The notes below the pieces were generated by a model. That model did not search any database, was not told the DNA's origin, and saw nothing but the letters and a program-made list of their open reading frames with translations. From the NCBI GenBank assembly GCA_964495685.1, contig CAZBVQ010000004.1, positions 1 to 53,151 of the forward strand: a stretch of 53,151 bases of DNA, given 5' to 3'. Positions 1 to 53,151 of the stretch are shown here, one piece after another. Each line of letters begins with the position of its first letter. Within the stretch, counting starts at the first letter, position 1. Position numbers and translations under genes: made by a program. The stretch is from an uncultured Candidatus Saccharibacteria bacterium (GTDB taxonomy: Bacteria > Patescibacteriota > Minisyncoccia > Phycocordibacterales > PALSA-1337).

Positions 1-94
1 CTGACAAGCCGAAAATGTAGCCAGCGATCAGCGCTTTGAGGCTTGGAGGGGAGGATTAGGACGTGCGGGGATATGTCCTGGGTTATTCACAGAA

Positions 95-2596
95 TTAGGG
101 GGTCTCCTTGTACGTCTCAATCTGCTTGATTGCGGCCTCTACCTGATCTTTGTATTCAGGATAGTCCTTGGCAATACCGCGAAGCACTTCCCCTGCCATC
201 CATTTCATACCTGCACTCACGTATGCCTGAGCCAGACCCGATCGGAGTGGGATGCTCTTGGCGTCTCGTGTCAACAATTTCTTGTACAGCGCGATAGCTT
301 TGTCATACTGCTTTATCGACACATACGCATTGGCAACCTTTTCATTTTCGAACAATTCGATCGAGGTCGAAGCGATCGTGCGAGCTTGATCATCATGGCC
401 AGCGAACACGAGACCCATAATATATGCTGATTGTGCCTCAGTGTTGGTCTGATCTGACTCATACGCCTCCTTGAGAAGAGCGACCGCCTCATCATTCCTG
501 CCTAGATTGATATATGAACCCGCGAGTTGAATATTCACCCCTTGTTTGCGTGGCGTGAGTTCATGGGCACGCTCGAGTAGTGGTACCGCATCGACAGGAC
601 GAACTGCATTGAGCATCGATCCACCGATCACATACATACGTGCATCCTGAGGAGCATATGCAGTCTGATCAGCTATAGCGGTACGCGCCAAATCATAGAA
701 TGCCTGCTTGATCGGACCAGGATAGGGTCGAGCGAATACATTGGCGGCACACGACATGATCTGCTCACGGACTTCCTGGTCGGCAGTAGCGGATATAGCC
801 AGCGCGCGTGAAAATAGAGTCGGGTCGGGCATAACCTGCTGTTGAGTGCATGCCGACAACGCGGCAATCAGACGCGTATTGGCTTGGATAGGACGTATCA
901 TAAGCCAGTAGATGCCCGCGGCAAGAGCTAGAATCATAATCGGCATGACTACATACTCGACCATATCCCGATGATACATTCGAGGTGACGATGTCCCTAT
1001 TGATTGACGACGTGAATGCGTACCTGCAAACGCCAATAATGCAAAGAATAGAATGTAACTCGCCGCGTTATCGAACACGAATATATTGTGAATAGCATAG
1101 CCAATAACGAGCCCTGTAAGAACACTTTTCTCTGCAACAGAGGATGACGACCTCCAGAGCGACGCAATCAGAAGCACATAGAGGGCCACATACACAATAA
1201 GACCGACGGCGCCCGCCGCGACAAGCCAGTCGAGGAATACGCTGTGCGCTCGATCGAACCACTGCTCTTGGCTCCACATCTTCGGATTATAATTTGCATT
1301 GAAGATGTAATTGAAATTTTCCTGACCCCAGCCGAGTATAGGACGCTCAGTGAACCCTTTGAGAGCCATCGGCCAAATATACGCACGTGCCTGCGTCTTG
1401 GTATCAGAGAGTGAGATAGAGGCGATACGATCGAGGGATGGACTATTCTTGATAAATGAAGCATCTTTGACCAGATAGAATACACCGCCTGCTACAAATC
1501 CGAGAGCGATGATACCTGTGGCAACCCAGCGTCCGATGATGACGGACCGTTGCGTAACCGCTCCACGACTCATGAATACGTACACAGCCAGTGCGACCGT
1601 GTACGCGACACCAATCCAGAAGAGCCACCACAAGGACAATGAGAACAGACCCATAATGAGCACGAATAATGCGTACAGGATGATGATGAAGGGATAACTG
1701 AGAAGGGCTAGGACTTTCTTCCAAGTAACTCCGGCCACCAAGAGAGCACACATGGCACAGGTAGCGATAATTCCCACACCAAGACCGATGATAGTACCAC
1801 GTGTCTGTGTCTCAAAAATGATAAACGCCCCAAACAACGTGAATGTCAGATACGGCGACATACCGACTGCGACTGCCAATACAATAAGACCAAGTATACC
1901 CTGCGCGACCATCGAGAACATCGGGACGGTGAAAAAAAGGATGGCTAGGGCAACACACACAACAGCGACCACATGCCTCCACACCTTGAGTGCCAGCGTA
2001 CGGAAGAGATAGGCCGCGATACCTAGATGCATGAATACGTATATGGCCAAATACGCAGCGTTACCAAGTGATGCGTCGAGACGGGTGCTCCCTTGGTGAA
2101 TACCAGCCCAGCCAAGTAGCTGGCAGATCGCATAGATCATCACAATACCAGCCACGACCAGTGACGTCTGGAACCAACGACGCCAGAGACGTCTACCCTC
2201 GTCATCTGCACCAAATACGTGAGTCATGACCATGTACAATCCCCACAAATGAGCGACAATCAACCAACCTTCCATACGCTCGAAATTGGACATAATACTA
2301 CGGATCGGATTGACGCCAAGGAGGTCGGCGGCCAATGTCACTACCGCGAACACTGTTACGGTCGTGGTCAGAACTGTCCATCGAGGACGATAACGTGGAT
2401 CCAAGAATGCTAGTACTACCCAGCACGCAAGTGCAATCTCAACAAGAGTCCTGAACAAAAATGCCTTGCCAGTGATAAACGGAAAAAAGAATTCATACGG
2501 TATGCTGAATGGCCATATATGCGGGAGTGGTAGCAGAGCGAAGAATGGCACCAAGAACAGGGCGGCAACAATGATTCGAGTAAGAATTTTCTGCAT
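95..2596 (-). CDS. O-antigen ligase / O-oligosaccharyltransferase (Wzy_C) family membrane protein with C-terminal TPR repeats
   Basis: 833 aa with many TM segments. Wzy_C-like motifs TQTRGT, RAYIW...ERPILGWGQENF and DRAHSVFLD (conserved His). Helical TPR-like C-terminus (AVPLLERAHELTP, YDKAIALYKKLL). Confidence 0.85.
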   Translation of the reverse strand: MQKILTRIIVAALFLVPFFALLPLPHIWPFSIPYEFFFPFITGKAFLFRTLVEIALACWVVLAFLDPRYRPRWTVLTTTVTVFAVVTLAADLLGVNPIRSIMSNFERMEGWLIVAHLWGLYMVMTHVFGADDEGRRLWRRWFQTSLVVAGIVMIYAICQLLGWAGIHQGSTRLDASLGNAAYLAIYVFMHLGIAAYLFRTLALKVWRHVVAVVCVALAILFFTVPMFSMVAQGILGLIVLAVAVGMSPYLTFTLFGAFIIFETQTRGTIIGLGVGIIATCAMCALLVAGVTWKKVLALLSYPFIIILYALFVLIMGLFSLSLWWLFWIGVAYTVALAVYVFMSRGAVTQRSVIIGRWVATGIIALGFVAGGVFYLVKDASFIKNSPSLDRIASISLSDTKTQARAYIWPMALKGFTERPILGWGQENFNYIFNANYNPKMWSQEQWFDRAHSVFLDWLVAAGAVGLIVYVALYVLLIASLWRSSSSVAEKSVLTGLVIGYAIHNIFVFDNAASYILFFALLAFAGTHSRRQSIGTSSPRMYHRDMVEYVVMPIMILALAAGIYWLMIRPIQANTRLIAALSACTQQQVMPDPTLFSRALAISATADQEVREQIMSCAANVFARPYPGPIKQAFYDLARTAIADQTAYAPQDARMYVIGGSMLNAVRPVDAVPLLERAHELTPRKQGVNIQLAGSYINLGRNDEAVALLKEAYESDQTNTEAQSAYIMGLVFAGHDDQARTIASTSIELFENEKVANAYVSIKQYDKAIALYKKLLTRDAKSIPLRSGLAQAYVSAGMKWMAGEVLRGIAKDYPEYKDQVEAAIKQIETYKETP

Positions 2597-2700
2597 GATT
2601 GAGAGATATCAGTGACTAGTATTGATAATAATGAATGGAAGCAATATAACATGTGTGGGAAGAAAGTGCTATAACACAGACTAAATACTCAAAAAAATTC

Positions 2701-4488
2701 CTAGGAGACTACGCGGGCTTGACCATGTTGCATCTTGTAGAAATATGACGCGCTATTTTCTAATAACTCCCGAGGTTTACCGTTTTCAACTATGCGCCCA
2801 TGATCGAGCACAATGATATTATTTGCTTCAGATATCGTCGAAGGGCGATGTGCAATGATTAAGACCGTCACAACCCCACGTAGTTTTGATATAGCCTCTT
2901 GAATAAGTCTTTCTGATTCATGATCGAGGGCACTGGTGGCTTCATCTAATATGAGGAGCGATGGTCTTCCGGCGAGAGCTCGAGCAAGCGCTATGCGTTG
3001 TCGCTGTCCCCCAGAAAGCATAACCCCCCGATCACCAGTGGTTGTTTTGAATCCATTCGGTAAATTTTTAATAAAGCCGTATATGTTGGCCTGCTTGGCG
3101 GCATTTTCTATATCATCCTTGGACAATGATTTGTTATAAAAACGTATATTCTCTTCTATAGTGTCATTAATCAGAAAAACGTCCTGCGGGACATATCCTA
3201 TATGTTGACGCCATTCATCCAAAGACACTGAGCCGCTAGATACTCCGTCTAGTGTAATACAACCCTTACTAGGTTTGAACAACCGCAACACAAGGTCGGC
3301 AACTGAGGTCTTACCCGCCCCAGACGGACCAATAAGACCGACTATTTCACCAGCCCTTATAGAAAAATTGAGATCTGATAGTATGACCTTGTCTTTGTTA
3401 TAAGAGAAATTCACATCTTTGAAGACGAGCTCCCTAACAAAAACGAATGGATTAACACCCTCGAATGACTCACGATGTTCGTCAAGATTGCGTTTGAAAT
3501 CCGAAAGACTGTTGGCATAGGGCAGAAAAGCGCTTACCGATTGCATAGAATTTTGCCCTGATTCTAGATAGGCAAATATTTTTTGTATCAAATAAAGCGA
3601 AGCTGTGAATGAAATAATGTTGAATTGCGGTGTATTGTAAGTGAGTAAAAAGAGAACTACAACAAGTACAAGTGCTGATGGCTGGAAGAAACTTGATGCC
3701 AGTGTACCTGCAAATGACTGTCTTATGGACAAATGTCTTAACAAATGGATATGAGAAATGCCACTAGCGATTGCTGCTCGTTCGACTCCGGCGGCCTTGA
3801 CCGACTTCATACCAATAATATGTTCACTCAAAAACTGTGCGAGTTGCTTCTCTACACCCGCAGCCTCTCTACCAAATCGTAGTGTACGACTTAGGAATGG
3901 TCTCAATGCTACAAGTAAGACGGCCCCACCACCAACAGCGTAGAGAGTCATGGTAGGAGAGATATTTATAGCCACCAAAAGATAGATTATAAAGCCACTG
4001 AAAGATTGTATAACTTGAAGCAGGGCACCCAAGAGTCCACCAGTCTGCTGAACGTCACGCACTAGCGTGTTGTGCATCGTCCCTATTTTCTGCTTTAAGG
4101 AAAAAGCCCAGGATGACAGAAGTGTCCGACGCATGATATCTTCACTCTCTTTTCCGAGAAAATCAGCATTAACCCATGCACGGATATATCCAAATATCAC
4201 TACCGAAATTGCGCGGATCACGAACAAGGCAAGGATAAATCCAAGCAAGTATCTAAAACTAAATGGGATATGCAAGAGACCAAAGAAGTCCTGCACGAAC
4301 TCATTGATAGGATTTGATGCTATCCCACCACCCATAAAGAAGGACATAAGCGGTATAACAGCATTAATACCAATACCCTCCAAAAGCGGACTCACAATAC
4401 CCAAAACCAACAACACGACGACGTGCCACTTGTATCTACTAAATGTGGTCCAAAGAGTGTGTAAGGTATTCTTCATACGAAATGACAT
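2701..4488 (-). CDS. ABC transporter permease/ATP-binding protein (MsbA/PglK-like lipid-linked glycan exporter)
   Basis: N-terminal TM domain, Walker A GPSGAGKTS, signature LSGGQRQR, Walker B LILDEATSALD. The start may be the second Met (4476). Confidence 0.9.
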   Translation of the reverse strand: MSFRMKNTLHTLWTTFSRYKWHVVVLLVLGIVSPLLEGIGINAVIPLMSFFMGGGIASNPINEFVQDFFGLLHIPFSFRYLLGFILALFVIRAISVVIFGYIRAWVNADFLGKESEDIMRRTLLSSWAFSLKQKIGTMHNTLVRDVQQTGGLLGALLQVIQSFSGFIIYLLVAINISPTMTLYAVGGGAVLLVALRPFLSRTLRFGREAAGVEKQLAQFLSEHIIGMKSVKAAGVERAAIASGISHIHLLRHLSIRQSFAGTLASSFFQPSALVLVVVLFLLTYNTPQFNIISFTASLYLIQKIFAYLESGQNSMQSVSAFLPYANSLSDFKRNLDEHRESFEGVNPFVFVRELVFKDVNFSYNKDKVILSDLNFSIRAGEIVGLIGPSGAGKTSVADLVLRLFKPSKGCITLDGVSSGSVSLDEWRQHIGYVPQDVFLINDTIEENIRFYNKSLSKDDIENAAKQANIYGFIKNLPNGFKTTTGDRGVMLSGGQRQRIALARALAGRPSLLILDEATSALDHESERLIQEAISKLRGVVTVLIIAHRPSTISEANNIIVLDHGRIVENGKPRELLENSASYFYKMQHGQARVVS

Positions 4489-4511
4489 AGTATAACAATT
4501 CCGTCAAGGAA

Positions 4512-5288
4512 TCAAATCTCCCTTGCGCTACCCATGTGCAAGACCAAAGGTGTTGGCAGAGACAGTCTCTTTAATTGATCTTCGGAACGAGCATTCTTTG
4601 AAGTCAGATTTTTTATGTATCTGTCACGACGCTTCACACTCCAACCATACGTGTTAAACACCAAATCGCCTTTGCGCGGCAAAATTAACTTGGCCAATGC
4701 TTTGCCTGGCCAAAGTATCTGCTGTGCAACTATAGTTCCCATCTCTTCCATACCAGCATTATCTGGATCACGCAAAGCATCTGCCGCAAGTACGAAACCG
4801 GTATGAACAAGTCGTTCAACAGACCAAATAGCACAGGTATTCCATGGTATTTGAAGGCCATTAGCATTGGAAACGATCACGTCTGACCCAGGCAAGGCCT
4901 TGAAATCGTGTCCTAGAAGAGATGCACCTACTACTAATGTCTGATTATCAAAGTGGGACATCAAGAGAGAAATTATAGACTCAGTTACCGGATACTCCGT
5001 ACTCAAGTACATAATATGTTCAATCTGCTTTTCTGCAGATTTTATCAAAAGAGCATTTGGCGCCTGCACAACCTTGCCCCAAGGTACAACCCCAAAACCG
5101 TTGAGCATTGGATATTTTTTGTGCAAAAATTCCAAACTCCCTGAGAGATCAGCGTCACTGTGTACAGCAATAAATATATTTTCTGGCGGTACCACCAGAA
5201 GTGCCGCATCAACCCATGCAACCAGACGTCTTGTGTCCCCCTTTGACAATCCGTAAAAACGAGTCGCGATACTAAGCTTTTTATACAT
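4512..5288 (-). CDS. Hypothetical protein, possibly a diverged GT-A-fold enzyme
   Basis: 258-aa ORF tightly packed in the operon (next gene ends at 5294). Alpha/beta pattern and an aromatic PWNTCAIW motif; no family confidently recognised. Confidence 0.6.
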   Translation of the reverse strand: MYKKLSIATRFYGLSKGDTRRLVAWVDAALLVVPPENIFIAVHSDADLSGSLEFLHKKYPMLNGFGVVPWGKVVQAPNALLIKSAEKQIEHIMYLSTEYPVTESIISLLMSHFDNQTLVVGASLLGHDFKALPGSDVIVSNANGLQIPWNTCAIWSVERLVHTGFVLAADALRDPDNAGMEEMGTIVAQQILWPGKALAKLILPRKGDLVFNTYGWSVKRRDRYIKNLTSKNARSEDQLKRLSLPTPLVLHMGSAREI

Positions 5289-5293
5289 AAGGT

Positions 5294-5986
5294 CTACAAC
5301 AACGGATACGCGTTTATGGTGAAGCCCGCATCAAAATCTATAACTGATCCGCTCACCCATTTTGCCTTTCCGTCACCAAGCATAACTATGTAATCGGCCA
5401 CCGCTTCTGGAGGTATGAGTTCGTGATGAAGAACACGCTTTTTGGTAGCCTCAAGTATAACTGGATTGGCCTTGGTGGTTTTCATGAGTTTATTTAGGGG
5501 ACCAAGACGAATAGAATGGGTTGAGATGCCATACTGACCCCACTCCACAGCAAGTTCCCTGGTAAGACCTTCGATAGCCGCTTTTGATGTCGCATATGCT
5601 ATACGATTTGGATACGGATGCAGAGAATTCATGGAGGAAATAGTCACGAATGTACCCTTCGCAGCCTTTAAGCCTTCGTACGCAGCTCGAGCAAACAAGA
5701 ATGCACCACGTAGGTTGACATCCATAACAGCATCCCATTCTTGTTCAGTGACCTCCTGAACTGGTTTGACCAAGTTAATTCCAGCCGCATATACGGCCAT
5801 GTCGATCCGTGATGGAAGCTTAGTGTATGATGAGGCAACAGTTGCATCTGGATGATCCGCATCGTTCCAAATCTCGTCTATTTCGTAACCTTCTTTCTTG
5901 AGAGCTGCAACAATGGCAATGCCCAAATTCCCTGTCGCCCCTATTACGACAGCTACCTTTTTATTCTTTAATATCTTCTTATTCAT
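5294..5986 (-). CDS. SDR family NAD(P)-dependent oxidoreductase
   Basis: Start trimmed to MNKKILKNKK (ATG 5986) to remove overlap with the upstream gene. Motifs GATGNLG, YAAGIN, ISS and catalytic YATSK. Confidence 0.9.
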   Translation of the reverse strand: MNKKILKNKKVAVVIGATGNLGIAIVAALKKEGYEIDEIWNDADHPDATVASSYTKLPSRIDMAVYAAGINLVKPVQEVTEQEWDAVMDVNLRGAFLFARAAYEGLKAAKGTFVTISSMNSLHPYPNRIAYATSKAAIEGLTRELAVEWGQYGISTHSIRLGPLNKLMKTTKANPVILEATKKRVLHHELIPPEAVADYIVMLGDGKAKWVSGSVIDFDAGFTINAYPLL

Positions 5987-5991
5987 ATATA

Positions 5992-6567
5992 TTATTTTAC
6001 CTTTTCCCAACTTTTTTTCTTTGCCAAATATACCCAGACATAAGATACATGGCTCTTCGGTTCGGCTACTACAGGGTGGTATCCCATTGGTACTGTGCCG
6101 AAAGTGTGGTCTTTGATCTGCCACACAGAATCAACGGCTGAGTTGTCATACCAAACCCCTTTACCCACTTGAACCCCTCGTTTATTAGCACCCTTTATGA
6201 TGTAGAAGAATACTTCTTCAAATCCTGGTTCAGTATTAAGTTCGAAATCATGAGGCAAACTTGACCAAGTACCCTCACCACGATGGACAGTGATACCTAG
6301 GCGCATAGTCGGAGCAGGGCCTCCGGGCTTTAGATAATGATATACGTCACGCTCGTGATTACCCTCACCCACCACTATCGCGTGGGCATCTTTGGCCTTT
6401 ATAGTCACAGCCTTCTTGCCTGATACAGCAAAGACTACTTTATCGATATTGCCGTCTTTGAGATACACCTCCGCGTGCTCACCCGGAGCATCGAACGTAA
6501 GGATGTCTTTATCCCCGACAACTTTTAGAGTATCCAAATGAGCCTTATTAGACCATTCATATGCCAT
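5992..6567 (-). CDS. IolB/KduI-family cupin isomerase (5-deoxy-glucuronate isomerase-like)
   Basis: TWSSLPH...EEVFFY...VPMGYHPVVAEP...YVWVY resembles the IolB metal-binding motifs. Confidence 0.8.
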   Translation of the reverse strand: MAYEWSNKAHLDTLKVVGDKDILTFDAPGEHAEVYLKDGNIDKVVFAVSGKKAVTIKAKDAHAIVVGEGNHERDVYHYLKPGGPAPTMRLGITVHRGEGTWSSLPHDFELNTEPGFEEVFFYIIKGANKRGVQVGKGVWYDNSAVDSVWQIKDHTFGTVPMGYHPVVAEPKSHVSYVWVYLAKKKSWEKVK

Positions 6568-6616
6568 AGTATTGTTTGTTACTTATTAAATCGGGGCTGC
6601 ACAATGAGGTTTCAGA

Positions 6617-7477
6617 TTATATCACATCTCTTTTCAAGCTCAATATCTGCACATCACCAAAACCAAGTTTTTTGGCCAACTGGTCGAACACTCTCTTGTA
6701 TGGCTGTGGAACTGCCACACTGGGAGCATTGGCTCCAAAACTACAATACGTGTCTATAATCATACCCGTGCGCTTGGCCATTTTTTCCATACCCTCCTTT
6801 GAAGCTACACTCAAATGTTGTACTGGCAATAGATGTGGCCAATTCTCACCGTAAAGCTCCCCCAGCAACCCAAACCGCGGTGTCTCCATAAAAATCTTAC
6901 CTCCTGGTTTAAGTAATTTCTTCAACTTTGCTATAACCACCGTTGGCTCTTCCACATGTTCTATGACATCCCATAGGGTGATGAGGTCAAACTTCATCTT
7001 GGTAGTATCCACTTCTTTCAAAGGAAAGACATCCCAACCACTTGCTCGCGCCTGATCAAGCATCCTTTCCGATAAATCGGTTCCATAAATTTTGGTGTCA
7101 GCACTAAAATATTTTTTGCAAAACTCCAAGAAAACACCGTCGGCGCAACCAAAATCAAGTACTGATTTAATACCTTTTTTGCTAATATGTATATCCTTCA
7201 ATGACATTTCATACTCAGCAAAAACTGTCGAACGATACGACTTGGCATATCGTATCCTGCAGTCAACACCTGGATGTGGTTGCAACCTCTTGTTTAGGTA
7301 ATCATTCTCATAGATCTCTTTTATCTCCGACCGAGAAGGCCTCGGCAGAATCATCAAACTTCCACAACTATTACACTTGTACCATGAGGAATCAAATTTT
7401 TCCCAGCGTACCCGAGCATGAAATGACTTATTCTTCCTATCCCCACACCATACACACGTAGCAGTTTTAAATTTCAT
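6617..7477 (-). CDS. Class I SAM-dependent methyltransferase with N-terminal Cys pairs
   Basis: CVWC and CNSC pairs, VLDFGCADG SAM motif, FDLITLWDVIEHV motif. Confidence 0.88.
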   Translation of the reverse strand: MKFKTATCVWCGDRKNKSFHARVRWEKFDSSWYKCNSCGSLMILPRPSRSEIKEIYENDYLNKRLQPHPGVDCRIRYAKSYRSTVFAEYEMSLKDIHISKKGIKSVLDFGCADGVFLEFCKKYFSADTKIYGTDLSERMLDQARASGWDVFPLKEVDTTKMKFDLITLWDVIEHVEEPTVVIAKLKKLLKPGGKIFMETPRFGLLGELYGENWPHLLPVQHLSVASKEGMEKMAKRTGMIIDTYCSFGANAPSVAVPQPYKRVFDQLAKKLGFGDVQILSLKRDVI

Positions 7478-7479
7478 AT

Positions 7480-8706
7480 TTATGCGATGAATCTCTCCGA
7501 CCTCAACGATTTATAAGCTTCACGTAACGAGTCCGTACGATCATATGCGGCACCCAGGGCAAAACGACGACCAATACAATCTTGTGCATCTATCTCGACT
7601 TTGGCCAACATCGAAGCAACCACATTTTCATCATGATATTTGAAATACCTATCCATATATGCTGGAGTTAGTTTTTCACCAAGAGCCATGCCAATCATGC
7701 CGCCAACAAAATCGGCACCTCGACGCGGTGTGGACCATGATGAATCCCATCCTCCAGAAAGACGAGGTGTAAGCTCGATGATTCTCGGTCCATTCTGTGT
7801 AAGCATGAGATCCGCTTTCAAAAGGTGTCCGCCTTTTTGTTTATCCATACCTATGGCAATGCCAGCTTTCCTGATCATATCTTCAACTGCACGTCTTGTT
7901 TCTTCCGAGTGAGTAGCTGGGTTTATATGTGCCAATTCAACGGCCCATGAAGTATCTCTATATGGATTTTCTTTTTCCTCCCAAATACCATTAAACAAAT
8001 CGAAATCCTTCCGAAAAAGTCGGTCCACCCAGTTGAGCCAAGTCATCCTGCCATCGTACCACAAAGTCTCAGCTGACTGTTCAGCTATCTCACCAACCAC
8101 CGGCACGAGAAGCTCTTCAATTATGACAGAGCCCGTCGTACCATTCCTGACCGCTCGCTCAAAAGCTTCATCTGTAAGTGTCGCCTCGGAATCGATACGT
8201 GAAAAACCGCGACTACCGGAATTATTTGGTGGTTTTAAGGCGGCCGGCAGACCTATTTCTTTCAAAGCCACAAGGGCTTCCTCACGGGTTTTGACCACGC
8301 GGTATTTTGGCTGAGGTATGCCGGCTTTGGTCAACACTTCACGCGTTTCATACTTGTAACGGCACATGTGAGATATCTTCGGATCTATTCCTGGAAGGCC
8401 TAAATACTGGGCAATTATAGCCACAGTTTCATGACAGTCAGCGGCGGAAGTGAAGACCGCCTGAATATCGTATCGTTCTCTTAATTCATCCGCTTTTGTA
8501 AGGTTTTCTTTGATATTGAAAGTGTCCGCATGGACAAACTCATCAGCCATTGGACGAAGTACGCACTTGTCCCAACCGTCGGCGATGATCAAGGCGTACC
8601 CTCGCTCCTTTATCTTCTCGGCCGCAATGCGCTGCATTGGCCCTCCAGCAAAAAGCCATATGGCCTTCGGTTTTTTCAATGAAATTGAGAATGCGGGAGT
8701 TTTCAT
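7480..8706 (-). CDS. ATP-grasp domain ligase
   Basis: Start trimmed to MKTPAF (8706). Motifs CRYKYETR, ALKPPNNSGSRG, IIEELL and IIELTPRLSGG. Confidence 0.85.
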   Translation of the reverse strand: MKTPAFSISLKKPKAIWLFAGGPMQRIAAEKIKERGYALIIADGWDKCVLRPMADEFVHADTFNIKENLTKADELRERYDIQAVFTSAADCHETVAIIAQYLGLPGIDPKISHMCRYKYETREVLTKAGIPQPKYRVVKTREEALVALKEIGLPAALKPPNNSGSRGFSRIDSEATLTDEAFERAVRNGTTGSVIIEELLVPVVGEIAEQSAETLWYDGRMTWLNWVDRLFRKDFDLFNGIWEEKENPYRDTSWAVELAHINPATHSEETRRAVEDMIRKAGIAIGMDKQKGGHLLKADLMLTQNGPRIIELTPRLSGGWDSSWSTPRRGADFVGGMIGMALGEKLTPAYMDRYFKYHDENVVASMLAKVEIDAQDCIGRRFALGAAYDRTDSLREAYKSLRSERFIA

Positions 8707-8707
8707 A

Positions 8708-9595
8708 TTATTTCTTTTTGGCCACAATCATGAACTCACGTCCAATACCTGCTGTGGCCAATCCTGCGTAGAGGTCGTTCAGTATATCAGGATCTTTCTT
8801 ATAAATCATCATCTCGAAATCCTTGCGCTGTTTGTGGCAAACACGTCCGACATTGTGATTACCTATGTAATTTTTCCCCGCAAGCAGAAAAGTTTCAAGT
8901 GGATATGTACCTAGGACCTCCTCTACAATAAATCCTAGACGCTTCAAAAGTCCTGACATGCTATCCATGGTGAAATAATTGAGATGATGTTTTGGCACCA
9001 CCCACCACGGCCCGAAACCGTGCTGGTCTCGCAACGTGAGCTGGAGTGGGTTGAAATCATTAGGACAGAAAATGGCCAATCGACCATCTTTTTTGAGCAT
9101 CTTTTTCATGTCCACAATAAACCCAGTAGGGTTTGGTACATGTTCGAGCACCATGGCCGCATGTACGACATCAAAAGTTCCTAAATGCTTTGCGTCGTCA
9201 TAGTTGAAAAAATTGTTTATTGTTTTCAGGCCGCGCCGATTGCTGTATCTAGCTGCTGGAGCCGACGGCTCAATCCCTACGACTTTCCAACCTCGCTTTT
9301 TGCCGCATGCCAAAAAGTGGCCCGGACCAGAGCCAACGTCAAGCAATTTCCGCCCTCTAGTATGCCTCTCGAACAAAGAATAATAATTATTATACGTGAC
9401 CATCCACCAAGGCAAGTCCTCTTTTGTCTCCTTGAAATAATTGGGTCTTTCATGCTGGTAGAATTCCTGCTCATAGAACATCCTGAGCTCTTTTTCACTC
9501 GGCGTAGGCCACACATGGACAAAGCCACAAGAACGACAATTAATCACTTTTTTTCCGTCCTTTTTCTCCAAGACACGGCCGGCATGCTTTTTCAT
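8708..9595 (-). CDS. Class I SAM-dependent methyltransferase
   Basis: CRSCG motif, LLDVGSGPG, FDVVHAAMVLEHV. Confidence 0.88.
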   Translation of the reverse strand: MKKHAGRVLEKKDGKKVINCRSCGFVHVWPTPSEKELRMFYEQEFYQHERPNYFKETKEDLPWWMVTYNNYYSLFERHTRGRKLLDVGSGPGHFLACGKKRGWKVVGIEPSAPAARYSNRRGLKTINNFFNYDDAKHLGTFDVVHAAMVLEHVPNPTGFIVDMKKMLKKDGRLAIFCPNDFNPLQLTLRDQHGFGPWWVVPKHHLNYFTMDSMSGLLKRLGFIVEEVLGTYPLETFLLAGKNYIGNHNVGRVCHKQRKDFEMMIYKKDPDILNDLYAGLATAGIGREFMIVAKKK

Positions 9596-10629
9596 AATTC
9601 TATGTCGTTAGTTGTTATTGGTGACCGTGCCTTAATATCACACACAGCTCGTTTGCCTATGACTTTTTCAATATCTTTTGGCTCAATACCGCGCATTGGC
9701 CTAAGAGTAATAAGCATTGAATCGTCTATAACTTCCCCTCTGGAAATATCTTTCAGGGCATACAATGAACGACGTGTTCCCCTCTCTTTCACCTCATCAA
9801 CCTCACGGTCTGGGGCCGATATTGGCTCCTTTACACCCGAACGCGACAGAGCGGCTTCAAGACTGCGTATCTCTGACACCATATGTCTAAATTGATCTAT
9901 GGTCATAGAGTTTTTATCATCATTACTATTACCCTCCTGCGAATCTGTTATATGACGCTCAATTAGACAGGCACCGAGAGTGATGGCACCCAGAGTTGCA
10001 GCATTCGACGAAGGTTCGGCATGATCGGAATAACCAACTGGACGACTAAGTTCTTTCCGCAAAGTTTGTATGGCTTTCAGGTTCAGATCTTTAGACTCTG
10101 GAGGATATAGAGAGACACAGTGGAGGACAACTATCTGATCATTACCTTCATTTTTTATGACTTCAACCGCATGCTTAACTTCATCCATATAGGCCATGCC
10201 CGTAGAAATAATGACCGGCTTACCCTTCTTGGCTATGTGACGCAAAAGAACATCATCCGTCATTTCGTAAGAAGCAACTTTGTACGCTAGCACGCCAGAT
10301 TCAGCCAAAAGGTCAACTGCACCTTTATCAAACGGCGTGGACAAAAATAGTATATCTTTTTGTTTTGCCTTAGCGATCAGTTGCGGAGTCCATTCATAAG
10401 GCAACTCGGCTGACTTGTAAAAATCTGACAGAGGTTCAGCGGCAATTTTGTCGTGGATCAGGTGCTGAAATTTAACCGCGTCTGCTCCGGCAGCTTGTGC
10501 AGCATCAATCATGGCCAAAGCGGTATTTATGTCACCACGATGATTGGCGCTCACCTCCGCTATAACAAAAACAGGCTGTCCGTCGCCCACCTTTCTGGTG
10601 CCAATAGTAACATTTCCCTTATTCATCAA
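9592..10629 (-). CDS. pseI: N-acetylneuraminate/pseudaminic acid synthase (NeuB/PseI family) with C-terminal SAF domain
   Basis: VFVIAEVSANH, GADAVKFQ, LSTPFD, HCVSLYP, GYSDH and an RRSL..LRP SAF tail. The pseI name rests on pseB/pseC context. Confidence 0.85.
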   Translation of the reverse strand: MMNKGNVTIGTRKVGDGQPVFVIAEVSANHRGDINTALAMIDAAQAAGADAVKFQHLIHDKIAAEPLSDFYKSAELPYEWTPQLIAKAKQKDILFLSTPFDKGAVDLLAESGVLAYKVASYEMTDDVLLRHIAKKGKPVIISTGMAYMDEVKHAVEVIKNEGNDQIVVLHCVSLYPPESKDLNLKAIQTLRKELSRPVGYSDHAEPSSNAATLGAITLGACLIERHITDSQEGNSNDDKNSMTIDQFRHMVSEIRSLEAALSRSGVKEPISAPDREVDEVKERGTRRSLYALKDISRGEVIDDSMLITLRPMRGIEPKDIEKVIGKRAVCDIKARSPITTNDIEL

Positions 10630-10640
10630 TAAGATTGATA

Positions 10641-11264
10641 TTATACCAAACGTTCTTTCTTGTCACCAATAGAAGCCGTCTTGTATGTACCAGAATGTAA
10701 TGCGGCCAGACCGTCAGCCTCAGATGCTAACCTTTTTATATATGCAGGAGTCTGTTTTACCACACCAAATTCTTTTTCAAATTCCGGACGAACGGACGTG
10801 ATGACATCCTCAGCCACAACAATATTTGCACGTACGCTTGATTTGAGAGTTTTCCACATGGCCGACAACCTAGGTACATGGTATTCGTTTGTAACAATAA
10901 TAATGTCCGACCAGCCAAGTTTTTTTGACAGAGACTCGGCTTCGGACATACCGTTCAGTGTAGTAGTCGAGTTTTCCTCACGGATTATGCGTGAAGGTGC
11001 GATCCCCAGTTTAACTAATTCACTTTCCATAACTGCGGCATGAGAAGGTACAAACTGATCTCGAATACCTTTTCCCCCAGGCACAATTTTCGTATCCGGA
11101 TACATTTTTCCCAAAATGGAGGCTGCTTCCACACGAGCATATCCGCCAAGCACACCAAAAGAATCCCCATCTTCGTATGAAGTCGACCGGTAACCGCCAT
11201 CGACCGAACGTACCGTTCCACCAGTAGGGATAATTATAGCATTGGGCCGTATTTCTCTTGTCAT
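10641..11264 (-). CDS. YdcF/DUF218 family protein
   Basis: IIIPTGG, R..A, E..S.TT and IIIVTNEYH.PR motifs. Confidence 0.8.
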   Translation of the reverse strand: MTREIRPNAIIIPTGGTVRSVDGGYRSTSYEDGDSFGVLGGYARVEAASILGKMYPDTKIVPGGKGIRDQFVPSHAAVMESELVKLGIAPSRIIREENSTTTLNGMSEAESLSKKLGWSDIIIVTNEYHVPRLSAMWKTLKSSVRANIVVAEDVITSVRPEFEKEFGVVKQTPAYIKRLASEADGLAALHSGTYKTASIGDKKERLV

Positions 11265-12181
11265 AATTTTATCTTACTCCACAGACTTGGATTTACAGCA
11301 CCCCTATTCAGATCCTTGAATGCACTCGACATTTCGCTGATCATTCCATCATCGACTGAAGACCCGGCTCCATCTTCCAGATCTTGAGCAAGCTGTCTGA
11401 CATTGTCTACTCCAAAGACTATGTAGTCGGCGCGACATCTCGCATACACAAAGTCCAAGGAAGCTTCCACCTGTGTTCTACCATACTTTTGAGCAATATT
11501 GATAAATGCGCCCAAGAATGGCTTTAAATATTGCAAATGGGTCGGTAATTTGTCTGGCCGCATCAATAACAACCCCTGTAGAAATGGACTTCTAGCAAAT
11601 ACTGTAGTTTTGTTTGCTTTTGCGCGATCAAAAAAATGTGTACTATCCAATCGTTGGTCAAAGACGTTATAAGGCACCTGTACACAGTCAGACCCGAGCT
11701 CGACTGCCTGTAGGGCTTCAGCCTCATCATAAACAGAAACACCGACATGTTTCACCAGGCCATCTTGTTTTACCTGTCGCAACCCGTCCATGGCATACTT
11801 TAGATATACATAATACGGGGAATGAAACATGTATGCTTCTAATGAATCGAGGCCGAGCCGTTTCAATGATTTTTCCAGTTCCATTCGCACAATATCAGAA
11901 ATCTTTGTGCCGTCAGGATAGTCATTTATGGCATGGGGCTTCATCTTTGAGATTACTTTAACTTTGCCCGAAAGAGACCGACTCCTGATCCATGCCCCTA
12001 GTACATCTTCGGCTGTACCGTAAGCCCACGCTGTATCAAACGTATCGATACCTGCAGCCAAAGCGGTATCAAGAATAGAAAAGGATTCACTTTCTGTCGG
12101 TTGTCCACATTGATTGTTTAGGCCGTATTTCATGCCCAACTGCACGGTACCCAAGACAAGTTGTGGATGGTTAATTTTCAT
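11261..12181 (-). CDS. Aldo/keto reductase family oxidoreductase
   Basis: Start trimmed to MKINHPQLVLGTVQLG (12181). Motifs GIDTFDTAWAYG, ISK, YMFH, GVSVY and VQVPYNVFD. Confidence 0.9.
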   Translation of the reverse strand: MKINHPQLVLGTVQLGMKYGLNNQCGQPTESESFSILDTALAAGIDTFDTAWAYGTAEDVLGAWIRSRSLSGKVKVISKMKPHAINDYPDGTKISDIVRMELEKSLKRLGLDSLEAYMFHSPYYVYLKYAMDGLRQVKQDGLVKHVGVSVYDEAEALQAVELGSDCVQVPYNVFDQRLDSTHFFDRAKANKTTVFARSPFLQGLLLMRPDKLPTHLQYLKPFLGAFINIAQKYGRTQVEASLDFVYARCRADYIVFGVDNVRQLAQDLEDGAGSSVDDGMISEMSSAFKDLNRGAVNPSLWSKIKL

Positions 12182-12959
12182 TTTGCAATTTTTTGAACTC
12201 CTCATCTTCTTTGAGTGACTTGGCCAGTCCCTCATATCCAGTACCCCCCCTGTTGATTGCCATAAGCTCCGGATGGGCCTCCAACAATGCAAGTACGTCA
12301 TCCTTGCCAAAATAGGGTTTGTTTTTGTACAAATACTCAAAAACTTTTGTCACAAATGAAAAATCGGCCTCCGTATCAACAGACCAATGCATCTTTGAAT
12401 CATCTCTCGTGCCTGTTTTCCACTGTAACGCTCTGAAACGCTCAGGATGATTTATAAAATAACGCGCCACATGTTCGCGCTCGGAAGGTAATTTTGCACT
12501 GAGGGCGGCCTCCTCAAGACCGACAAATGAAAATACGTTGAAATCAAGACCTTCCGGATAATTGAGCACTGTCCCGGTAAAAATGTATGGGTCCTTGGCG
12601 TCTATATAATGCTGCACACCTTCATCTACAACCAAAGGGTCCTGCAAAGGGCAGTCGGCCAACAGACAAGTGATGGCTGTATCTTTGTCAGCCCCCATGC
12701 TTTTTGCCGCTTGATAGAATCGGTCAAGCACGTCCTTCTCACTACCACGAAAAACAGCCACTCCACAACTCTTGACCAAAGCTTCGGTGGCATCATCCTC
12801 TAGTTTGTCCGTCGTTGCCACAACTATGGCATCCAATTTTTGAGCCCTTTTTATACGCTCGAGCATGTGTCCGAGCATGGGTCGGCCCAAGATAGGACGG
12901 AGTATTTTGGCGGGCAGACGGGTTGATCCAGCACGAGCTTGTATTATGGCTAATATCAT
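12171..12959 (-). CDS. spsF: SpsF-type acylneuraminate cytidylyltransferase (CMP-nonulosonate synthetase-like)
   Basis: IIQARAGSTRLPAK, FRGSEKDVLDRF, REHV and WSVDTEAD motifs. Confidence 0.85.
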   Translation of the reverse strand: MILAIIQARAGSTRLPAKILRPILGRPMLGHMLERIKRAQKLDAIVVATTDKLEDDATEALVKSCGVAVFRGSEKDVLDRFYQAAKSMGADKDTAITCLLADCPLQDPLVVDEGVQHYIDAKDPYIFTGTVLNYPEGLDFNVFSFVGLEEAALSAKLPSEREHVARYFINHPERFRALQWKTGTRDDSKMHWSVDTEADFSFVTKVFEYLYKNKPYFGKDDVLALLEAHPELMAINRGGTGYEGLAKSLKEDEEFKKLQNEN

Positions 12960-12966
12960 CGGTAGT

Positions 12967-13800
12967 CTAATTATATCTCATTGTAATCTCTTTGACTGCA
13001 TCATGGATTGTCTTATTTTTTGCAAATATTACGCTGGTACTAAAACGATTTCCTGACCTACGAAAAAGATCCAGCGGCTGACCATGCAAATCACTAGCTA
13101 TACCTCCTTGCTCCTCGACAAAAAGACTGCCAGATACAATATCCCAAGGTTTGATATCTGGTGTCAAATAAGCTCCAGTGATGCCGGACGCAAGCAGGCA
13201 CCCGTCAACTACAGCCGATGCCGAGCGACGTAGATCTGATGATGCCAGCCAAATATCCCTATACAAAGCGAATGCTCGGTCCGCCACATCTTTCGTACGT
13301 GAATGTGGAAATCCGACGCTGACCAGACTTTGCCCCAAAGTTTCATCAGGATTGACAATTACAAGTTTTTTGTCGTTTAGAAATACACCCTGTCCACGTA
13401 CTGCATGATACATATCACCCGTGGTGGGGATATAGTTTACAGCCATGGCCGCCTTGCCTTCATCCATGAGGGCCACGGATACAGCATAAGCGTCCAGCCC
13501 TTTTACATAGTTGGTCGTACCATCCAAAGGATCCATAATCCACAGACGTTTTTTATCAGGAGTATATTCCACACGCGTTTCTTCACTCAAAATTGAATCC
13601 TGAGGAAATTCACTGGCAATGGTCTCAATTAGTAACGATTCCGACTCAATATCGACACTTGTCGTCACGTCCAAATAACCATCACCGTGCGGCTGTTTTA
13701 TAATCTTATTCCGTTCCCGCGAGACCGTAAGAATAGTACCGGCTTTTAGGACCACATCCTTTGCGATCTGCAGTTCCCTTTTGTAATTATCTGTTTTCAT
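12967..13800 (-). CDS. Inositol monophosphatase family protein
   Basis: LSEE, WIMDPLDGTTNY and PWDI motifs. Confidence 0.92.
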   Translation of the reverse strand: MKTDNYKRELQIAKDVVLKAGTILTVSRERNKIIKQPHGDGYLDVTTSVDIESESLLIETIASEFPQDSILSEETRVEYTPDKKRLWIMDPLDGTTNYVKGLDAYAVSVALMDEGKAAMAVNYIPTTGDMYHAVRGQGVFLNDKKLVIVNPDETLGQSLVSVGFPHSRTKDVADRAFALYRDIWLASSDLRRSASAVVDGCLLASGITGAYLTPDIKPWDIVSGSLFVEEQGGIASDLHGQPLDLFRRSGNRFSTSVIFAKNKTIHDAVKEITMRYN

Positions 13801-13817
13801 AAATATAGTTTTTTGTT

Positions 13818-14843
13818 TTATGTTAATTTTTTTAGGGACTCCAAGACACCCTTTATCGCAGATCCAATACGTTCATTATAACCAAAACGCTTGCGAAGTT
13901 TGGCTTTGCTTAAATATATTCTCAATTGATATAAAGCCAGTTTCTTATCAAAGTCGCTCGGTCGTCGTGAACAACCAAAATATCCACCACAAAACGAATC
14001 GAATATTTCATCCGACACATATGTTCCATAAAATGCCAGATCAAAAATAGGGTCACCCGATTTCGCTTGTGACAGGTCTATGGCCGCAACCACTTTCCGG
14101 CCAATTTCATCAATCATAATGTTAGCATTGTGATAATCGCCATGGAGTATCACGCCATCCTCAATATCCAGCAATCTCTCGTGTCGCCCAAACGCATCAG
14201 AAACATCTCTTCCTTCTTTGACCGTCAGTAATTGGTGTTCAACTAAATATGTTACCGTCTCCTCCAAACGGGTACATATAGCTTCTTTCCACGTCGTCTG
14301 GATTCCTCGTAGCACGCCGCTCCGCAACACAAGCGTACCGAATCCCTCCATCGGAACCGCGTGAATGTTTCTCAAAAACTGACCTGACGACTCGGCATAT
14401 AAAGTAGCATCTTGAGGATATGTCCTGAGATATTCTTCTATATCATGAGTTCCAACATTTTCCAAAAGTATGTAATCGGGATCACTTTTTTTGGTCCTCA
14501 AAATCACATCATAGACTTCGGGGCTTGGTATACCTGCCCGATGCCACACTCTATACAACTCGGCCTCAACCAAAAAATGTTCAGCGACCAGTGGATCAGT
14601 ATTAAGTCGAAAAACTACTCGCAAACCTTTGTCAGTATATACCCTGAAGACTAGGTGATCAAAAGCATTGGCCCCTGCCCCTAACGGCTCCACCCGCGAT
14701 ATATCCGCTCCCAACGAATTCTTGGCTATACGACTAATCACGCTCTGTGATTTGAAGTGTGAATACCTGTCTCTTTTTCGCTTCAAATCCTCATCAGAAA
14801 GTGGCGAATCCGCTTTTGGATCAAATATTGGTCCGTGAATCAT
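13818..14843 (-). CDS. Aminoglycoside phosphotransferase (APH/choline-kinase-like) family protein
   Basis: Catalytic LHGDYHNANIM and metal-binding AIDLS motifs. Confidence 0.85.
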   Translation of the reverse strand: MIHGPIFDPKADSPLSDEDLKRKRDRYSHFKSQSVISRIAKNSLGADISRVEPLGAGANAFDHLVFRVYTDKGLRVVFRLNTDPLVAEHFLVEAELYRVWHRAGIPSPEVYDVILRTKKSDPDYILLENVGTHDIEEYLRTYPQDATLYAESSGQFLRNIHAVPMEGFGTLVLRSGVLRGIQTTWKEAICTRLEETVTYLVEHQLLTVKEGRDVSDAFGRHERLLDIEDGVILHGDYHNANIMIDEIGRKVVAAIDLSQAKSGDPIFDLAFYGTYVSDEIFDSFCGGYFGCSRRPSDFDKKLALYQLRIYLSKAKLRKRFGYNERIGSAIKGVLESLKKLT

Positions 14844-14845
14844 GT

Positions 14846-16177
14846 TTAGTTTAGACGAGCAAATCCTGTGTGGGCTTCTGGCCCGCGCAACTTTTTTCTA
14901 ACTGTCCCCGACTGTATCGCCTCTTTTATGATCGCGTAGGTCTCATCGACCGCCTTGAGATATTTATGTATGTGTACGTCATTATGGGCACATGATGCAA
15001 AGAACATATTTGTGGCAAGAAATCCTCTGCCGAGCATTTCCTGAACAAAAAGAGTTTTCATGGCTTGACTGTCTTTGCCATACTGAAATGAAAAACTGCT
15101 AATCGGAACTACTCCACCGAGCTTAATATCAAGTTCATGTTTCTGCGCCAACCTAATCCATCCTTCACGAACTTTCTTTCCAACTGCATGAAGCCGTTTT
15201 GGTACCTCTACTTTTTTCATCTTTCGTATGGTAGCCAGTGCCGCGGTTGGACCTATTCTTTCTGTCCAGTAAGTACTCGAAATAAAAGATTGCTGAGCGG
15301 CCTGCATCACTTCTCTACGACCAATAATTGCGGCCATCGGATACCCATTGCTCATCGCCTTGCTAAATACGGCAATATCTGGGTAAACACCATATAGGAG
15401 ATGTGCTCCGCCATAAGCAAGTTTCCACCCAACTGTTATCTCATCAAAAATAAGTACGGCACCAGTTTCCGAAGCGATTCTCCTAACGTCTTCAAGAAAA
15501 TCATTCTCGGGTTCAATGTTATGTATTGGCTCCATGATTATAGCCGCCAAATTAGCTCCAGCCTTCCTGACTATTGACTCCAACTCCTCTATCTTATTGT
15601 AATGAAAAGGCATGATCGTACCACCCAGACTCTTGGGAACTCCGGCCGGCATAAGACCCGCCAACAAATGTTCCTTCAGATCGTCTTTACCAGTAAGATT
15701 GGTAGCCAAATACCAATCGTGCCATCCGTGATATCCGCAGAAAGCAATTATGTCCCTACCAGTGTGGGCACGCGCAATACGCTCTGCAATGGCCATAGCT
15801 TCACCTCCTGTACGCGCATATCGCACCATTTCAGCCCAAGGGTGTATCTGACACAAAAGTTCAGCCAACTCAACTTCTTCTGGAGCGTTCAATGTGGACA
15901 TCGAGCCGTTGTCAACAGCCTTCTTTACAGCGGCATTTACATCCTTGTCAGCATAACCCAGCATACAGCTGCCCACTCCCATAATAGACATGTCAATGTA
16001 TTTTTTGCCATCCAGGTCCCACACTTCACAACCTCTGGCTTTGGAGTAATACGCCGGCCAATGATCAGGCAAAAACATCTCGGCTCGCTTTGAAAGCAGC
16101 TGATTGCCACCGGGTATCAACTTCTTTGCTTTTTGCCAGAGTTTTTGACCTGAATTATTTTTAGAATTTTGACTCAT
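14846..16177 (-). CDS. Class III PLP aminotransferase (glutamate-1-semialdehyde aminomutase-like, polysaccharide-cluster type)
   Basis: IPGGNQLLSKR, GCEVWDLDG, YHGWHDW, LIFDEI and PLP-lysine FSKAMSNGYP. ATGA overlap with pseC. Confidence 0.9.
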   Translation of the reverse strand: MSQNSKNNSGQKLWQKAKKLIPGGNQLLSKRAEMFLPDHWPAYYSKARGCEVWDLDGKKYIDMSIMGVGSCMLGYADKDVNAAVKKAVDNGSMSTLNAPEEVELAELLCQIHPWAEMVRYARTGGEAMAIAERIARAHTGRDIIAFCGYHGWHDWYLATNLTGKDDLKEHLLAGLMPAGVPKSLGGTIMPFHYNKIEELESIVRKAGANLAAIIMEPIHNIEPENDFLEDVRRIASETGAVLIFDEITVGWKLAYGGAHLLYGVYPDIAVFSKAMSNGYPMAAIIGRREVMQAAQQSFISSTYWTERIGPTAALATIRKMKKVEVPKRLHAVGKKVREGWIRLAQKHELDIKLGGVVPISSFSFQYGKDSQAMKTLFVQEMLGRGFLATNMFFASCAHNDVHIHKYLKAVDETYAIIKEAIQSGTVRKKLRGPEAHTGFARLN

Positions 16178-17316
16178 AACTTAGAAAGTATACTCTTTAA
16201 AGTATCTGCCACAAACTTTTGCTGTTTCACTGTTATCCCAGGAAAAAGAGGTAGTGATATTTCGGCCGACACAAAAGCTTCGGCATTTGGACACAATCCT
16301 TTTTTGTATCCTAATTTTTCGTAATAAGGATGGGTGTGAACTGGGATATGATGTACCTGTACCCCGATGCCAGCTTCGCGCATTTTCGTAAAGATTTCGT
16401 CGCGTCTGTATGTGATGGGCCGTGCCAATCTAACTGGAAAAAGATGCCACGCCGATTTTTCATGGACACACTCGACGGGGGGAAGGATTACGTTGGGAAC
16501 ATTGGCCAGTAATTTCCTGTACCTCAAAGAAGCTGCCCGACGTTTTGCAATGAATGAGTCCAGACGCTTCAACTGACTGGATCCGAGAGCAGCGGACATC
16601 TCTGGCATACGGTAATTGAATCCGAGTTCCTGCATCTCTTGATACCAAGCCGCGCGATCCTTACGGGCAAAAGTCTTGGCATCTTTACTTATGCCATGAT
16701 TGCGAAATAGTCTCATAGCATCGTAAAGCTTCAGGTTGTCAGTCACGATAATGCCACCTTCTCCTGTGGTAATTGATTTTACCGGATGAAAACTAAACAT
16801 GGTCATATCTGCCTGTATGCCGACTGATTTACCGTAATATTCTGCACCCAACGACTGCGCACCGTCCTCAATAAAGACAATCTTGTGTTTATCAGCAAGA
16901 GCTCGAAACGCGTGCAGATCCGCTGGACGGCCACTGTAATCAACAGGAACTATGGCCTTTGTCTTTTTTGTTATTTTGGCGCGCGCCACACTTACACTCA
17001 TATTACCGGTATTTGGATCAGAATCAGCGAAAATCGGCTTTGCACCGAGATATAATACCGCATTAGCTGTAGCCGCAAAAGTCAACGACGGAACAATAAC
17101 CTCATCCCCTTTACGTACACCAGCGGCGAAATAGGCAGCATGCAATGCTGCAGTGCCTGAATTAAAGGCTACGGCATACTTCGCCCCAACTTTCTTGGCA
17201 ACATCTTTCTCAAATTTCTCGACTGCAGGCCCCTGCGTAAGCCAGCCAGACACAAGCGATCGTACGACCGCCCTGACGTCTGCCTCGTTGATGTCCTGTG
17301 TTGAATAAGGAATCAT
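16174..17316 (-). CDS. pseC: UDP-4-amino-4,6-dideoxy-N-acetyl-beta-L-altrosamine transaminase (PseC, DegT/DnrJ family)
   Basis: MIPYSTQDI..WLTQGP, FSFHPVKSITTGEGG and GFNYRM. Directly follows pseB. Confidence 0.88.
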   Translation of the reverse strand: MIPYSTQDINEADVRAVVRSLVSGWLTQGPAVEKFEKDVAKKVGAKYAVAFNSGTAALHAAYFAAGVRKGDEVIVPSLTFAATANAVLYLGAKPIFADSDPNTGNMSVSVARAKITKKTKAIVPVDYSGRPADLHAFRALADKHKIVFIEDGAQSLGAEYYGKSVGIQADMTMFSFHPVKSITTGEGGIIVTDNLKLYDAMRLFRNHGISKDAKTFARKDRAAWYQEMQELGFNYRMPEMSAALGSSQLKRLDSFIAKRRAASLRYRKLLANVPNVILPPVECVHEKSAWHLFPVRLARPITYRRDEIFTKMREAGIGVQVHHIPVHTHPYYEKLGYKKGLCPNAEAFVSAEISLPLFPGITVKQQKFVADTLKSILSKL

Positions 17317-18336
17317 TTATTGCTTCAAAAGCTCTTTTTCCATATGAGCAACAATTCGAAGAAGTTCTTTCTTCGACATACGCTTCTCCGCAGTGTCGCT
17401 CGTAAAATGAAAATCTTGCTTCAATTTTTTGCCCATTTTCAAGAATTTTTGGATGCCTTTCTTCTGACGTGAAGTACTCGAGTGTTCTGGCAGAATAACA
17501 AAGTATTCTCTGAGCTCTACAGCATGTCTTGCTTCTTCCTTAGTAAGTAACACCTCGTGAACCTTCTCTCCTGGACGTATGCCTATGACAGTGCGTTTTG
17601 CTTCGGGAGCCAAAATATCAAACAAGTCAGTGAGTTTCATCGCCGAAGCCTTCGGTACAAATATTTCCCCCCCTTCCATATTTTCTAACGCAAAGAGAAC
17701 GATCTGCATGGCATGCTCAAGATCTATCCAAAAACGGGTCATGCGCTCTTCTGTTATCTGTACGGTGCTAGCCCCCTTATTTAGAATAAGTTTCTCAATG
17801 ATACTGCCGCGGCTTCCGACGACGTTGCCGTAACGTACAACACTGAAACATGTATCGCCGTCGGCGCTGTATGAGTTACCAGCAATAAAAAGTTTTTCAG
17901 CAGAAAGTTTGGTGGCCCCATAAAGGTTTACTGGCATAGCCGCTTTGTCCGTAGAAACAAGGACAACTTGACCAACCTTCTGATCTAAGGCGGCTTCTAT
18001 AACGTTTTGCGAGCCAATGACGTTAGTTTTCACCGCCTCAAACGGATTGTATTCAAGTGCAGGGACCTGTTTCAAAGCCGCGGCATGCACGACAATATCC
18101 ACCCCATCAAAAGCACGCTGAAGCCTCGGGAGATCGCGCACGTCACCTATGAAAAAACGTATGCGCTCATCCTTGATTTCCATCTGCATCTGGAACTGTT
18201 TCAGCTCATCACGTGAGAAAATTATGAGCTTTTTTATCTCGGAATTTGCCAAAACATATTTCGCAAATGTCCTACCGAAAGAGCCGGTGCCTCCAGTAAT
18301 GAGCATCGTCTTGCCACTTAGTTTTTGTAGATTCAT
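17317..18336 (-). CDS. pseB: UDP-N-acetylglucosamine 4,6-dehydratase (inverting), PseB
   Basis: ITGGTGSFG, SRDELKQ, HAAALKQVP..EYNP, STDKA..PVNLYGATK, RYGNV.GSRGS and IRPGEK.HE. Confidence 0.92.
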   Translation of the reverse strand: MNLQKLSGKTMLITGGTGSFGRTFAKYVLANSEIKKLIIFSRDELKQFQMQMEIKDERIRFFIGDVRDLPRLQRAFDGVDIVVHAAALKQVPALEYNPFEAVKTNVIGSQNVIEAALDQKVGQVVLVSTDKAAMPVNLYGATKLSAEKLFIAGNSYSADGDTCFSVVRYGNVVGSRGSIIEKLILNKGASTVQITEERMTRFWIDLEHAMQIVLFALENMEGGEIFVPKASAMKLTDLFDILAPEAKRTVIGIRPGEKVHEVLLTKEEARHAVELREYFVILPEHSSTSRQKKGIQKFLKMGKKLKQDFHFTSDTAEKRMSKKELLRIVAHMEKELLKQ

Positions 18337-18385
18337 AGCGGATAATATTACACAAAAACCACATCACTGCAAGGGCTGTTTCCCG

Positions 18386-20221
18386 CTAAACACAGATCTT
18401 TTTTACACATTCCGCGACTCGCTTGGAGGCTTTTCCGTCAAAAAGATAGCCATCCAGAAACTGTTTTTGCTGCCCCAGCAATTTTTCACGATAATCTGAA
18501 TCAGTAAATATGCCAGAAACAGCATTCGTTGCTTCATCTTTTGAATAGATTATCGGTATCAGAGGATCATATATTTGCGCATGATATGAATCAAAGTGTC
18601 TCCAAGGATGTAGAACGATGGGTTTACCGGCTATGGCCGCCTGATATATCACGGTTGAGTTGTTGCAGATAATCGCATCACTGGCGCAGACAAATGGAAA
18701 TATATCCTCTTCCCCAGTCACAGCAAAATCTTTGTCAAAAAGCTCTTTCAGATACTCTGCAGTCACCGTGATAAGTCTTGAAACTCGACACTTGAACAGT
18801 ACTTGCAATCCGGGAGTTTTTCTTTGTATATTCCTGATCATCGCCAAAAATTCCGCCAATTGGTATGAATCGATTGTTGATACATATGTTTCGGAAAATG
18901 GAACAGCCACTAATAAAATTGGCCTCCTTACATCAAGACCCAACCTTTCGATCATGATCTTGCCAGCGTTACGTCCGGCCTCTTGTTCATTCGTATACCG
19001 ATCAAAACGTGGAGACCCAGTGGCAATAAGTTTGCCCTTATCATTACCTATGCGTTCGTGCCATTCATTTATACTTTTTCCATATGTCAAAAGAAAATCT
19101 GTTTCTATTCGACAGAAAACAGATCTTGGGTCTATAGTCACAGTGGCATGCTGTAGTTCAGCCGTCTTTATGCCAAGCTCTCTGGCAATATGGGCCATGA
19201 GTAGAAAGTAATGATGTGGCCCACCTACCGATGCCATCTGTAGGACAAGATTTGGTTTTTCCTTTTTCATAATGCCATACAAAATGTCTATGTCAGCAAC
19301 TACACGTGGTGAATACCATACGATATGTCCACAAGCTTCAAGAACCGGGCCCCAGTCAAGATCAGGTTGGATGCTGTGTAAATATCCAGCAACTTCTTTC
19401 TTCGCCTCTTGCCACTCACGCACAAATCCGTCGCCAATCTCACGTGCCAAACGCTCCTCTTGGCCATTTACCGGCCTGTGAGAATACAAAAAACGCACAC
19501 GATGAGCCATAACCTGACTCCACGGAACTTCCCTGAATTTTTTTGTTTCCAAGACAATTATTTCCGTATCGTCCAAGTGCGGCACCAACGATTCCGCGTG
19601 AGTCCAATAACCGCTCAAATAAATTTTGCGTCTGTGCCTAGGAGCCACCAAGCCAACAAAAATATTGAGAGTGTGCAGTAGCCATGATTTCCAAGTGGTG
19701 CGTTCAAACTTGTATATATTAGGTATTTTCCGGACATATCCGTTAGCGCCAACCAAGCCGACCATACGCGCAGCATCCAGCACAGTCCATGACTGCAAAG
19801 CCATCAAACATTCCATGGACATATTCTTGGAAACTGGATCAGGAATAACAAAATGCGCTCCTGGATGTGCCTTTTTTAGGAAAATGAAGATACGGACATA
19901 ATAAAACAGTTTTGCCAGATAGGCTTGCATTATCGGTTCCGGTGCTTCCGCGATACGAACATTTCGGTATTTGAAAAAATCCATAGACGACATTCGATAC
20001 CATTCACGGGAAATATCATGGGACCTTTTCCACCAGATTTCTTCATCCGTTTCCACATCAACAAAACTGCGCAAGGGTACGAATGGAATACTTCTCTTTT
20101 TGCATTCTCTTTCGAGTAAAAAATCCAAACATATTGTTGTACGCGCACCATCACAATTGGCCGCTTCGTCAAGATGACCTTGCTCGTACGCTATAAATAT
20201 TTCTTTCAAGGCGAATTGCAT
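18386..20221 (-). CDS. GT-B-fold surface carbohydrate transferase-like protein (CDP-glycerophosphotransferase/sialyltransferase-like)
   Basis: ELQHA, TGSPRFD and SDAIICNNSTVIYQAAIAGKP motifs. Paralogous to the next ORF. Confidence 0.65.
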   Translation of the reverse strand: MQFALKEIFIAYEQGHLDEAANCDGARTTICLDFLLERECKKRSIPFVPLRSFVDVETDEEIWWKRSHDISREWYRMSSMDFFKYRNVRIAEAPEPIMQAYLAKLFYYVRIFIFLKKAHPGAHFVIPDPVSKNMSMECLMALQSWTVLDAARMVGLVGANGYVRKIPNIYKFERTTWKSWLLHTLNIFVGLVAPRHRRKIYLSGYWTHAESLVPHLDDTEIIVLETKKFREVPWSQVMAHRVRFLYSHRPVNGQEERLAREIGDGFVREWQEAKKEVAGYLHSIQPDLDWGPVLEACGHIVWYSPRVVADIDILYGIMKKEKPNLVLQMASVGGPHHYFLLMAHIARELGIKTAELQHATVTIDPRSVFCRIETDFLLTYGKSINEWHERIGNDKGKLIATGSPRFDRYTNEQEAGRNAGKIMIERLGLDVRRPILLVAVPFSETYVSTIDSYQLAEFLAMIRNIQRKTPGLQVLFKCRVSRLITVTAEYLKELFDKDFAVTGEEDIFPFVCASDAIICNNSTVIYQAAIAGKPIVLHPWRHFDSYHAQIYDPLIPIIYSKDEATNAVSGIFTDSDYREKLLGQQKQFLDGYLFDGKASKRVAECVKKICV

Positions 20222-20227
20222 GTGGAT

Positions 20228-22087
20228 TTATATTTTTTTCTCGGACAAACCTTTTTTTATCACCCGCTGTATGAGTCCGATAAGACGAGGGACAGATCGA
20301 CCGTCAAACGCATAGTTTTGAGACAAAAAGGACGTGGCTCGCTCTTTCAATTCACGAAGAACTTTTTCTGAAGACAATTCTTGGAGTACCAATGAAAGCT
20401 CTTCCGCTGATCGAGCTATTCGCACAGCTCGTTCTTTTTCATATGGACCAAAGTGAAAGGATACGAAATGATTTTCTAGCGGTGATACTGTAGCTAAAAT
20501 AGTCGGAATGCCACAAATAAGCAACTCTAATGCCGCAGTACTATAACAAGACACGGCAACCTTAGCGTGACGACATGCATCCAGAACAGATCCGCCCTGC
20601 GATATCTTGTACCGCCCATCTCCAAAGGCCTTTTTCAAAGCGGCATGATAAAAAGGCTGTCTACGCGGTCCGCGAAGTTTTATGCGCACGGATATACTAG
20701 ATGAGCTAGTGGCATTTGCCACCGCCCGAAAATACTCGTACGCATCATAGCTGTCATACACGGCCGGTAAAGACACATCTGGAGCGATACAAACGAGCTC
20801 TTCGCCTTGATCGGCTTGCACCGAGTCTATTGTGCTATATAAAGAATCAAAATGTGGCGATCCTACAACCAAAAGCTCCGGTCTTTCTGGTACACAACGT
20901 TCCATCTCCCCTTGAATGATCTTGCCATAAAGTGCAAGGTAACCCGCTGTATGAAATCTGGATACGGATCCCGGTGCAAATATCTCCAATCCATGTTGAA
21001 GTTCTATTGATGGTATACCTAGTTCCTTGGCCACCAGGGCAAGTATAGGAAAATGCGGTTGAGCACTGACGCTAGCACGCAGTATGACTAAATCAGGCTT
21101 AACTCTATAAATCAAAGAATAGATACGCTCAATCTCCATGAGATTTTCTTGCATTTGATATTTAATGATTGCATCCAATGCGCTCACTACAACTTTCGAC
21201 ATGTCATATCTACCGTATCTAAAATTGGCTGAAAGAATTTCGCCCCTACAATTTTTCCAATCGTCAGAAATACGCTTTTCCGCCTCACGGGCTCGAGTCA
21301 CCGTATCGAGACTCAAACGGCCGGGCCCATGCATAAAGCGTATTCGATTACGAAATATGGTTTTCAAGGGAATGTTCTTTGATTCTTGTCTGTCATACAA
21401 AACAAGCGAACTTCTTGGCAACCTGTCAAATAGCGGCCCGATATGTTTCCAGTATTCGCTGGCCAATACTCTAATTCCATTTTTTCTTTGTATAAATCCA
21501 AAGAATAGATTCGCTATTCCCAATCCAATCTTAAGTATGTGACTATTGATACTATCGTTTTTGACGATGGAGGTCATGACTGGCTGTCCTATTTTTTCAC
21601 AGATTACATCTTGCTCGGCACACATTTCCCTAGCACACAATACCAGCGCTTCATTCTCGTAGTACAAAGCTGTGTCTTTTTCGATAGGTGGTGAAAAATA
21701 TGGTTCACATATGTAGATCATTTCAGGTTTTTCCACTGACAAGATTTGGTCCACAACCTCACCGAAATACAGCCATTTCTCTAAATATATGTGTAACGAA
21801 AAACAAAACAAGTGATCCATGGATACGCCGCGATAACTCATCTTCGACAAGACCAGATTACGGACATTGGTCACCAGTTCTTCAGTAAACTCCAGATTTC
21901 TTAGTCGTTCCCCTCGCCTATACATCAATGACGACTTGAATGTCACACCCACCTCCGCAAGCAACCATTCGAGTTCCTGATCAAAAGTCACGACTACCAC
22001 TTCACGGCCCTCGTCCTTAAGCCTAGAATAGGTCTGTCCGATGATTCCAGCTTGTGTCGGTTCGTATCCGAGAATAACGACTTTCAT
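20228..22087 (-). CDS. GT-B-fold surface carbohydrate transferase-like protein (paralog of 18386-20221)
   Basis: ELQHG, VGSPHFD and AVSCYSTAALELLICGIP. Same motif order and the same DG(K/R)(A/S) C-terminal end as the neighbour. Confidence 0.65.
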   Translation of the reverse strand: MKVVILGYEPTQAGIIGQTYSRLKDEGREVVVVTFDQELEWLLAEVGVTFKSSLMYRRGERLRNLEFTEELVTNVRNLVLSKMSYRGVSMDHLFCFSLHIYLEKWLYFGEVVDQILSVEKPEMIYICEPYFSPPIEKDTALYYENEALVLCAREMCAEQDVICEKIGQPVMTSIVKNDSINSHILKIGLGIANLFFGFIQRKNGIRVLASEYWKHIGPLFDRLPRSSLVLYDRQESKNIPLKTIFRNRIRFMHGPGRLSLDTVTRAREAEKRISDDWKNCRGEILSANFRYGRYDMSKVVVSALDAIIKYQMQENLMEIERIYSLIYRVKPDLVILRASVSAQPHFPILALVAKELGIPSIELQHGLEIFAPGSVSRFHTAGYLALYGKIIQGEMERCVPERPELLVVGSPHFDSLYSTIDSVQADQGEELVCIAPDVSLPAVYDSYDAYEYFRAVANATSSSSISVRIKLRGPRRQPFYHAALKKAFGDGRYKISQGGSVLDACRHAKVAVSCYSTAALELLICGIPTILATVSPLENHFVSFHFGPYEKERAVRIARSAEELSLVLQELSSEKVLRELKERATSFLSQNYAFDGRSVPRLIGLIQRVIKKGLSEKKI

Positions 22088-22103
22088 AAATTTGGTAGTA
22101 AAC

Positions 22104-23108
22104 TCACTGTAACATACTGATCACGACATCTTCCAGGTCAACAGAGTTGATACAAGTAGGATAATCCTCGAATATATGTCCGTCGGCACATGAAGCGTCA
22201 TGTGAATGAACCGCTATGCGGGCATCCGCACCATACTGATCGGCAAACCACCAGTTTGGGGCTAGACAAGTACGAATTACCGACAACTTTTTTCCCAAAT
22301 GCGCGGTTATATGAGCCACACCAGTATCGACACTGATGACACAACGACTTTCAGATATGAGATTGATAAGCTCCTGCAGACTGGTGAGGCCAGCCACAAC
22401 TAAAGCAGAGATACCCTCAGATACGCGCACAGCTTCTTCCTTATCATCCTTGCCCCCGCTTATTACCAGTTTCAAATCGGGATTTTTTGCGGCAAGCTTT
22501 GCAATCAGCTCTTTTTTCTTGTCAGGGTGTAAGCCGCGACCAGCACCACCAGCGAACAGGTGTACAACTATATATTGTCCGGGAATCAACGAAAATCTAC
22601 TGAGAACACTCTTGTCTTTTGTGAAAGACAGTGTCGGTCTGCCAATAGAGATTGGGGCTCCAACAGCTCGAAGCACCTCACGCTCATGCCACACTACTGC
22701 CATATTCGGATTAACATCAAGTTTGACGTCAAACAAAACGCGATTCCAGGCCGAAACATCTTCAAATCCAACAAAACCTCCCGACTTTGACAAAAACCTA
22801 GCCATTATTTTGCTAAGCAGACTAAATTTACCTCCTTTCTTTCCAGCATATTGAGTAACCACCAAATCACTTCTACGATATTTTTTGAATAAACGGAGAA
22901 CAGAGCACGGGTCACGACGATTGGCTTCTATAACCTCTATCCAGGGATACGCCTCGAACAGATCTCGGATCATTCCGATACGTCCAGCAACTACGACACA
23001 GCAAGAAACGTTCGGGAACGCCACATGTACATTTTCCATGAGATATTTTGCCATGAGACAATCGCCTATAGACGATGCCCGAAATGTGACAGCTCTACTT
23101 ATTTTCAT
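22104..23108 (-). CDS. Glycosyltransferase family 9 (heptosyltransferase-like)
   Basis: Start trimmed to MKISRAV (ATGA overlap at 23105-23108). RASSIGD and ISVDTGVAHITAHLG are GT9 motifs. Confidence 0.85.
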   Translation of the reverse strand: MKISRAVTFRASSIGDCLMAKYLMENVHVAFPNVSCCVVVAGRIGMIRDLFEAYPWIEVIEANRRDPCSVLRLFKKYRRSDLVVTQYAGKKGGKFSLLSKIMARFLSKSGGFVGFEDVSAWNRVLFDVKLDVNPNMAVVWHEREVLRAVGAPISIGRPTLSFTKDKSVLSRFSLIPGQYIVVHLFAGGAGRGLHPDKKKELIAKLAAKNPDLKLVISGGKDDKEEAVRVSEGISALVVAGLTSLQELINLISESRCVISVDTGVAHITAHLGKKLSVIRTCLAPNWWFADQYGADARIAVHSHDASCADGHIFEDYPTCINSVDLEDVVISMLQ

Positions 23109-23989
23109 ATCTTTTTTATAAATCCACGTAAACGTTGAATAAGTGAGTAAAGCGGAAATTTTCTGGCCCAATATTTTAACGAACGAACCGTCTTACGACC
23201 GTCAATTTTGGCAGGATAATAACGCTTGCGACGAGGTAAAACCTGTAGTTTCTCCAGAGATATAGGTACTGTGTGCCAAAGTAGCTTGTCATAACCAGCT
23301 ATCCGCAGAGTGCCATCATAGAGCTGAAAAAATTTTGTTTGATATTTGCTATCTGTATGCAATATATCTATAGAATTATCACTAATACCAAACTTCGGGA
23401 ATAGTTCTGTTAAGACAAAAAAGGCATTAAACTCATTGGCTGCAACCAGCTCGTAGCCCTTGCGTTTTCCAAGTTCGACTAGAGCGCGTAGTGAAGAACC
23501 CTGAAAAACATTCATGTCCCGTGGTTGGATAAAAGAAACATCGTTCGGTATGGTAGGGTTAAACTCGACAACCAATACCCTTGGGCGATAAACATGAAGA
23601 GAATCCCAAAGATGATATTCGTTGCCGTCTATATCCAAAGAGAAGAGGTCGAATGTGTATGGCAAATCAGTCTTGGCAAAGATTGAATCGAGAGAATCGA
23701 CCCCCTCAAATGAGACGAAAGACTTCACACAGCGCACCTTGTCGTTGCCTGAATATTCTTTACAAAGCTTTTCAAAATAAGTCTGATCGGCCTCAATCAG
23801 AATACCAGACCAGCCACGTTTTTTTACTAAATACCAAACATTACTGCCATGGACGCCATTTAGGGCTCCCAAATCCACACACCACCGTGATCCCTCCCCT
23901 ATAATTTCGAAAATGCGGGCAATAACCCCGTCTTCACCATGTTCCGAAGTAACATTGTTGGTATATGAGAGTAAGTCAGTGGATGACAT
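23105..23989 (-). CDS. FkbM-like SAM methyltransferase
   Basis: SEHGEDG, VDLGA.NG..SN, LIEAD, LFSLDIDGNEY and VVEFN. Confidence 0.8.
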   Translation of the reverse strand: MSSTDLLSYTNNVTSEHGEDGVIARIFEIIGEGSRWCVDLGALNGVHGSNVWYLVKKRGWSGILIEADQTYFEKLCKEYSGNDKVRCVKSFVSFEGVDSLDSIFAKTDLPYTFDLFSLDIDGNEYHLWDSLHVYRPRVLVVEFNPTIPNDVSFIQPRDMNVFQGSSLRALVELGKRKGYELVAANEFNAFFVLTELFPKFGISDNSIDILHTDSKYQTKFFQLYDGTLRIAGYDKLLWHTVPISLEKLQVLPRRKRYYPAKIDGRKTVRSLKYWARKFPLYSLIQRLRGFIKKI

Positions 23990-23991
23990 AA

Positions 23992-25074
23992 TTACAGAGT
24001 TAGATTCTTGATAAGTTCTGACACTATCTGACAGGGACGCAGTTGGGTATCAAAACGACTATATGCATGCTCTGCAAGCTGCGACCTGAGTTCGGGGTTA
24101 TCTTTCAACCAAAGAATAGCCTCGGCCAGGCTCTCTCCCTGAGCACGTCTACACAATATCATATCTTCATTAGGTACGAAAAATTCCCTAATTGCCGCCG
24201 TATCAGCAGTAATCACTGGCTTCTTCATAGCGATATACTCATAGACCTTGTTAGGGATGACGCGTTCAGCCTTGTCGGTAGATCCGAATATGCCGAGACA
24301 CAAGTCGGCAGTCGCAATATAGAGAGGAAGTTCGACCAGAGGCTTGCGCCCAATAAGAGAAACGTTAGTCAGTCGTCTCCGACGCACTTCTTCAGAGATT
24401 AAAGCAAATTGCTGACCAGACCCCAGAATTGTAAAGATGATGTCAGTATGATTTTTGAGCTGCTCCGCTGCTGCCACTATATACTCTAATCCCTGCAATG
24501 GGATGAATGTCCCCTGAAAATAAACGTTAAATTTACTGGATTGCCGAGGTGATTCACGAGGATAAAACAGAGATGGATCTGTGGAAACGGGGATGCGGAT
24601 CATTTTGTCTCTCCTGACAAAAAAATGATGCCTAAAATAGTCAATGTGCTGATGAGTATCTAGAAGAACGTTGTGGGCCAACAGACAACTACTCCAATCA
24701 AGCAACCAATCCAACAAGCCACGTGGCGAAAAGAGTGAGTACGCTCCGCGATCACAGACGTTCGAGTCGACACGTGATAAAAAAGCGTCAAATACTATCT
24801 TCTTGCCGTTACAAATCATTCGTGCCAACCACATCACGCTATGGCCGGGAAATGCAACAATAACAAGATCGGGCTCCCTTCCTTTGGTCCGCAGTTCAGA
24901 TTCGACACGACTCCACTCTTTGACTAATCGAACATACTTACGAAAACCTTTATAAATATGAGGATCCACACGACATTCCAGTACATCCCATGCACTTTCA
25001 GTGAATCCACGCATAAGCACGCGATTGCGAGAGTATTCTGGGTCATATATACCGAAGAAACAAACCGTATTCAT
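23992..25074 (-). CDS. Glycosyltransferase family 4
   Basis: YFQGTFIPLQGLEY and IPNKVYEYIAMKKPVIT. Confidence 0.9.
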   Translation of the reverse strand: MNTVCFFGIYDPEYSRNRVLMRGFTESAWDVLECRVDPHIYKGFRKYVRLVKEWSRVESELRTKGREPDLVIVAFPGHSVMWLARMICNGKKIVFDAFLSRVDSNVCDRGAYSLFSPRGLLDWLLDWSSCLLAHNVLLDTHQHIDYFRHHFFVRRDKMIRIPVSTDPSLFYPRESPRQSSKFNVYFQGTFIPLQGLEYIVAAAEQLKNHTDIIFTILGSGQQFALISEEVRRRRLTNVSLIGRKPLVELPLYIATADLCLGIFGSTDKAERVIPNKVYEYIAMKKPVITADTAAIREFFVPNEDMILCRRAQGESLAEAILWLKDNPELRSQLAEHAYSRFDTQLRPCQIVSELIKNLTL

Positions 25075-26204
25075 GTGTTATTGACAATAAATGCAATGAT
25101 GCGTTCTGCACGGGCCCTCCATGAAGATGAAAGGGATCGCTCAGTAACGGCAGTGATCAAAGAAGTTTGTGCCGAACTGGGCACCACCGCATATTCTGCC
25201 GCACGTGCCAAATCGACAGCATCGTCAGGTTGGTAAAAAATCACTTCATGTTCATTTACGATCTGCTGGAGTGCTGGTGTCTTGCTGGCAATAATCGGTC
25301 TACCTGCAGCCATATATTCGAAGAGCTTCATTGGAGAAGTGTAACGATACGATTGAGTATCACGCGAGGTGCCTAGGACAAGAAGTACATCAGCAGCCGC
25401 AAACCACGTTGCCATTTCTTCATGGGGCCGACTGCCTGCAAAGAGCAAATTGGTAGGTGCAGATACTCCCGTAACTCGCTCAAAATCTCCACGCGAACCG
25501 CCAACGGTCTGCCAACAGAGTAAGGGTGTAAGATCTGCTGCCTTGGGCAAAATTTCCAATCCCTTCCATTCAAAAAAACGCCCTGCATATAAAACCATTT
25601 GCACGTCCTGAGAAATACCCAACTTGAGACGAGCCGACTTTTTATCCTGCAAAAAACGGAATTGTGCCAAATCTACTCCATTAGGCTCGACTATATATTG
25701 TGCACGAGAGTAAGGAAAACGGGACCGTAATTCTTCAACAATGATTTTGTTGATAGCAATGATACCGGTCACCCGCTTGAACAGGATTCTCTGAGGCCAG
25801 ATCGGCGACTTGGATCCGTGCATCTCTGAAAAAAGTGGCCGTCCGATAAGTGACAAAGCTGAAGAGGAATATGAATCCGTGTCGACAGTATAGAGAATAA
25901 ATTGTTTTCTCTGTATTTTTTTCCAGAATAGGAAAAATGTGTATGAAATCGTGAACGAGATAGACGATATGAAATATCCCAAGCGGCCACCTGTATACCA
26001 GTCAATCACAGGCAATCGTACGACAGTGATCGCTTGGCGCAAGCGATAATATTCCTGAACAGATTGCTGGTCTGTAACACGTCGAGGGACAATCAGTGTG
26101 ACAGTTATGCCCGCCTCCTCGAATGCCTCACACATCTTGGCGACTTGGATTCCGTGGGCCTTCTCTGTCGGCATTCGTGCATTAACGATATAGTAAAGAT
26201 TCAT
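25071..26204 (-). CDS. Glycosyltransferase family 4
   Basis: PNGVD, LYAGRF and SPMKLFEYMAAGRPII. Confidence 0.9.
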   Translation of the reverse strand: MNLYYIVNARMPTEKAHGIQVAKMCEAFEEAGITVTLIVPRRVTDQQSVQEYYRLRQAITVVRLPVIDWYTGGRLGYFISSISFTISYTFFLFWKKIQRKQFILYTVDTDSYSSSALSLIGRPLFSEMHGSKSPIWPQRILFKRVTGIIAINKIIVEELRSRFPYSRAQYIVEPNGVDLAQFRFLQDKKSARLKLGISQDVQMVLYAGRFFEWKGLEILPKAADLTPLLCWQTVGGSRGDFERVTGVSAPTNLLFAGSRPHEEMATWFAAADVLLVLGTSRDTQSYRYTSPMKLFEYMAAGRPIIASKTPALQQIVNEHEVIFYQPDDAVDLARAAEYAVVPSSAQTSLITAVTERSLSSSWRARAERIIAFIVNNT

Positions 26205-26213
26205 AGCCTCCGT

Positions 26214-26219
26214 ATTATA
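26214..26219 (-). promoter_or_regulatory. Putative -10 box (TATAAT) for the GT4 gene at 26204
   Basis: TATAAT 9 nt upstream of the ATG, followed by GGAGG. Confidence 0.55.
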
Positions 26220-26230
26220 GTCACGGATAC

Positions 26231-26269
26231 AAAAAAGTGCCAGCCACCGGACATGCCGACGGCCGACAC
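26231..26269 (-). terminator. Intrinsic terminator
   Basis: 14-bp stem including G-U pairs (GTGTCGGCCGTCGG / CCGGTGGCTGGCAC), 5-nt loop, then T6, just downstream of the stop at 26293. Confidence 0.8.
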
Positions 26270-26292
26270 CTTGAACACGGAACTACTTTGGC

Positions 26293-27333
26293 TTAAGCCC
26301 GAAGTGCATCACACATTCGATCAAGTGCTTGGCCAACATTCGCAGGATCTCCAGGTGCCAAGTATGTTCGCGTCTGCGCAAACACAAGATTTGATCTATA
26401 GGACGCATTCGAATCAAGTTGCCTCATCCGATCTGCCAATTCAGGGACCGAAGCACCATATACCGGCAACGAAGCTCCAGCGGCTGTATGTGGCCACGGA
26501 TCCCTACCTCGAACCGCCGACTTCCCGCGCATAGCAATCACCGAACAGAAATCAATGGTCGGTAATCGCATGAATGCAGCTTGGACAGCAACCGTTGACG
26601 TGAAGTTGATAATTAGGTCACATGCAGGCAAGATATCACCTGTAGAAATCCCTACGTGTTTACCGATTATCTGCACCTTCATCCCTGAACACGTAATAAA
26701 CTCATCATACATTTCTGGTGATTGCAGAGCACCTGGGTGAAGAGACAGCAACAAATCGGTCTCCCTTTCCCATCCGAGCTGGTGAATAGCTTCAACCGTA
26801 GCTCCGAACTGGATCATGTTCTGAGCCAGGAATTTGTCACCGACTGACAGGATCACCCGGCGACTTTCTGACACATTCAACTTCTCTCGAGCCTGGGCTC
26901 GTGTCAATTTGGGAAATGCAAAGTGTTCCCAACGCGGATTACCAGTGACGACAATTGTAGCAAAGGGAAATAATGTCTTCGCCAACGTCGCTTCATCATC
27001 ATTGATGACAAATAGTACCGGCTGAGTATTCCGGAATCGCTCAAATGCTTCCAACATGGGTACACCATAGGTATCTGCATAGAATGCGTAAGGAATGTTG
27101 TGCTCCCGAGCAGTGGCAGCTACCCACACTTCCATGTCAGCCTTTTCCGACATACCGACCACCACCCAATCAGCAACATTGATTTGTTCGATCAATTCGA
27201 CAGCGCTATGAGGATGTTCTCTCCCATATCCAAACGATTCGAATGTCTCGTGTCCGCGTTTCTGAAGCATCTGAGCGAGCATGCCCAGTGCTTCAGACTG
27301 CGCAACATCACCAGCAACAAGTATAATTTTCAA
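26293..27333 (-). CDS. GT-B-fold protein (UDP-GlcNAc 2-epimerase/glycerophosphotransferase-like), probable TTG start
   Basis: Start re-called at TTG 27333 (MKIILVAGD) after AGAGAAGG. Motifs VTGNPRW, LSLHP and CDLIINFTSTVAVQAA. Confidence 0.65.
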   Translation of the reverse strand: MKIILVAGDVAQSEALGMLAQMLQKRGHETFESFGYGREHPHSAVELIEQINVADWVVVGMSEKADMEVWVAATAREHNIPYAFYADTYGVPMLEAFERFRNTQPVLFVINDDEATLAKTLFPFATIVVTGNPRWEHFAFPKLTRAQAREKLNVSESRRVILSVGDKFLAQNMIQFGATVEAIHQLGWERETDLLLSLHPGALQSPEMYDEFITCSGMKVQIIGKHVGISTGDILPACDLIINFTSTVAVQAAFMRLPTIDFCSVIAMRGKSAVRGRDPWPHTAAGASLPVYGASVPELADRMRQLDSNASYRSNLVFAQTRTYLAPGDPANVGQALDRMCDALRA

Positions 27334-27403
27334 AGTAAGCCCTTCTCTTTTTGATCGACTATCAGCCCTACCGATACTCGGTGGGCACGTAGTTTCAAGA
27401 TTG

Positions 27404-27432
27404 TTTATAGCACGATAATAGGTTATAGTCAA
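27404..27432 (-). promoter_or_regulatory. Sigma70-like promoter TTGACT-N17-TATAAA
   Basis: TTGACT (27432-27427), 17-nt spacer ending TGC, TATAAA (27409-27404), then a leader hairpin at 27365-27386. Confidence 0.55.
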
Positions 27433-27447
27433 CGATTTTTTGGGCAC

Positions 27448-27648
27448 TGTATTATTCTTGACACCAACTCTGATGATCAGCGCATCTTGCAACCCACGGT
27501 CATGAATATCCGCCCACAAATCTTCTAGATTCATTCCATCTCGTACCTCTGTCATCGGTGAAACATCGACGCCACGCACTTTGTACAACCAAGCCACTGG
27601 TACTAGCTCTATTTTCCCCTGTCTGAAGAGAGGGTGTTCTTTCCATGT
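27448..27648 (-). pseudogene. Start-less fragment resembling a ParB/Srx-like N-terminal domain
   Basis: The frame reads TWKEHPLFRQGKIELVPVAWLYKVRGVDVSPMTEVRDGMNLEDLWADIHDRGLQDALIIRVGVKNNT. LEDLWADI..RGL..ALIIR resembles the ParB L..SI...G...PI.V motif. The nearby ATG (27646) is out of frame by one base, and similarity ends where the promoter begins. Confidence 0.4.
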
Positions 27649-27653
27649 TTCTT

Positions 27654-28739
27654 TTAGTTGTATTGGAGTGTATGTGACAATCTTTTTATAATATGCCGAG
27701 TCATTGCGTCGATGCGAAAATATCTGACGAATGCCTGACGAGCATTACGTTGCATCTCTTCAAATTTCTCAGAAGAGACGCTCCAGTGAAAATCGGCGAC
27801 GATATCTGGCAACCTGTTGATATCACGAAAATCGACGACTATGGCAAATGACGAGTAGTCAATTTCGTCAGAAAAAGGAAATATCCGTTCCGTATCAACA
27901 ATGACCGGTATGCGTCCCAGAGAAAGAATCTCAAATAGACGAGCCGAATTGTTTGCATCACCACGGACATCGAGCGCGTAATCACTATCAAGAATAGTAT
28001 CGGCCATCTCGCGACGCAATTGTTTCATGTCTCCTATAGCAGTCTTGGGATTGGCAGAGAATGAACTGCGCAAGCGGAAGTTGGTGGTTATCCGAGGAGA
28101 ATGTCTAAGAAAACTAAGTGCTCGTTGTCTCCAGATAATCCCTTTGGCGCAAGCACGATAGCGTGCATCATATATACCACGGAGGCGTCCAGGTACCCCT
28201 TTGATGACCCGACGCAGCTGTTGTTTCCACGTAATATGTGCCCACCCTGCAAAACCGATTACCGGCTTATTGGAACTTTTGCGTCGAACCCTGAGTTGCC
28301 CACCTTCACATCGTTCAAGTAAGTCATCCACCATAAGTGGTATATGAACAGTGCGAGGCTCGGGCATAAATCGATACCCACCATACCGAAGCATATACGT
28401 ATTTTCATCAGGGGCAGGATTATGTGCATCCCCTGAACCATCGATCACCAAGGGCAGACGATGTTCTTGTGCTGTGCGACGACACTCTTCGAGCAGCGCG
28501 GCCTGGGAACGAAGCATCCAGTTGTGATTATATGGTGCAAGTACTGCATCAGCCTCACTAATAACCTCAGTAATAGCATAACATGAGGTATCAGGAGAAT
28601 AGCTATCAAACATGCTGCGAGAAAAAATGGATGTCTTTTCGTACGGATTTCCCCATAACGGATTGAGCAAATACACATGAGCGCCCGAACGACGCCACGC
28701 AGGATTGACATAGAATGTAAAAGGTTTCGATGAAGTCAT
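27654..28739 (-). CDS. Exostosin-family (GT47-like) glycosyltransferase
   Basis: IGFAGW, DYALDVRGDANNSARLFEILSLGRIPVIVD and FPFSDEIDY. Confidence 0.8.
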   Translation of the reverse strand: MTSSKPFTFYVNPAWRRSGAHVYLLNPLWGNPYEKTSIFSRSMFDSYSPDTSCYAITEVISEADAVLAPYNHNWMLRSQAALLEECRRTAQEHRLPLVIDGSGDAHNPAPDENTYMLRYGGYRFMPEPRTVHIPLMVDDLLERCEGGQLRVRRKSSNKPVIGFAGWAHITWKQQLRRVIKGVPGRLRGIYDARYRACAKGIIWRQRALSFLRHSPRITTNFRLRSSFSANPKTAIGDMKQLRREMADTILDSDYALDVRGDANNSARLFEILSLGRIPVIVDTERIFPFSDEIDYSSFAIVVDFRDINRLPDIVADFHWSVSSEKFEEMQRNARQAFVRYFRIDAMTRHIIKRLSHTLQYN

Positions 28740-29782
28740 AGTAAAGTCTGGATGAGTCTATCGATCGCCTGAGCAAATACCTGGGAAGTATATAGGCGAG
28801 AAACTTTCTGGTGCCCTGAGTCCGCCAAGCGTTGTCGTCGAGCACTGTCACTGAATAGTGCTTCGAGTTCACGTACCAATCCATCGATATCTCCCACGGG
28901 TACAACTGACAGATCTTCACCAGGGATAAAATAATCCGAAACCCATGAGCGATGCGTCGTCACAACCGCTTTCTGAGAAGCAAGTGCATCCAATATCACG
29001 GTCTGACCAGAACAATCAGAGCCTTGAGGCACAGCAACAGTCTTGGATGTTACCACAACAAGTCGAGCTCGCTGGTAGAGATCACGAATCGTCATAGAAT
29101 CTTGATCATAGAGGATAGTCACATTGGCAGGAATGTCCCATTCCTCCGAGATATTTCGTGGCGAAGCCACAATGACAAAACGATATGGTAAGCGAGAGGC
29201 CGCCTTGATCAGAGTTTCATAATCTCGACCAGCATCACGGCCCACACTTAGTATGAAATCTTCTTCATGCGCCCGTGTAGGTCGAAAAAAATCTGCATCA
29301 ATACCGAATGGAATATATACAAGCCGCGCTTCAGGAATCCCAAGATTGATCAAATCAACTCGCTGTTCCGAAGAAATACAGATAATGCGCGAATAACTTC
29401 CCCACCATGTCTTGAGTATGAACCTCTGTATAGGATGATCGGCATGCTTCTGTATCAATGTGGATGAATGAATAGCCAGATATACCCAACGCGTCGGTAG
29501 CTGAAATAATCGAGCACATAGACTGACTACGTACCCGAGCAAGAAATTGTCTTGGGCAATAATGACTCGATAGCGCAGCAACATCGGAATGCGTAGTAAT
29601 CCCACCAGAGACTTTGACGGTATAACGACATCATCCATACCCACGAGATAGTTGAGACCATGAAGTGCCGTGTCAGGACCACGTCTTGCATCTAGGTCGT
29701 TCATAATGTGTTGACGGGAACTGGTAAAGATGAAGATACCTCGGCGCAGCTTCGGTGCGGCTGTGGAAGAGGTACACGTCAT
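28736..29782 (-). CDS. Glycosyltransferase family 4
   Basis: PFGIDADFF, SVGRDAGRDY and GQTVILDALASQKAVV. Confidence 0.85.
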   Translation of the reverse strand: MTCTSSTAAPKLRRGIFIFTSSRQHIMNDLDARRGPDTALHGLNYLVGMDDVVIPSKSLVGLLRIPMLLRYRVIIAQDNFLLGYVVSLCARLFQLPTRWVYLAIHSSTLIQKHADHPIQRFILKTWWGSYSRIICISSEQRVDLINLGIPEARLVYIPFGIDADFFRPTRAHEEDFILSVGRDAGRDYETLIKAASRLPYRFVIVASPRNISEEWDIPANVTILYDQDSMTIRDLYQRARLVVVTSKTVAVPQGSDCSGQTVILDALASQKAVVTTHRSWVSDYFIPGEDLSVVPVGDIDGLVRELEALFSDSARRQRLADSGHQKVSRLYTSQVFAQAIDRLIQTLL

Positions 29783-30783
29783 GAGTGTAGGAATTCAAGC
29801 AAGCGCGGAATGAGCATACGTAACGAATGATTGTTACGTACATACTCAACCAATACCTGAGGCGCAATCTGTGTGTGCGCGGAAATAATGGCAGCAATAT
29901 CAGTAGCCGTCGGCGAGGCAGGAATGATCGGCAAGCCTCCGAGAGCTGTACTCGTTGAAATTACACTGAGTCCGCAAGCCATCGCCTCTAACACTACCTT
30001 GTCCAAACTACCCGTCTCACTGGTATGGATCAAATAGGAAACTGTCTGATAGTAATCACGTACTTTATCTGCAGAGAGAGGTCCTAGAAATTCCACCTGA
30101 GACTTCATTGTAGAGGCCAATGCACGAAGACGGTCTTCTTCAGGTCCTGAACCTGCAATACGTAAAGGCACCCCGGCCAACGCCGCAGCCGTGACAGCGA
30201 TATCATGCCGCTTGGTCGGCATCAATCTTCCTACCGACAGCAGACAGTTTTCACGTGTGAGTGAAGATCTTGGCGAAAAGAACTCAACATCGATGCCGTG
30301 ACCCACCACACGCTTTTTGTCACTCTGTAGACGCAAACTCTCAGTTGAGGCGGTAAAAATAATGTCTACGCATCTTTCTGCTAGCCTCAAGCTCCAACTA
30401 ACTGCCTTGTGGGTATACCATAGAGCCACCTTCTTGTGCATAAGACGCCAAAGTGCCCAGCCCAAGATCACGTAGATCTGATTCATGTGCACGAAGACTG
30501 CATCATATTCGTCCCTGAGCTGCCAGATAAAGCGATAATAACGCACCAAATATAGTAACCTGGAGAAAAAGGTGAAACTACCTAACATCTCTCTGCTGAC
30601 CTTTCTTTTTTCTTTGCCGAGAGAATAGACACGCACATTCTGCGGGAGATCATGTTCACCTGCACTGAGACAAATAACGACCACTGACTCACAATACCGA
30701 GCGAACTCGACGATCCATCTATGAAAAAAACCCAATATCGGGTCGTCACGATCAACTGTTTGGGTCACGATTAGCAATCTCAT
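29779..30783 (-). CDS. Glycosyltransferase family 4
   Basis: VGHGID, LSVGRL..TK and SLDKVVLEAMACG. TATAAT lies 9 nt upstream. Confidence 0.88.
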   Translation of the reverse strand: MRLLIVTQTVDRDDPILGFFHRWIVEFARYCESVVVICLSAGEHDLPQNVRVYSLGKEKRKVSREMLGSFTFFSRLLYLVRYYRFIWQLRDEYDAVFVHMNQIYVILGWALWRLMHKKVALWYTHKAVSWSLRLAERCVDIIFTASTESLRLQSDKKRVVGHGIDVEFFSPRSSLTRENCLLSVGRLMPTKRHDIAVTAAALAGVPLRIAGSGPEEDRLRALASTMKSQVEFLGPLSADKVRDYYQTVSYLIHTSETGSLDKVVLEAMACGLSVISTSTALGGLPIIPASPTATDIAAIISAHTQIAPQVLVEYVRNNHSLRMLIPRLLEFLHS

Positions 30784-30825
30784 GGTAGAAGCATTATAGC
30801 CGAATCCTCTAGGTTTACAACGAGT

Positions 30826-31872
30826 CTATAGTCGAGTAGAACCGATGGCGCCAATGACTCCCGATGCCACCGCCGTAGGAGTCCAATCAACTATTGTAGC
30901 CCCCACTTCCCTAGCAACACCGACATCCGTTGAAATAATTGTGCACCCCGCTGCTGTGGCCTCAACCAAAGTCATACCATAACCTTCAAACAGAGAAGTG
31001 TTCAGAAACAAATCGGCTGTTTTGTAGTAAGAAATCAACACCTCACTACCTATCCAGTCTTCAAATACTACAGTACTCCCCGACGAGCCCGCAAGACCGA
31101 GTTCTTTAGCTATTTTCTTTAATCTATCCTTTTCACTTCCACTGCCTAGGATAACCAATCCAGCCTTTGGTAATTTTTTCACTACCTCTTTCCAGGCCCT
31201 GATCCCTAAGATAAAATTCTTCTCCTTTTCCAATCTTCCAGCCATGAGTACAATCACTTCAAACTGCGGATATTTCTTGTGCAGATCGGCACCGGGAATA
31301 ATGGGCGCGTTCCGTATCCTCTCTGTATCGATCATGATCGGCCTCACCTCCACCCTACCCGCGTCAATCTTGAGTGAGTCGACCAAGAAATTCTTAATCT
31401 TATTCGACACTACACGAATGTGATCTGCTTTGGGTAGATATGACAAGGCCAGCGCTCGCCTGAGCTTATTCGATGCTCGGAAAGCGTATTTGGGACTACC
31501 TAGATCTTCGTGCACTTGTATCTCAAGTGGGATATGGAACTGCTTCTTGAGTGATATGCCCGCCATGGCTGTAAGCGACGCATCTTGGCAAGTGATATTC
31601 GTGATACCACGTCCAGGAACGATGACGCGACCGATCTTCATGGCATCGAATGAGTACTTGAGTTTGAATGCAGATGACGTCGAGTATGCCCAACAATTCG
31701 GCGCAAGAACAACCTCACGAGAACCGCGCGCACGACACGCCTGCGCTGTTTCGAAAATAACAATATGAACCTCGTCCCACTGTTTGGCATACTCGATCTG
31801 ACGTGCACGAACAGCACTACCTTCTGTGAAGATGTTCCGGTCTGTCGATATCATAAGGAGGCGTCTATTCAT
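30826..31872 (-). CDS. Glycosyltransferase family 4
   Basis: MAGRLEKEKN and FEGYGMTLVEA. Confidence 0.88.
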   Translation of the reverse strand: MNRRLLMISTDRNIFTEGSAVRARQIEYAKQWDEVHIVIFETAQACRARGSREVVLAPNCWAYSTSSAFKLKYSFDAMKIGRVIVPGRGITNITCQDASLTAMAGISLKKQFHIPLEIQVHEDLGSPKYAFRASNKLRRALALSYLPKADHIRVVSNKIKNFLVDSLKIDAGRVEVRPIMIDTERIRNAPIIPGADLHKKYPQFEVIVLMAGRLEKEKNFILGIRAWKEVVKKLPKAGLVILGSGSEKDRLKKIAKELGLAGSSGSTVVFEDWIGSEVLISYYKTADLFLNTSLFEGYGMTLVEATAAGCTIISTDVGVAREVGATIVDWTPTAVASGVIGAIGSTRL

Positions 31873-31896
31873 ATTTCGTAATATTAATGCCCCAGA

Positions 31897-32937
31897 TTAA
31901 CGTTCTGTGGCAATCTTCACAATCTCCCCAGCAATATCTTCCCATGAATGCTTGAATGAAATGGCCTGGACCTTTTTGGCCTGTGCAGCACGATTGGACG
32001 GATCTGCCATCCACACTATCTTGTCGACAATATCTTTCTTGTTCAATGGGTTAACGAATATCCCCGCATCTTTGATGCGCTCGGTGATGCCATTCTCTGT
32101 GGTCACGATGAATGGTGTGCCCGTGCGTATAGCGTCGAAGATCATGTTGGGACTGATATCGCCAATAGACACGAGGATAACAGCGTATGAACGACGAATT
32201 TTCTCCACAAAGCTGTCATATACCGCCTTGCCACAATCGAGCTCGATATCGGGCAAATTGAGCCTTCTGACCTCATTTCTAGCCTCTTCGAAGGCCTCCT
32301 TCAAGAGATCAATATTCTTCCATTTGAGCGGACGAGTACCTGCTACGAACATGCGATTCTCAGGTTCGGTGAACACCTCCCGACCGCCGCAGAAATTCTC
32401 GACGATACGACTCTTGGTAGCATCCAGACTATATGCTGATTCGAATATATTCTTCTGCCAGGTCGTACTGAAAATGATGCGGTGGGCACGGCGCAATGCT
32501 TCGCCACCAAGATTGAATATGAGCGGCTCTTTGCCAGCCAATTTGGTCAACGAGGTGGAGTAGAATGAACTGAAAGGCACCATGTCACCCGTACGTTCGA
32601 CGTACGTTTCCCAGAGGAAATCTCCTCCCGTGCGGACGATATATTTCTTGCGCATCAGACGACAGGCGTACATAGCAGGCACTGCGGCAGACCAAGTATC
32701 GAGTACGAGTACGAAATCCGCATTCCAGCCCTTGCGGACCACCTTGAGGAAGTAGAGGATGTGGCGCACGAGCGGCGGAAATGCACGCTCCCAACGGTAA
32801 GCAGCGACTTTGACCTCGTGCGCAGGCCTACCCTGCGCATTTTTCATATTCTTCCACGTCTCATAGAGATTCCGAGCATATTGTGCCGGACCTCCGATAT
32901 CGGGCGGATATATACCTGAGGCAATAAGTATTTTCAT
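31897..32937 (-). CDS. Glycosyltransferase family 4-like
   Basis: KILIASGIYPPDIGGPAQY and DISPNMIFDAI..GTPFI. Confidence 0.8.
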   Translation of the reverse strand: MKILIASGIYPPDIGGPAQYARNLYETWKNMKNAQGRPAHEVKVAAYRWERAFPPLVRHILYFLKVVRKGWNADFVLVLDTWSAAVPAMYACRLMRKKYIVRTGGDFLWETYVERTGDMVPFSSFYSTSLTKLAGKEPLIFNLGGEALRRAHRIIFSTTWQKNIFESAYSLDATKSRIVENFCGGREVFTEPENRMFVAGTRPLKWKNIDLLKEAFEEARNEVRRLNLPDIELDCGKAVYDSFVEKIRRSYAVILVSIGDISPNMIFDAIRTGTPFIVTTENGITERIKDAGIFVNPLNKKDIVDKIVWMADPSNRAAQAKKVQAISFKHSWEDIAGEIVKIATER

Positions 32938-32957
32938 CGTGTAGTAAGTCTATCACA

Positions 32958-34172
32958 TTATCTCGATATGACTTCCGTAAACAAATCTCCCATCCGAATA
33001 GAAATGAATTTCCAATTGTAATCCTTTTCGACCATGGCGCGTGCGTTCTTCACAATAAAATCTCGAGACTCTTTATCCTTGAGCAACTTCTCTACTTTCT
33101 GAGCAATACTTTGGGGATTGTTTATTTCACAGAAGAGTCCCGTCTCTCCATCGACAAGAAATTCAGGTATGCCACCGACCGGCGTTGCAATTACGGGAAG
33201 ACCCGTTGCCATCGCCTCCAGGAACGAATTACCAAGCCCTTCAGACAATGATGGGCGTACGAATATGGTGGCGGCACGCAGATACGGTGGCAATTCTGAT
33301 TGTGGCATGAACGGCAAGAATGTGACACGCGCATCGAGTTTGAGTTGGGAGACCAGCTGTCGGAGTTCATGCTCGAGATGTCCACCGCCGATAGACAAGA
33401 ACTTCACCGTCGGGCCAAGCAACGACAATGCTTTGATGGTATCGGCCACGGCATTCTTGACCACCAACCTACCCGTCGTAATAAGAAGTGTGTCGCTCGG
33501 AGAAATACCGAGACGCTGACGCACTGACGTATCAGCATCGAGTGAGCCATACGTCGAGAAGAGTGACAAGTCGACCCCATTGGGCACCACTGTTATCGGA
33601 CATGTCGCACCCATCTCCTTGGCCCAGTCGGCAAGATATGTAGATATGGCATGAATGTGATCGGTGACTCGGAATAATTTCTTAAAAAAGGGATAGTTAA
33701 TGCCGACACGCTTGCGAATATGCGAGAACGGGTCACCTTCTTGCAACGTGAGTATCAGTTTCACTTTCTTGTGCATGAGCTTGAAGAAGAGCGCCGGACC
33801 AGAAGCGTAGTTGGCCATGATCGACCAGGTGAGATCATACTGACGTTCACCGTGCAATCGGAGCGCCTTCATAAGCGCTAGTGGCATGTAGAGATATTTG
33901 AGTGCATACAGAGTGAATGATTTGGTACCACCTTTCCAGTGAGGACCTATACGATGCACGTTGATATTGCCGACCCGTTCGAACTTGAGCGACTCTGTGC
34001 GCATGGTGATCATGTCGAATTCAATTTCCTGCGGATCTATACGACGTGTGATTTCTTCGACCGCGACTTCTGCCCCACCGACGAAACGGTGATAGTACAT
34101 AAGGGAAAATATGAGCACGCGGCGGGGTCTACCGACTGGAGGAGTCATAGCTTCATATTTCCACAATTTCAC
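32958..34172 (-). CDS. Glycosyltransferase family 4
   Basis: VGGAE, VPNGVD, TTGRLVVKNA and EGLGNSFLEAMATGLPVIAT.VGGI. Confidence 0.9.
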   Translation of the reverse strand: MKLWKYEAMTPPVGRPRRVLIFSLMYYHRFVGGAEVAVEEITRRIDPQEIEFDMITMRTESLKFERVGNINVHRIGPHWKGGTKSFTLYALKYLYMPLALMKALRLHGERQYDLTWSIMANYASGPALFFKLMHKKVKLILTLQEGDPFSHIRKRVGINYPFFKKLFRVTDHIHAISTYLADWAKEMGATCPITVVPNGVDLSLFSTYGSLDADTSVRQRLGISPSDTLLITTGRLVVKNAVADTIKALSLLGPTVKFLSIGGGHLEHELRQLVSQLKLDARVTFLPFMPQSELPPYLRAATIFVRPSLSEGLGNSFLEAMATGLPVIATPVGGIPEFLVDGETGLFCEINNPQSIAQKVEKLLKDKESRDFIVKNARAMVEKDYNWKFISIRMGDLFTEVISR

Positions 34173-36265
34173 TCGACTTTCAACACCTGCTTGAGAACAT
34201 CTTCCGGCACTTCGGCTGGTGTGGCTGAGGTAGGCTCCATGGACATTTTGGGTACCGGCTTGAGATCCTTGGTCGATGTGAGGGGCTGCGATACTGTATC
34301 GACAGGCAAAACGCTCTTGGTCGAAATCGGTGCGGCAGGATCGCTGGCCTGAGGAGCTGGCTTCGTCTCTGGCGCACCCTTCTTGAGAGCGGCCGCCAAG
34401 GCATCTTTGAGCGCAGCGACATTTTGTGGTGAGGCAATCTTGGGATCCTGCTTGGGTTGAGCTGGTTTGGCTGACAAAGAAGACAACGGGACAGTCTGTT
34501 TGGTAGGTGATTGAATCGGTGCTGGTACAGCTGCTACAGGTTTTGGTGCATCTTGAACTAATACAGGAACTGGCTTTGAAACTTGAACAATGGGTGTAGG
34601 AGCTGGTTTCGGTTGGAGGACAGGTTCAGCTGGAATCGGTTTCTGAGAAACCGATTTTAGAACCAGGGTTTGAGACTGAGCTTGCACGGGAACGTTTGCT
34701 TGTTTTGGCACTGAAGTATTCAAGGTTGACGCCGGAACACTTGGCTTCTGCTGTGTCATGAGTGAAGACAACGCGTCTTTGAGTGATCCGTGTCCACCCT
34801 CCATGTTCGGTGGCGCCTGCTTACTCGGCTCTTTGTCTTTGGGTGCCTGGACCGCAACAGGAGCTACGACTGGAGCTGGCTTTTGCGATTTGACGATCAT
34901 ATCAGAAGCAGATACAGGTATGTTGGCAGCTGCAGCCGGTGCCGCTGGTTTCTTGGCGGCAACCACTGGCTCATGGAATTTGACGATCTCAGCTTCAACA
35001 TCGGCACGCGACTTGGCGAACTGTGTACGTGATGCATCGATGATTTCTTTGACATACGACTGATCTGGGTGCGGGATAGGGCCGAGCGTACGCGCTGAGA
35101 ATGGCTGGGACCCGAGTCCATCAATCATCAACTTCAGGTATATTTGAGCGAATCCCAGATTGACCAAATCTTCAGCCGTAAACACTGGTGCGAATTCTTG
35201 CTCGAGCACTTCACCGTCAGTCGCACCGACACGAAATGCAATCATCGTACCGACGTTACCGAAAACTGCTGGACGAACAATCTCATCCATTTGCTCGATA
35301 TATTGGTGAGCGATCGTGAGGTTGAGCTTATATTTACGAGCCTCAGAGAGAATGTCTGCAAATGATGCGTTGGCGAAGTTCTGGAATTCGTCCACGAAAA
35401 GATAGAAGTTGGGCAACATGTTCATGACACGATCAGACACATCAGCACGTGACATAGCAGCAAGATATATTTTAGTGACCAAGAGACCACCGAGCAGCTT
35501 CATGTTCTCATCACCAATCCTTCCCTTGGACAAATTGATAATGATGATCTTGCGACTATCCATGGCCTCACGGAAATCGAATGATGAGACTGGCTGGCCG
35601 ATCATATTGCGGATCAGTGGGTTGGCAGTGAATTGACCGACCTTGTTCTGGATGGCAGGTACCGCTTCGGCGGCCTGACGTTCGGTATAGTTGGCGAATT
35701 CTTTGACCCAGAACGCTTTGACTGACGGGTCAGTAATATGAGAAACAATTTCTTTGCGGTACTCCTTGTCCGAAAGCATGCGGTTCACGCCGAGCAGAGT
35801 CGTGTTGGGCGCTTCGAGCAAGGCGAGAAGTGTGTTGGTCAAGATGTACTCCATACGCGCCGACCATGCATCCACCCATATTTTCTTGAATGTACTCATA
35901 AGACCAGAGACCACGAGGTGACGCTTGGTCGGGTCGACACTTTCGAGCACGTTGAATGAGATCGGGAAATCGACATCGAAGGGCGCAATATGAATCACGT
36001 CTTTGATGCGTTCTTGGGGGACGTATTCGAGGAGGAGGTCTGCCGTCTTGCCGTGAGGATCGATGAATGCCATACCTTCGCCGTTCTGAATATCTTGGAC
36101 GGCCATGTTCTCAAGCAGGGTTGATTTGCCCATGCCTGTCTTGCCGATGACATAGACGTGCTTGGTGCGGTCCTTGGCCTTGATGCCAAACTTGGTCCGC
36201 TTGTTGCGAGCGTCTGTCTCTGCGAAGTATGTTATGCGATTCTCGTCAGTAGGAACGGAGATCAT
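34169..36265 (-). CDS. VirD4/TraG/HerA-like P-loop ATPase (type IV secretion system DNA-binding domain protein) with a Pro/Ala/Lys-rich C-terminal tail
   Basis: Walker A GKTGMGKS, FIDPHG, Walker B LFVDEFQNF and EARKY. About 260 C-terminal residues are low-complexity. Confidence 0.85.
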   Translation of the reverse strand: MISVPTDENRITYFAETDARNKRTKFGIKAKDRTKHVYVIGKTGMGKSTLLENMAVQDIQNGEGMAFIDPHGKTADLLLEYVPQERIKDVIHIAPFDVDFPISFNVLESVDPTKRHLVVSGLMSTFKKIWVDAWSARMEYILTNTLLALLEAPNTTLLGVNRMLSDKEYRKEIVSHITDPSVKAFWVKEFANYTERQAAEAVPAIQNKVGQFTANPLIRNMIGQPVSSFDFREAMDSRKIIIINLSKGRIGDENMKLLGGLLVTKIYLAAMSRADVSDRVMNMLPNFYLFVDEFQNFANASFADILSEARKYKLNLTIAHQYIEQMDEIVRPAVFGNVGTMIAFRVGATDGEVLEQEFAPVFTAEDLVNLGFAQIYLKLMIDGLGSQPFSARTLGPIPHPDQSYVKEIIDASRTQFAKSRADVEAEIVKFHEPVVAAKKPAAPAAAANIPVSASDMIVKSQKPAPVVAPVAVQAPKDKEPSKQAPPNMEGGHGSLKDALSSLMTQQKPSVPASTLNTSVPKQANVPVQAQSQTLVLKSVSQKPIPAEPVLQPKPAPTPIVQVSKPVPVLVQDAPKPVAAVPAPIQSPTKQTVPLSSLSAKPAQPKQDPKIASPQNVAALKDALAAALKKGAPETKPAPQASDPAAPISTKSVLPVDTVSQPLTSTKDLKPVPKMSMEPTSATPAEVPEDVLKQVLKVE

Positions 36266-36304
36266 ACGGGGGTAATTATACCATGAAAAAGAAAAGGTCC
36301 GAGT

Positions 36305-36336
36305 AAAAAACGAGCCCCTCCATTACGGGAGGGGCT
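36305..36336 (-). terminator. Intrinsic terminator
   Basis: Perfect 9-bp stem AGCCCCTCC/GGAGGGGCT with a 6-nt loop, then CG-T6. Confidence 0.85.
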
Positions 36337-36354
36337 GATACGGACAAGGATTGG

Positions 36355-36669
36355 CTAAGCGACACCTGCACCGGCCCGTGACGCTTCACGAACTTGCATC
36401 CGGTGCGTAATCAGTTTGACCTCTTCGCGAGGACGACTCGTGAGGAACGTCCACACGTCGCTACCAGCTGGCACTTGGTCTTGGAATTGGTCACATATTG
36501 GCGGTGGGACCTTTTTACGTCGAGCAAAATCGAGGAGTTCGTGACGATTAGTGAAACGGAAGTTACGAACACGAGCCAGGAAGTTCCGCACGTACTCCAC
36601 AGCTTCGGTGGGTACTGGGACCAACTGGTCATCCTCGATAACCCGAATACGGAGCGCTGATGCTGCCAT
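36355..36669 (-). CDS. Small hypothetical protein (104 aa)
   Basis: Start re-called at MAASAL (36669). Bracketed by a promoter and a terminator. Faint DUF2795-like pattern (F....ELL..AR....P). Confidence 0.55.
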   Translation of the reverse strand: MAASALRIRVIEDDQLVPVPTEAVEYVRNFLARVRNFRFTNRHELLDFARRKKVPPPICDQFQDQVPAGSDVWTFLTSRPREEVKLITHRMQVREASRAGAGVA

Positions 36670-36832
36670 AGTTTGCCTATTTTTAGTTGTACTGCTTGGG
36701 TTTGTACCGACAGTATCAGTGCTCGAGAGTTTGTTTTGTAGGTGAGCGACCAATACTGTGACAGAGAGGGTGTTCAGGAGGAACTGCGACACACGCCGCA
36801 GCTAGAACACTAATCCATCTATCCGAAGTAAA

Positions 36833-36860
36833 ATACTACCACTTATTTGATAAAGCGCAA
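36833..36860 (-). promoter_or_regulatory. Putative promoter TTGCGC-N16-(TGG)TAGTAT
   Basis: Extended -10 TGnTAGTAT at 36841-36833 and -35-like TTGCGC at 36860-36855. Confidence 0.45.
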
Positions 36861-36878
36861 GGGTGTTGGGGACAAGTG

Positions 36879-36980
36879 CCCCGCACGATATGTGCACACG
36901 CCACGATGAACAGATCTTGGCACTCACTCGGCACACCACGATGTCACCTTCATCGTGGCGTGTGCACATATCGTGCGGGG
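36879..36980. repeat. Perfect 32-bp inverted repeat with 38-nt spacer
   Basis: CCCCGCACGATATGTGCACACGCCACGATGAA (36879-36910) and its exact reverse complement (36949-36980). Confidence 0.95.
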
Positions 36981-37011
36981 TGCTTTGTCATTCTTGCAAC
37001 CTGTCCCAAAG

Positions 37012-38289
37012 CTACTTCGGCAACAAAGCCCCTTTGTTATACACACTCGCCGCATTCCAGAGCATCCAGCTTGAAAGGCCCACATCATATGTCGCTTGAA
37101 TTTGTTTGCGCACCATCTCGGGTGTGTAGATACCACCCAGGTCGAATGCTTGCAGCCAAGGCCTCAACTTGTTCTTGTCATACATCTGTTTGGTATAGAG
37201 CTGAGGCGTCGTCGAAGCAATCGCTGATTCCCCTACCAACACCGACGTGGTCGTCGTTGATACCGCTTTGCGTATAGCACTCGACATCGAGCTCTTGATG
37301 ATCTCATAGGGATATTTGGCCGGCTTGGCATACCCATCATATCCTGGACCGAAATGCGAGGGATATACCATGGGTGCCACGTAATCGAATGAGGCCAAAC
37401 CATATTCAAGTATCTGACCGATACCGAGATCACCTTCAGCACTCGTGGTCAGACCGAAGAGATCTGCTGAGGTCGGGATCCCCGAATCTACAAATTCATG
37501 ATGCATGTATGCATAAAAATCCTTGATGATCTCGGTGCGTGTCCGTCCATTGGCCCACGTGTAGGAAATATCCTCAAGGTTTCCGTCTGACGGGAAACGA
37601 ATGTAATCGAAGTTGAGTTCGTCGAATCCATATGCGTACGCCTGTCGACCGATTCGTGCAACATATTCCCAGACTGGTTTGGCACCAGCATCAAGCCATT
37701 TGACCCCCTTGTAATCTTGCCAGACTGCACCTTCTTTTGTTTTGACAGCCCATTCAGGGTGAACGTTGATCAGATATGAATCTTGGAATACAGATATGCG
37801 TGCAATGACATACATGCCCTTGCTATGAAGCTTCTCGATGAGTTCCTTGATATCAGGAATGCGATTCTCAGAAGCGCCGGATGCCACAAGATCAGGGTCA
37901 TCCACAGCGAAGCTGATACGTCCAGTGTAATCTTTGACATCAATCACGACCGCATTGATCTCTGTGTGATCAGCAAGATCATACAGATGTTCGCGGAATT
38001 TGGAGCTTCCCGCAGCCCAGCTCGACATATACACGCCCTTGAGCGGCTCCGGTGTAGGTAGATGTGTCGCCTTCCATACAGGTGTCGATGAAGCGATCAT
38101 ATCCGTGCTGGTGGCCATAGCGGTCGCCGCTGTCGAAACAGTTGAATCTGAACCGAGAACTGAATACGAGATTGTCCCCATCGGCAACAACCAGACGATG
38201 AGCGCAACAACCACAATGATACAGAACGCTCCAGCGATTATCGTCGCAGGGCGAGTAACGCCTTGCAGATCACGCCAGAGCTCCCTCAT
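37012..38289 (-). CDS. Putative glycoside hydrolase (DUF4015-like) with N-terminal membrane anchor
   Basis: KGVYMSSW, NAVVIDVKD..G, IARISVFQD, GFDELNFDYIRFP, PMVYPSHF and LRPWLQAF. Confidence 0.8.
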   Translation of the reverse strand: MRELWRDLQGVTRPATIIAGAFCIIVVVALIVWLLPMGTISYSVLGSDSTVSTAATAMATSTDMIASSTPVWKATHLPTPEPLKGVYMSSWAAGSSKFREHLYDLADHTEINAVVIDVKDYTGRISFAVDDPDLVASGASENRIPDIKELIEKLHSKGMYVIARISVFQDSYLINVHPEWAVKTKEGAVWQDYKGVKWLDAGAKPVWEYVARIGRQAYAYGFDELNFDYIRFPSDGNLEDISYTWANGRTRTEIIKDFYAYMHHEFVDSGIPTSADLFGLTTSAEGDLGIGQILEYGLASFDYVAPMVYPSHFGPGYDGYAKPAKYPYEIIKSSMSSAIRKAVSTTTTSVLVGESAIASTTPQLYTKQMYDKNKLRPWLQAFDLGGIYTPEMVRKQIQATYDVGLSSWMLWNAASVYNKGALLPK

Positions 38290-38582
38290 GAGACAGTCGA
38301 GTCAGTGCTGGTAATGGGGTGTTCGATCGGAGTATCAACCGTCATAGAATCTCGTGGTATATCAGACGGTTTGGTGGACTGTCTAGGAGAAGCTCGATGC
38401 TCCATATAGGGAACACGATCAGGAGAGACCGTCTTCATAGGTGGCTTGAATGACGTGGCAATCAACACAATCACCAATCCGACACCAAGTGACAATAATT
38501 TGTCCCACACAGAAGGTAGGCCCAAGAAAAGGAATACCATCACCCACACACCGAGTATCATGAGTACTTGTCGTTTTGACAT
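38286..38582 (-). CDS. Small membrane protein (two TM helices)
   Basis: Start re-called at MSKRQVL (38582), 6 nt after TATACT. Hydrophobic hairpin; ATGA overlap with the downstream gene. Confidence 0.65.
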   Translation of the reverse strand: MSKRQVLMILGVWVMVFLFLGLPSVWDKLLSLGVGLVIVLIATSFKPPMKTVSPDRVPYMEHRASPRQSTKPSDIPRDSMTVDTPIEHPITSTDSTVS

Positions 38583-38637
38583 GTGGCTAGTATAGCGCAA
38601 AGTGGTATGATAGCGCTAGAGAAACGAAAGGAACTGT

Positions 38638-39063
38638 ATGGCAACACAAAATACCCATGTGAAGCCGTACACATATGCACGGATTCACATCAGGCGGGAC
38701 GCTGACGCCAATGCCCCCTTCAGAGACTTGCTTGCCCAACTTGATACAAGACCCCTCGAAGGTCCCTACAAAGATGGTGATCACTTCTTTGGACGCCTCA
38801 TCGATTACGCCATCGGTAGCGACGACAGCGTCAGGGTGGTTATCAGTCCGATGTGGCGCGTCCAATCGAATGACTACGCCAATAAATGGCATTTGACTGG
38901 TTGGAAAATGGCCCATTGGGAAAGCACCTTCGAGAACTGTAAGCGACTCGGTGCACCAGATAGGTCACGTGCTCGATTCATGGTACCAGGAGGACTGCTC
39001 CTGATGCTCTCTCGTAGCAAACATGACCGAGAGCTCATTGAACACGTTGTAACGAACGGCTAA
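38638..39063 (+). CDS. Hypothetical protein (141 aa)
   Basis: Fills an otherwise empty gap. TGGTATGAT upstream, AAGGA RBS, terminator immediately downstream. Confidence 0.6.
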   Translation: MATQNTHVKPYTYARIHIRRDADANAPFRDLLAQLDTRPLEGPYKDGDHFFGRLIDYAIGSDDSVRVVISPMWRVQSNDYANKWHLTGWKMAHWESTFENCKRLGAPDRSRARFMVPGGLLLMLSRSKHDRELIEHVVTNG

Positions 39064-39065
39064 CG

Positions 39066-39097
39066 ACTGCGCCTCTGCCTTGCATGCGCAGTTTTTT
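39066..39097 (+). terminator. Intrinsic terminator
   Basis: Stem ACTGCGC/GCGCAGT followed by a T run. Confidence 0.6.
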
Positions 39098-39113
39098 ATC
39101 TCATGCAGTGGCT

Positions 39114-39827
39114 TCACTTCGCCACAATCACCACAAACTCCCCTTTGATCGTATCCGGATGTTCTTCGAAATGATTCTTCACTTCCTTGGCAGTCCCCTG
39201 CACTACTTCTTCGAACATTTTGGTCAGCTCACGACACACCGTGACCTTCTGTGGCGCTCGCCTGTCAGACACGTGACCGAGATGTTCTTCGAGACTCTCG
39301 AGTGTTTTCATAATACGATGCGGTGACTCATAAAAAACCATTGTACGTTCTGACGCTGCTATTTCCTTGAACAAGGTCTCACGCCCTTTCTTGTGTGGCA
39401 GAAATCCCAAGAATGTAAACTCGGCACAGGGTACGCCAGCGATAGACAAAGCGGCAGTGAGTGCCGAAGGACCAGGGATAGCTTCGATGCGTACATCTTT
39501 GGCACGAATTTCATTGGCGAGCTCTTCACGCACGCGGCGTACCAATTCGGCGCCAGGATCTGATATACCCGGTGTACCCGCATCAGAGACGAGTGCCACA
39601 TTCTTGCCTTCGCGGAGCATGGCGATGATCTCTTCGACACGAGCGACTGTGCTATGTGTGTGATATGAGAGTGTCTGTTTCTTGATAGCGTGACGATCGA
39701 GCAATTTCTTGGTCACACGTGTGTCTTCACACAAAATAACGTCAGCAGCTCTGAGAGTATCCAAAGCGCGCAAGGTGATGTCTTCGAGGTTGCCGATCGG
39801 TGTAGCAATAATAGAGAGAGTAGACAT
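39114..39827 (-). CDS. rsmI: 16S rRNA (cytidine1402-2'-O)-methyltransferase RsmI
   Basis: Start re-called at MSTLSIIATPIGNLEDIT (39827). Motifs CEDTR, VSDAGTPGISDPG, IPGPSA, FYESPHR, VCRELTK.FEE and KGEFV. Confidence 0.95.
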   Translation of the reverse strand: MSTLSIIATPIGNLEDITLRALDTLRAADVILCEDTRVTKKLLDRHAIKKQTLSYHTHSTVARVEEIIAMLREGKNVALVSDAGTPGISDPGAELVRRVREELANEIRAKDVRIEAIPGPSALTAALSIAGVPCAEFTFLGFLPHKKGRETLFKEIAASERTMVFYESPHRIMKTLESLEEHLGHVSDRRAPQKVTVCRELTKMFEEVVQGTAKEVKNHFEEHPDTIKGEFVVIVAK

Positions 39828-39930
39828 AACTGCAGTGTATAGATATGCACGAAAAATGCAAGAAATTGCAAAACATACAACCAGGTAGGTCAATTAGAAC
39901 TGTTCCCCATTTTCTGCTACATTTGAGTAC

Positions 39931-41154
39931 ATGAAACCTTCTCACCCCATCACATACATTACCCGCGATATCGAACGAGCCATCGGCACGGAGCCTAGTG
40001 ATAATTACTTCATCATCGCCAATAAGACACCTTATGCAGAGGGCATCGCCGCCACTCATCCAGACAACGTCCTACTCATCGAAAGCCCTACCATTCTCGG
40101 TACCCGTGAGCTCATAGAACATGCCACCACCAAGGCGTGGCTTGCCTCGACCTTTGCCCCTTCAGCTTTACCCTTTACCCTTGTGTTCAAAAACACCGCT
40201 CGTGTCGAAGAAGCCGCTACCAAACACGGCCTCAAACTGATCAATCCCAGTGCTGCACTCTCAGAGACCATCGAGAACAAAATGTCTCAGATCGAGTGGC
40301 TCGGCGATATGGGCAAGAAATATTTGCCGCGCCATAGTGTCATGATCGCCAAGAAGCTCACCTGGACCGGCGAACCATTCATCGTGCAATGGGCACACGG
40401 ACACACCGGTGGCGGCACACTCCTTATTTCGAACGAGACAGAGCTCCGTACCATTCAAGAGAAATTCCCCTTCCGCATGACTCGTCGTAGTGCTTATATC
40501 AAGGGCCCCTCATTCACCGTGAATGCCGTGGTCGCCGCAGACAAAATCCTTGTCGGCAATATCAGTTACCAGATCACTGGCCTCCGACCGTTCACCGACA
40601 ACCCATTCAGCACTGTCGGTAATGACTGGAGTGCGACTCACACCATGTTGACCGAGTCGGAGATCGAATACATCGAGACTATGGCCAGTGACATCGGCAA
40701 GAAGCTCAATATCAGTGGATGGCGCGGACTCTATGGCATCGATGTGATCAAGGACGTCGAGCACAACACTATATATCTGATCGAGATCAATGCACGCCAA
40801 CCTGCATCGACCAGTTTCGAATCGTCACTACAGCGCCGCAACAGAGATCAGGGCGCCGACGGCATCACCACCTTCGAGGCACATCTCTCGGCCCTTCTCG
40901 GAGAAAGTATCAGTAAACCTCTCATTCCTATCAATGACGGTGCACAAATCGTCCAGCGTGTGACCAAAGCGACAACCACCGTTGGTGACGATAAGATCAC
41001 CGCACTTCATGCGGCCGGCTATCAAACAGCGACCTATCCCAACACTGACTTGAACGAAGATCTCGTGCGTATTCAGAGTACACGAGGTATTATTGATGCA
41101 CGTGGTGAGCTCAATGAGCGTGGGCAAGATATTCTGAGCAGCATCACTAGATAA
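39931..41154 (+). CDS. ATP-grasp fold ligase of unknown specificity
   Basis: IENK, PFIVQ...GHTGGGT and GLYGIDVI...LIEINARQPAS. Confidence 0.8.
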   Translation: MKPSHPITYITRDIERAIGTEPSDNYFIIANKTPYAEGIAATHPDNVLLIESPTILGTRELIEHATTKAWLASTFAPSALPFTLVFKNTARVEEAATKHGLKLINPSAALSETIENKMSQIEWLGDMGKKYLPRHSVMIAKKLTWTGEPFIVQWAHGHTGGGTLLISNETELRTIQEKFPFRMTRRSAYIKGPSFTVNAVVAADKILVGNISYQITGLRPFTDNPFSTVGNDWSATHTMLTESEIEYIETMASDIGKKLNISGWRGLYGIDVIKDVEHNTIYLIEINARQPASTSFESSLQRRNRDQGADGITTFEAHLSALLGESISKPLIPINDGAQIVQRVTKATTTVGDDKITALHAAGYQTATYPNTDLNEDLVRIQSTRGIIDARGELNERGQDILSSITR

Positions 41155-41289
41155 AGTATCACCCTCCTCAGGCACCACTCTGCCTTGGACCTTGACCCAA
41201 GACATTCTCGATGCATGGATACTGGATTCGGTGGCATGCAACAGTCGTCACATACGTATTCACCTACTACCAAAATTATTTTAGCACAG

Positions 41290-41316
41290 AAAACGGCCCG
41301 CACATGGTGCGGGCCG
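41290..41316 (-). terminator. Intrinsic terminator
   Basis: Perfect 10-bp stem CGGCCCGCAC/GTGCGGGCCG with a 3-nt loop, then T4 on the minus strand. Confidence 0.75.
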
Positions 41317-41355
41317 AAAGGGCAAAGTGTTAAGGTTTTGAGAGACCTAAGCCAC

Positions 41356-42075
41356 CTAGCCTTGAGAGATGAAGCCTTGCGGGACGAGGAACGCGAACCC
41401 ACCCCCACGACTCCACCCGTCGTCGGGGTCGCCGTGGTACGCGTCGAGGTACGGCCCGCCATCGCCGGCACCGGCCGCGAGGAGCTCCGAAGCGCCGTCA
41501 ACCACGATGGGTTTGTGCATAACCACAATCCACAACAAACCCATCTGCTTGATTTCGTCGTCAGTGAACTTTTCACGAATGAGACAGGCGACTTCGGCAT
41601 TGATCTTTTTGCCGTGTTTCAGCTTCCGACGATCACCCTCGGCACGAATCTTCTTGGTGATGCGATCATTGTCCGCAAACAAGCTACCAGGTAAGACCGC
41701 GATCTTAGACGTAACTCCAGTCGTCGGTCTGAAGCTTTTGGGGTTGAGGGCTTTTTCCGCCCAGTCTCCAACTTTCTTCCCTTGTTTGGCCAGACGCAGC
41801 TTCCAATCCGGACCGGCACAACCATCGGAAGTCACCGAGAAATAGATGACCCCATCCTTGCCAACTTTCCATTTTGGTTCAATAGTGTCTGATTTGACAC
41901 GGCCCTCGCAGACCGCTCGGAATGTGTCCGGAGGCGGAAGCGTGCCAGCCTTGGCTCCAGCGGCAAGCGCTGGGAGGTACAGGTGAAACTGATTTGTCTG
42001 TTCGAGGTCGAGCCCTTGATCCTCAAGAAGTTTCAGGGTATGCATGCCCTGGGCTCGTGTTGCGTTGCTGCTCAT
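41356..42075 (-). CDS. Hypothetical protein (239 aa)
   Basis: Start re-called at MSSNATRAQ (42075) after AGGA. Globular composition, bracketed by a promoter and a terminator. Confidence 0.65.
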   Translation of the reverse strand: MSSNATRAQGMHTLKLLEDQGLDLEQTNQFHLYLPALAAGAKAGTLPPPDTFRAVCEGRVKSDTIEPKWKVGKDGVIYFSVTSDGCAGPDWKLRLAKQGKKVGDWAEKALNPKSFRPTTGVTSKIAVLPGSLFADNDRITKKIRAEGDRRKLKHGKKINAEVACLIREKFTDDEIKQMGLLWIVVMHKPIVVDGASELLAAGAGDGGPYLDAYHGDPDDGWSRGGGFAFLVPQGFISQG

Positions 42076-42266
42076 AGGTTTCCTATGTGGCACTATCTCC
42101 TGCGATAGTATTTTTTGGTGAGGATAGGCTAAACACAACATCTGTGTCGCCATAGCTTGGAAGTGCCTATTTGATTTCATTTCGAGAAATATAAGCATCT
42201 CAAAGCTATGGCGAACTATAAAGATTTTCAAGGATTCTAGAAAAAATTTTATCTCTTTCTTTATAT

Positions 42267-42295
42267 GTCATACACTTAAAAACGATATCTGTCAA
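42267..42295 (-). promoter_or_regulatory. Sigma70-like promoter TTGACA-N17-TATGAC
   Basis: Consensus TTGACA at 42295-42290 with exactly 17 nt to TATGAC (42272-42267). Confidence 0.55.
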
Positions 42296-42367
42296 CCCTC
42301 TCCAAAACTATTATTTTGCGGTACATTTATGGGACAACACTGAAACACAATCCCCAATAAACTACCA

Positions 42368-43144
42368 ATGAACACCAAAACTCTTTCCACCCGAGCACTT
42401 TCGGTCATAGATCAGTATCGCCAGTTCACTGTCGGGTCAGCGACGTGTTCGGTGCCCTATTTCAATAACAAGACCAAACGATCTCGCGGCGCTCTCCGTG
42501 TATATGTCGGCAAAGGTAGTCCAAAAGAGCTTTTTGAGGAAATCCAGTCCGTACTCGTCAAAGCCCACATAGATACATCTACCATCTCGAACGAAACGAT
42601 CAAAAAGTTACTCACTGATGAAAATATCGGCATCGATTGTTCGGGTTTTGCATACTATGTACTCAATAGCCAGAACGAAGAAATCGGCAAAGGTAAAATA
42701 GACAAACATCTTTCATTTATCAATTGTCATGGCCTAATCGGCAAAATGCGCTGCGCACTTCGACCCATCGAAAACTGTGACGTCGCCACGTTCGCACATG
42801 ATTCAAACAGTCGACTCGTCACTCTCAAAGACGTCACCCCTGGAGACATGATCACCATGTTGAACGACTCCCAAGAAAATGAACGTGACCACATTCTAGT
42901 CATCCACCAAGTCGAGTACCAGAATTTCATTCCCTACCAAATTCACTACTCTCACGCCGTCGCATACCCCGAGGATGGTATCTACGGCACCGGCATCAAA
43001 CAAGGCACCATAGAGATCCTCGACCTCAACAAACCGCTCACCGATCAGCTCTGGACCGAGAATGGCAAGACCGCCGAAGCAAACCGCATCTTCACGCGCG
43101 CCCAAAAATCAAAAACCGAAATCCGCCGTCTCAAGTGGTGGTAA
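42368..43144 (+). CDS. NlpC/P60-like (papain-fold) cysteine amidase
   Basis: GIDCSGF catalytic-Cys motif, PGD and DHILVI (His). Confidence 0.7.
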   Translation: MNTKTLSTRALSVIDQYRQFTVGSATCSVPYFNNKTKRSRGALRVYVGKGSPKELFEEIQSVLVKAHIDTSTISNETIKKLLTDENIGIDCSGFAYYVLNSQNEEIGKGKIDKHLSFINCHGLIGKMRCALRPIENCDVATFAHDSNSRLVTLKDVTPGDMITMLNDSQENERDHILVIHQVEYQNFIPYQIHYSHAVAYPEDGIYGTGIKQGTIEILDLNKPLTDQLWTENGKTAEANRIFTRAQKSKTEIRRLKWW

Positions 43145-43145
43145 A

Positions 43146-43311
43146 TGCACCAGAACAACAGTGTGCACAAGGAAGACGAGGACTGTCTGAGTCGCCGAAC
43201 TTGGCTAGGCCTTTTGGCACGGTCAGATTTTTGCCCCGTGTGACAAAAGGCCTTGCAAGTTCGTGCGGCGAGTTCCGCAGTCTTCCTTGTGCACACTGTT
43301 GTTCTGGTGCA
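43146..43311. repeat. Hairpin element copy 1: 102-nt conserved core inside a perfect 32-bp inverted repeat
   Basis: Arms 43146-43177 and 43280-43311 are exact reverse complements. Core 43178-43279 matches 47776-47877 at 99/102. Confidence 0.95.
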
Positions 43312-43355
43312 CCAAACCCTTGTCGTAGGCCCTATTTTCGTGATATTGTGTCATA

Positions 43356-44486
43356 ATGATAACTATCCTTGAGGGCACCGCCGATCTCTCATATATCATC
43401 TCATTCGCCCTGATTGGCGCTATTGGTGCATACCTATTGGCACCCCTCCTCATTCGTACCCTTTTCAAGCTCAATGTCATCAAAGGTGCAAAGACAGAGC
43501 TCGTCAACCTCGGCTCTCACGCCTACAAGGCCACTACTCCCGTCATGGGCGGACTCCTCGTCATCATCGTCGTCGCACTCGTCACCTATATATTCAACTG
43601 GAATCGCTCATTCACCTATGTCCCTATCGGTGTCATGATCATATCTGCCGCCCTCGGTGCCATCGACGACCTGCTCAATATTTATGGCTCAGAACGTCGC
43701 TCCCGCAAACTCGGTCACATCATGAATTTGATCCGTGTTCACAGCGACTGGAAGATGCGCCTGTGGTACATCATCACCTTGCCCTGGAGTGCCTTCAAGC
43801 GTCTCTCGGTCTGGTTCGGATCACGCACTAGTCGCGGCGTCTTCGTTCACGAGAAACTCATCCTCCAATTCATCGCCGGCGCCATCGCTGCCTGGTGGAT
43901 TTACACCAAGCTAGGACCTGCCTGGCACTTCATTTATTTCCCCTTCGTACCTGCTGGCCTCGATATAGGATGGATCATTATTCCGGTGATTATTTTCATG
44001 GTCATGTTCACCGCCAACGCCGTCAATATCGCCGACGGCATGGATGGTCTGGCTGGCGGCATGCTCACCATCACTTTCACTGCACTCACCATCCTCTCAT
44101 GGATCAACGGATTCGGTGAGATCGCCATCCTGAATGCTACGACCGCTGGCGCACTGGTCGCCTATACCTATTTCAATATCAAACCAGCTCGCTTCATGAT
44201 GGGCGATGTCGGCAGTCTCGGTCTCGGTGCCTTGCTAGCCGTGAATGCTATGGCTATCGGCGAACTCATTCCTCTTCTTTTCATCGGCTTCATGTTCTAC
44301 GTCGAAGCTCTTTCAGTCATCATCCAGGTCGTATCGCGATACACCCTCGGTCGCAAACTATTCCGCATGGCACCACTGCATCACCATTTCGAACTCAAGG
44401 GCTGGACCGAGGAGAAGACCGTGATGCGTTTCTGGGTCGTCCATTTCTTGTTCGTCATATTTGGATTCTGGCTAGCGTTGCACTAG
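43356..44486 (+). CDS. mraY: Phospho-N-acetylmuramoyl-pentapeptide transferase (MraY family) with loop insertion
   Basis: TPVMGG, GAIDD, ANAVNIADGMDGL, PARFMMGDVGS and FRMAPLHHHFELKGW. Confidence 0.88.
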   Translation: MITILEGTADLSYIISFALIGAIGAYLLAPLLIRTLFKLNVIKGAKTELVNLGSHAYKATTPVMGGLLVIIVVALVTYIFNWNRSFTYVPIGVMIISAALGAIDDLLNIYGSERRSRKLGHIMNLIRVHSDWKMRLWYIITLPWSAFKRLSVWFGSRTSRGVFVHEKLILQFIAGAIAAWWIYTKLGPAWHFIYFPFVPAGLDIGWIIIPVIIFMVMFTANAVNIADGMDGLAGGMLTITFTALTILSWINGFGEIAILNATTAGALVAYTYFNIKPARFMMGDVGSLGLGALLAVNAMAIGELIPLLFIGFMFYVEALSVIIQVVSRYTLGRKLFRMAPLHHHFELKGWTEEKTVMRFWVVHFLFVIFGFWLALH

Positions 44487-44490
44487 CATC

Positions 44491-45153
44491 ATGCCTTATC
44501 TTTCCTGGAACGAACAAACGATCACTGATTTCTCGGACAAGCACATCTCCGAAATGTATGGTCATGGCTACGTCTTCACCCGTATCGCCCGAGGGGTGAT
44601 GCACCAAACACGTTCCGTGCGCATTGACCTATCGAAGTTCGAGCTCACCAGCGAGAATCGTCGCATTCTCAAGAAGACCGATGAGCTGAGACTCATCGAC
44701 CGACCGACACCCCTTCCAGACTATGACTGGTCACTCGGCAAGCTGGCCAAGGATTTCTATGAGACCAAATTCGGTGCCGGCACCATGAGCGCGGCCAAGG
44801 TCAAAGAGATGCTCACCGATGCTACGGCCAGCAACTTCAATACACTTCTGCAATATACCAACGCCTCCGACAAAGCTGTCGGCTACGCGATCTGCCATTC
44901 AAATAAATATATGCTGCATTATTCATACCCATTCTACGACCTTGATGCAGCACCCAAAGACGCAGGCCTCGGCATGATGATTCGCGCCATTGTCTTTGCG
45001 CGAGAATCTGGCATGAAACATATCTACCTCGGTTCACTCCAACGTCCTTCTGACACCTACAAATTACAATTCCATGGCCTCGAATGGTTCGACGGGACAG
45101 CATGGTCACATGATCTCCAGAAGGTCCGTGAAATTCTCGCGACAACCAAATAA
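44491..45153 (+). CDS. Arginyl-tRNA--protein transferase (ATE/Bpt)-like aminoacyl-tRNA-dependent transferase
   Basis: RI.L..F......RRILKK (ATE_N-like) and Y.FYD....LG...I..AR..G.K.IYLG.....YK..F (ATE_C-like). Confidence 0.7.
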   Translation: MPYLSWNEQTITDFSDKHISEMYGHGYVFTRIARGVMHQTRSVRIDLSKFELTSENRRILKKTDELRLIDRPTPLPDYDWSLGKLAKDFYETKFGAGTMSAAKVKEMLTDATASNFNTLLQYTNASDKAVGYAICHSNKYMLHYSYPFYDLDAAPKDAGLGMMIRAIVFARESGMKHIYLGSLQRPSDTYKLQFHGLEWFDGTAWSHDLQKVREILATTK

Positions 45154-45201
45154 CACAGGTGACTGATAGAAATCGAGGAGATTCTCCTGTATGATATCGG
45201 C

Positions 45202-46596
45202 ATGAATCAATTACCCCGACACGTTCACGTCATCGGCATCTGTGGCGTTGCTACCAGCGCTCTAGCTATTGCTTTCCACAAGAAGGGCGTCAAAGTCACA
45301 GGGAGTGATAAAGGCTTTTATCCACCTGTTTCAACCTATCTCAAGAACGCAGGGATACCCTATTATGCCGGCTGGCATCCTGAGAACATTACTGCGGGTG
45401 AAAAACCTGATTTCATTATGATTGGTGGTGTTGGTACCAGCCCTTCAAACCCAGAGTATCTTTACGCTCACGAAAATAACATCCCTGTCTATCCATATGC
45501 CGAGGTGTTGGAAAAATATTTTATTAAAAAAAATTCAGTAGTTGTCGCGGGTACCTGGGGAAAAACAACAACTTCTTCCCTGCTTTCATTCATTATGATC
45601 CGAGCGGGACTGAATCCAAGCTACTTTACCGGCGGACTTTCGTTGTCACATGATACTGGCGCACTCACCGACACAGATTGGAGCATCGTCGAAGGAGATG
45701 AGTACCAAGTCTCTATCAGCGATCGTAGACCGAAGTTCGTGTACTACGCCCCGACCCACTTACTACTGACCTCAGTCTCATGGGACCACGCCGACCTGTA
45801 TCCTACGGAGAAAGCATACATCGATGAATTCACCAAGCTCGTACAACATATCCCCTCAAACGGACGTGTTGTAGCATGTATTGATGACGGTGGTGTGCAG
45901 CACGTTATACAGAATAGAGCAGTAATCAGTTACGGACAGTCTGCATCTGCCGACTACCGATATGGATCAGTCGCCACAACAAAAAATGGTCTCGACCTGA
46001 CTATTACTCACGCAGGCAAGACATTCAAAATACACTCACCGATGCTAGGCAGATTCAACGCGGAAAATATTGCAGGCGCTTTTGCCATGGCCTGCGAGAT
46101 TGGCGTCACACCAGAGATTACTACACAAGCGATCGCTGATTTCAAAGGAATAAGACGACGTTTTGAAAAAAGACTCGATGGTGAAAAAACGGTACTTGAT
46201 TGTCATGCACCAACAGCAGAAAAGGCAGCCTCAGTTCTGGAGGCCATTCGTGAGGTCTATCCAAAACGAGTTATTGCGGTGTATGAACCAAATATCGGTG
46301 GCCGTCAGCGCGCCTCGGCTCATGCCTATAACAATGCCTTCAAGGACGCAGATATAGTCATCATTCCTCACCTCACAAAAATCAAAGTGGCAGAAGATGC
46401 CTCTGAGCAACCTATGGAAGCTGATGAATTGGCAAAGACAATCGCTCGGACACACAAATATGTCCGTTCGATTGAAATCGACCAAAACGTAGTCGAATTC
46501 CTATCATCAGAGACCCGCCCAGGCGACGTGATCGTCTTCCTCGGATCCCATGGATTCAGGGGTATGATCGAAGAGGCAGTCAAATCACTATCCTAA
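45202..46596 (+). CDS. Mur ligase of the Mpl/MurC type
   Basis: IGICG...GSD...YPP (Mpl-like N-terminus), AGTWGKTTT, EGDEY, WDHAD and FKGIRRRFE. Confidence 0.85.
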   Translation: MNQLPRHVHVIGICGVATSALAIAFHKKGVKVTGSDKGFYPPVSTYLKNAGIPYYAGWHPENITAGEKPDFIMIGGVGTSPSNPEYLYAHENNIPVYPYAEVLEKYFIKKNSVVVAGTWGKTTTSSLLSFIMIRAGLNPSYFTGGLSLSHDTGALTDTDWSIVEGDEYQVSISDRRPKFVYYAPTHLLLTSVSWDHADLYPTEKAYIDEFTKLVQHIPSNGRVVACIDDGGVQHVIQNRAVISYGQSASADYRYGSVATTKNGLDLTITHAGKTFKIHSPMLGRFNAENIAGAFAMACEIGVTPEITTQAIADFKGIRRRFEKRLDGEKTVLDCHAPTAEKAASVLEAIREVYPKRVIAVYEPNIGGRQRASAHAYNNAFKDADIVIIPHLTKIKVAEDASEQPMEADELAKTIARTHKYVRSIEIDQNVVEFLSSETRPGDVIVFLGSHGFRGMIEEAVKSLS

Positions 46597-46599
46597 CCT

Positions 46600-46773
46600 C
46601 TACTTGCCCTCGTCAACGATCTCAGTAGAGACCTTGCCATCAGCGGCAATATTCTTGACCGCGAGAGTCATACCGCAGTGATTACATTCGATGACCATAC
46701 CTGCTGCCAGATTGGGATATCGAGAGAGGTCGATGGTATTTTTGCATTCTGGACACATACAAAGCATATTCAT
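46600..46773 (-). CDS. LysW-like zinc-ribbon small carrier protein (57 aa)
   Basis: CPEC...CNHC and a C-terminal EIVDEGK. Start re-called at MNMLCMC, 9 nt after CATAAT. Confidence 0.7.
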   Translation of the reverse strand: MNMLCMCPECKNTIDLSRYPNLAAGMVIECNHCGMTLAVKNIAADGKVSTEIVDEGK

Positions 46774-46874
46774 AGTTTTGAGATTATGATGAAACATGAG
46801 TGGTAGATAACAAACGGCCGCAGAGCGTCCGTGCTTCACATGGTACCCGAAAAAAGGTAGTATGACAACATTCT

Positions 46875-47750
46875 ATGACAACTCCCCTCGAACACTACCC
46901 TGAATTGGCGTCAGCTATTGGTGTAGCCGACCTCTATTTCAAGCGCGAAGATCTGCACCCTTACGGGTCTCACAAGGGCCGCTCCATTCCGGTCATGATA
47001 GATACCTACTACGACACAGGCGACCGAGAATTCGCCATCTCTTCGTCAGGTAATGCGGCATTGGCGGCGGCAATACACGTACAGAGCAAACCTGACTGCA
47101 ACCTCAATATATTCGTAGGTAACCACGTCTCCCCCACCAAGCTCGAACGTATCGAGAAGGTCGCTGCGACCGCCAATGGCCGAATCCGCATCCTCACCAA
47201 AGAACGCCCCCTCCAGGCACTTACCCAAGCGATAAGTGAGGGCAAACGAAGTCTCCGCCAGTCGACAGATGACGTCGCTCTCGTCGGCTATCAGTCATTG
47301 GCCGAAGAATTGGCCACAGCAGCACAATCAGACAAAATAGCCGCCCTATTCATCGGCACATCTTCAGGAACAACAGCCCAAGCCCTAGCGAGCTATTTTT
47401 TGAACAAAAAAATCCCTATTCAAGTGCACATAGTCCAGACGTCCTCATGCCATCCACTTGCCCAAGAATTCAATCCGTATGATGGCCCTGATGAACGTTC
47501 CCGCGCTGACGCTATTGTCGATATCTCTGCCCAACGGAAGTCGACACTCATCCCACTCATCGAGAAAACAGGTGGTTCCGGTTGGATTGCCACCAACGAA
47601 GATATTGATGCCGCCCGAGAACTGGTACGCGAACACACTCGATTAGATATTTCGACCAATAGCGCACTTTCGATAGTCGGCGCCATGAAATCGACCTACA
47701 TCGATTATGAAATTGATGGCGCAGTCGTCTGTATGATTTGTGGAGAGTAG
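46875..47750 (+). CDS. PLP-dependent fold-type II enzyme (threonine synthase/cysteine synthase-like)
   Basis: YFKREDLHPYGSHKGR (PLP Lys), SSSGNAA and GTSSGTT phosphate loop. Confidence 0.85.
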   Translation: MTTPLEHYPELASAIGVADLYFKREDLHPYGSHKGRSIPVMIDTYYDTGDREFAISSSGNAALAAAIHVQSKPDCNLNIFVGNHVSPTKLERIEKVAATANGRIRILTKERPLQALTQAISEGKRSLRQSTDDVALVGYQSLAEELATAAQSDKIAALFIGTSSGTTAQALASYFLNKKIPIQVHIVQTSSCHPLAQEFNPYDGPDERSRADAIVDISAQRKSTLIPLIEKTGGSGWIATNEDIDAARELVREHTRLDISTNSALSIVGAMKSTYIDYEIDGAVVCMICGE

Positions 47751-47908
47751 CTGGCGGACATTTCATCTGAGTGTCGAGGACTGTTTGAGTCGCCGAACTT
47801 GGCTAGGCCTTTTGGCACGGTCAGATTTTTGCCCCGTGTGACAAAAGGCCTTGCAAGTTCGTGTGACGAGTTCCGCAGACACTCAGATGAAATGTCCGCC
47901 AGCTACTC
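47745..47908. repeat. Hairpin element copy 2: same 102-nt core inside a different perfect 31-bp inverted repeat
   Basis: Arms 47745-47775 and 47878-47908 are exact reverse complements. The left arm includes the last codon and TAG of the upstream gene. Confidence 0.95.
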
Positions 47909-47914
47909 AGACAC

Positions 47915-49276
47915 CTACAACCCCCTCACTGCCCGCACGAACTTGTCTCCACGTTCCCACTTGGAACCCTCGATACCGCCCGCATCGAATCCTGGACTGA
48001 ACAAGACACGATCGCCTTTTTGGGCACACTCGGAGGCTGTCCGCACCGCTTCTTCAATAGATGGAACTGTCCGGACATCCACCTGCTCGATAGTGTGCAA
48101 CAACGTGCGTTGGCGCATGGTACCACTACCAGGAATAGTGATAATCGTGTGCACATATTGTGGCAACTGACTATACAGTGCCTGATATTCATACCCCCCA
48201 TCGACACCACCGAAAATCAAGATCATATTCCTGCCCTGCGACAACGCCTCCACACCGGCACGTGCGGACTCGGGCGTCATGGAAGCCGTGTCATTATAAT
48301 ATTCAACGCCCTTGACCTTCTTGACCAATTCGAGACGACCCTTGAGCGCCTTCCAATCGACGAGCACATGTCGCGCCATATCCTCATCCACTTTGAACAA
48401 GGAAGCTGCCTGAAGTGCGAGGGCCGCATTGAGTCGATCATGGATACCTCGCCCTTCGAAACCCCATTCATCTGGTACACGCATCGCCTTGGTACGGAAC
48501 ATCTTGGCACGCTGTTGGATCGGCGCCTGGCGCACCGCATCGATAATCTCGTCAGTAGCAATAAGGAAATTGTTGTATGTCTGATAGGCCAATACCTGGA
48601 AGGGTGATTCCATGAGTCCACGTACTGTCGGCATATTCGTGAATATGGCAACATGCGGACTAATCCTCATGGCGTAGAGATCGGGAATAAGTTCATCGAC
48701 AATACGCATAAGCACAATATCACCACTGGTGATCTTCTTGAGACGGACGAGTGTACCATCAGCTGATTCCGGGTCAATCACATGCACATTCTGCGCCTCA
48801 TAGGTATGACAGGCCTTCTCAAGCATCGGAGCAAGAATAGACATGACCGTTGATTTGCCGCACACACCCATGACGCCGATGAGCGTCACCGGTGGAGCCA
48901 GCTTGAAAAAGAGCGTCTCTGGGTATTCGACAGATATAGGCTTCCGAGCCATATCCAATCGTCCTTGTTCCTGTTGTGTGTTGTGCGCATATATATCTCT
49001 CAAGAAGGAAGAATCTCGTGGATACTCTCGTGAGAGGATAATCAGATCCATATCGAGCAAATCTTCAGCTGGAATAGACCCGCAAATATAATTGGCGAGG
49101 CCGATCGATCGCAAGAATACGAGATGATGTTTGAGGCGGGCCTCACTTTTTAGGTCATATATAGAGACCCAGGCACCTGCCTTGATGAGATATTTGACAT
49201 CTTCGACCATCTCACCATGCGGGCCCAGGCCGATAACGGCCACTCGTTTGCCCTTGAAATAGTCGCGCAATGCCAT
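47915..49276 (-). CDS. murD: MurD-like Mur ligase, divergent
   Basis: Start re-called at MALRDYFKGKRVAVIGLG (49276). P-loop GVCGKST, GRLE, YYNDT, LIFGG and GDRVLFSPG. Confidence 0.7.
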   Translation of the reverse strand: MALRDYFKGKRVAVIGLGPHGEMVEDVKYLIKAGAWVSIYDLKSEARLKHHLVFLRSIGLANYICGSIPAEDLLDMDLIILSREYPRDSSFLRDIYAHNTQQEQGRLDMARKPISVEYPETLFFKLAPPVTLIGVMGVCGKSTVMSILAPMLEKACHTYEAQNVHVIDPESADGTLVRLKKITSGDIVLMRIVDELIPDLYAMRISPHVAIFTNMPTVRGLMESPFQVLAYQTYNNFLIATDEIIDAVRQAPIQQRAKMFRTKAMRVPDEWGFEGRGIHDRLNAALALQAASLFKVDEDMARHVLVDWKALKGRLELVKKVKGVEYYNDTASMTPESARAGVEALSQGRNMILIFGGVDGGYEYQALYSQLPQYVHTIITIPGSGTMRQRTLLHTIEQVDVRTVPSIEEAVRTASECAQKGDRVLFSPGFDAGGIEGSKWERGDKFVRAVRGL

Positions 49277-49301
49277 GATACGGGGTAGTGTACAGCGAAA
49301 T

Positions 49302-49607
49302 TTACACCCTCGCAATGAGCTGTTTCACTTTGATTAATTCCTGAAGCAATGCCTGAATCTTGACCCCCTCATGAGTATCCGAGCCACCGGAGGCAACAAA
49401 TGAAGTAAGCTTCTTCATGAAGACAGTATATATGTCATTCTGATACTGTTCGAGGACTTTGCGTTCAGTGGCATCGGTCACAGGGGTACCGAAACGACGA
49501 TCCATGACGCGCATCAAGGTCTCGGAACGATGTATCCCTTCATACATGATCGAATCATGTCGAATAATCCCGTCAAGGGATGGTGATACGAACTGATAAT
49601 CTCTCAT
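49302..49607 (-). CDS. Hypothetical protein (101 aa)
   Basis: Starts 5 nt after the radC stop and fills the gap to murD; helical composition. Confidence 0.55.
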   Translation of the reverse strand: MRDYQFVSPSLDGIIRHDSIMYEGIHRSETLMRVMDRRFGTPVTDATERKVLEQYQNDIYTVFMKKLTSFVASGGSDTHEGVKIQALLQELIKVKQLIARV

Positions 49608-49611
49608 GGTA

Positions 49612-50352
49612 TTAGTTGTAGTCCACGTTCACACTAGCGAACGTGTCTTTGCCGATGATGACATGATCGAGCACACGAATGCCCAAGATCTTCCCTGCCT
49701 GGACAAGCTGTTTGGTGATTTCGATGTCTTCGGTACTCGGAATAGCCTCGCCGGATGGATGATTGTGAGCCAGGACGACTGCCACCGCATTGGAATCAAC
49801 GCCGAGTTTGAAAACTTCTCGTGGGTGTATCAAATTTGAATTGATGGTACCGATCGATATGACTTCATCTCTGATAATACGGTTGTGCGTATTGAGATAG
49901 AGCCCCCGCAAATGCTCCTTGGGGAGATTGCGCATATCCTGCAGATACTCATATACATCTTTTGCGTTGCGGATGGTCGTGTATCCAGAATGATTCTTGT
50001 CATAACAGCGACGACCAATCTCTCCGACAGCCACGATCTGCATAGCCTTGCCAAGCGGGATATCCATATCCTCAGCCAGACGCTTGGGATCACGCCATGA
50101 AATAATGCTGCGTTCTCCGTAATCGCGGATAATACGGCTGGACATTTCGGCGACGTCTTCTTTGACCGTGCCCGTCGTGAGCACGATAGATAGAAGCTCA
50201 TTCAAGCTGAGCGCCTCGGGTCCTTGGGCCTGAAGTTTCTCACGTGGTCGATCTTCGGGAGGCAGGTCTCGAAGCAGCAATGGATATTGCTGGTGCGAGC
50301 TCCCGTCGAGGATGAGCGTGGTATCAGGAATGATGTACATGCTTTTCCGCAT
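49612..50352 (-). CDS. radC: RadC/JAB (UPF0758) family protein
   Basis: DRPREKL..G.EALS..ELL and HPREVF...HNHPSG...PS.ED. Confidence 0.93.
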   Translation of the reverse strand: MRKSMYIIPDTTLILDGSSHQQYPLLLRDLPPEDRPREKLQAQGPEALSLNELLSIVLTTGTVKEDVAEMSSRIIRDYGERSIISWRDPKRLAEDMDIPLGKAMQIVAVGEIGRRCYDKNHSGYTTIRNAKDVYEYLQDMRNLPKEHLRGLYLNTHNRIIRDEVISIGTINSNLIHPREVFKLGVDSNAVAVVLAHNHPSGEAIPSTEDIEITKQLVQAGKILGIRVLDHVIIGKDTFASVNVDYN

Positions 50353-50402
50353 GCACGAAGTATATCACAAAATATTTCTGACAAAAGGCCTCGCCTGAAT
50401 GG

Positions 50403-51818
50403 CTACAGTGTCTCCACCAATATCATATTGGTATCCGCTGCCGTGCCAAGCGGCATACCTCCGACAATCACCACCTTGTCTCCCTTGTCTGCCTCACCGG
50501 TCTTGAGGATGGTTTCGCGTACGACACGCATGATCTCATCGACAGTCTTGAAGGTCGGAGCTTGCATAGGATAACATCCGAAAGTCAACATCAACTTGGC
50601 AGTATCTTGCGGGTTGTCTGAGAGTGCCAAAATCCGCTCAGCCGGACGATAGCGAGCAATCATGCGCGCGGAACGACCCGAACGAGTCAACGCCACGATC
50701 AGCTTGGCTCCGACATTGTGTGCGGCACGAACAGCGGACTGCGATACCACATCAGTGACGCCGTGTGATGAATCATATTCAGCAATCGTATCCCGAGTGT
50801 AGACTTCGGATTCGACACGGATCGCCACTTTGGTCATCATCCGGACTGCCTCGACCGGAAAACTTCCGAGAGTGGTCTCTTCTGAGAGCATAATTGCGTC
50901 AGTGCCATCAATGATCGCATTGGCAATATCTGATACCTCGGCACGGGTCGGTACGGAATTCTTGATCATCGACTCGAGCATCTGCGTAGCAGTGATAACT
51001 GGCTTACCGACGGCGTTACATTTGTGTATGAGCATCTTCTGGACCAGAGGCACTTCCTCGGCAGGTATTTCGACCGCCAGATCACCTCGAGCAACCATGA
51101 TAGCGTCCGATAATTCAATAATAGCATCGATATTTTCGAGTGCTTCAGGAGTCTCTATTTTGGATATGATCTGCGCCTTGGAGCCAGCTGCAGTGAGTAT
51201 GGCACGGAGATCTTGGACATCAGACGCACGACGCACGAAGGATAAGGCCACGAAATCAACGTTGTTCTTGATACCAAACTCGACGTCGGCACGATCTTTC
51301 TCGGTGAGAGCAGACAGTGACAGATTGGCTCCAGGGACATTGACACCTTTCTTGCCAGATAGACTACCTCCAATCATGACTTTGCAGATAATATCATTGC
51401 CCTTGACCTCAGTGACTTGAAGTCTCTTGGTACCATCCTGGAGCATGATCATGCCTCCAACCTTGACCTCTTTGGGCAACTGCGGATAGTTGATATGTAC
51501 GCGGTTTTCATCACCTTCAATCTCGTCGGTAGTAAGCGTGAATGTCTTACCCTCATGAAGGGTGATCATCTTGTCCTTGAATGTACCAATACGAATCTTC
51601 GGCCCACACAAATCTTGAAGAATAGCGACTGTTTTGCCTGTTTTCTTCATAATCTCACGAAGATTGTCGACGCGCTTCTGATGTTCTGCGAAGTCGCCAT
51701 GGGAGAAGTTGAGACGCATGACATTCATGCCTGCTTCAACGAGCTGTGACATAGGTTCGCTATTCTCAGTGACAGGTCCGATAGTGCAGACGATCTTGGT
51801 TTTCTTGCCGAGGTTCAT
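50403..51818 (-). CDS. pyk: Pyruvate kinase
   Basis: Start re-called at MNLGKKTKIVCTIGP. Motifs RLNFSHG, DLCGPKIR, KIE, IMVARGDL, TATQMLESM and DAIMLSEET. Confidence 0.97.
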   Translation of the reverse strand: MNLGKKTKIVCTIGPVTENSEPMSQLVEAGMNVMRLNFSHGDFAEHQKRVDNLREIMKKTGKTVAILQDLCGPKIRIGTFKDKMITLHEGKTFTLTTDEIEGDENRVHINYPQLPKEVKVGGMIMLQDGTKRLQVTEVKGNDIICKVMIGGSLSGKKGVNVPGANLSLSALTEKDRADVEFGIKNNVDFVALSFVRRASDVQDLRAILTAAGSKAQIISKIETPEALENIDAIIELSDAIMVARGDLAVEIPAEEVPLVQKMLIHKCNAVGKPVITATQMLESMIKNSVPTRAEVSDIANAIIDGTDAIMLSEETTLGSFPVEAVRMMTKVAIRVESEVYTRDTIAEYDSSHGVTDVVSQSAVRAAHNVGAKLIVALTRSGRSARMIARYRPAERILALSDNPQDTAKLMLTFGCYPMQAPTFKTVDEIMRVVRETILKTGEADKGDKVVIVGGMPLGTAADTNMILVETL

Positions 51819-51890
51819 GGATGGTAGGTATTTTGTTTTGTTAAAATGAGAAACCATTATAGCATAATATATGAGTCTACAAAAGGGTTT

Positions 51891-52886
51891 TTAGTCTCTT
51901 ATCAATTTTGGGTTGGGAGGATATCTGTCTGGATCAATGGTGCGATCGAAACATACCCGGCCCACACCATGCGTCCACACATCACTCGAACGTATGCCCG
52001 GGTACGCGGCTGGAGTAGCCATATCTATCGCATAGGAACTTCCTCCGCCATAGTAACCGCCTCTACCCTTCGTATCCTGAGATGCCCGACTGAATACCGC
52101 ACAGAGCTGGAATGACATCCCGCCCGCCGTGCCCTGAGTACCCGAAATAGCCTTGATTGAGTACCCATACGGCTGATCGGTCTCTGGATCTGTCGGTACG
52201 ACGAAACCAGTCGTCTCATCCGTCAAGTCATCGAGGAGTGCGGGCAACTTTTCTTTGTGTTGCCAATAGTTGATCACTTGCCACTGAATGCTCTGCAAGT
52301 CCCCTGTACGCTGATTGTCGAAACGAAGATCCCGCTGCTTGGCTGGTGAACCTACGGCAATGAATCCGATAACGATCGCGGCGACAACCACTACAATACC
52401 CGCAATTGCCAGTGAGCGCTGAATCGCCTTGCGGGCAACTGATGAAGAACGTTCGTAGAGTTGGTAGATAAATACCACAGCTGCAATCACCAAGACTGCC
52501 ACGACTTTCCAGACGAAACGAGCGCCGATTTCCCCATTCAAGTAGATATTGATAAGAGCGACGAGGTCAGCAATGATAGTTATGCCCGCCAAGAATAGAG
52601 TCAGGTATATACGCCAGCGACGTACCCAGATCTCTGCCTTCTCGGGCATACGGACGATATCACGACGGATAAGCCACTCGAGGATGTAGTAGGTCGGCAC
52701 CAGAACGATGAGCATCGATACAGGCCAGGCGATGGCGTTGCCGTAGAAATAGCCAGCCAATGCATCTGGGAAGTAATAATCGATGACCCTAAAATAGAGG
52801 TTGATAAGGGAGCCAGCAGCAATGTAGAGAGCCGCAGTGGCACCAAGGTGCAGGAAAAAGTCCTTGGGGGTTGTGGTGGTGTTCAT
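51891..52886 (-). CDS. DUF5671-like membrane protein
   Basis: TPKDFFLHLG start, several TM helices, WRIYLTLF and GSP..QR..RFD..R..DL. Confidence 0.7.
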   Translation of the reverse strand: MNTTTTPKDFFLHLGATAALYIAAGSLINLYFRVIDYYFPDALAGYFYGNAIAWPVSMLIVLVPTYYILEWLIRRDIVRMPEKAEIWVRRWRIYLTLFLAGITIIADLVALINIYLNGEIGARFVWKVVAVLVIAAVVFIYQLYERSSSVARKAIQRSLAIAGIVVVVAAIVIGFIAVGSPAKQRDLRFDNQRTGDLQSIQWQVINYWQHKEKLPALLDDLTDETTGFVVPTDPETDQPYGYSIKAISGTQGTAGGMSFQLCAVFSRASQDTKGRGGYYGGGSSYAIDMATPAAYPGIRSSDVWTHGVGRVCFDRTIDPDRYPPNPKLIRD

Positions 52887-52892
52887 AGGGGT

Positions 52893-52901
52893 ATTATAGC
52901 A
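52893..52901 (-). promoter_or_regulatory. Extended -10 promoter TGCTATAAT positioned for a leaderless mRNA
   Basis: TGcTATAAT exactly 6 nt upstream of the ATG at 52886; no SD sequence. Confidence 0.65.
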
Positions 52902-52938
52902 CCCCCAAGAGGCATTGCTTGTGGTTACCTAACGTTTA

Positions 52939-53116
52939 GTGCGCGCACTAGGATTCGCCCGCGCCTCTCGCCTCACCAGTTCGGCTCGGGCTGGGCACCG
53001 GCTCGCGGCCTCGCGTGCTCGCTCGGCATCGCTCCGCCGTTCGAATCCTTGGACGCAACGTGCCGCAGGGCACGTTGCTCGTAGTTACATTGTATCTGTG
53101 CGCGCACTAGGATTCG
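52939..53116. repeat. 19-bp direct duplication of the tRNA 3' end enclosing a structured GC-rich segment (159-bp period)
   Basis: GTGCGCGCACTAGGATTCG at 52939-52957 and 53098-53116. Confidence 0.9.
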
Positions 53117-53151
53117 AACCTAGGACCCCACCAGTATCAGTGGTGTGCTCT
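53099..53151 (-). tRNA. tRNA-Ile(GAU), 5' end cut off by the window edge
   Basis: Minus strand reads AGAGCA-CACCA-CTGATAC-TGGTG-GGGTC-CTAGG-TTCGAAT-CCTAG-TGCGCGC-A. Anticodon GAT at 53138-53136; CCA is not encoded. Confidence 0.9.

Follow-up and report, generated by a model that had tools for sequence, protein, structure and literature searches.

A PseB/PseC-based gene cluster of an uncultured Candidatus Saccharibacteria bacterium may direct the synthesis of an extra-aminated nonulosonic acid

Which nonulosonic acid, a nine-carbon surface sugar akin to sialic acid, is made by a gene cluster that begins like the pseudaminic acid (Pse) pathway, lacks recognizable PseG and PseH, and carries an aldo-keto reductase (AKR) and a class III aminotransferase (AT-III) instead? 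Such a cluster is present in the 53,151-nucleotide stretch of DNA analysed here (hereafter, the window). Its PseB-to-NeuB interval (18336–9592, minus strand) contains nine genes and is the central part of an array of approximately 16 co-directional genes. Profile matches confirmed PseB, PseC, the NeuB-family synthase, the SpsF-type cytidylyltransferase (CT), the AKR, and the AT-III, all on the minus strand, as named in a preliminary description of this DNA, which had, however, overlooked an APH-fold kinase, an IMPase-family phosphatase, and a DUF218 protein within the same coordinates. The nine genes, in order, are as follows.

17317–18336, minus strand: PseB, inverting UDP-GlcNAc 4,6-dehydratase, first pathway step (TIGR03589, 438.2 bits, cut-off 407.75; PF02719)
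16174–17316, minus strand: PseC, DegT-family aminotransferase yielding UDP-4-amino-4,6-dideoxy-beta-L-AltNAc (TIGR03588, 474.7 bits, cut-off 423.5)
14846–16177, minus strand: AT-III, GSA-aminomutase-like (PF00202, E=4e-45)
13818–14843, minus strand: APH-fold small-molecule kinase, itself a rare insertion (PF01636, 85 bits)
12967–13800, minus strand: IMPase/HisN-family phosphatase (PF00459, 170 bits)
12171–12959, minus strand: CT, SpsF-type CTP_transf_3 cytidylyltransferase (PF02348, 97.8 bits)
approximately 11261–12181, minus strand: AKR (PF00248, 126 bits)
10641–11264, minus strand: DUF218 protein (PF02698, 54 bits)
9592–10629, minus strand: NeuB-family nonulosonate synthase of a divergent clade (PF03102, 242 bits; SAF domain)

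The canonical CMP-pseudaminic acid pathway of Campylobacter and Helicobacter comprises PseB, PseC, PseH, PseG, PseI, and PseF. The window shares its first two steps, with PseB and PseC as equivalog-level matches, as well as a NeuB-family condensation and, as predicted here, a CMP-activated product. However, the window synthase scored below the cut-offs of both the PseI model (302.4 bits; cut-off, 340.25) and the NeuB model (283.9 bits; cut-off, 399.65) and was placed by phylogenetic analysis outside both the PseG-linked and NeuC-linked clades, and the cluster has extra tailoring enzymes. Whole-genome searches, covering 833,750 bases with 98.3% completeness, found no PseH (TIGR03585), no GNAT of any kind (PF00583), no NeuC, no NeuA-type PseF, and no CTP_transf_3 gene besides the window CT. 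The single whole-genome match to PseG (TIGR03590), of 20 bits, was rejected as PseG, the same ORF being MurG (TIGR01133, 252.4 bits; cut-off, 250.25). The absence of PseG and PseH, noted for 2.7 to 34 kb in the preliminary description, thus holds for the window and the whole genome and, together with the absence of a NeuA-type PseF and the position of the synthase in the tree, bears out its proposal of a non-canonical pathway.

Because PseB and PseC are canonical and analogues of other folds escape HMM searches, the product might still be plain Pse5Ac7Ac, or a Pse in which one amine stays free, made with unrecognized analogues of PseG and PseH while the AKR/AT-III pair is irrelevant or inactive. 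We consider this highly improbable in a genome devoid of GNATs, with a synthase outside the PseI clade and with 4-nt overlaps between operon genes that suggest translational coupling. Furthermore, the PLP residues (K273, D245) and the GYHGWHDWY motif of AT-III are invariant among 75 orthologues, as is the catalytic tetrad of the AKR (D102, Y107, K132, and H173) among 31 orthologues; the AKR residues are numbered on the long ORF, which begins at 12340, but homology starts near M54. Because its catalytic residues are invariant and its orthologues are 52–84% identical across domains, AT-III is probably under strong purifying selection as an active enzyme.

The cassette containing AT-III, in the form [AKR or Gfo/Idh/MocA]-CT-AT-III, was found in no fewer than 596 genomes from approximately 25 phyla, usually alongside PseG and PseH. 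In a comparative set of 83 related loci, AT-III adjoined an SpsF-type CT in 55; NeuB accompanied it in 53, and PseB or PseC in 48 or 49. An AKR (32 loci) and a Gfo/Idh/MocA oxidoreductase (28 loci) alternate in one position of the cassette, the commonest gene orders being AKR-CT-ATIII (13 loci) and Gfo-CT-ATIII (nine loci). Fusions of AKR with CT (L018 and L019) and of CT with AT-III (L083, and a 677-aa PGAP-annotated CDS of P. pseudonitzschiae) were also found. Minimal clusters such as that of Methanoregula, PseB-PseC-Gfo-CT-ATIII-PseG/H-NeuB, have the cassette CT as their sole CT and lack an ATP-grasp gene. They imply that the nonulosonate itself is what the cassette acts on and that the cassette CT is the activating enzyme. 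The window CT, whose best PDB match was 6oew and which reached only 37.9 bits on the PseF model (cut-off, 205.7), is presumed to be a CMP-nonulosonate synthetase.

The comparative set also bears on the link, implied in the preliminary description, between the missing PseG and PseH and the AKR/AT-III pair. PseG-like genes were present in 25 and PseH-like genes in 27 of the 83 loci, and because the cassette coexists with them, the absence of PseG/PseH and the cassette are independent features. Two PseH-like GNATs were present in seven of the loci, which would fit the acylation of a third amine. Nor is it supported that the gene set is a new arrangement: the same genes have been drawn in the group I flagellin islands of Aeromonas (PMC7874193), a Vibrio cluster (PMC7371886), and L. 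pneumophila Sg6/12 (PMC3694923). No assay of any cassette enzyme from any organism was found in the literature.

Two characterized systems point to what the cassette may do. In Acinetobacter baumannii prophages, EpaA, a CTP_transf_3-AKR fusion, and EpaB, a short-chain dehydrogenase (SDR), convert Pse5Ac7Ac to 8-epi-Pse5Ac7Ac, as determined by NMR (PMC12053666). As predicted for the window, an SpsF-type CTP_transf_3 cytidylyltransferase there works with an AKR on a pseudaminic-type acid, and the fused AKR-CT versions of the cassette strengthen the likeness, which for the separate CT and AKR genes of the window is one of domain architecture. In A. baumannii KL49 and V. vulnificus, ElaA (Gfo/Idh/MocA), ElaB (CT), and ElaC (SDR) were proposed, on the basis of mutants, crystal structures, and docking, to convert CMP-Leg5Ac7Ac to its 8-epimer via an 8-keto intermediate (PMC13656337). 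Both common orders of the cassette match the ElaA-ElaB-ElaC order of oxidoreductase, CT, and second enzyme, and the best PDB relative of the Gfo/Idh/MocA enzymes in related loci, 3EZY, served as the model in solving ElaA. However, ElaB is a PseF/NeuA-type CT whereas the window CT is of the SpsF type, and the window is PseB/PseC-based rather than Leg-based. The partner adjacent in the window is AT-III rather than an SDR, which predicts amination instead of epimerization. Because AT-III occupies the position of the SDR in EpaAB and ElaABC, an 8-amino-8-deoxy sugar is predicted.

An SDR is nevertheless encoded in the window operon (5294–5974), 5 kb downstream, and in 26 of the 83 related loci. 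CT plus AKR is exactly the architecture of EpaA, which needs an SDR partner, so the three proteins could constitute an EpaA/EpaB-type C8 epimerase yielding an 8-epi-Pse-type acid, with AT-III acting elsewhere, for example on an amine or acyl side chain or in epimerizing an amine-bearing carbon. This alternative deserves consideration but seems unlikely to us: the SDR lies outside the conserved cassette, with six genes between, and is paired with a KduI gene in the window; many complete clusters have the cassette but no SDR (for example, L020, L035, L037, and L055); and the gene adjacent or fused to CT is that for AT-III.

Extra amination thus remains the best-supported reading of the pairing of an oxidoreductase with a class III aminotransferase, as the preliminary description had suggested by analogy with KdnB/KdnA of Shewanella, though EpaA/EpaB and ElaABC provide closer support. 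KdnB/KdnA, which convert Kdo to 8-amino-Kdo, share with the cassette the logic of oxidizing an ulosonic acid hydroxyl and then transaminating it, but they act on an eight-carbon sugar at a primary alcohol and belong to different enzyme families, so that the analogy is one of logic only. By analogy with these systems, the cassette probably replaces a sugar hydroxyl with an extra amino group, most likely at C8 rather than C4, the product being hypothetical. The AKR is predicted to generate the keto intermediate as a C8 oxidoreductase, though AKRs are usually NADPH-dependent reductases and not oxidases, which counts against this role. The best NCBIfam matches of AT-III were the GSA-aminomutase-like PRK06209 and GntE, its relatives in the PDB are GSA-AM and GenB1, a sugar C-6' aminotransferase, and its predicted substrate is a keto-nonulosonate, most likely in the 8-keto (methyl ketone) form.

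The Aeromonas group I islands share pseB, pseC, AKR, pseF, class III aminotransferase, and pseI genes with the window (PMC7874193). Their subgroup ID, like the window, lacks pseG and pseH, and it has an extra methyltransferase and a hydrolase (PMC7874193). The window additionally has DUF218, ATP-grasp, kinase, and IMPase genes. A. hydrophila AH-1 carries an island of subgroup IA, pseB-pseC-AKR-pseF-ATIII-pseG-pseI. An odd nominal mass indicates an odd nitrogen count, and Pse5Ac7Ac has two nitrogens. The flagellin glycan of strain AH-1 is Pse-like with a mass of 403 Da, measured at low resolution and with a nitrogen-free formula proposed by the authors, and some of its fragments are one m/z unit off those of Pse5Ac7Ac (PMC4691044). 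The odd mass in a carrier of the cassette fits the prediction of an extra amine, whereas the low resolution and the proposed formula count against it.

The overlooked genes within the core offer further candidates. The DUF218 gene adjoins NeuB only in loci without PseG (small numbers; Fisher p=0.07), and its product, whose AF2 model (pLDDT 90) had no significant PDB match in a fold search, is a candidate substitute for PseG in the UDP-sugar-releasing step. Among 5.8 billion clusters, the APH-fold kinase had only 34 homologues at E≤1e-10. Its PDB matches, to hygromycin and macrolide kinases, were weak, and the IMPase-family phosphatase scored below the cut-off of every NCBIfam equivalog. Together with the KduI/IolB gene downstream and two Glyphos_transf-like proteins upstream, the presence of this pair inside the cassette might indicate an aminocyclitol-like or CDP-amino-alcohol pathway formed by AT-III, kinase, phosphatase, CT, and AKR in this lineage, following the streptidine-synthesis logic of dehydrogenase, aminotransferase, kinase, and phosphatase and supplying a CDP-linked product to TagF-like transferases. 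This is very doubtful, as the CT is the only CTP_transf_3 of the genome and, were it devoted to a CDP-cyclitol, nothing would be left to activate the NeuB product. Moreover, no inositol-phosphate synthase was noticed in the window, and the sister clusters L002–L004 lack the kinase and IMPase genes while keeping all else. The kinase gene is followed by the IMPase-family gene in the three loci examined (L086, L087, and L088), and the pair sits between AT-III and CT in L086 and L087; it is a rare add-on in some Parcubacteria. In nonulosonate synthesis, the kinase would probably phosphorylate an intermediate transiently, and the phosphatase would then remove the phosphate.

Downstream of NeuB, the operon continues to 2701 with gaps of at most approximately 50 nt. 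Its genes, in order, and those upstream of PseB are as follows.

8708–9595, minus strand: SAM methyltransferase (Methyltransf_23), with a conserved place immediately behind NeuB in Parcubacteria loci
7480–8727, minus strand: ATP-grasp carboxylate-amine ligase (weak ATP-grasp Pfam match; NCBIfam PRK02186, LysX, and RimK)
6617–7477, minus strand: second SAM methyltransferase, DREV/Methyltransf_23 type
5992–6567, minus strand: KduI/IolB-family cupin isomerase (PF04962; TIGR04378, 55.7 bits, below cut-off)
5294–5974, minus strand: SDR (adh_short_C2)
4512–5288, minus strand: conserved protein, 65–70% identical in L002 and L086
2701–4488, minus strand: ABC exporter with fused transmembrane and ATPase domains (PF00005, PF00664)
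18386–22087, minus strand: two proteins of approximately 610 aa with TagF-like/BFO_1060-like C-terminal domains (weak PF04464)

The sfmABCDE genes of S. oneidensis decorate a mono-N-acetyl nonulosonate and are associated with a large O-methylated acyl substituent (PMC3765264). Their gene content resembles that of the window in an ATP-grasp ligase (SfmE/SO_3265, the analogue of the window ligase), a SAM methyltransferase, and an SDR, but the window has a KduI/IolB gene and a second methyltransferase instead of a TPP enzyme (PMC3765264). The likeness extends to the Kaiserbacteria relatives L003 and L004, which add a split TPP enzyme. By this analogy, the role of PseH probably falls to the ATP-grasp and methyltransferase genes, with the ligase as a candidate for N-acylating a free amine. 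The KduI/IolB cupin is a candidate for tailoring or side-chain synthesis, and the SDR, for which no PDB relative was found at E≤1e-25, could be a side-chain maker or an EpaB-like partner. The conserved protein at 4512–5288 had no Pfam or NCBIfam match and an unusable AF2 model (pLDDT 47).

The large acyl group in S. oneidensis and the ATP-grasp and methyltransferase genes after NeuB also accord with a different role for the cassette. Since both GSA-AM-like enzymes and AKRs handle aldehydes, the AKR and AT-III might convert, for example, an aldehyde acid into a small amino or hydroxy acid, which the ATP-grasp ligase would join to N7 in place of acetyl, leaving the nine-carbon skeleton untouched. 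We judge this rather improbable: the cassette is found in minimal clusters with PseH and PseG and no ligase, it can be fused to the CMP-transferase, and its oxidoreductase is exchangeable with a Gfo/Idh/MocA type assigned to C8 of CMP-Leg in the Ela study.

Considering these results, we propose the following scenario for extra amination. PseB and PseC would produce UDP-4-amino-4,6-dideoxy-L-AltNAc, from which an enzyme other than PseG, possibly DUF218, would release the sugar from UDP; NeuB would condense the free sugar with PEP, and CT would form the CMP-sugar. Before or after CMP activation, the AKR would oxidize a secondary hydroxyl, most likely C8-OH, to a methyl ketone, and AT-III would transaminate the ketone to give an 8-amino-8-deoxy (5,7,8-triamino) nonulosonate. 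EpaA (PMC12053666) and ElaA (PMC13656337) have likewise been proposed to act at C8-OH in the 8-epimerases. No 8-amino nonulosonate was found in the searchable literature. The ATP-grasp ligase, instead of PseH, would acylate the free amine or amines with a group probably built by the KduI and SDR genes, and the two methyltransferases would methylate them.

The two proteins of approximately 610 aa scored below cut-off on NF046086 (BFO_1060 family, 36 bits) and TIGR04396 (32 bits), are syntenic upstream of PseB in L002, L086, and L087, and are candidate nonulosonate transferases or polymerases that would transfer the sugar. The ABC protein, syntenic in L002 and L086, would export the product and is likely an exporter of a glycan or lipid-linked glycan, whereas the Aeromonas islands serve flagellin via Maf transferases. 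As a whole, we give an even chance to the reading that this cluster provides an exported glycan with a CMP-activated nonulosonic acid that is derived from PseB and PseC, differs from ordinary Pse5Ac7Ac, and would carry an 8-amino group.

The genome to which the window belongs comprises 833,750 bases and is 98.3% complete, and the closest protein relatives of the window are found in Kaiserbacteria, Paceibacteria and other Parcubacteria. On the reverse strand from 18336 to 2701, 16 genes follow one another with overlaps or with gaps below about 50 nt. The first half of this operon encodes, in order, PseB, PseC, a class III glutamate-semialdehyde-aminomutase (GSA-AM)-like aminotransferase (AT-III), an APH-fold kinase, an IMPase-family phosphatase, an SpsF-type cytidylyltransferase (CT), an aldo-keto reductase (AKR), a DUF218 protein and the NeuB-family synthase. 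Then follow a methyltransferase, an ATP-grasp ligase, a second methyltransferase, a KduI/IolB cupin, an SDR, a conserved unknown protein and an ABC exporter. The preliminary description had named six of the nine genes from PseB to NeuB and missed the kinase, the phosphatase and DUF218. Four of the nine were scored against models of the canonical pseudaminic acid (Pse) enzymes.

Pse-pathway enzymes of the operon and their profile scores
Reverse strand: PseB, inverting UDP-GlcNAc 4,6-dehydratase; TIGR03589, 438.2 bits, above the cut-off of 407.75
Reverse strand: PseC aminotransferase; TIGR03588, 474.7 bits, above the cut-off of 423.5
Reverse strand: NeuB-family synthase; PseI model TIGR03586, 302.4 bits, cut-off 340.25
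Reverse strand: CT; PseF model TIGR03584, 37.9 bits, cut-off 205.7, the protein being SpsF-type instead

Genome-wide profile searches bore out the view that the pathway is non-canonical and lacks PseG and PseH. Neither the PseH model TIGR03585 nor HMMs built from the PseH-like genes of related loci matched anything in the genome. The general GNAT model PF00583, which matched all 14 control genomes, also had no match, a total lack that is unusual even for a reduced genome. The PseG model TIGR03590 gave a single 20-bit match, on contig 2, and an HMM from the PseG-like genes of related loci pointed to the same ORF; this was rejected as a PseG, as its GGTGGH motif and its score of 252.4 bits against TIGR01133 (cut-off 250.25) identify it as MurG. 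The GT9-like protein at 22104-23171 was likewise rejected as a hidden PseG, since it matched heptosyltransferase models only and is absent from L087, the single further locus with the kinase for which the upstream side was inspected. Profile searches of the genome found no NeuC, no PseF and no NeuA-type enzyme, and its sole CTP_transf_3 gene is the CT of the window, which must thus be what activates the NeuB product with CMP, provided that this product is used. PseG and PseH are therefore absent from the genome as far as profile searches can tell, and because PseH, PseG and PseF, three of the six defining enzymes, were not found and the synthase matches PseI only below the cut-off, the locus falls outside the canonical Pse pathway. 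PseG was also found in none of the 13 loci of the candidate phyla radiation (CPR), and genome-wide searches detected it in none of the eight other CPR carriers of AT-III and none of three Bacteroidales or Lachnospiraceae carriers; these searches thus returned 11 PseG-less carriers other than the window, with all four positive controls above the cut-off.

The preliminary description had by implication tied the AKR and AT-III to the loss of PseG and PseH; this link was not supported, nor was the idea that the arrangement is new as a gene set. Scanning species-representative genomes with AT-III gave at least 600 matches and at least 596 confirmed carriers; among the matches listed, identities ranged from 52 to 78%, and the carriers were bacteria of about 25 phyla and archaea (Methanoregula, Methanosarcinales, Promethearchaeota and Micrarchaeota). 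ORFs were called and clustered in a set made up of 80 fetched loci, three Parcubacteria contigs and the window, the clusters were converted to HMMs and named with NCBIfam, and six-frame translations were searched again, the results being counted over 83 loci. The homologues fetched were 52-84% identical to AT-III. AT-III occurred together with an SpsF-type CT in 55 loci, with NeuB in 53, with PseC in 49 and with PseB in 48, and the neighbouring oxidoreductase was an AKR in 32 loci and a Gfo/Idh/MocA protein (Gfo) in 28. The commonest orders were AKR-CT-ATIII (13 loci) and Gfo-CT-ATIII (nine loci). Gene fusions join AKR to CT in a planctomycete and an omnitrophote (L018 and L019), and CT to AT-III in a gammaproteobacterium (L083) and in the cultured Roseobacter Pseudosulfitobacter pseudonitzschiae SMR1. 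In the latter, a 677-aa CDS annotated by PGAP on plasmid pSMR1-1 (L090, 8266-10299) lies in the order pseB, pseC, AKR, GNAT, hypothetical gene, CT-ATIII, pseG, pseI. A plasmid of Halorussus aquaticus (L089) carries Gfo, a 247-aa 'glycosyltransferase family protein' that is probably the CT, and AT-III; both organisms are cultured and non-pathogenic, have the cassette on a megaplasmid and would be convenient experimental models. The AKR and AT-III pair is thus part of a widespread cassette and no local oddity.

Of the 83 loci, 25 have a PseG-like gene and 27 a PseH-like GNAT; the two are often fused as PseG-PseH (L020, L037, L057, L069 and L077), and a Saccharibacteria locus (L011) has a PseH-NeuB fusion. 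This co-occurrence indicates that most organisms have the cassette on top of a complete Pse pathway, in which it replaces PseF, not PseG or PseH. AT-III was also found in five loci of the legionaminic acid (Leg) type with NeuC and a NeuA-type CT (L015, L048, L052, L058 and L065). The cassette is already visible in published gene maps, where its genes were drawn with no functional tests: in the group I flagellin glycosylation islands of Aeromonas, of which subgroup ID also lacks pseG and pseH (PMC7874193), in a Vibrio cluster with a CT-AKR fusion (PMC7371886), and in the O-antigen locus of Legionella pneumophila Sg6/12 (PMC3694923). The window locus is a member of this uncharacterised AKR/Gfo-CT-AT-III family, the triad of which was counted in 55 of the 83 loci. 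Its cassette genes lie together within a NeuB-containing locus in the order ATIII-(kinase-IMPase)-CT-AKR-DUF218-NeuB, with CT and AKR adjacent and overlapping. Close AT-III orthologues occurred in only three of 401 Patescibacteria species sampled evenly, and the cassette is patchy and probably horizontally acquired in this phylum.

Two characterised systems come close to the cassette. EpaA, a CTP_transf_3-AKR fusion, and the SDR EpaB convert Pse5Ac7Ac to its 8-epimer in Acinetobacter baumannii, as demonstrated by NMR after complementation (PMC12053666). ElaA (Gfo/Idh/MocA), ElaB (CT) and ElaC (SDR) are needed for a capsule carrying 8-epi-Leg, and crystal structures with docking indicate that ElaA oxidises the C8-OH of CMP-Leg and ElaC reduces the 8-keto group (PMC13656337). 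The window likewise encodes a CT and an oxidoreductase of the AKR-or-Gfo type, the first two components, and the gene order of the cassette is that of EpaAB/ElaABC-type modules. However, the slot of the SDR is held by AT-III, the SDR of the operon lies six genes away beside KduI, and many cassette carriers have no SDR. Because the SDR position is not filled by an SDR, the locus is not a member of the EpaAB/ElaABC epimerases. A PDB search with the operon SDR at E<=1e-25 gave no match, and a tblastn search of the window AKR against a phage collection gave only generic AKRs of about 23-25% identity. KdnA and KdnB, an analogy of logic, convert Kdo to 8-amino-Kdo by pairing a metal-dependent alcohol dehydrogenase with an aminotransferase; the window enzymes are of other families, AKR and GSA-AM-like, and their locus is one for a nine-carbon sugar.

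Class III amine transaminases typically act on methyl ketones, and an 8-keto-9-deoxy nonulosonate is one of these. The PLP lysine K273, the aspartate D245 and the motif GYHGWHDWY of AT-III are invariant among the orthologues aligned, the AKR tetrad D102, Y107, K132 and H173 is invariant in 31 of 31 sequences, and the nearest solved relatives of AT-III include the sugar C-6' aminotransferase GenB1 and GSA aminomutases. The oxidoreductase and aminotransferase chemistry suggested in the preliminary description thus stands as the best reading, uncoupled from the loss of PseG and PseH: the cassette would carry out an oxidation and then a transamination to yield an 8-amino-8-deoxy sugar. This reading is favoured because CT and AKR/Gfo match the precedents in domain architecture and order, AT-III takes the SDR slot, the catalytic residues are invariant, methyl ketones suit class III transaminases and the solved relatives include GenB1. 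By analogy, the locus may be described as coupling a Pse pathway with a C8 module of the EpaAB/ElaABC type in which the reductase is replaced by a transaminase. We consider it rather likely that the cassette equips the skeleton with an additional amine of some kind, and the chances that this amine is placed specifically at C8 appear about even. Seven loci have two different PseH-like GNATs where Pse5Ac7Ac calls for only one, which is circumstantially consistent with an extra amine. An odd nominal mass implies an odd number of nitrogens, and Pse5Ac7Ac has two. Aeromonas hydrophila AH-1 is assigned to island subgroup IA, in which AKR and AT-III are the sole additions (PMC7874193). The flagellin of this strain bears one Pse-like sugar, of 403 Da, some fragments being one m/z unit off those of Pse5Ac7Ac (PMC4691044). 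Too many combinations fit this mass, so the attempt to assign a unique composition was dropped and only the parity argument was used; the 403-Da sugar offers circumstantial support for an extra amine. In the literature searched, no assay of the cassette enzymes turned up, nor any 8-amino or triamino nonulosonate, nor anything relevant on nonulosonates in the CPR.

A search of 5.8 billion protein clusters returned just 34 homologues of the APH-fold kinase at E<=1e-10, and the kinase/IMPase pair was absent from the other 82 loci. An IMPase-family gene follows the kinase in all three loci fetched with it (L086, L087 and L088), and in L086 and L087, one an AKR-type and the other a Gfo-type Parcubacteria cluster, the pair lies between AT-III and CT as in the window. 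In L088 it lies at 288-2170 at the end of a contig that probably belongs to an archaeon, judging from nearby genes for ribosomal L18e, L13 and S9 and for an intein-containing KH/beta-CASP protein; the downstream side has no nonulosonate genes, and the contig end cuts off the upstream side. The kinase, IMPase, aminotransferase and CT could together be read as an aminocyclitol/CDP-alcohol block, but this was judged unlikely, since the genome has no possible CMP-nonulosonate synthetase other than this CT. As part of a nonulosonate pathway, the pair would most economically provide transient phosphorylation and later dephosphorylation of an intermediate.

DUF218 adjoins NeuB or the cassette only in PseG-less loci. 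By either ORF call it is carried by the window, L002, L004, L014, L026, L045 and L070, by the first ORF call only in L043, and it is also present in L086 and L087. Among NeuB-containing loci, DUF218 occurred in none of 22 with PseG and five of 31 without (Fisher's p=0.07). The preliminary description had proposed a NeuB phylogeny as a check, and in the resulting tree the NeuB proteins of PseG-less loci, that of the window included, belong neither to the PseG-linked clade (96% SH-aLRT) nor to the NeuC-linked clade, the window NeuB forming a long branch of its own with those of L002 and L003. As DUF218 is confined to PseG-less loci, whose NeuB sits outside the PseG-linked clade, it is a reasonable candidate for the UDP-releasing step. 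The predicted DUF218 model had a pLDDT of 90, and its Foldseek search against the PDB gave nothing better than E=8e-3 and a TM of about 0.4, to HUP/AANH-like Rossmann folds, so that the fold gives no function; the sequence search against the PDB gave no match.

The window, which has no PseH or GNAT, carries the ATP-grasp ligase between two methyltransferases, followed by KduI/IolB and the SDR. This block resembles sfmABCDE of Shewanella oneidensis, which encode a TPP enzyme, a reductase, a methyltransferase and an ATP-grasp protein and go with a mono-N-acetyl nonulosonate bearing an O-methylated substituent of 236-264 Da (PMC3765264). The ATP-grasp ligase may thus form an amide between a non-acetyl acid and one or more free amines. 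The Kaiserbacteria relatives L003 and L004 have a set closer to sfm than that of the window. At 15601-21149, in place of the methyltransferase/KduI/SDR block, they carry two ATP-grasp genes, a CMAS-like methyltransferase, a split transketolase-like TPP enzyme and an SDR, a close parallel of sfmABCDE, and an additional DegT/Gfo pair lies upstream. For the conserved 258-aa protein, the AF2 model had a pLDDT of 47.

Directly upstream of PseB, at 18386-22087 on the reverse strand, lie genes for two paralogues, each of about 610 aa, whose synteny is kept in L002, L086 and L087 and which show weak C-terminal matches to TagF (Glyphos_transf), the BFO_1060 family (NF046086) and TIGR04396. BFO_1060 itself is the putative pseudaminic-acid transferase of Tannerella. 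The pair are probably the CMP-nonulosonate transferases or polymerases. Beyond them, and before a run of GT4 glycosyltransferases, are the heptosyltransferase-like GT9 gene (22104-23171, reverse strand) and a weak FkbM-like methyltransferase gene (23105-23989, reverse strand), both conserved in L002 and L086 and absent from L087. A 698-aa homologue of TraG/VirD4-like coupling proteins, with weak TrwB/T4SS-DNA_transf matches, adjoins the glycosyltransferase block at 34169-36265 on the reverse strand.

Considering these results, we tentatively propose a joint reading, which we regard as possible though somewhat short of an even prospect, in which the cassette is the basis of a new sugar class, 5,7,8-triamino-3,5,7,8,9-pentadeoxy-nonulosonic acids, and Parcubacteria use a route independent of PseG and PseH. 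In this route DUF218 would release the hexose, the ATP-grasp ligase would acylate the amines, and the kinase/IMPase pair would add transient phosphorylation. As decorations of flagella, S-layers, capsules and LPS, nonulosonic acids influence recognition by phages, hosts and immune lectins. If the cassette, present in the genomes of at least 596 species, installs a third amine, a new nonulosonic acid family would be defined, and orphan glycan masses such as that of the 403-Da AH-1 sugar would be explained. If the joint reading is true, bacteria and archaea of hundreds of species would produce triamino sugars, and DUF218 would gain its first biochemical role. The PseG-less and PseH-less route points to DUF218 and the ATP-grasp ligase as candidate replacement enzymes that are directly testable. 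Furthermore, about 2.5% of the DNA of this 834-kb genome is devoted to the glycan, which is therefore probably central to the surface presentation of Parcubacteria epibionts.

Follow-up and report, generated by a model that had tools for sequence, protein, structure and literature searches.

A conserved two-strand junction inside perfect, site-specific hairpins: an apparently undescribed family of small repeats in many bacterial phyla

What kind of element keeps its middle constant and is closed, at each site, by long arms that are perfectly complementary to each other and different from those of the next copy? The question is raised by the window, a stretch of 53,151 nucleotides from an uncultured, ultra-small Candidatus Saccharibacteria bacterium, in which two such copies occupy positions 43146-43311 and 47745-47908. 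A sequence-only reading had described them as a 102-nt hairpin core wrapped in perfect 32- and 31-bp inverted repeats, and had proposed insertion with fold-back synthesis of flanking DNA by an enzyme of the reverse transcriptase (RT) or HUH type. Upon re-measurement, coordinates and sequences were confirmed and the observation as first described is real; its interpretation was partly supported.

Copy 1 begins 1 nt past the TAA stop codon of the ORF 42368-43144, a gene for 258 aa. On the plus strand, as for all parts given here, its 5' outer arm (43146-43177, 32 nt), which has no second occurrence in the genome, is followed by the 5' junction strand (43178-43191, GAGGACTGTCTGAG), one of two deeply conserved strands, then by a lineage-specific inner rod defined by the fold (43192-43268; GAACTTG/CAAGTTC, AGGCCTTTTG/CAAAAGGCCT and GCACGG/CCGTGT), by the 3' junction strand (43269-43279, CGAGTTCCGCA) and by the 3' outer arm (43280-43311, 32 nt), 44 nt upstream of the MraY start (43356). 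By eye, the outer half of this 3' arm bears a loose likeness to the post-stop spacer of two relatives, G116 and G028. In copy 2, the 5' outer arm (47745-47775, 31 nt) opens with the 6 nt GAG TAG, which close the PLP-enzyme ORF 46875-47750 as its last codon and stop, as had been noted. The core (47776-47877) consists of the junction strands 47776-47789 (GAGGACTGTTTGAG) and 47867-47877 and, between these, the inner rod. The last 6 nt of the 3' outer arm (47878-47908, 31 nt), CTACTC, repeat the gene end in reverse complement; 6 nt further on comes the stop codon of a convergent ORF, the Mur-ligase-like 47915-49315. Both arm pairs (43146-43177/43280-43311 and 47745-47775/47878-47908) are 100% complementary, with 102 nt between arms in each copy, and the two cores (43178-43279 and 47776-47877) are identical except at 3 of their 102 positions. 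All three differences from copy 1 to copy 2 preserve predicted pairs (C-G to U-A; G-C to G.U).

By an arithmetic estimate, about 5e-12 perfect 31-bp inverted repeats within 400 nt are expected in 53 kb, and when the window was shuffled 100 times with dinucleotides preserved, the two-motif pattern formed by the junction strands never appeared. With its flanks included (43140-43318), copy 1 was predicted to fold into a rod, in agreement with the first description (-113.7 kcal/mol, z = -14.4 compared with shuffles). Could the inverted arms be an assembly artefact? De Bruijn assemblers can be misled by inverted repeats as long as their words, and every carrier found is a metagenome-assembled genome (MAG). 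However, identical elements were present in two independent ENA assemblies (ERZ27309396 and ERZ28655916); Logan contigs from at least five other runs broke at the arm/core junctions or a few bases away at most, the behaviour expected at a repeat; and members of the family come from many studies and sequencing platforms, with lineage-specific interiors. An artefact is thus hardly credible.

A search with the core across the genome revealed a third copy on another contig (C3:49001-49165), with a core 91% identical and perfect 32-bp arms of unrelated sequence; it lies in the slot between genes for an M16 peptidase and an AI-2E transporter and is antisense to both adjacent genes. All three own copies are intergenic and 95 of their 95 arm pairs are Watson-Crick, G.U being tolerated in the junction and in the inner rod. 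Their arms are unrelated to each other, to the rest of the genome and to viral contigs; a candidate origin as acquired phage 'spacers' was rejected, as there was no exact match in viral contigs and no second genomic copy. The same genome contains two other hairpin families (B and C), in which arms are homologous between copies and vary from copy to copy, yet are complementary within each copy, perfectly or nearly.

The 102-nt core, first taken as the conserved unit, proved to be composite. Only its ends, GAGGACTGTYTGAG and CGAGTTCCGCA, are deeply conserved, and these strands of 14 and 11 nt form the junction at which the outer stem meets an inner hairpin that is lineage-specific and 5-110 nt long. 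Interiors are unrelated among subfamilies, and in the smallest members the inner rod shrinks to CGAAG, giving a minimal junction module of 30 nt (GAGGACTGTCTGAG-CGAAG-CGAGTTCCGCA). In RNA letters the junction reads 5'-GAGGACUGUYUGAG ... CGAGUUCCGCA-3', with partial pairing of GGACU with AG(U)UCC. We collected 125 distinct copies, with core lengths of 30-141 nt; 49 of them had arms of at least 20 bp (range 22-38, median 30), and in 25 the arms were perfect and at least 26 bp long. Pairing directly beside the junction was found in 7 of 80 copies only, because extra internal loops intervene. In sister subfamilies the inner part of the arms, a T-run/A-run module of 10-14 bp with the T-run inside the 5' arm, is carried with the element.

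The exact two-motif pattern gave 72 matches in species-representative genomes (MAGs) from many phyla and classes: Myxococcota, Acidobacteriota, Patescibacteria, Gamma- and Deltaproteobacteria, Leptospirales, Clostridia and Coriobacteriia. With at most one mismatch, the left motif was found in 7-41 copies in each of six genomes searched whole, compared with 0-4 matches per genome for the reversed-motif control. It was also present in 34 of 93 same-genus genomes (1-11 copies each; one control match in total), one of which carries identical 98-nt cores at five loci with differing outer arms. In a search for a parent element, left motifs with no right motif nearby were found in unrelated sequence. 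The anatomy, the dispersal in multiple copies and the conservation of the junction across phyla are thus shown.

No match to the window was obtained in Rfam 15 at gathering score, and permissive E-values (up to 10, up to 1) returned only chance miRNA-hairpin matches for copy 1 and nine loci from other phyla. The minimal module gave one weak chance match in a plasmid collection and none in a phage collection, nothing was found in metagenome scans, and the literature, searched by motif letters (full text) and by concept, yielded no description of the family. CRISPR- or TIGR-like arrays were rejected, the actinobacterial 'arrays' being merely 2-3 tandem duplicates. As the sequence-only reading had suspected, these small non-coding hairpin repeats of many bacterial phyla are apparently undescribed.

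Where do the arms come from? Arm edges touch or overlap stop codons in many copies, and where an arm runs over a conserved gene end, the far end of the opposite arm is its exact reverse complement. In copy 2, 6 nt are mirrored in this way (GAGTAG, at a conserved ...CGE* end; same-genus orthologues of ORF 46875-47750 end alike, in ...CGE* or ...CGD*, and one in CGQ*). At the same site in the genome G029, 10 nt are mirrored (TGGGGAATGA, again at the conserved ...CGE* end), and in L069 a stop codon lies 22 nt inside the arm. At the level of aligned gene ends, reverse-complement copying is thus demonstrable for 6-10 nt; the host-derived part possibly reaches 22 bp, and we infer that the remaining arm length arose likewise from host sequence. 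The proposal that the second arm is an inverted copy of the local chromosome is demonstrated only for the outermost 6-10 bp, at conserved gene ends. Similarly, the signature of a template switch, in which one arm is constrained sequence and the other its exact reverse complement, was found for those 6 and 10 nt only.

Related species carry hairpins in the same post-stop-codon slots, and in the same orientation, for all three own copies; on the MraY tree, elements fall in the clade (G000,(G116,G028)), where G000 is the own genome. For the sister pair G028 (filled) and G116 (empty), the alignment is ambiguous: either the element entered G028 and the flank was copied in inverted form, or an ancestral element was deleted from G116 and left a scar. 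A simple two-armed insertion, the first view of this pair, was abandoned for this better alignment. The G028 element has a direct repeat of 8-9 nt, GCGCGTAA(C), and no direct repeats flanking the three own copies were seen on reading. No empty allele was found within the species: contigs from other samples that encode the flanking proteins were filled or broke at the element. Samples that contain the species are SRR6747782, DRR783857, DRR274959, SRR14234037, SRR12487013 and the source runs of ERZ27309396 and ERZ28655916. Same-genus pairs are at most ~82% identical in DNA at the MraY locus, and the relatives of the multicopy genome G066, only ~70% identical, are too distant for spacer comparison.

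Relatives' spacer lengths fit the insertion of both arms as well as one native arm. If the whole hairpin was inserted, both arms included, the arms would diversify fast and host copying would be a minor, later extension of a few bases. The spacers left at the own slots after removal of the element (45, 6 and 24 nt) resemble the short spacers of most relatives, and own arms have 50-62% GC compared with AT-rich native spacers at the copy-3 slot (manual count). Arms in families B and C are homologous between copies, as are the inner 12-14 bp of the arms of the G028 and G126 elements at the copy-1 slot, which therefore travel with the element across species. Nevertheless, the own arms are related neither to one another nor to the rest of the genome or viral contigs, and the edges that run over gene ends prove host copying at least sometimes; we consider insertion of both arms to be quite improbable.

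Alternatively, the core might have inserted into the loop of pre-existing palindromes or terminators, in which case the arms would be old host hairpins. Simple hairpins do exist in the same slots of relatives (for example 13-15-bp stems in L031 and L146), and there are known elements that target hairpins, such as IS1397, which enters REP loops, and class C group II introns, whose insertion sites follow terminators. In the own genome, however, no core-less perfect palindrome with arms of at least 22 nt was found, the spacer of such perfect repeats always being at least 38 nt, and ordinary terminators have stems of 8-18 bp with A/T tracts. Furthermore, each site would independently need an older 31-bp stem that takes in the last codon and stop, and this origin seems very unlikely.

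The sense strand of the element folded better than the antisense strand in 73 copies, compared with 14 copies for the reverse. Mismatches in the arms of the family were 14 G:T versus 5 A:C, and compensatory changes were seen (G14-C to A-U; C-G to U-A or U.G). Tolerance of wobble pairs is strand-specific, and these changes point to a single-stranded structure, ssDNA or RNA, on one strand. A weak replication-strand bias was seen: of 90 copies, 56 have their sense strand on the C-rich strand, as do 14 of 24 in the same genus and all 3 own copies.

RT- or HUH-driven mobility, as first proposed, was rejected, since neither gene family was present in the own genome or in the genome with 41 copies (G070). 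The Y1/HUH transposase family PF01797 gave no match in G000, G065, G066, G069 and G070, and its only matches in carrier genomes were in G004, G067 and G068; the RT family PF00078 gave no match in G000, G004, G065, G068 and G070. No mobilising enzyme was identified and no gene was linked to the element among 72 loci, nor did any protein family recur beside it. The flanking genes are core cell-wall and housekeeping genes, with synteny conserved across the genus.

The explanation that we favour, at slightly below an even chance, is a mobile hairpin of the REP/MITE kind, with a stem that template switching during replication lengthens and keeps perfect; as a part of this explanation, and with the same reserve, the family would be functionally akin to REP, MITE and Rickettsia palindromic elements (RPEs). 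The heritable unit would be the two-strand junction between the variable inner hairpin and the long outer stem. Copies would spread, or re-seed, within genomes without an element-encoded or linked enzyme, preferring a few permissive slots just past stop codons, and would move by a host replication or repair route or by some trans-acting enzyme. The outer stem, of about 30 bp and not fixed in length, would be lengthened into flanking DNA, and its pairs would stay perfectly Watson-Crick because one arm is copied from the other at the DNA level, either through intrastrand template switching or through fold-back priming of the nascent strand at the hairpin. The creation and maintenance of perfect hairpins by template switching is documented (PMC8794818, PMC5941160).

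The main rival is a conserved functional structure, RNA or ssDNA, residing in 'terminator slots' after genes. It might stabilise the 3' end or mark it for processing, signal termination or insulation, or be bound by a universal protein; purifying selection would act on its junction, and the closing stem, which need only pair, would drift and be re-perfected. Judged from sequence comparison, the shared slots and orientation, with a constant junction and changing arms and rod, could equally mean such an element: in one slot, own copy 1 and G028 have an identical junction and wholly different arms and inner rods. In relatives that lack the element, the slot is often filled by an ordinary terminator hairpin, exact conservation of 14 and 11 nt across phyla is typical of functional RNAs, and strand asymmetry with wobble and compensatory changes suits a structure on one strand. 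On the other hand, orientation relative to co-directional gene pairs is random (18 sense, 15 antisense), so that the common orientation 3' of a plus-strand gene, first reported for copies 1 and 2, extends neither to the third copy nor to the family. Copy number varies from 0 to 41 per genome, two thirds of the same-genus genomes being devoid of copies, and the identical cores at several loci of one genome indicate recent copying. In addition, direct reading reveals no U-run after the hairpins, there is no Rfam family, and perfect Watson-Crick arms with no G.U at all are unlike the outcome of RNA-level selection alone. We judge the functional explanation rather unlikely.

A bolder proposal, which we regard as somewhat doubtful, is that the 30-nt module would be the sole heritable part of a class of transposase-independent mobile DNA hairpins dispersed among bacterial phyla, seeding post-stop slots on one replication strand and building both helices, the ~30-bp outer stem included, by serial template switching on host DNA; or else the junction would be a new ssDNA or RNA motif, nearly universal and recognised by a core enzyme of replication, repair or RNA processing. 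If true, the favoured explanation would define a selfish or semi-domesticated class of hairpins that need no enzyme of their own and have a structure partly built from adjacent host sequence, a natural case of template switching making long perfect stems, and an entry point to some unrecognised DNA or RNA transaction of organisms whose gene sets are minimal. It would also provide a new insertion signature for genome annotation and for assembly, where it matters because the elements break short-read contigs exactly at their junctions. The 25-nt junction, found from Patescibacteria to Myxococcota and Leptospirales and presumably read by some enzyme or fold, is a concrete, testable handle.

How do these hairpins compare with known systems? 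Retroelements (retrons, group II introns, DGRs) differ from them by their RT, PF00078 being absent from the five genomes searched. Intrinsic terminators differ by their U-run: the right arms are followed here by CCAAACC, AGACACC and CTATATA (copy 3, sense). The attC sites of integrons and the attP(+) site of CTX phage are ssDNA hairpins read by tyrosine recombinases. Like the present elements, they are placed immediately 3' of ORFs, have a conserved structure whose central part is left unpaired and whose terminal hairpin varies greatly in length, and act on one strand. However, the R''/R' core sites RYYYAAC/GTTRRRY are not found at the arm ends of the three copies, no integron context was seen, and the conserved part is here the bubble, whereas in attC it is the outer box; the synteny of the flanking core genes across the genus also argues against integron cassettes.

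RPEs are conserved over their full length and often translated in frame. They resemble our elements as palindromic selfish repeats of reduced genomes with no known transposase; in contrast, the three copies described here lie between genes, and their arms are site-specific. In MITEs the terminal inverted repeats are common to the whole family, the target site is directly duplicated, and there is a parent IS. With those of the Correia/NEMIS, RUP, BOX and ERIC types the present elements have in common that they are non-autonomous, small, intergenic repeats folding into long stem-loops, but the arms of the own copies are unrelated, no direct duplication was seen beside these copies, and the search for a parent element found none. 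No arm sequence is common to the own copies, and some sister subfamilies share the inner 10-14 bp module only. The layout is opposite to that of MITEs and REPINs, as the sequence-only reading had pointed out, with a constant middle and site-specific perfect arms in the three own copies.

Template-switch (quasi-palindrome) mutagenesis (PMC8794818, PMC5941160, PMC7202029) explains the perfect arms, the paired changes and the reverse-complement copies of neighbouring sequence; it is a mutational process and not an element, and leaves unexplained the spread of the junction and its invariance across phyla. REP and REPIN sequences are mobilised by RAYT (Y1 HUH) transposases (PMC2817692, PMC3733652). 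They have conserved arms and a variable loop, whereas here the middle is conserved and the own arms are unrelated, the internal junction is common to several phyla, and RAYT/Y1 genes are lacking in the own and several other carrier genomes. In their other properties the two resemble each other: both are short, non-coding, hairpin-forming and multicopy, are mostly found just past genes, and are thought to act as ssDNA.

Both copies of the element in the window consist of long perfect arms enclosing 102 nt. The arms of copy 1 (43146-43311) are 32 nt long and lie at 43146-43177 and 43280-43311, those of copy 2 (47745-47908) are 31 nt long and lie at 47745-47775 and 47878-47908, and the two cores differ at 3 positions; the coordinates, perfect arms and near-identity of the cores given by a sequence-only reading were exact for both. 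A third copy in the same Patescibacteria assembly (6 contigs, 834 kb in total), at 49001-49165 of contig C3, has a core that is 91% identical and perfect, unrelated 32-bp arms. Copy 1 starts 1 nt past the stop of a 258-aa ORF, 44 nt ahead of mraY (PF00953). Copy 2 occupies the gap between a PLP-enzyme gene (PF00291), which it overlaps by GAG TAG, and a convergent Mur-ligase-like gene, ending 6 nt ahead of the stop of the latter. Copy 3 starts immediately behind the stop codon of a gene for an M16 peptidase, ends 24 nt ahead of one for an AI-2E transporter and is antisense to both genes, so that the shared orientation 3' of a plus-strand gene, suggested by the window copies, is not a rule. The elements are present unchanged in two other ENA assemblies, and Logan contigs, from five or more additional runs, end at the arm/core junctions or no more than a few bases away, as expected of a repeat; together these rule out a single-assembly artefact.

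In a related genome (G004), the copy-2 spacer also contains an element; its first 14 and last 11 bases are those of copy 2, and its interior and arms differ. The two-motif pattern GAGGACTGTCTGAG-N60-90-CGAGTTCCGCA was therefore used as a query against one genome per prokaryote species. It gave 72 exact matches, every one in a metagenome-assembled or uncultured genome; the taxa represented are Myxococcota, Acidobacteriota, many Patescibacteria, Gamma- and Deltaproteobacteria, Leptospirales, Clostridia, Coriobacteriia and others. Within the genus, 34 of 93 genomes carry the left motif, each with 1-11 copies, and the same motif read backwards, used as a control, matched once in total. Among 125 distinct copies the core measures 30-141 nt, the long arms are grouped at 22-38 bp, with a median of 30, and in 25 copies they are perfect and 26 bp or longer. 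The shortest version, GAGGACTGTCTGAG-CGAAG-CGAGTTCCGCA, comes from a same-genus genome, and a Leptospirales genome (G070) carries the left motif 41 times, mostly with just GCC-GNA-GGC as interior. Because interiors differ or shrink while the two junction strands stay constant, the 102-nt core is not the conserved unit it had been taken for, but a composite of an invariant two-strand junction and a lineage-specific inner rod.

The junction also occurs in larger contexts. In G070 (L107-L126) the minimal hairpin lies within a larger repeat, whose right flank is conserved over more than 100 nt across copies. In Aminicenantes and Clostridiales MAGs (L036, L038, L047, L067, L081, L104) it lies within a rod-like element of about 200-260 nt; conservation extends to the flanks, even across genomes that are labelled as different phyla, and could point to a bigger structured element or to horizontal transfer. 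Coriobacteriia and Actinomycetes MAGs (L044, L076, L100) carry 2-3 head-to-tail tandem units with outer arms shrunk to a GC(C)GAAG(G)C mini-hairpin, and the two junction strands are therefore circularly permuted. At L055:6013-6170 (G066 = G132), the sequence just left of one element is a separate repeat of about 140 nt; about a dozen more copies of it, 74-98% identical, are present in that genome.

Folded together with its flanks, copy 1 forms a rod (-113.7 kcal/mol, z = -14.4), and the opposite strand folds nearly equally well. In an RNAalifold consensus of 16 Patescibacteria copies, GGACU pairs with AG(U)UCC, the C of GUCUGAG pairs with the base directly ahead of CGAG, and the arm columns covary freely. 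All three changes between copies 1 and 2 retain pairs (C-G to U-A; G-C to G.U); across the family, the most frequent variant, C to T, mostly keeps the G opposite (U.G, 9 of 12), and G14-to-A variants in a Myxococcota genome are accompanied by the matching C-to-T change. The better-folding strand is the sense strand in 73 copies versus the antisense strand in 14, and arm mismatches are more often G:T (14) than A:C (5). From these pair-keeping changes, the sense-strand excess and the mismatch bias, we conclude that single-stranded structure on one strand, which may be RNA or DNA, shapes the element. A GNA triloop with a C-G closing pair is well known as a very stable mini-hairpin of DNA, and gives only a hint towards a DNA strand. 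The sense strand is the C-rich strand in 56 of 90 copies, in 14 of 24 within the genus and in all three copies of this genome.

A check for a described family in Rfam gave no match for the element, and the junction hairpin was not found in plasmid and phage collections. The motif letters were absent from the literature searched, save six unrelated 11-mer matches, and concept-level searches yielded nothing more specific than papers on REPs and template switching in general. No recurrent protein family adjoins the element, and its orientation relative to co-directional neighbour genes is divided 18 to 15. The RT- or HUH-type mechanism first envisaged does not hold: neither a Y1/HUH transposase nor a reverse transcriptase gene was found in this genome or in the 41-copy genome.

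In related species the same spacers hold junction-family elements or hairpins with other cores. The copy-1 slot holds the junction family in G028, G126 and G062 and other cores in G025 and G145; the copy-2 slot holds the junction family in G004 and another core in G029; the copy-3 slot is occupied in G113. Slots that carry two other hairpin families (B and C) in this genome carry junction-family elements in G126 and G133. Element orientation is constant within each slot. This genome has about 23 long hairpins among roughly 880 spacers, from which we estimate chance slot overlap at about 3% per element; the observed sharing is several-fold above this. The excess means either that sites and strand are strongly preferred or that elements are inherited while arms and rods turn over fast, and the latter would imply purifying selection on the junction. 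A functional element with its junction under such selection appears rather unlikely to us; the main ground for keeping it is these shared slots, if they are inherited with turnover. In G010 (L249), the 319 nt between the 258-aa gene and mraY hold a classical bidirectional terminator and an apparent tRNA gene on the opposite strand.

This genome contains further hairpins. One at 36874-36985 of the window, 26 nt past the stop of ORF 37012-38289 (-), has 37-nt arms (95% complementary, 32 perfect) and a 38-nt loop; homologous loops (GGTNRAYWTCGTGGTRTGC...CCAAGATCTG) on mostly different stems of about 35 bp lie at C1:401147, C2:18197, C3:24413 and C1:426119. Another family, with loop ...AAGCCGAAAATGTAGCCAGCGATCAGCGCTTTGAGGCTT... 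(C2:64836-64946, C6:15799-15903, C1:46342, C1:216101, C1:355368, C1:297287), has arms that are homologous between copies and, inside any one copy, pair perfectly or nearly so; the flanking sequence often contains GGTGTGGATAAG, including the perfect DnaA-box consensus TGTGGATAA. A palindrome of about 40 bp on TTCCAGGCCCGGCCTAGAA|TTCTAGGCCGGGCCTGGAA (C1:198778, C1:253193, C6:23735, C2:64955, C1:398622, C2:49504), without spacer between the arms in four of six copies, looks like a separate REP-like family. Imperfect inverted repeats at 31669-31807 (27-nt arms, 78% complementarity, 85-nt spacer) and 42147-42214 (24-nt arms, 83%, 20-nt spacer) may be decayed hairpin elements. A tRNA gene at 53099-53151 (-) is truncated by the window end (RF00005, 37.7 bits).

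One arm had been read as an inverted copy of local host DNA. Same-genus orthologues of the PLP enzyme end in ...CGE* or ...CGD* (one in CGQ*); copy 2 thus has native host sequence, GAGTAG, in its left arm, and the CTACTC that ends its right arm was copied from it. G029 has a hairpin with another core at this site, and its 28-bp arms take in TGGGGAATGA, the final codons together with the stop. In L069 an arm contains a stop codon 22 nt in from its edge, and in many copies arm edges adjoin or overlap stop codons (0-7 nt). On this evidence the arm edges are of host origin, as that reading held; the remaining arm parts would be so by extension. Two observations count against one arm being native: in sister subfamilies the inner part of the arms is a module (T-run, 4-8 nt, C, core, G, 4-8 nt, A-run) common to several loci, even across species, and in families B and C the arms are homologous between copies and complementary within each copy. 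Spacer lengths in relatives are compatible with a native arm and with the alternative alike. Old terminators as the source of the arms were ruled out, since this genome has no long perfect core-less palindromes.

At the copy-1 slot, G116 (empty) can be compared with its sister G028 (filled). The best alignment sets TAG-GTGCTG-TGGAGTGCC of G116 against ...AAAATAG-GTGTTG-TGGAGCGCG of G028, where this sequence spans the outer right arm and flank. This fits a stop-codon insertion with inverted (CAACACC) and direct (GCGCGTAA) copies of downstream host DNA, a pattern typical of serial template switching. Equally parsimonious is deletion of an ancestral element in G116, the scar supplying the stop codon; in the MraY tree this genome groups with (G116, G028), with support 85/87.

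The layout proposed from the sequence, with a constant middle and site-specific arms, the reverse of that of MITEs and REPINs, holds. We rate junction hairpins as a variant within the REP/MITE/RPE kind, unusual among these in that the junction is conserved across phyla and the stem is dynamic and partly host-built.

Follow-up and report, generated by a model that had tools for sequence, protein, structure and literature searches.

Why should a member of the ATE/Bpt superfamily of aminoacyl-tRNA transferases be encoded among mur genes, directly behind mraY and ahead of a MurC-like ligase? The question is raised by an open reading frame (ORF) in a 53,151-nucleotide stretch of DNA from an uncultured Candidatus Saccharibacteria bacterium (the whole stretch that was analysed is referred to here as the window). 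The features of the window that bear on the question are the following:

39931-41154, + strand: ATP-grasp ligase of the accompanying cassette (ATP-grasp_3, 36 bits; synteny)
42368-43144, + strand: cassette-encoded cysteine peptidase or amidase, NlpC/P60-like (weak NlpC_P60 match, 17.5 bits; synteny)
43356-44486, + strand: MraY, directly upstream of the ATE-like gene (TIGR00445, 190 bits)
44491-45153, + strand: putative aminoacyl-tRNA transferase of the ATE/Bpt superfamily, compact and without a Cys cluster, 220 aa (ORF, Pfam ATE_C, AF2 model, ATE1 fold, Y190-K191)
45202-46596, + strand: MurC/Mpl-like UDP-MurNAc ligase, a conserved partner that is in some cases fused to the ATE-like protein, with an apparently rebuilt amino-acid pocket (three Mur ligase domains)
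46600-46773, - strand: LysW-like small zinc-ribbon carrier, Lys-ended (carrier_LysW_Arch, 24 bits, below the cut-off)
46875-47750, + strand: cassette-encoded PLP enzyme of fold type II (PALP, 110 bits; synteny)
47915-49315, - strand: divergent MurD-like ligase, typical of the order to which the window belongs (TIGR01087, 110 bits against a cut-off of 212; MurD-like_N and Mur_ligase_C domains)

The ORF opens with an ATG that lies, as the first-pass annotation had noted, 5 nt after the mraY stop (the TAG is separated from it by the 4-nt spacer CATC). We regard it as a genuine gene because a near-length search retrieved 1835 homologues, the AlphaFold (AF2) model built from an alignment (A1) of 64 diverse homologues has a pLDDT of 97.4 (pTM 0.93), and the gene is single-copy in a near-complete genome (0.83 Mb, 98% complete). 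When the HMM comparison of ATE_N and ATE_C with FemAB that had been suggested for this protein was carried out, Pfam ATE_C (PF04377) matched residues 102-199 with 28 bits against a cut-off of 25, while neither ATE_N nor FemAB (PF02388) was matched; ten distant relatives likewise match ATE_C only. The Bpt-type "arginyltransferase" models of NCBIfam align with residues 40-205 only and reach at best 52.2 bits, against cut-offs of at least 170. The N-terminal Cys cluster is indeed missing, since the sole Cys of the protein, C136, is unconserved in the 64-homologue alignment.

In the structural comparisons, Foldseek and a Foldseek-independent aligner both placed aminoacyl-tRNA transferases on top. 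The model was aligned with human ATE1 over 214 of its 220 residues (Z 17.0, rmsd 3.2), with the soluble domain of MprF over 174 residues (Z 15.7), with K. lactis Ate1 (Z 14.1), with one GNAT lobe and part of the second lobe of FemX (Z 12.5-12.6), and with tRNA-dependent peptide synthases (Z 11.7); ordinary acetyltransferases were matched by a single lobe only, with Z of 10 or less. The first 40 residues superpose on ATE1 despite the absence of an ATE_N match. The ATE_C match and the ATE1 fold thus bear out the original assignment of the 220-aa product as an ATE/Bpt-like transferase, and the protein most likely represents a much reduced version of the ATE1/Bpt enzymes, predicted still to use charged tRNA.

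Invariant positions in the 64-sequence alignment are G26, R44, R58, G159, Y179, G181, Y190 and K191. A profile alignment with yeast ATE1 pairs Y190-K191 with Y303-K304 and likewise pairs L-G and Y-L-G with the matching ATE1 motifs (a sequence search of the PDB gave marginal ATE1 matches, with E about 1, and was used for local motif alignment only). Work on K. lactis Ate1 shows K304, like its FemX counterpart K305, to be essential, and a basic helix to hold the tRNA acceptor arm (PMC9351520); the segment S-E-N-R-R-I-L-K-K (residues 54-62), which includes the invariant R58, matches this helix. The residues with which K. lactis Ate1 reads the donor Arg, namely S255, S273, E277 and Y289 (PMC9351520), align with Y144, M162, A166 and I178, all uncharged. 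Such a pocket makes Arg an unlikely donor and could plausibly take a small or hydrophobic residue. Positions 27-31, which follow the invariant G26, read [FY]-[LV]-[PF]-x-[RS] in the alignment. We take positions 26-31 to be the equivalent of the ATE/Bpt motif G-x-R-R-S-G, which includes the acidic-substrate-binding R80 of K. lactis Ate1; on this assumption the counterpart of R80 appears to be the hydrophobic positions 28-29, so that a Glu-type acceptor receives no backing from pocket conservation.

Analysis of the distribution reveals that the ATE-like family is confined to Patescibacteria. Homologues from the near-length search that carry source names come from metagenome-assembled genomes of Parcubacteria, Paceibacteria or Taylorbacteria, and JGI labels homologues as arginyltransferase; among 1.84 billion representatives, 301 clusters match at E<=1e-3. 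Among GTDB species genomes the gene is present in 23 of 24 from the genus of the window, in one of the 16 other families of its order, and in 19 of 401 genomes (about 5%) of a phylum-wide sample of Patescibacteria. Named locus records belong to Magasanikbacteria, Taylorbacteria, Parcubacteria, Dojkabacteria and Adlerbacteria.

The gene order mraY > ATE-like > murC-like recurs in 62 species loci, and the fuller order comprises ATP-grasp > NlpC/P60 > mraY > ATE-like > murC-like, followed by the LysW-like gene on the other strand and the PLP enzyme. It had been pointed out that homologues unlinked to mur genes would speak against a Fem-like role; we found the MurC-like gene next to the ATE-like gene in all 58 loci with enough downstream sequence, and mraY as the upstream neighbour in 55 of the 58 with enough upstream sequence. 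About half of the loci leave less than 45 nt between the ATE-like and MurC-like genes, and in 20 of 55 extrapolation of the MurC-like start places it within or immediately against the end of the ATE-like gene; in the window the MurC-like gene starts 48 nt past the ATE-like stop. In a distant branch (25-32% identity) the order is ATE-like > murC-like > NlpC/P60 > mraY > PLP > ATP-grasp. Lys-ended LysW-like homologues were found in close and distant loci alike, with such ORFs in three of five loci of the distant branch.

In a number of cases the ATE-like and MurC-like proteins are joined in one chain. Nine protein clusters (658-747 aa) have an N-terminal ATE-like part and a C-terminal MurC-like part, and such a fusion is also encoded by the closed genome G308 (688 aa), by L076 and by L097, which gives at least 12 natural fusions. 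In the distant branch we also found fusions of the MurC-like ligase with NlpC/P60 (L047:7386-9473 and L046:3880-5973; 695 and 697 aa). Two genomes, G056 (100% complete) and G432 (98%), keep an adjacent ATE-like/MurC-like pair alone: homologues of the NlpC/P60, ATP-grasp and PLP proteins were not detectable in them, nor was there any carrier-like ORF near the pair. Because these genomes keep the pair on its own, the pair forms the minimal unit and the cassette with the carrier is accessory; the fusions and the lone pair also make the MurC-like ligase, and not MraY, the closest partner of the ATE-like protein. The coupling to mraY proposed at the outset thus holds as adjacency but does not describe the tightest association. 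The two genomes likewise contradict the suggestion that the LysW-like protein is an obligatory acceptor. The ATP-grasp ligase was considered as a general replacement for MurD and rejected, as G056 and G432 lack both. Fusion by itself does not prove that two enzymes catalyze consecutive steps, since non-consecutive enzymes of the Mur pathway can be fused, as in the MurC-Ddl protein of Chlamydia.

Most of the genomes that carry the ATE-like gene also appear to share a gap in the Mur pathway. Canonical MurD, called by TIGR01087 at E<=1e-40, was detected in none of the 19 ATE-bearing genomes, which span 8 families, as against 73 of the 92 Patescibacteria without the ATE-like gene; the anticorrelation has a Fisher p of 3e-11, a value that ignores phylogeny and overstates independence because the genomes are related. 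The best TIGR01087 matches in ATE-bearing genomes are cross-matches with other Mur ligases, and the MurD-like_N domain scores above its cut-off in controls only, in none of the ATE-bearing genomes. Three Mur_ligase_M genes are present in 15 of the 19 ATE-bearing genomes and four to six in 10 of 12 controls, namely the MurD-bearing ones. The phylum-wide tallies given here (e.g. that for FemAB, below) include an ATE-negative unpublished genome, G154, the removal of which shifts each count by one; G154 is outside the MurD comparison.

The MurC-like ligase of the window falls short of both established families, with 264 bits for murC (cut-off 335) and 207 bits for mpl (cut-off 389). In order to place it, we calculated a quick IQ-TREE phylogeny of 36 ATE-linked MurC-like ligases, those of the genomes G337 and G257, and 20 canonical MurCs from MurD-bearing genomes. 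A branch with 99% support splits the ATE-linked ligases, together with those of G337 and G257, from the canonical MurCs. The motifs DDYAHHP and PH-x-[YF]-[STQ]-R are present in all 20 canonical MurCs and in none of the 38 ligases of the partner clade. In these, DD[IL]AHSP is combined with EPN[TI]G[NG]R, or the sequence is RDLAHSP, or it is [DG]FGSSY and an inserted aromatic residue precedes the Arg. In H. influenzae MurC, Y346, H348, H376, R377 and R380 bind the incoming L-Ala (PMC3060825), and the motifs lost from the partner clade hold these L-Ala-binding residues; to judge from the sequences, the L-Ala pocket has been rebuilt. Mpl, whose versions of the motifs read FAHH and EPRSNT, joins ready-made peptide to UDP-MurNAc and ligates L-Ala-D-Glu weakly and slowly (PMC3060825). 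G337 and G257 possess the partner-clade ligase and lack both MurD and the ATE-like gene: neither Pfam ATE_C (at E<=1) nor the HMM of alignment A1 found a match in them, and the ORFs adjoining their MurC-like genes (215 and 221 aa) align with the ATE-like protein at an hhalign probability below 1%. It follows that bacteria can also dispense with MurD by means other than the ATE-like enzyme; these two genomes may scavenge peptide instead.

We hold it to be very probable that the ATE-like protein is a tRNA-dependent transferase acting with the MurC-like ligase in wall-precursor synthesis. For a more specific scheme, in which the ATE-like enzyme makes the bond between residues 1 and 2 and the MurC/Mpl-like enzyme then ligates the dipeptide, bypassing MurD, we would put the chances at even. 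The site of action would be cytoplasmic peptidoglycan-precursor synthesis, with the special MurC/Mpl-like ligase as partner. A small or neutral amino acid, e.g. L-Ala, would be supplied on tRNA as residue 1 and passed to a glutamate-type acceptor (residue 2) at its alpha-amino group. This acceptor may be free or, in genomes that bear the cassette, tethered on the Lys-ended carrier; the dipeptide would then be joined to UDP-MurNAc by the MurC/Mpl-like enzyme, whose pocket would be enlarged, so that the pair would do the work of MurC and MurD. The scheme is arrived at as follows: the acceptor must be an amine, because an aminoacyl-tRNA is an activated carboxyl; the pentapeptide stem takes four ligations after Ddl, so that with three Mur ligases the ATE-like enzyme is needed for one bond; and the bond between residues 1 and 2 is the sole main-chain bond that it can form alongside a MurC-type ligation. 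What the data show directly is the fold, the Tyr-Lys pair, the basic helix for tRNA, the synteny, the fusions, the anticorrelation with MurD and the altered pocket of the partner ligase; which donor and acceptor are used, which step comes first, and whether the genome of the window, with its divergent MurD, relies fully on the bypass are matters that we infer.

For the role of the cassette we can offer a speculation: Glu would be tethered to the carrier by the ATP-grasp ligase and inverted by the PLP enzyme, and the dipeptide would be released by NlpC/P60. Such a route fits the fusions between the MurC-like ligase and NlpC and the scarcity of glutamate racemase, which is present in one of the 19 ATE-bearing genomes and in 166 of the 382 others. 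It counts against the bypass scheme that in G056 no source of D-Glu was identified. The chances fall a little short of even for the broader proposal that in about 5% of the sampled Patescibacteria the ATE-type transferase and the MurC/Mpl-derived ligase replace MurD, and that in most of these lineages the module of LysW-like, ATP-grasp, PLP and NlpC/P60 proteins feeds the acceptor and may supply the D-residue without glutamate racemase.

The first-pass annotation had favored a Fem-like role. In such a role the enzyme would build a cross-bridge, attaching an amino acid from tRNA to the side-chain amine at residue 3 in a UDP-MurNAc-peptide or in lipid I/II. The linkage to mur genes and the type of enzyme, an aminoacyl-tRNA transferase, agree with this, as do the shared fold class with FemX and the start codon 4 nt past the mraY stop. 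In the genome of the window (98% complete) we found MurE, MurF, Ddl, Alr, MraY, one MurC-like and one divergent MurD-like ligase, and neither FemAB nor glutamate racemase; moreover, its MurE reads DEDPY in place of the DAP-type DNPR, which we take to suggest Lys or Orn at stem position 3. However, FemAB is present in 365 of the 401 Patescibacteria, including 18 of the 19 ATE-bearing genomes, so the ATE-like enzyme is not a general substitute for Fem, and a simple "Fem replacement" was rejected for that reason; the ATE-negative genomes of the same order likewise lack FemAB. A cross-bridging role would also leave the anticorrelation with MurD and the rebuilt L-Ala pocket unexplained, and the fusions involve the first ligase rather than MurE, MurF or MraY. 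We consider it rather unlikely. The absence of MurD could also be accounted for by a reversal of the steps, with the MurC-like ligase loading UDP-MurNAc on the aminoacyl-tRNA and the ATE-like enzyme moving the UDP-MurNAc-aminoacyl moiety to the amine of residue 2: the fusion would then channel a tRNA-bound intermediate, and the loss of carboxylate-binding His and Arg from the ligase pocket would be explained. Against such a reversal, nothing about the donor pocket, which is uncharged and bulky (Y144, M162), suggests that a nucleotide-sugar would fit, and we know of no aminoacyl-tRNA transferase with the ATE-like fold that takes an N-acylated donor, which makes it quite improbable.

An equally low probability is assigned to the idea that the Lys-ended LysW-like protein is the sole acceptor, through the epsilon-amine of its C-terminal Lys or through an intermediate bound to it, and that the transfer is separate from the chemistry of the MurC-like ligase. 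The presence of the ATP-grasp, NlpC/P60, LysW-like and PLP genes in both close and distant branches is in keeping with it, but G056 and G432 retain the pair in the absence of detectable cassette homologues and of a nearby carrier-like ORF, and the fusion partner is the MurC-like ligase, not a protein of the cassette. That the protein is, after all, a Bpt-like N-degron enzyme, which would add Leu or Arg to an N-terminal Asp or Glu and so mark proteins for degradation, is scarcely credible: the match to ATE_C, those to the NCBIfam Bpt-type models and the arginyltransferase label at JGI point that way, whereas the 52 bits are far from equivalog cut-offs of 170 or more, the ATE_N domain and the Cys motif are missing here and in ten distant members, and the family is found in about 5% of Patescibacteria, invariably in a mur context and in some cases fused with a Mur ligase.

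To return to the bypass of MurD by the ATE-like/MurC-like pair, the genus of the window is an exception to the rule that MurD is absent where the ATE-like gene is present. Its divergent MurD-like ligase has full-length homologues, with 30-34% identity, in 13 of 19 genomes of the same order that lack the ATE-like gene; the other 18 ATE-bearing genomes yielded none. The MurC-like ligase of the window clusters with distant families (genomes of f36 and f109, and loci named Magasanikbacteria), not with genomes of its own order, so the cassette was probably acquired laterally in this lineage and the resident MurD kept. Because the divergent MurD-like ligase is retained beside the cassette, the bypass in this genus may be redundant, partial or unused.

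How does the proposed enzyme compare with known systems? With ATE1 and Bpt (ATE_N plus ATE_C, COG2935) it shares the fold of the whole protein, including the GNAT core, the Tyr-Lys pair and the basic helix for the tRNA acceptor arm, and presumably also the aminoacyl-tRNA donor and an alpha-amine acceptor. A transfer of residue 1 to residue 2 would preserve the ancestral chemistry of ATE enzymes, in which the acceptor is the alpha-amine of an acidic residue. The ATE-like protein differs from ATE1 in being less than half its size, and from both families in lacking an ATE_N match and the Zn/Fe-S Cys motif, in its uncharged donor pocket, in scoring below the Bpt equivalog cut-offs, and in a context of mur genes, not N-degron genes, with Mur ligase fusions in several lineages. 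With FemX/FemABX and MurM/N (PF02388) it has in common the aminoacyl-tRNA-dependent GNAT fold, the context of peptidoglycan precursors and the catalytic Lys (K305 in FemX). Fem proteins, however, are built of two GNAT lobes (330-420 aa, as compared with 220 aa here) and add side-chain branches after MurF, whereas the ATE-like protein goes with the first ligase and with a lack of MurD, and coexists with FemAB. The C-terminal domain of MprF, an aminoacyl-phosphatidylglycerol synthase, is a strong fold match; in MprF this soluble transferase domain is linked to a membrane flippase domain and serves a lipid acceptor, while the ATE-like protein has no membrane domain and no Pfam match to this family was listed. 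Sba18 and Sbb17 (PDB 9wqy and 9wqx) are also small soluble proteins of the GNAT fold, and form a peptide bond on the amine of a small molecule from aminoacyl-tRNA, but belong to a Fem-like lineage and to secondary metabolism, with no link to Mur ligases. The partner ligase has the three-domain architecture of MurC and Mpl; its pocket, of the DDIAHSP and EPNTGNR types, differs from those of MurC (DDYAHHP, PHxYxR) and Mpl (FAHH, EPRSNT). To our knowledge, no Mpl is paired with a tRNA-dependent peptide synthase. A search of the literature on the ATE-like family, on arginyltransferases of the CPR and on LysW in Patescibacteria returned nothing relevant.

The cytoplasmic pathway of MurC, MurD, MurE and MurF is held to be universal in wall-bearing bacteria and constitutes a set of drug targets, and the tRNA-dependent enzymes that we know of in it (Fem, MurM) serve side branches only. 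If the bypass operates as proposed, the replacement of MurD by a tRNA-dependent enzyme from an N-degron family would be a new route to the stem peptide and a second, independent recruitment of aminoacyl-tRNA to wall synthesis, and it would help to account for the peptidoglycan of ultra-small symbionts that have neither glutamate racemase nor MurD.

Two minor observations concern individual sequences. The MurC-like ligase of the window reads an odd LDCHAPT where others have DDIAHSP; a compensated frameshift was considered as its origin and rejected, as the other frames fail to restore the motif. Among the ATE-like proteins, a few homologues (P0279, P0282) carry hydrophobic C-terminal extensions.

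The MurC-like ligase encoded beside the ATE-like gene (MurC-like at window 45202-46596) groups with distant families, namely with those of genomes in families f36 and f109 and of loci named Magasanikbacteria, but the neighboring MurD-like gene is a divergent MurD typical of the order, with 30-34% identity to full-length genes in 13 of 19 genomes of the same order. This discordance between neighboring genes suggests that the cassette entered the genus by lateral transfer.

Feature of the window
47915-49315, minus strand, MurD-like gene

The MurC-like ligase also deviates locally from its own kin, as it carries LDCHAPT where its 25 closest relatives have DD[IL]AHSP. A compensated frameshift was considered as the source of this difference and rejected: the DD[IL]AHSP motif was not recovered in the other reading frames of the gene, and LDCHAPT is therefore a real local divergence.

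Positions concerned in the MurC-like ligase (gene 45202-46596)
residues 332-338
residues 362-367

Analysis of related loci revealed a further arrangement in family f73, in which the MurC-like ligase and the NlpC/P60-like protein form a single ORF and the ATE-like gene stops 3-6 nt upstream. This ORF is a second "Rosetta stone" fusion within the same gene set.

MurC-like::NlpC/P60-like single ORFs of family f73
L047:7386-9473, minus strand, 695 aa
L046:3880-5973, plus strand, 697 aa

In about one third of the loci (e.g. L073, L081, L092, L100) the ATE-like and MurC-like genes lie apart, with 0.4-3.9 kb of additional DNA between them. The minimal-pair locus of genome G432 (L048:7623-10647) comprises the MurC-like gene, the ATE-like gene and then a member of the Cu-oxidase_4/YfiH family, to which the peptidoglycan editing factor PgeF belongs; PgeF acts on mis-made MurC products. 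The cluster in the window is flanked by hairpin-rich elements. In the distant branch of ATE-like relatives, a short Mur ligase, a candidate MurE-like enzyme, lies directly upstream of the ATE-like gene; its open frames span 341-396 aa, and the match covers only the first 115 positions of Mur_ligase_M.

Short Mur ligase of the distant branch (genome:contig:positions)
G039:C3:2363-2731
G064:C5:39526-39897
G152:C54:511-867

Two complete genomes, G337 (locus L120) and G257 (L121), possess a member of the special MurC-like clade, and neither MurD nor an ATE-like gene was found in them. FemAB-family genes occur in 365 of the 401 Patescibacteria genomes of the phylum sample, but none was found in the genome of the window or in any of the seven sampled genomes of its order.

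Among the ATE-like homologs, the distant, ATE_C-only P0250 (809 aa) is a fusion protein that carries PPDK_N and PEP-utilising mobile domains; this partnership differs from that with Mur ligases. In the close homologs P0279 (422 aa) and P0282 (404 aa) the C-terminus is extended by some 190-200 aa that include several hydrophobic segments; these two proteins may represent either membrane-anchored forms or read-through gene calls.

Follow-up and report, generated by a model that had tools for sequence, protein, structure and literature searches.

We found that a small zinc-ribbon protein encoded in the window, the 53,151-nucleotide stretch of DNA analyzed here, belongs to a module of Patescibacteria that consists of this protein, a threonine-synthase-like fold-type II PLP enzyme, an ATP-grasp_3 ligase, and an NlpC/P60-like Cys-His-His enzyme. 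The genomic context of this module is a gene cluster for peptidoglycan (PG) precursor synthesis. Judged by its sequence, the zinc-ribbon protein (here called the carrier) is a LysW homolog that stands outside the LysW/AmCP functional system. We tentatively propose, with confidence just short of even, that its invariant C-terminal lysine is the working end of a carrier and that the module supplies D-glutamate (D-Glu) for PG. A full-text search of the literature found no description of this carrier module.

The core coding sequence of the carrier is located at positions 46600 to 46773 on the minus strand and encodes 57 amino acids plus a stop codon (MNMLCMCPECKNTIDLSRYPNLAAGMVIECNHCGMTLAVKNIAADGKVSTEIVDEGK, then the stop), with a tail that reads ...IVDEGK. 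An alternative in-frame ATG at position 46797 would give a 65-amino-acid protein (beginning MFHHNLKT) and a gene spanning positions 46600 to 46797. The internal methionine is absent from many homologs, so the upstream start is needed in those homologs. We found carrier genes in 80 species-representative genomes, and the homologs grouped into 266 clusters when the identity threshold was 90%; a threshold of 50% gave 67 representatives. When codons were compared among homologs, there were 20 synonymous and 31 nonsynonymous differences in codons 1 to 8, compared to 338 and 136, respectively, in the core. These counts leave the N-terminal extension in doubt and show clear purifying selection on the core, and the carrier open reading frame (ORF) is a real gene. 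As originally predicted, it is carried on the strand opposite to the PLP-enzyme (PALP) gene (positions 46875 to 47750, plus strand) and is divergent from it, with a carrier-PALP spacer of 77 to 101 bp (positions 46798 to 46874). The carrier had also been credited with its own promoter. Promoter-like hexamers are present on both strands of the spacer, at positions 46868 to 46840 on the minus strand (TTGTCA-17-TACCAT) and 46835 to 46863 on the plus strand, which agrees with this claim, but each is a weak, pattern-level match at 9 of 12 consensus positions.

Both knuckles of the zinc ribbon are retained in the carrier. The first, CPEC (positions 46744 to 46755, minus strand), has a Cys, a Glu, and a second Cys that are invariant in our two alignments, A1 and A2, and it pairs with the CPEC of canonical LysW in hhalign. 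The second, CNHC followed by Gly (positions 46675 to 46686, minus strand), falls in E-C-x-x-C-G columns that are likewise invariant in A1 and A2. The carrier scored 26.9 bits against the Pfam family Zn_ribbon_LysW (PF21344; gathering score, 27), and its lysine-ended relatives scored 35 to 51 bits. Comparison with canonical LysW by hhalign gave a probability of 97.1% and an E value of 4.8e-11, and when the AF2 model of the carrier (pLDDT, 77) was compared with the PDB by Foldseek, ranks 1 to 6 were all LysW, with TM scores of 0.65 to 0.86. A sequence-only PDB search with the carrier family profile matched LysW at an E value of 0.46, on par with RPB12. The Pfam score, the hhalign probability, and the Foldseek ranking bear out the earlier description of the protein as LysW-like, and the translation confirms that it keeps the double CxxC ribbon and ends in DEGK instead of EDWGE.

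In LysW, the gamma-carboxyl of the terminal Glu of EDWGE bears the cargo, which is bound via its amino group. No EDWGE-type tail was found in the carrier or in its PALP-linked relatives, all of which end in lysine. Tails of the EDWGE or EDWGQ type occurred only in separate matches away from PALP, which Pfam places as LysW-like; in one control genome (G046), an EDWGQ-ending match is followed by two RimK plus LysX_preATP_grasp genes and not by PALP. A search for RimK/LysX-type ligases (PF08443) had no match in the carrier's own genome, which is 98% complete, and had matches in 13 of 14 control genomes. In addition, LysZ, LysY, LysJ, and LysK were not found in the conserved neighborhood of the carrier. 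The lack of RimK/LysX in the genome and of an EDWGE tail rules out a canonical LysW pathway and membership in the LysW/AmCP system.

The carrier and the LysW/ArgW AmCPs of Thermus, Sulfolobus, and Thermococcus, whose enzymes are LysX/ArgX, LysZ, LysY, LysJ, and LysK, share the zinc-ribbon fold, the CPEC...CxxCG pattern, and a beta-hairpin. Both are small acidic proteins with a conserved, in the carrier putatively functional, end at the extreme C terminus, and the genes of both are accompanied by those for a hydrolase and an ATP-grasp ligase, which fits a logic of loading, modification, and release. In contrast to LysW, the carrier ends in lysine and not in EDWGE, and its tail is ~6 residues shorter by hhalign. 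The ligase is of the ATP-grasp_3 type for the carrier and the LysX/RimK type for LysW, modification would fall to a fold-type II PLP enzyme instead of a kinase, a reductase, and an aminotransferase, and a papain-like Cys enzyme takes the place of the M20 metallopeptidase LysK as the hydrolase. The context also differs, with PG synthesis for the carrier, a setting absent from the original prediction, and Lys/Arg biosynthesis for LysW. The polarity is likely reversed as well, such that an amine of the carrier would hold a carboxyl of the cargo.

The terminal lysine, which we propose as the cargo residue, is encoded by an AAG codon at positions 46603 to 46605 (minus strand) and is invariant in A1 and A2. 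The tail reads (I/V)V(D/N)(E/A)GK at 77 of 79 species loci, and the more distant relatives encoded next to the PLP gene all end in lysine as well, so that the C terminus, the point at which the original prediction was to be checked across homologs, is conserved and not variable. Across ~200 relatives, the tail variants include DEGK, EEEK, YVQK, MIEK, LVEK, and NLGK, the terminal lysine is the sole invariant residue, and position -3 is occupied by D, E, Y, M, N, or L. A single invariant terminal residue among variable neighbors is typical of a chemical attachment point and suggests one in these sequences. The conserved lysine end and the lack of EDWGE mean that any cargo must attach otherwise than in LysW, as had been predicted. 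Three sites had been offered for this attachment, the Lys epsilon-amine, the C-terminal carboxyl, and the Glu at position -3; the last is unlikely because its position is not conserved, and the invariant lysine is favored. Since position -3 varies and only the lysine is invariant, the putative cargo most likely sits on the terminal lysine itself. Beyond the last strand, the carrier tail has 3 to 5 residues according to the AF2 model and hhalign, compared to ~9 or more in LysW. A tail of the modeled length may not extend far enough for deep active sites, which counts against a carrier function.

The carrier gene has the same neighbors in at least 10 families of Patescibacteria, namely the other three genes of the module and those for MraY and an atypical MurD. 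PALP lies no more than 400 bp from the carrier gene at 76 of 79 species loci and adjoins it at 19 to 20 of 25 loci from other families. Of 20 carrier-positive genomes, 19 also have the ATP-grasp gene, and the order PALP-ATP-grasp-NlpC-MraY is collinear in distant clades with EEEK tails. In a set of 201 genomes, 37 were ATP-grasp positive. Their gene contexts led us to reject the counting of all 37 as module positive, since 12 have lone paralogs without PALP, NlpC, or MraY; these 12, which include all of the MurI-positive genomes among the 37, were dropped from the module set. For the module-positive count, one genome (G071) was kept unclassified and another (G011) is a weak partial match.

In the window, the gene for MraY (phospho-MurNAc-pentapeptide translocase; positions 43356 to 44486, plus strand; Pfam Glycos_transf_4) adjoins the NlpC-like gene, an arrangement that is conserved. 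Positions 44491 to 45153 (plus strand) encode a 220-amino-acid ATE_C/Fem-like, aminoacyl-tRNA transferase-like protein (Pfam ATE_C, 3.8e-6). NCBIfam arginyltransferase models matched this protein at 1e-14, below their cutoffs, and FemAB genes hold the place of its gene in other clades. A 291-amino-acid ORF at positions 41356 to 42231 was rejected as part of the module; it has no family matches and is missing from homologous clusters.

The near-constant neighbor of the carrier gene encodes the threonine-synthase-like PLP enzyme, a protein of 291 amino acids (Pfam PALP, 1.8e-31). In a PDB search, the family profile of this enzyme matched threonine synthases best (6e-35), followed by Ser dehydratases and Asp/Ser racemases, and a Foldseek comparison of its AF2 model (pLDDT, 96.6) concurred with a threonine-synthase-like fold. 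The enzyme family keeps the PLP lysine, Lys34 (48 of 49 sequences), along with the SSSGN substrate loop. When the enzyme was aligned to the threonine synthases of B. subtilis and Aquifex, NSVNPYR in the latter corresponded to Q-S-T-D-D-x-A. We take the phosphate-binding Arg of the threonine-synthase motif N-S-V-N-P-x-R to be Arg160 in Thermus numbering. Of the 49 PLP enzymes, 41 have Ala at this position (Ala135 here), 5 have Ser, and 3 have Gly, and two conserved residues, Asp132 and Asp133, are located near the lost Arg. Function as a threonine synthase proper was rejected because this phosphate-binding Arg is missing. Ser58, which directly precedes the G-N of the substrate loop, presumably occupies the position of Ser84 in serine racemase. 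Ser84 is the re-face base of that enzyme (PMC6424897). The ranking of the profile matches, with threonine synthases nearest and Asp/Ser racemases scoring lower, would argue against a racemase role for the PLP enzyme. Threonine synthases are not racemases.

The ATP-grasp ligase (407 amino acids; positions 39931 to 41154, plus strand; Pfam ATP-grasp_3, 9e-9) is encoded directly after PALP in distant clades. Its Pfam match was to ATP-grasp_3 only, with none to the RimK/LysX type. In searches of the PDB, the single sequence had no matches, and the profile had weak ones to PurK and an unnamed ATP-grasp protein (~2e-4), to BesA (0.02), and, at a nonsignificant level, to TTL; these searches found no significant similarity to any characterized ligase, including PylC and Aslfm. 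The gene for the NlpC/P60-like cysteine enzyme (258 amino acids; positions 42368 to 43144, plus strand) follows the ATP-grasp gene in all clades examined. The protein is predicted to be cytoplasmic, with no signal peptide found in its sequence, and its Pfam match to NLPC_P60 is weak (E value, 0.004). All 25 homologs share Cys91 in the motif GIDCSG, His175, and His196, and a PDB search with the profile matched LytE at an E value of 0.5, over the Cys motif alone. The assignment to NlpC/P60 is accordingly a putative one, based on the Cys motif and the two His residues. Cleavage of gamma-D-Glu-diamino-acid bonds is the hallmark of the NlpC/P60 family, and its canonical substrates have D-Glu on the alpha-amine of the diamino acid, not on the epsilon-amine.

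We found two unusual Mur ligases close to the carrier gene. One is a MurC/Mpl-like protein of 464 amino acids with three Mur ligase domains (positions 45202 to 46596, plus strand), whose stop codon lies 4 nucleotides from that of the convergent carrier gene; it scored 264 bits against murC and 207 bits against mpl, both below the cutoffs. The other is an atypical MurD-like ligase (positions 47915 to 49276, minus strand) with Pfam matches to Mur_ligase_C and, weakly, to MurD-like_N. It scored 110 bits against TIGR01087 (cutoff, 212), mainly over its C-terminal half (model positions 239 to 440). All of the module-positive genomes have a low-scoring MurD, with either 230 to 259 bits or at most 110; its gene often adjoins the carrier gene, and the match begins at model position 31 to 94. 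The ~116 best MurD matches among the 201 genomes all come from module-negative genomes. The carrier's own genome has four Mur ligases, including the MurD-like protein with a P-loop. Ddl, Alr, MurE, and MurF are present, and MurE is canonical at 333 bits, above the cutoff. The presence of canonical Ddl and Alr led us to reject the possibility that PALP and the ATP-grasp ligase replace alanine racemase and D-Ala-D-Ala ligase.

Profile searches found neither MurI nor a class-IV aminotransferase in this 98%-complete genome. Across the 201 genomes, MurI was found in 0 of 24 module-positive and 84 of 177 other genomes (Fisher P = 8.5e-7, by a test that ignores phylogeny in a sample with only ~10 independent families). 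A clear Aminotran_4 match was seen in just 2 of the 24 module-positive genomes. There are also 93 module-negative genomes without MurI, some of which have a canonical MurD (family f18), so the absence of MurI is not specific to the module. Within another family (f48), one genome has canonical MurD and MurI and no module, and three have an atypical MurD and the module and no MurI.

From these findings we infer a cargo, an attachment chemistry, and an order of steps. The ATP-grasp ligase would activate the side-chain carboxyl of L-glutamate, which would be ligated to the epsilon-amine of the carrier lysine, a loading polarity opposite to that of LysW, whose terminal Glu holds the cargo's amino group. 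Because a Glu tethered in this way keeps a free alpha-amine and alpha-carboxylate, the PLP enzyme could epimerize it at C-alpha while it is bound to the carrier. The NlpC/P60-like amidase would be specific for the D-form and release it from the carrier, either before or after the MurD-like ligase joins D-Glu to UDP-MurNAc-L-Ala; in a variant of this scheme, the atypical MurD would use the tethered D-Glu, and the amidase would then free UDP-MurNAc-L-Ala-D-Glu. The net effect would be a one-way, ATP-driven supply of D-Glu for stem position 2 in lineages without glutamate racemase. Racemases normally work without a carrier, and the rationale for tethering glutamate to one is a matter of argument. 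That the protein is a "carboxyl-group carrier protein" of Patescibacteria, a mirror image of LysW, and that the ATP-grasp, PLP, and NlpC enzymes make up an ATP-driven, one-way replacement for glutamate racemase, we regard as possible but doubtful.

To our knowledge, protein-tethered amino acid metabolism is known mainly from LysW/AmCP, always with the amino group of the cargo on the terminal Glu. If the proposal is true, the module would represent a second chemical logic, with a tethered carboxyl and an amine that stays available to the PLP enzyme. The module would also close a gap in textbook PG synthesis, as many ultra-small bacteria have MurD-like ligases and no recognizable D-glutamate source, and organisms that cannot yet be cultured by themselves would depend on it as an essential, lineage-specific step.

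Parts of the proposed scheme resemble known systems. As general background, the CysO-CysM pair of Mycobacterium and related pairs of a small protein and a fold-type II PLP enzyme are similar to the scheme in that a small carrier protein inserts its C terminus into the active site of its partner and a dedicated peptidase then frees the amino acid product. However, CysO is a ThiS-like beta-grasp protein that donates sulfur from a GG-thiocarboxylate, whereas the carrier is a zinc ribbon with a lysine end and no sulfur chemistry is implied. PylC (pyrrolysine) and Aslfm (D-aspartate ligase of the Enterococcus bridge) are ATP-grasp enzymes that acylate the N-epsilon of Lys via an amino-acid acyl-phosphate. 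They are precedents for the proposed loading of the carrier, and Aslfm acts in PG synthesis; their acceptors are free Lys or UDP-MurNAc-pentapeptide, while that of the proposed module would be a protein C terminus. MurI and the MurD2/MurL system of Xanthomonas also provide D-Glu at stem position 2, and MurD2/MurL is like the module in that MurI is missing and the system that replaces it is accompanied by an atypical MurD. The MurI racemase relies on two Cys residues and no cofactor, and MurL epimerizes UDP-MurNAc-L-Ala-L-Glu without PLP; unlike the module, neither has a protein carrier, an ATP-grasp ligase, or a PLP enzyme. In the PEARL/pearlin systems (e.g., TglA, for 3-thiaglutamate), a metabolite is built on the C terminus of a ribosomal scaffold and clipped off, and the scaffold is reused, as proposed for the carrier. 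Pearlins differ from it in their LanB-like loading from aminoacyl-tRNA onto the alpha-carboxylate, their lack of a zinc ribbon, and their secondary-metabolite products.

The Mur ligases of the module-positive genomes could also point to assembly of a peptide on the carrier, by extension of a tethered Glu or, in the manner of RimK or TTL, of the C-terminal carboxylate, in replacement of the classical MurC and MurD steps. For example, the ATE_C/Fem-like protein might add L-Ala, the NlpC/P60-like enzyme might free a di- or tripeptide, and the Mpl-like ligase might join it to UDP-MurNAc. The MurC-like protein does score below the murC cutoff and resemble Mpl, module-positive genomes have an atypical MurD or none that could be detected, and the transferase is conserved in the cluster, although Fem/ATE-like genes are common in PG clusters, where they serve interpeptide bridges. 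RimK and TTL are ATP-grasp enzymes that extend protein C termini, and TTL was among the nonsignificant PDB matches, but an alpha-carboxylate alone would not demand an invariable terminal lysine. In addition, the four Mur ligases of the carrier's own genome, with the P-loop of the MurD-like protein, leave no step obviously missing, and the PLP enzyme would have no clear job on an N-acylated residue. We consider this explanation unlikely.

It is likewise improbable that the protein bears no covalent cargo and instead serves the PLP enzyme, or the MurD-like/MraY machinery, as a structural or regulatory subunit, with its C-terminal Lys and carboxylate docked noncovalently in a partner site, for example by mimicking a stem-peptide Lys or an amino acid substrate. 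Its tight divergent adjacency to PALP would suit a stoichiometric partner equally well, and a swinging arm would be expected to be longer than the 3 to 5 residues that follow the last beta-strand. Against this stand the homology to the LysW family, for which covalent carriage is the only role known to us, the strict co-occurrence with a ligase of the ATP-grasp type and a Cys amidase, the two enzymes that a carrier would be expected to need for loading and release, and the one invariant terminal residue amid variable ones that typifies an attachment point.

The lysine epsilon-amine might instead serve as a nucleophile, such that the PLP enzyme, by beta- or gamma-replacement with O-phosphoserine, O-acetylserine, or a homoserine ester as the donor, builds a lysinoalanine-like diamino-dicarboxylic acid on the terminal lysine; the NlpC/P60-like enzyme would clip off this product for stem position 3, and the ATP-grasp ligase would re-add Lys, as in pearlin systems. 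Beta-replacement is common among fold-type II PLP enzymes, this one is derived from threonine synthase, and SbnA, which uses an amine nucleophile and O-phosphoserine, was among the structural matches. A gene-encoded, invariant terminal lysine with nothing beyond it would also fit a substrate residue, and Asp132 and Asp133 at the phosphate site could bind its cationic side chain. However, the module covaries with MurI and MurD, which act at position 2, and not with MurE, which is canonical; the PLP enzyme lacks the Arg for phospho-ester substrates; and production of O-phosphoserine or O-phosphohomoserine is not known for these reduced genomes. We judge this chemistry to be quite improbable.

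Finally, the view that the ORF is spurious or encodes a generic zinc ribbon without a specific role, an outcome against which the prediction had been set, would agree with the labels RPC12/RpoP or L37AE that JGI annotation gives to homologs and with a sequence-only PDB search that ranks LysW no better than RPB12 (E values, ~0.3 to 0.5), but it is effectively refuted by strong purifying selection on the core, a C terminus fixed across hundreds of homologs, synteny that is kept across families and locks the carrier gene to its enzyme partners, and profile and fold matches specific to LysW.

Translation of the open frame at 46600-46773 on the minus strand gives the product MNMLCMCPECKNTIDLSRYPNLAAGMVIECNHCGMTLAVKNIAADGKVSTEIVDEGK, in which CPEC and CNHC form a pair of CxxC knuckles and D-E-G-K is the C terminus, as stated in the original prediction. 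We also found an alternative in-frame ATG at 46797 that would add MFHHNLKT to the N terminus of this carrier; many carrier homologs have no internal Met, so the longer form is required in those homologs. Against 14 homologs, carrier codons 1 to 8 show 20 synonymous versus 31 nonsynonymous differences, and the core shows 338 versus 136. Thus, the carrier core is clearly under purifying selection, and the N-terminal extension from 46797 is uncertain. The carrier gene is convergent with a MurC-like gene ending at 46596 and, as proposed earlier, divergent from the gene for a PALP-family PLP enzyme; the promoter of its own that had been assigned to it comes down to weak promoter-like hexamers on both strands of the spacer.

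Simple sequence searches linked the carrier weakly to LysW, with 26.9 bits for Pfam Zn_ribbon_LysW (gathering score, 27), scores far under the cut-offs of the NCBIfam LysW models, and a family-profile search of PDB sequences in which LysW (E = 0.46) did not outscore RPB12. An hhalign comparison of the carrier-family profile with three EDWG(E/Q)-tailed hits from Patescibacteria gave a probability of 97.1% (E = 4.8e-11, 45 columns), and distant lysine-ended relatives scored over the Pfam threshold, at 35 to 51 bits. The six top PDB fold matches of the AlphaFold2 model of the carrier (pLDDT, 77) were all LysW (3WWN_B, 3WWL, 3VPB_E, 5EIO_C, and 5K2M_F/E; TM, 0.65 to 0.86; rmsd, 1.8 to 3.3 Å), with lower-ranked matches at a probability of <0.5. 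Together, the profile alignment, the scores of the distant relatives, and the fold matches show that the carrier is a LysW homolog, the identity originally suggested for it. The block common to both families in the hhalign alignment stops at ...EIVD, after which the carrier family has 3 residues (EGK) versus 8 to 9 (EEEEDWGE) in LysW.

The tail T(E/D)IVDEGK is nearly invariant in the 120 closest clusters, and 77 of 79 species-representative loci end in (I/V)V(D/N)(E/A)GK, the other two resembling frame errors. Among 1.84 billion representatives, searched exhaustively with the profile, were 67 relatives that form a continuum from ...IVDEGK to ...(I/L/V)(I/V)EEEK. Searching 201 Patescibacteria genomes in six frames, with contexts inspected, added the tails DYLYVQK, DYLMIEK, DYLMIQK, DYLLVEK, PITNLGK, IILEEK, LINEEK, and ETVEEEK. 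The terminal Lys is the sole constant tail residue of this lysine-ended family. Six residues (D, E, Y, M, N, and L) occur at position -3, which makes the Glu there an unlikely alternative attachment site. Canonical LysW-type tails (...EEEEDWGE and ...AEAEDWGQ) were also among the six-frame matches; none of them adjoins a PALP gene in these genomes, and one is followed by two RimK plus LysX_preATP_grasp genes. This is a useful internal control, in which Glu-ended carriers pair with LysX-type ligases and Lys-ended carriers pair with a different gene set. Some larger Patescibacteria genomes have such EDWGE- or EDWGQ-tailed matches (loci L030 on G046:C63, L037 in G192, and L038 in G071), and the two LysX/ArgX-type genes after the LysW-like gene in G046 hint at a genuine AmCP Lys/Arg pathway in a phylum generally regarded as lacking amino acid biosynthesis.

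Although homologous to LysW/AmCP proteins, the carrier lacks both the EDWGE terminus and the LysX-type loader of the LysW system. With these two defining features missing, it is not to be filed as LysW; the original observation is confirmed, and the reading given to it holds in part and in a sharper form. The best description is that of a LysW sister family, distinct in both its working end and its set of enzymes. It would represent a variant of protein-carrier amino acid metabolism with a proposed mechanism, and full-text literature searches returned no published description of the carrier or of the module that it forms with its partner enzymes.

This module lies in a peptidoglycan-precursor cluster encoding an ATP-grasp_3 ligase (39931-41154), an NlpC/P60-like protein (42368-43144), MraY (43356-44486), a 220-aa ATE_C/Fem-like aminoacyl-tRNA transferase-like (ATE_C/Bpt-like) protein (44491-45153, plus strand), a MurC/Mpl-like ligase (45202-46596, plus strand), the carrier, the PALP-family PLP enzyme (46875-47750, plus strand), and a MurD-like ligase (47915-49276). 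The gene order is retained in close relatives. In distant EEEK-type relatives (about 30 to 40% identity to the window protein), the carrier gene is divergent from a collinear PALP-ATPgrasp-NlpC-like-MraY block, and this synteny is decisive. Of 79 species loci, 76 have a PALP gene ≤400 bp from the carrier, and the two genes adjoin in 19 to 20 of 25 loci of other families. Of 20 carrier-positive genomes, 19 also encode a member of the ATP-grasp family, and three overlooked carriers were recovered from the contexts of ATP-grasp-positive, carrier-negative genomes. Overall, the module occurs in 24 of the 201 sampled genomes, in about ten families. Another 12 ATP-grasp-positive, carrier-negative genomes (G008, G035, G060, G084, G013, G040, G110, G117, G130, G149, G167, and G056) have lone paralogs that match the module ATP-grasp profile at 1e-25 to 1e-63, with no PALP, NlpC-like, MraY, or carrier gene nearby (loci L045-L061).

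The genome that contains the window (834 kb, 98% complete) encodes Ddl, alanine racemase, MurE over the cut-off, MurF slightly under it, and a MurD-like ligase. Our search of it found no Asp_Glu_race family protein, class-IV aminotransferase, or RimK-type ligase, so that no recognized D-glutamate source was found despite the MurD-like ligase. MurI is present in 84 of the 201 genomes and in 0 of the 24 module-positive ones (Fisher P = 8.5e-7, uncorrected for phylogeny), and only 2 of these 24 have a clear class-IV aminotransferase. In one module-positive genome, a class-IV aminotransferase of the D-amino-acid or branched-chain type (G070:C1:173984-174634) lies ~4 kb from the module ATP-grasp. 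A third, independent pattern is seen in murD scores: the ~116 best equivalog matches (260 to 424 bits, full length) belong without exception to module-negative genomes, and module-positive genomes have 230 to 259 bits with a match start at model position 31 to 94, ≤110 bits, or no match. The atypical MurD gene is often immediately beside the carrier. Family f48 contains both combinations: canonical MurD (376 bits) and MurI without the module in one genome, and the module and atypical MurD (about 256 bits) without MurI in three. Thus, the module covaries with two genes of stem-peptide position 2, in few independent lineages. MurI is likewise missing from 93 module-negative genomes, including family f18 with canonical MurD, so other D-Glu routes must exist.

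The PLP enzyme is of fold-type II, with short bacterial threonine synthases nearest (profile E = 6e-35), followed by serine dehydratases and aspartate and serine racemases (1e-23 to 1e-14); the fold ranking of its model (pLDDT, 96.6) agrees. Lys34, the Schiff-base residue, and a substrate loop of sequence SSSGN are retained, and the threonine-synthase segment N-S-V-N-P-x-R is Q-S-T-D-D-x-A. This Arg, the substrate-phosphate binder in the Thermus threonine synthase structure, is Ala, Ser, or Gly in 49 of 49 sequences, with two conserved Asp alongside. Its replacement rules out a threonine synthase and makes a phospho-ester substrate unlikely. Ser58, immediately ahead of G-N in the loop, presumably occupies the position of serine racemase Ser84; a Ser is likewise found there in cysteine synthases, which makes the feature permissive only. 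Serine racemase requires its re-face base, Ser84, for racemization (PMC6424897). The module ATP-grasp has no significant match to any characterized ligase. The 258-aa NlpC/P60-like protein has an invariant GIDCSG Cys and two invariant His, no signal peptide, and weak whole-family NlpC/P60 scores, and is predicted to be a cytoplasmic papain-like enzyme of the NlpC/P60 type.

We propose that carrier polarity is opposite to that of LysW. The ATP-grasp would load the carrier by bonding the Lys epsilon-amine to a carboxyl of the cargo, in the most plausible case the L-Glu gamma-carboxyl; such a ligation has precedent in PylC and the D-aspartate ligase of enterococcal peptidoglycan. After loading, the cargo alpha-amine would stay free, as a PLP enzyme needs it to be; tethering in the LysW manner would block it. 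The PLP enzyme could then epimerize C-alpha. The family of the NlpC/P60-like amidase characteristically cleaves gamma-D-Glu-diamino-acid bonds, and this amidase could free D-Glu, or UDP-MurNAc-L-Ala-D-Glu if the atypical MurD uses the tethered residue beforehand. Because loading would be driven by ATP and release would be D-specific, the conversion would run in one direction. This specific scheme is tentative and less likely than not; the broader reading, that a Lys-ended protein carries cargo covalently for the synthesis of peptidoglycan precursors, is somewhat more likely than not, and the two combined, as our best explanation, have slightly under even confidence.

One unlikely alternative is that the carrier serves as a scaffold on which the ATE_C/Fem-like transferase and Mpl-like ligase assemble a peptide. 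Equally unlikely is a non-covalent subunit or regulator. A PLP-dependent replacement that alkylates the Lys epsilon-amine and so yields a lysinoalanine-like diamino acid would use the terminal Lys and the adjoining PLP enzyme, with phospho-ester substrates disfavored, and is a doubtful reading. A generic ribbon, which the RPB12 match might suggest, is highly improbable beside the LysW alignment and fold matches.

Several other features of the cluster were noted. The ATE_C/Bpt-like gene starts 5 nt past mraY, in a slot held by FemAB genes in other Patescibacteria clades, which suggests that a different family fills a Fem-like bridge-building role at 44491-45153. The MurC-like ligase scores 264 bits versus a murC equivalog cut-off of 335, with an Mpl likeness of 207 bits, and may have a non-standard amino acid or peptide substrate. 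Between the ATP-grasp and NlpC/P60-like genes, which abut in the homologous clusters of relatives, a 291-aa minus-strand ORF (41356-42231) that has no match in Pfam or NCBIfam and is not in those clusters is probably a lineage-specific insertion. Finally, the MraY-to-carrier-PALP stretch is flanked by a repeat pair (43146-43311 and 47745-47908) with a 104-nt core, 97% identical between copies; each core lies inside a perfect 31- to 32-bp inverted repeat whose arms are unlike between copies, and the copies give rise to look-alike spurious ORFs (ARPFGTVRFLPRVTKGLASSC...).
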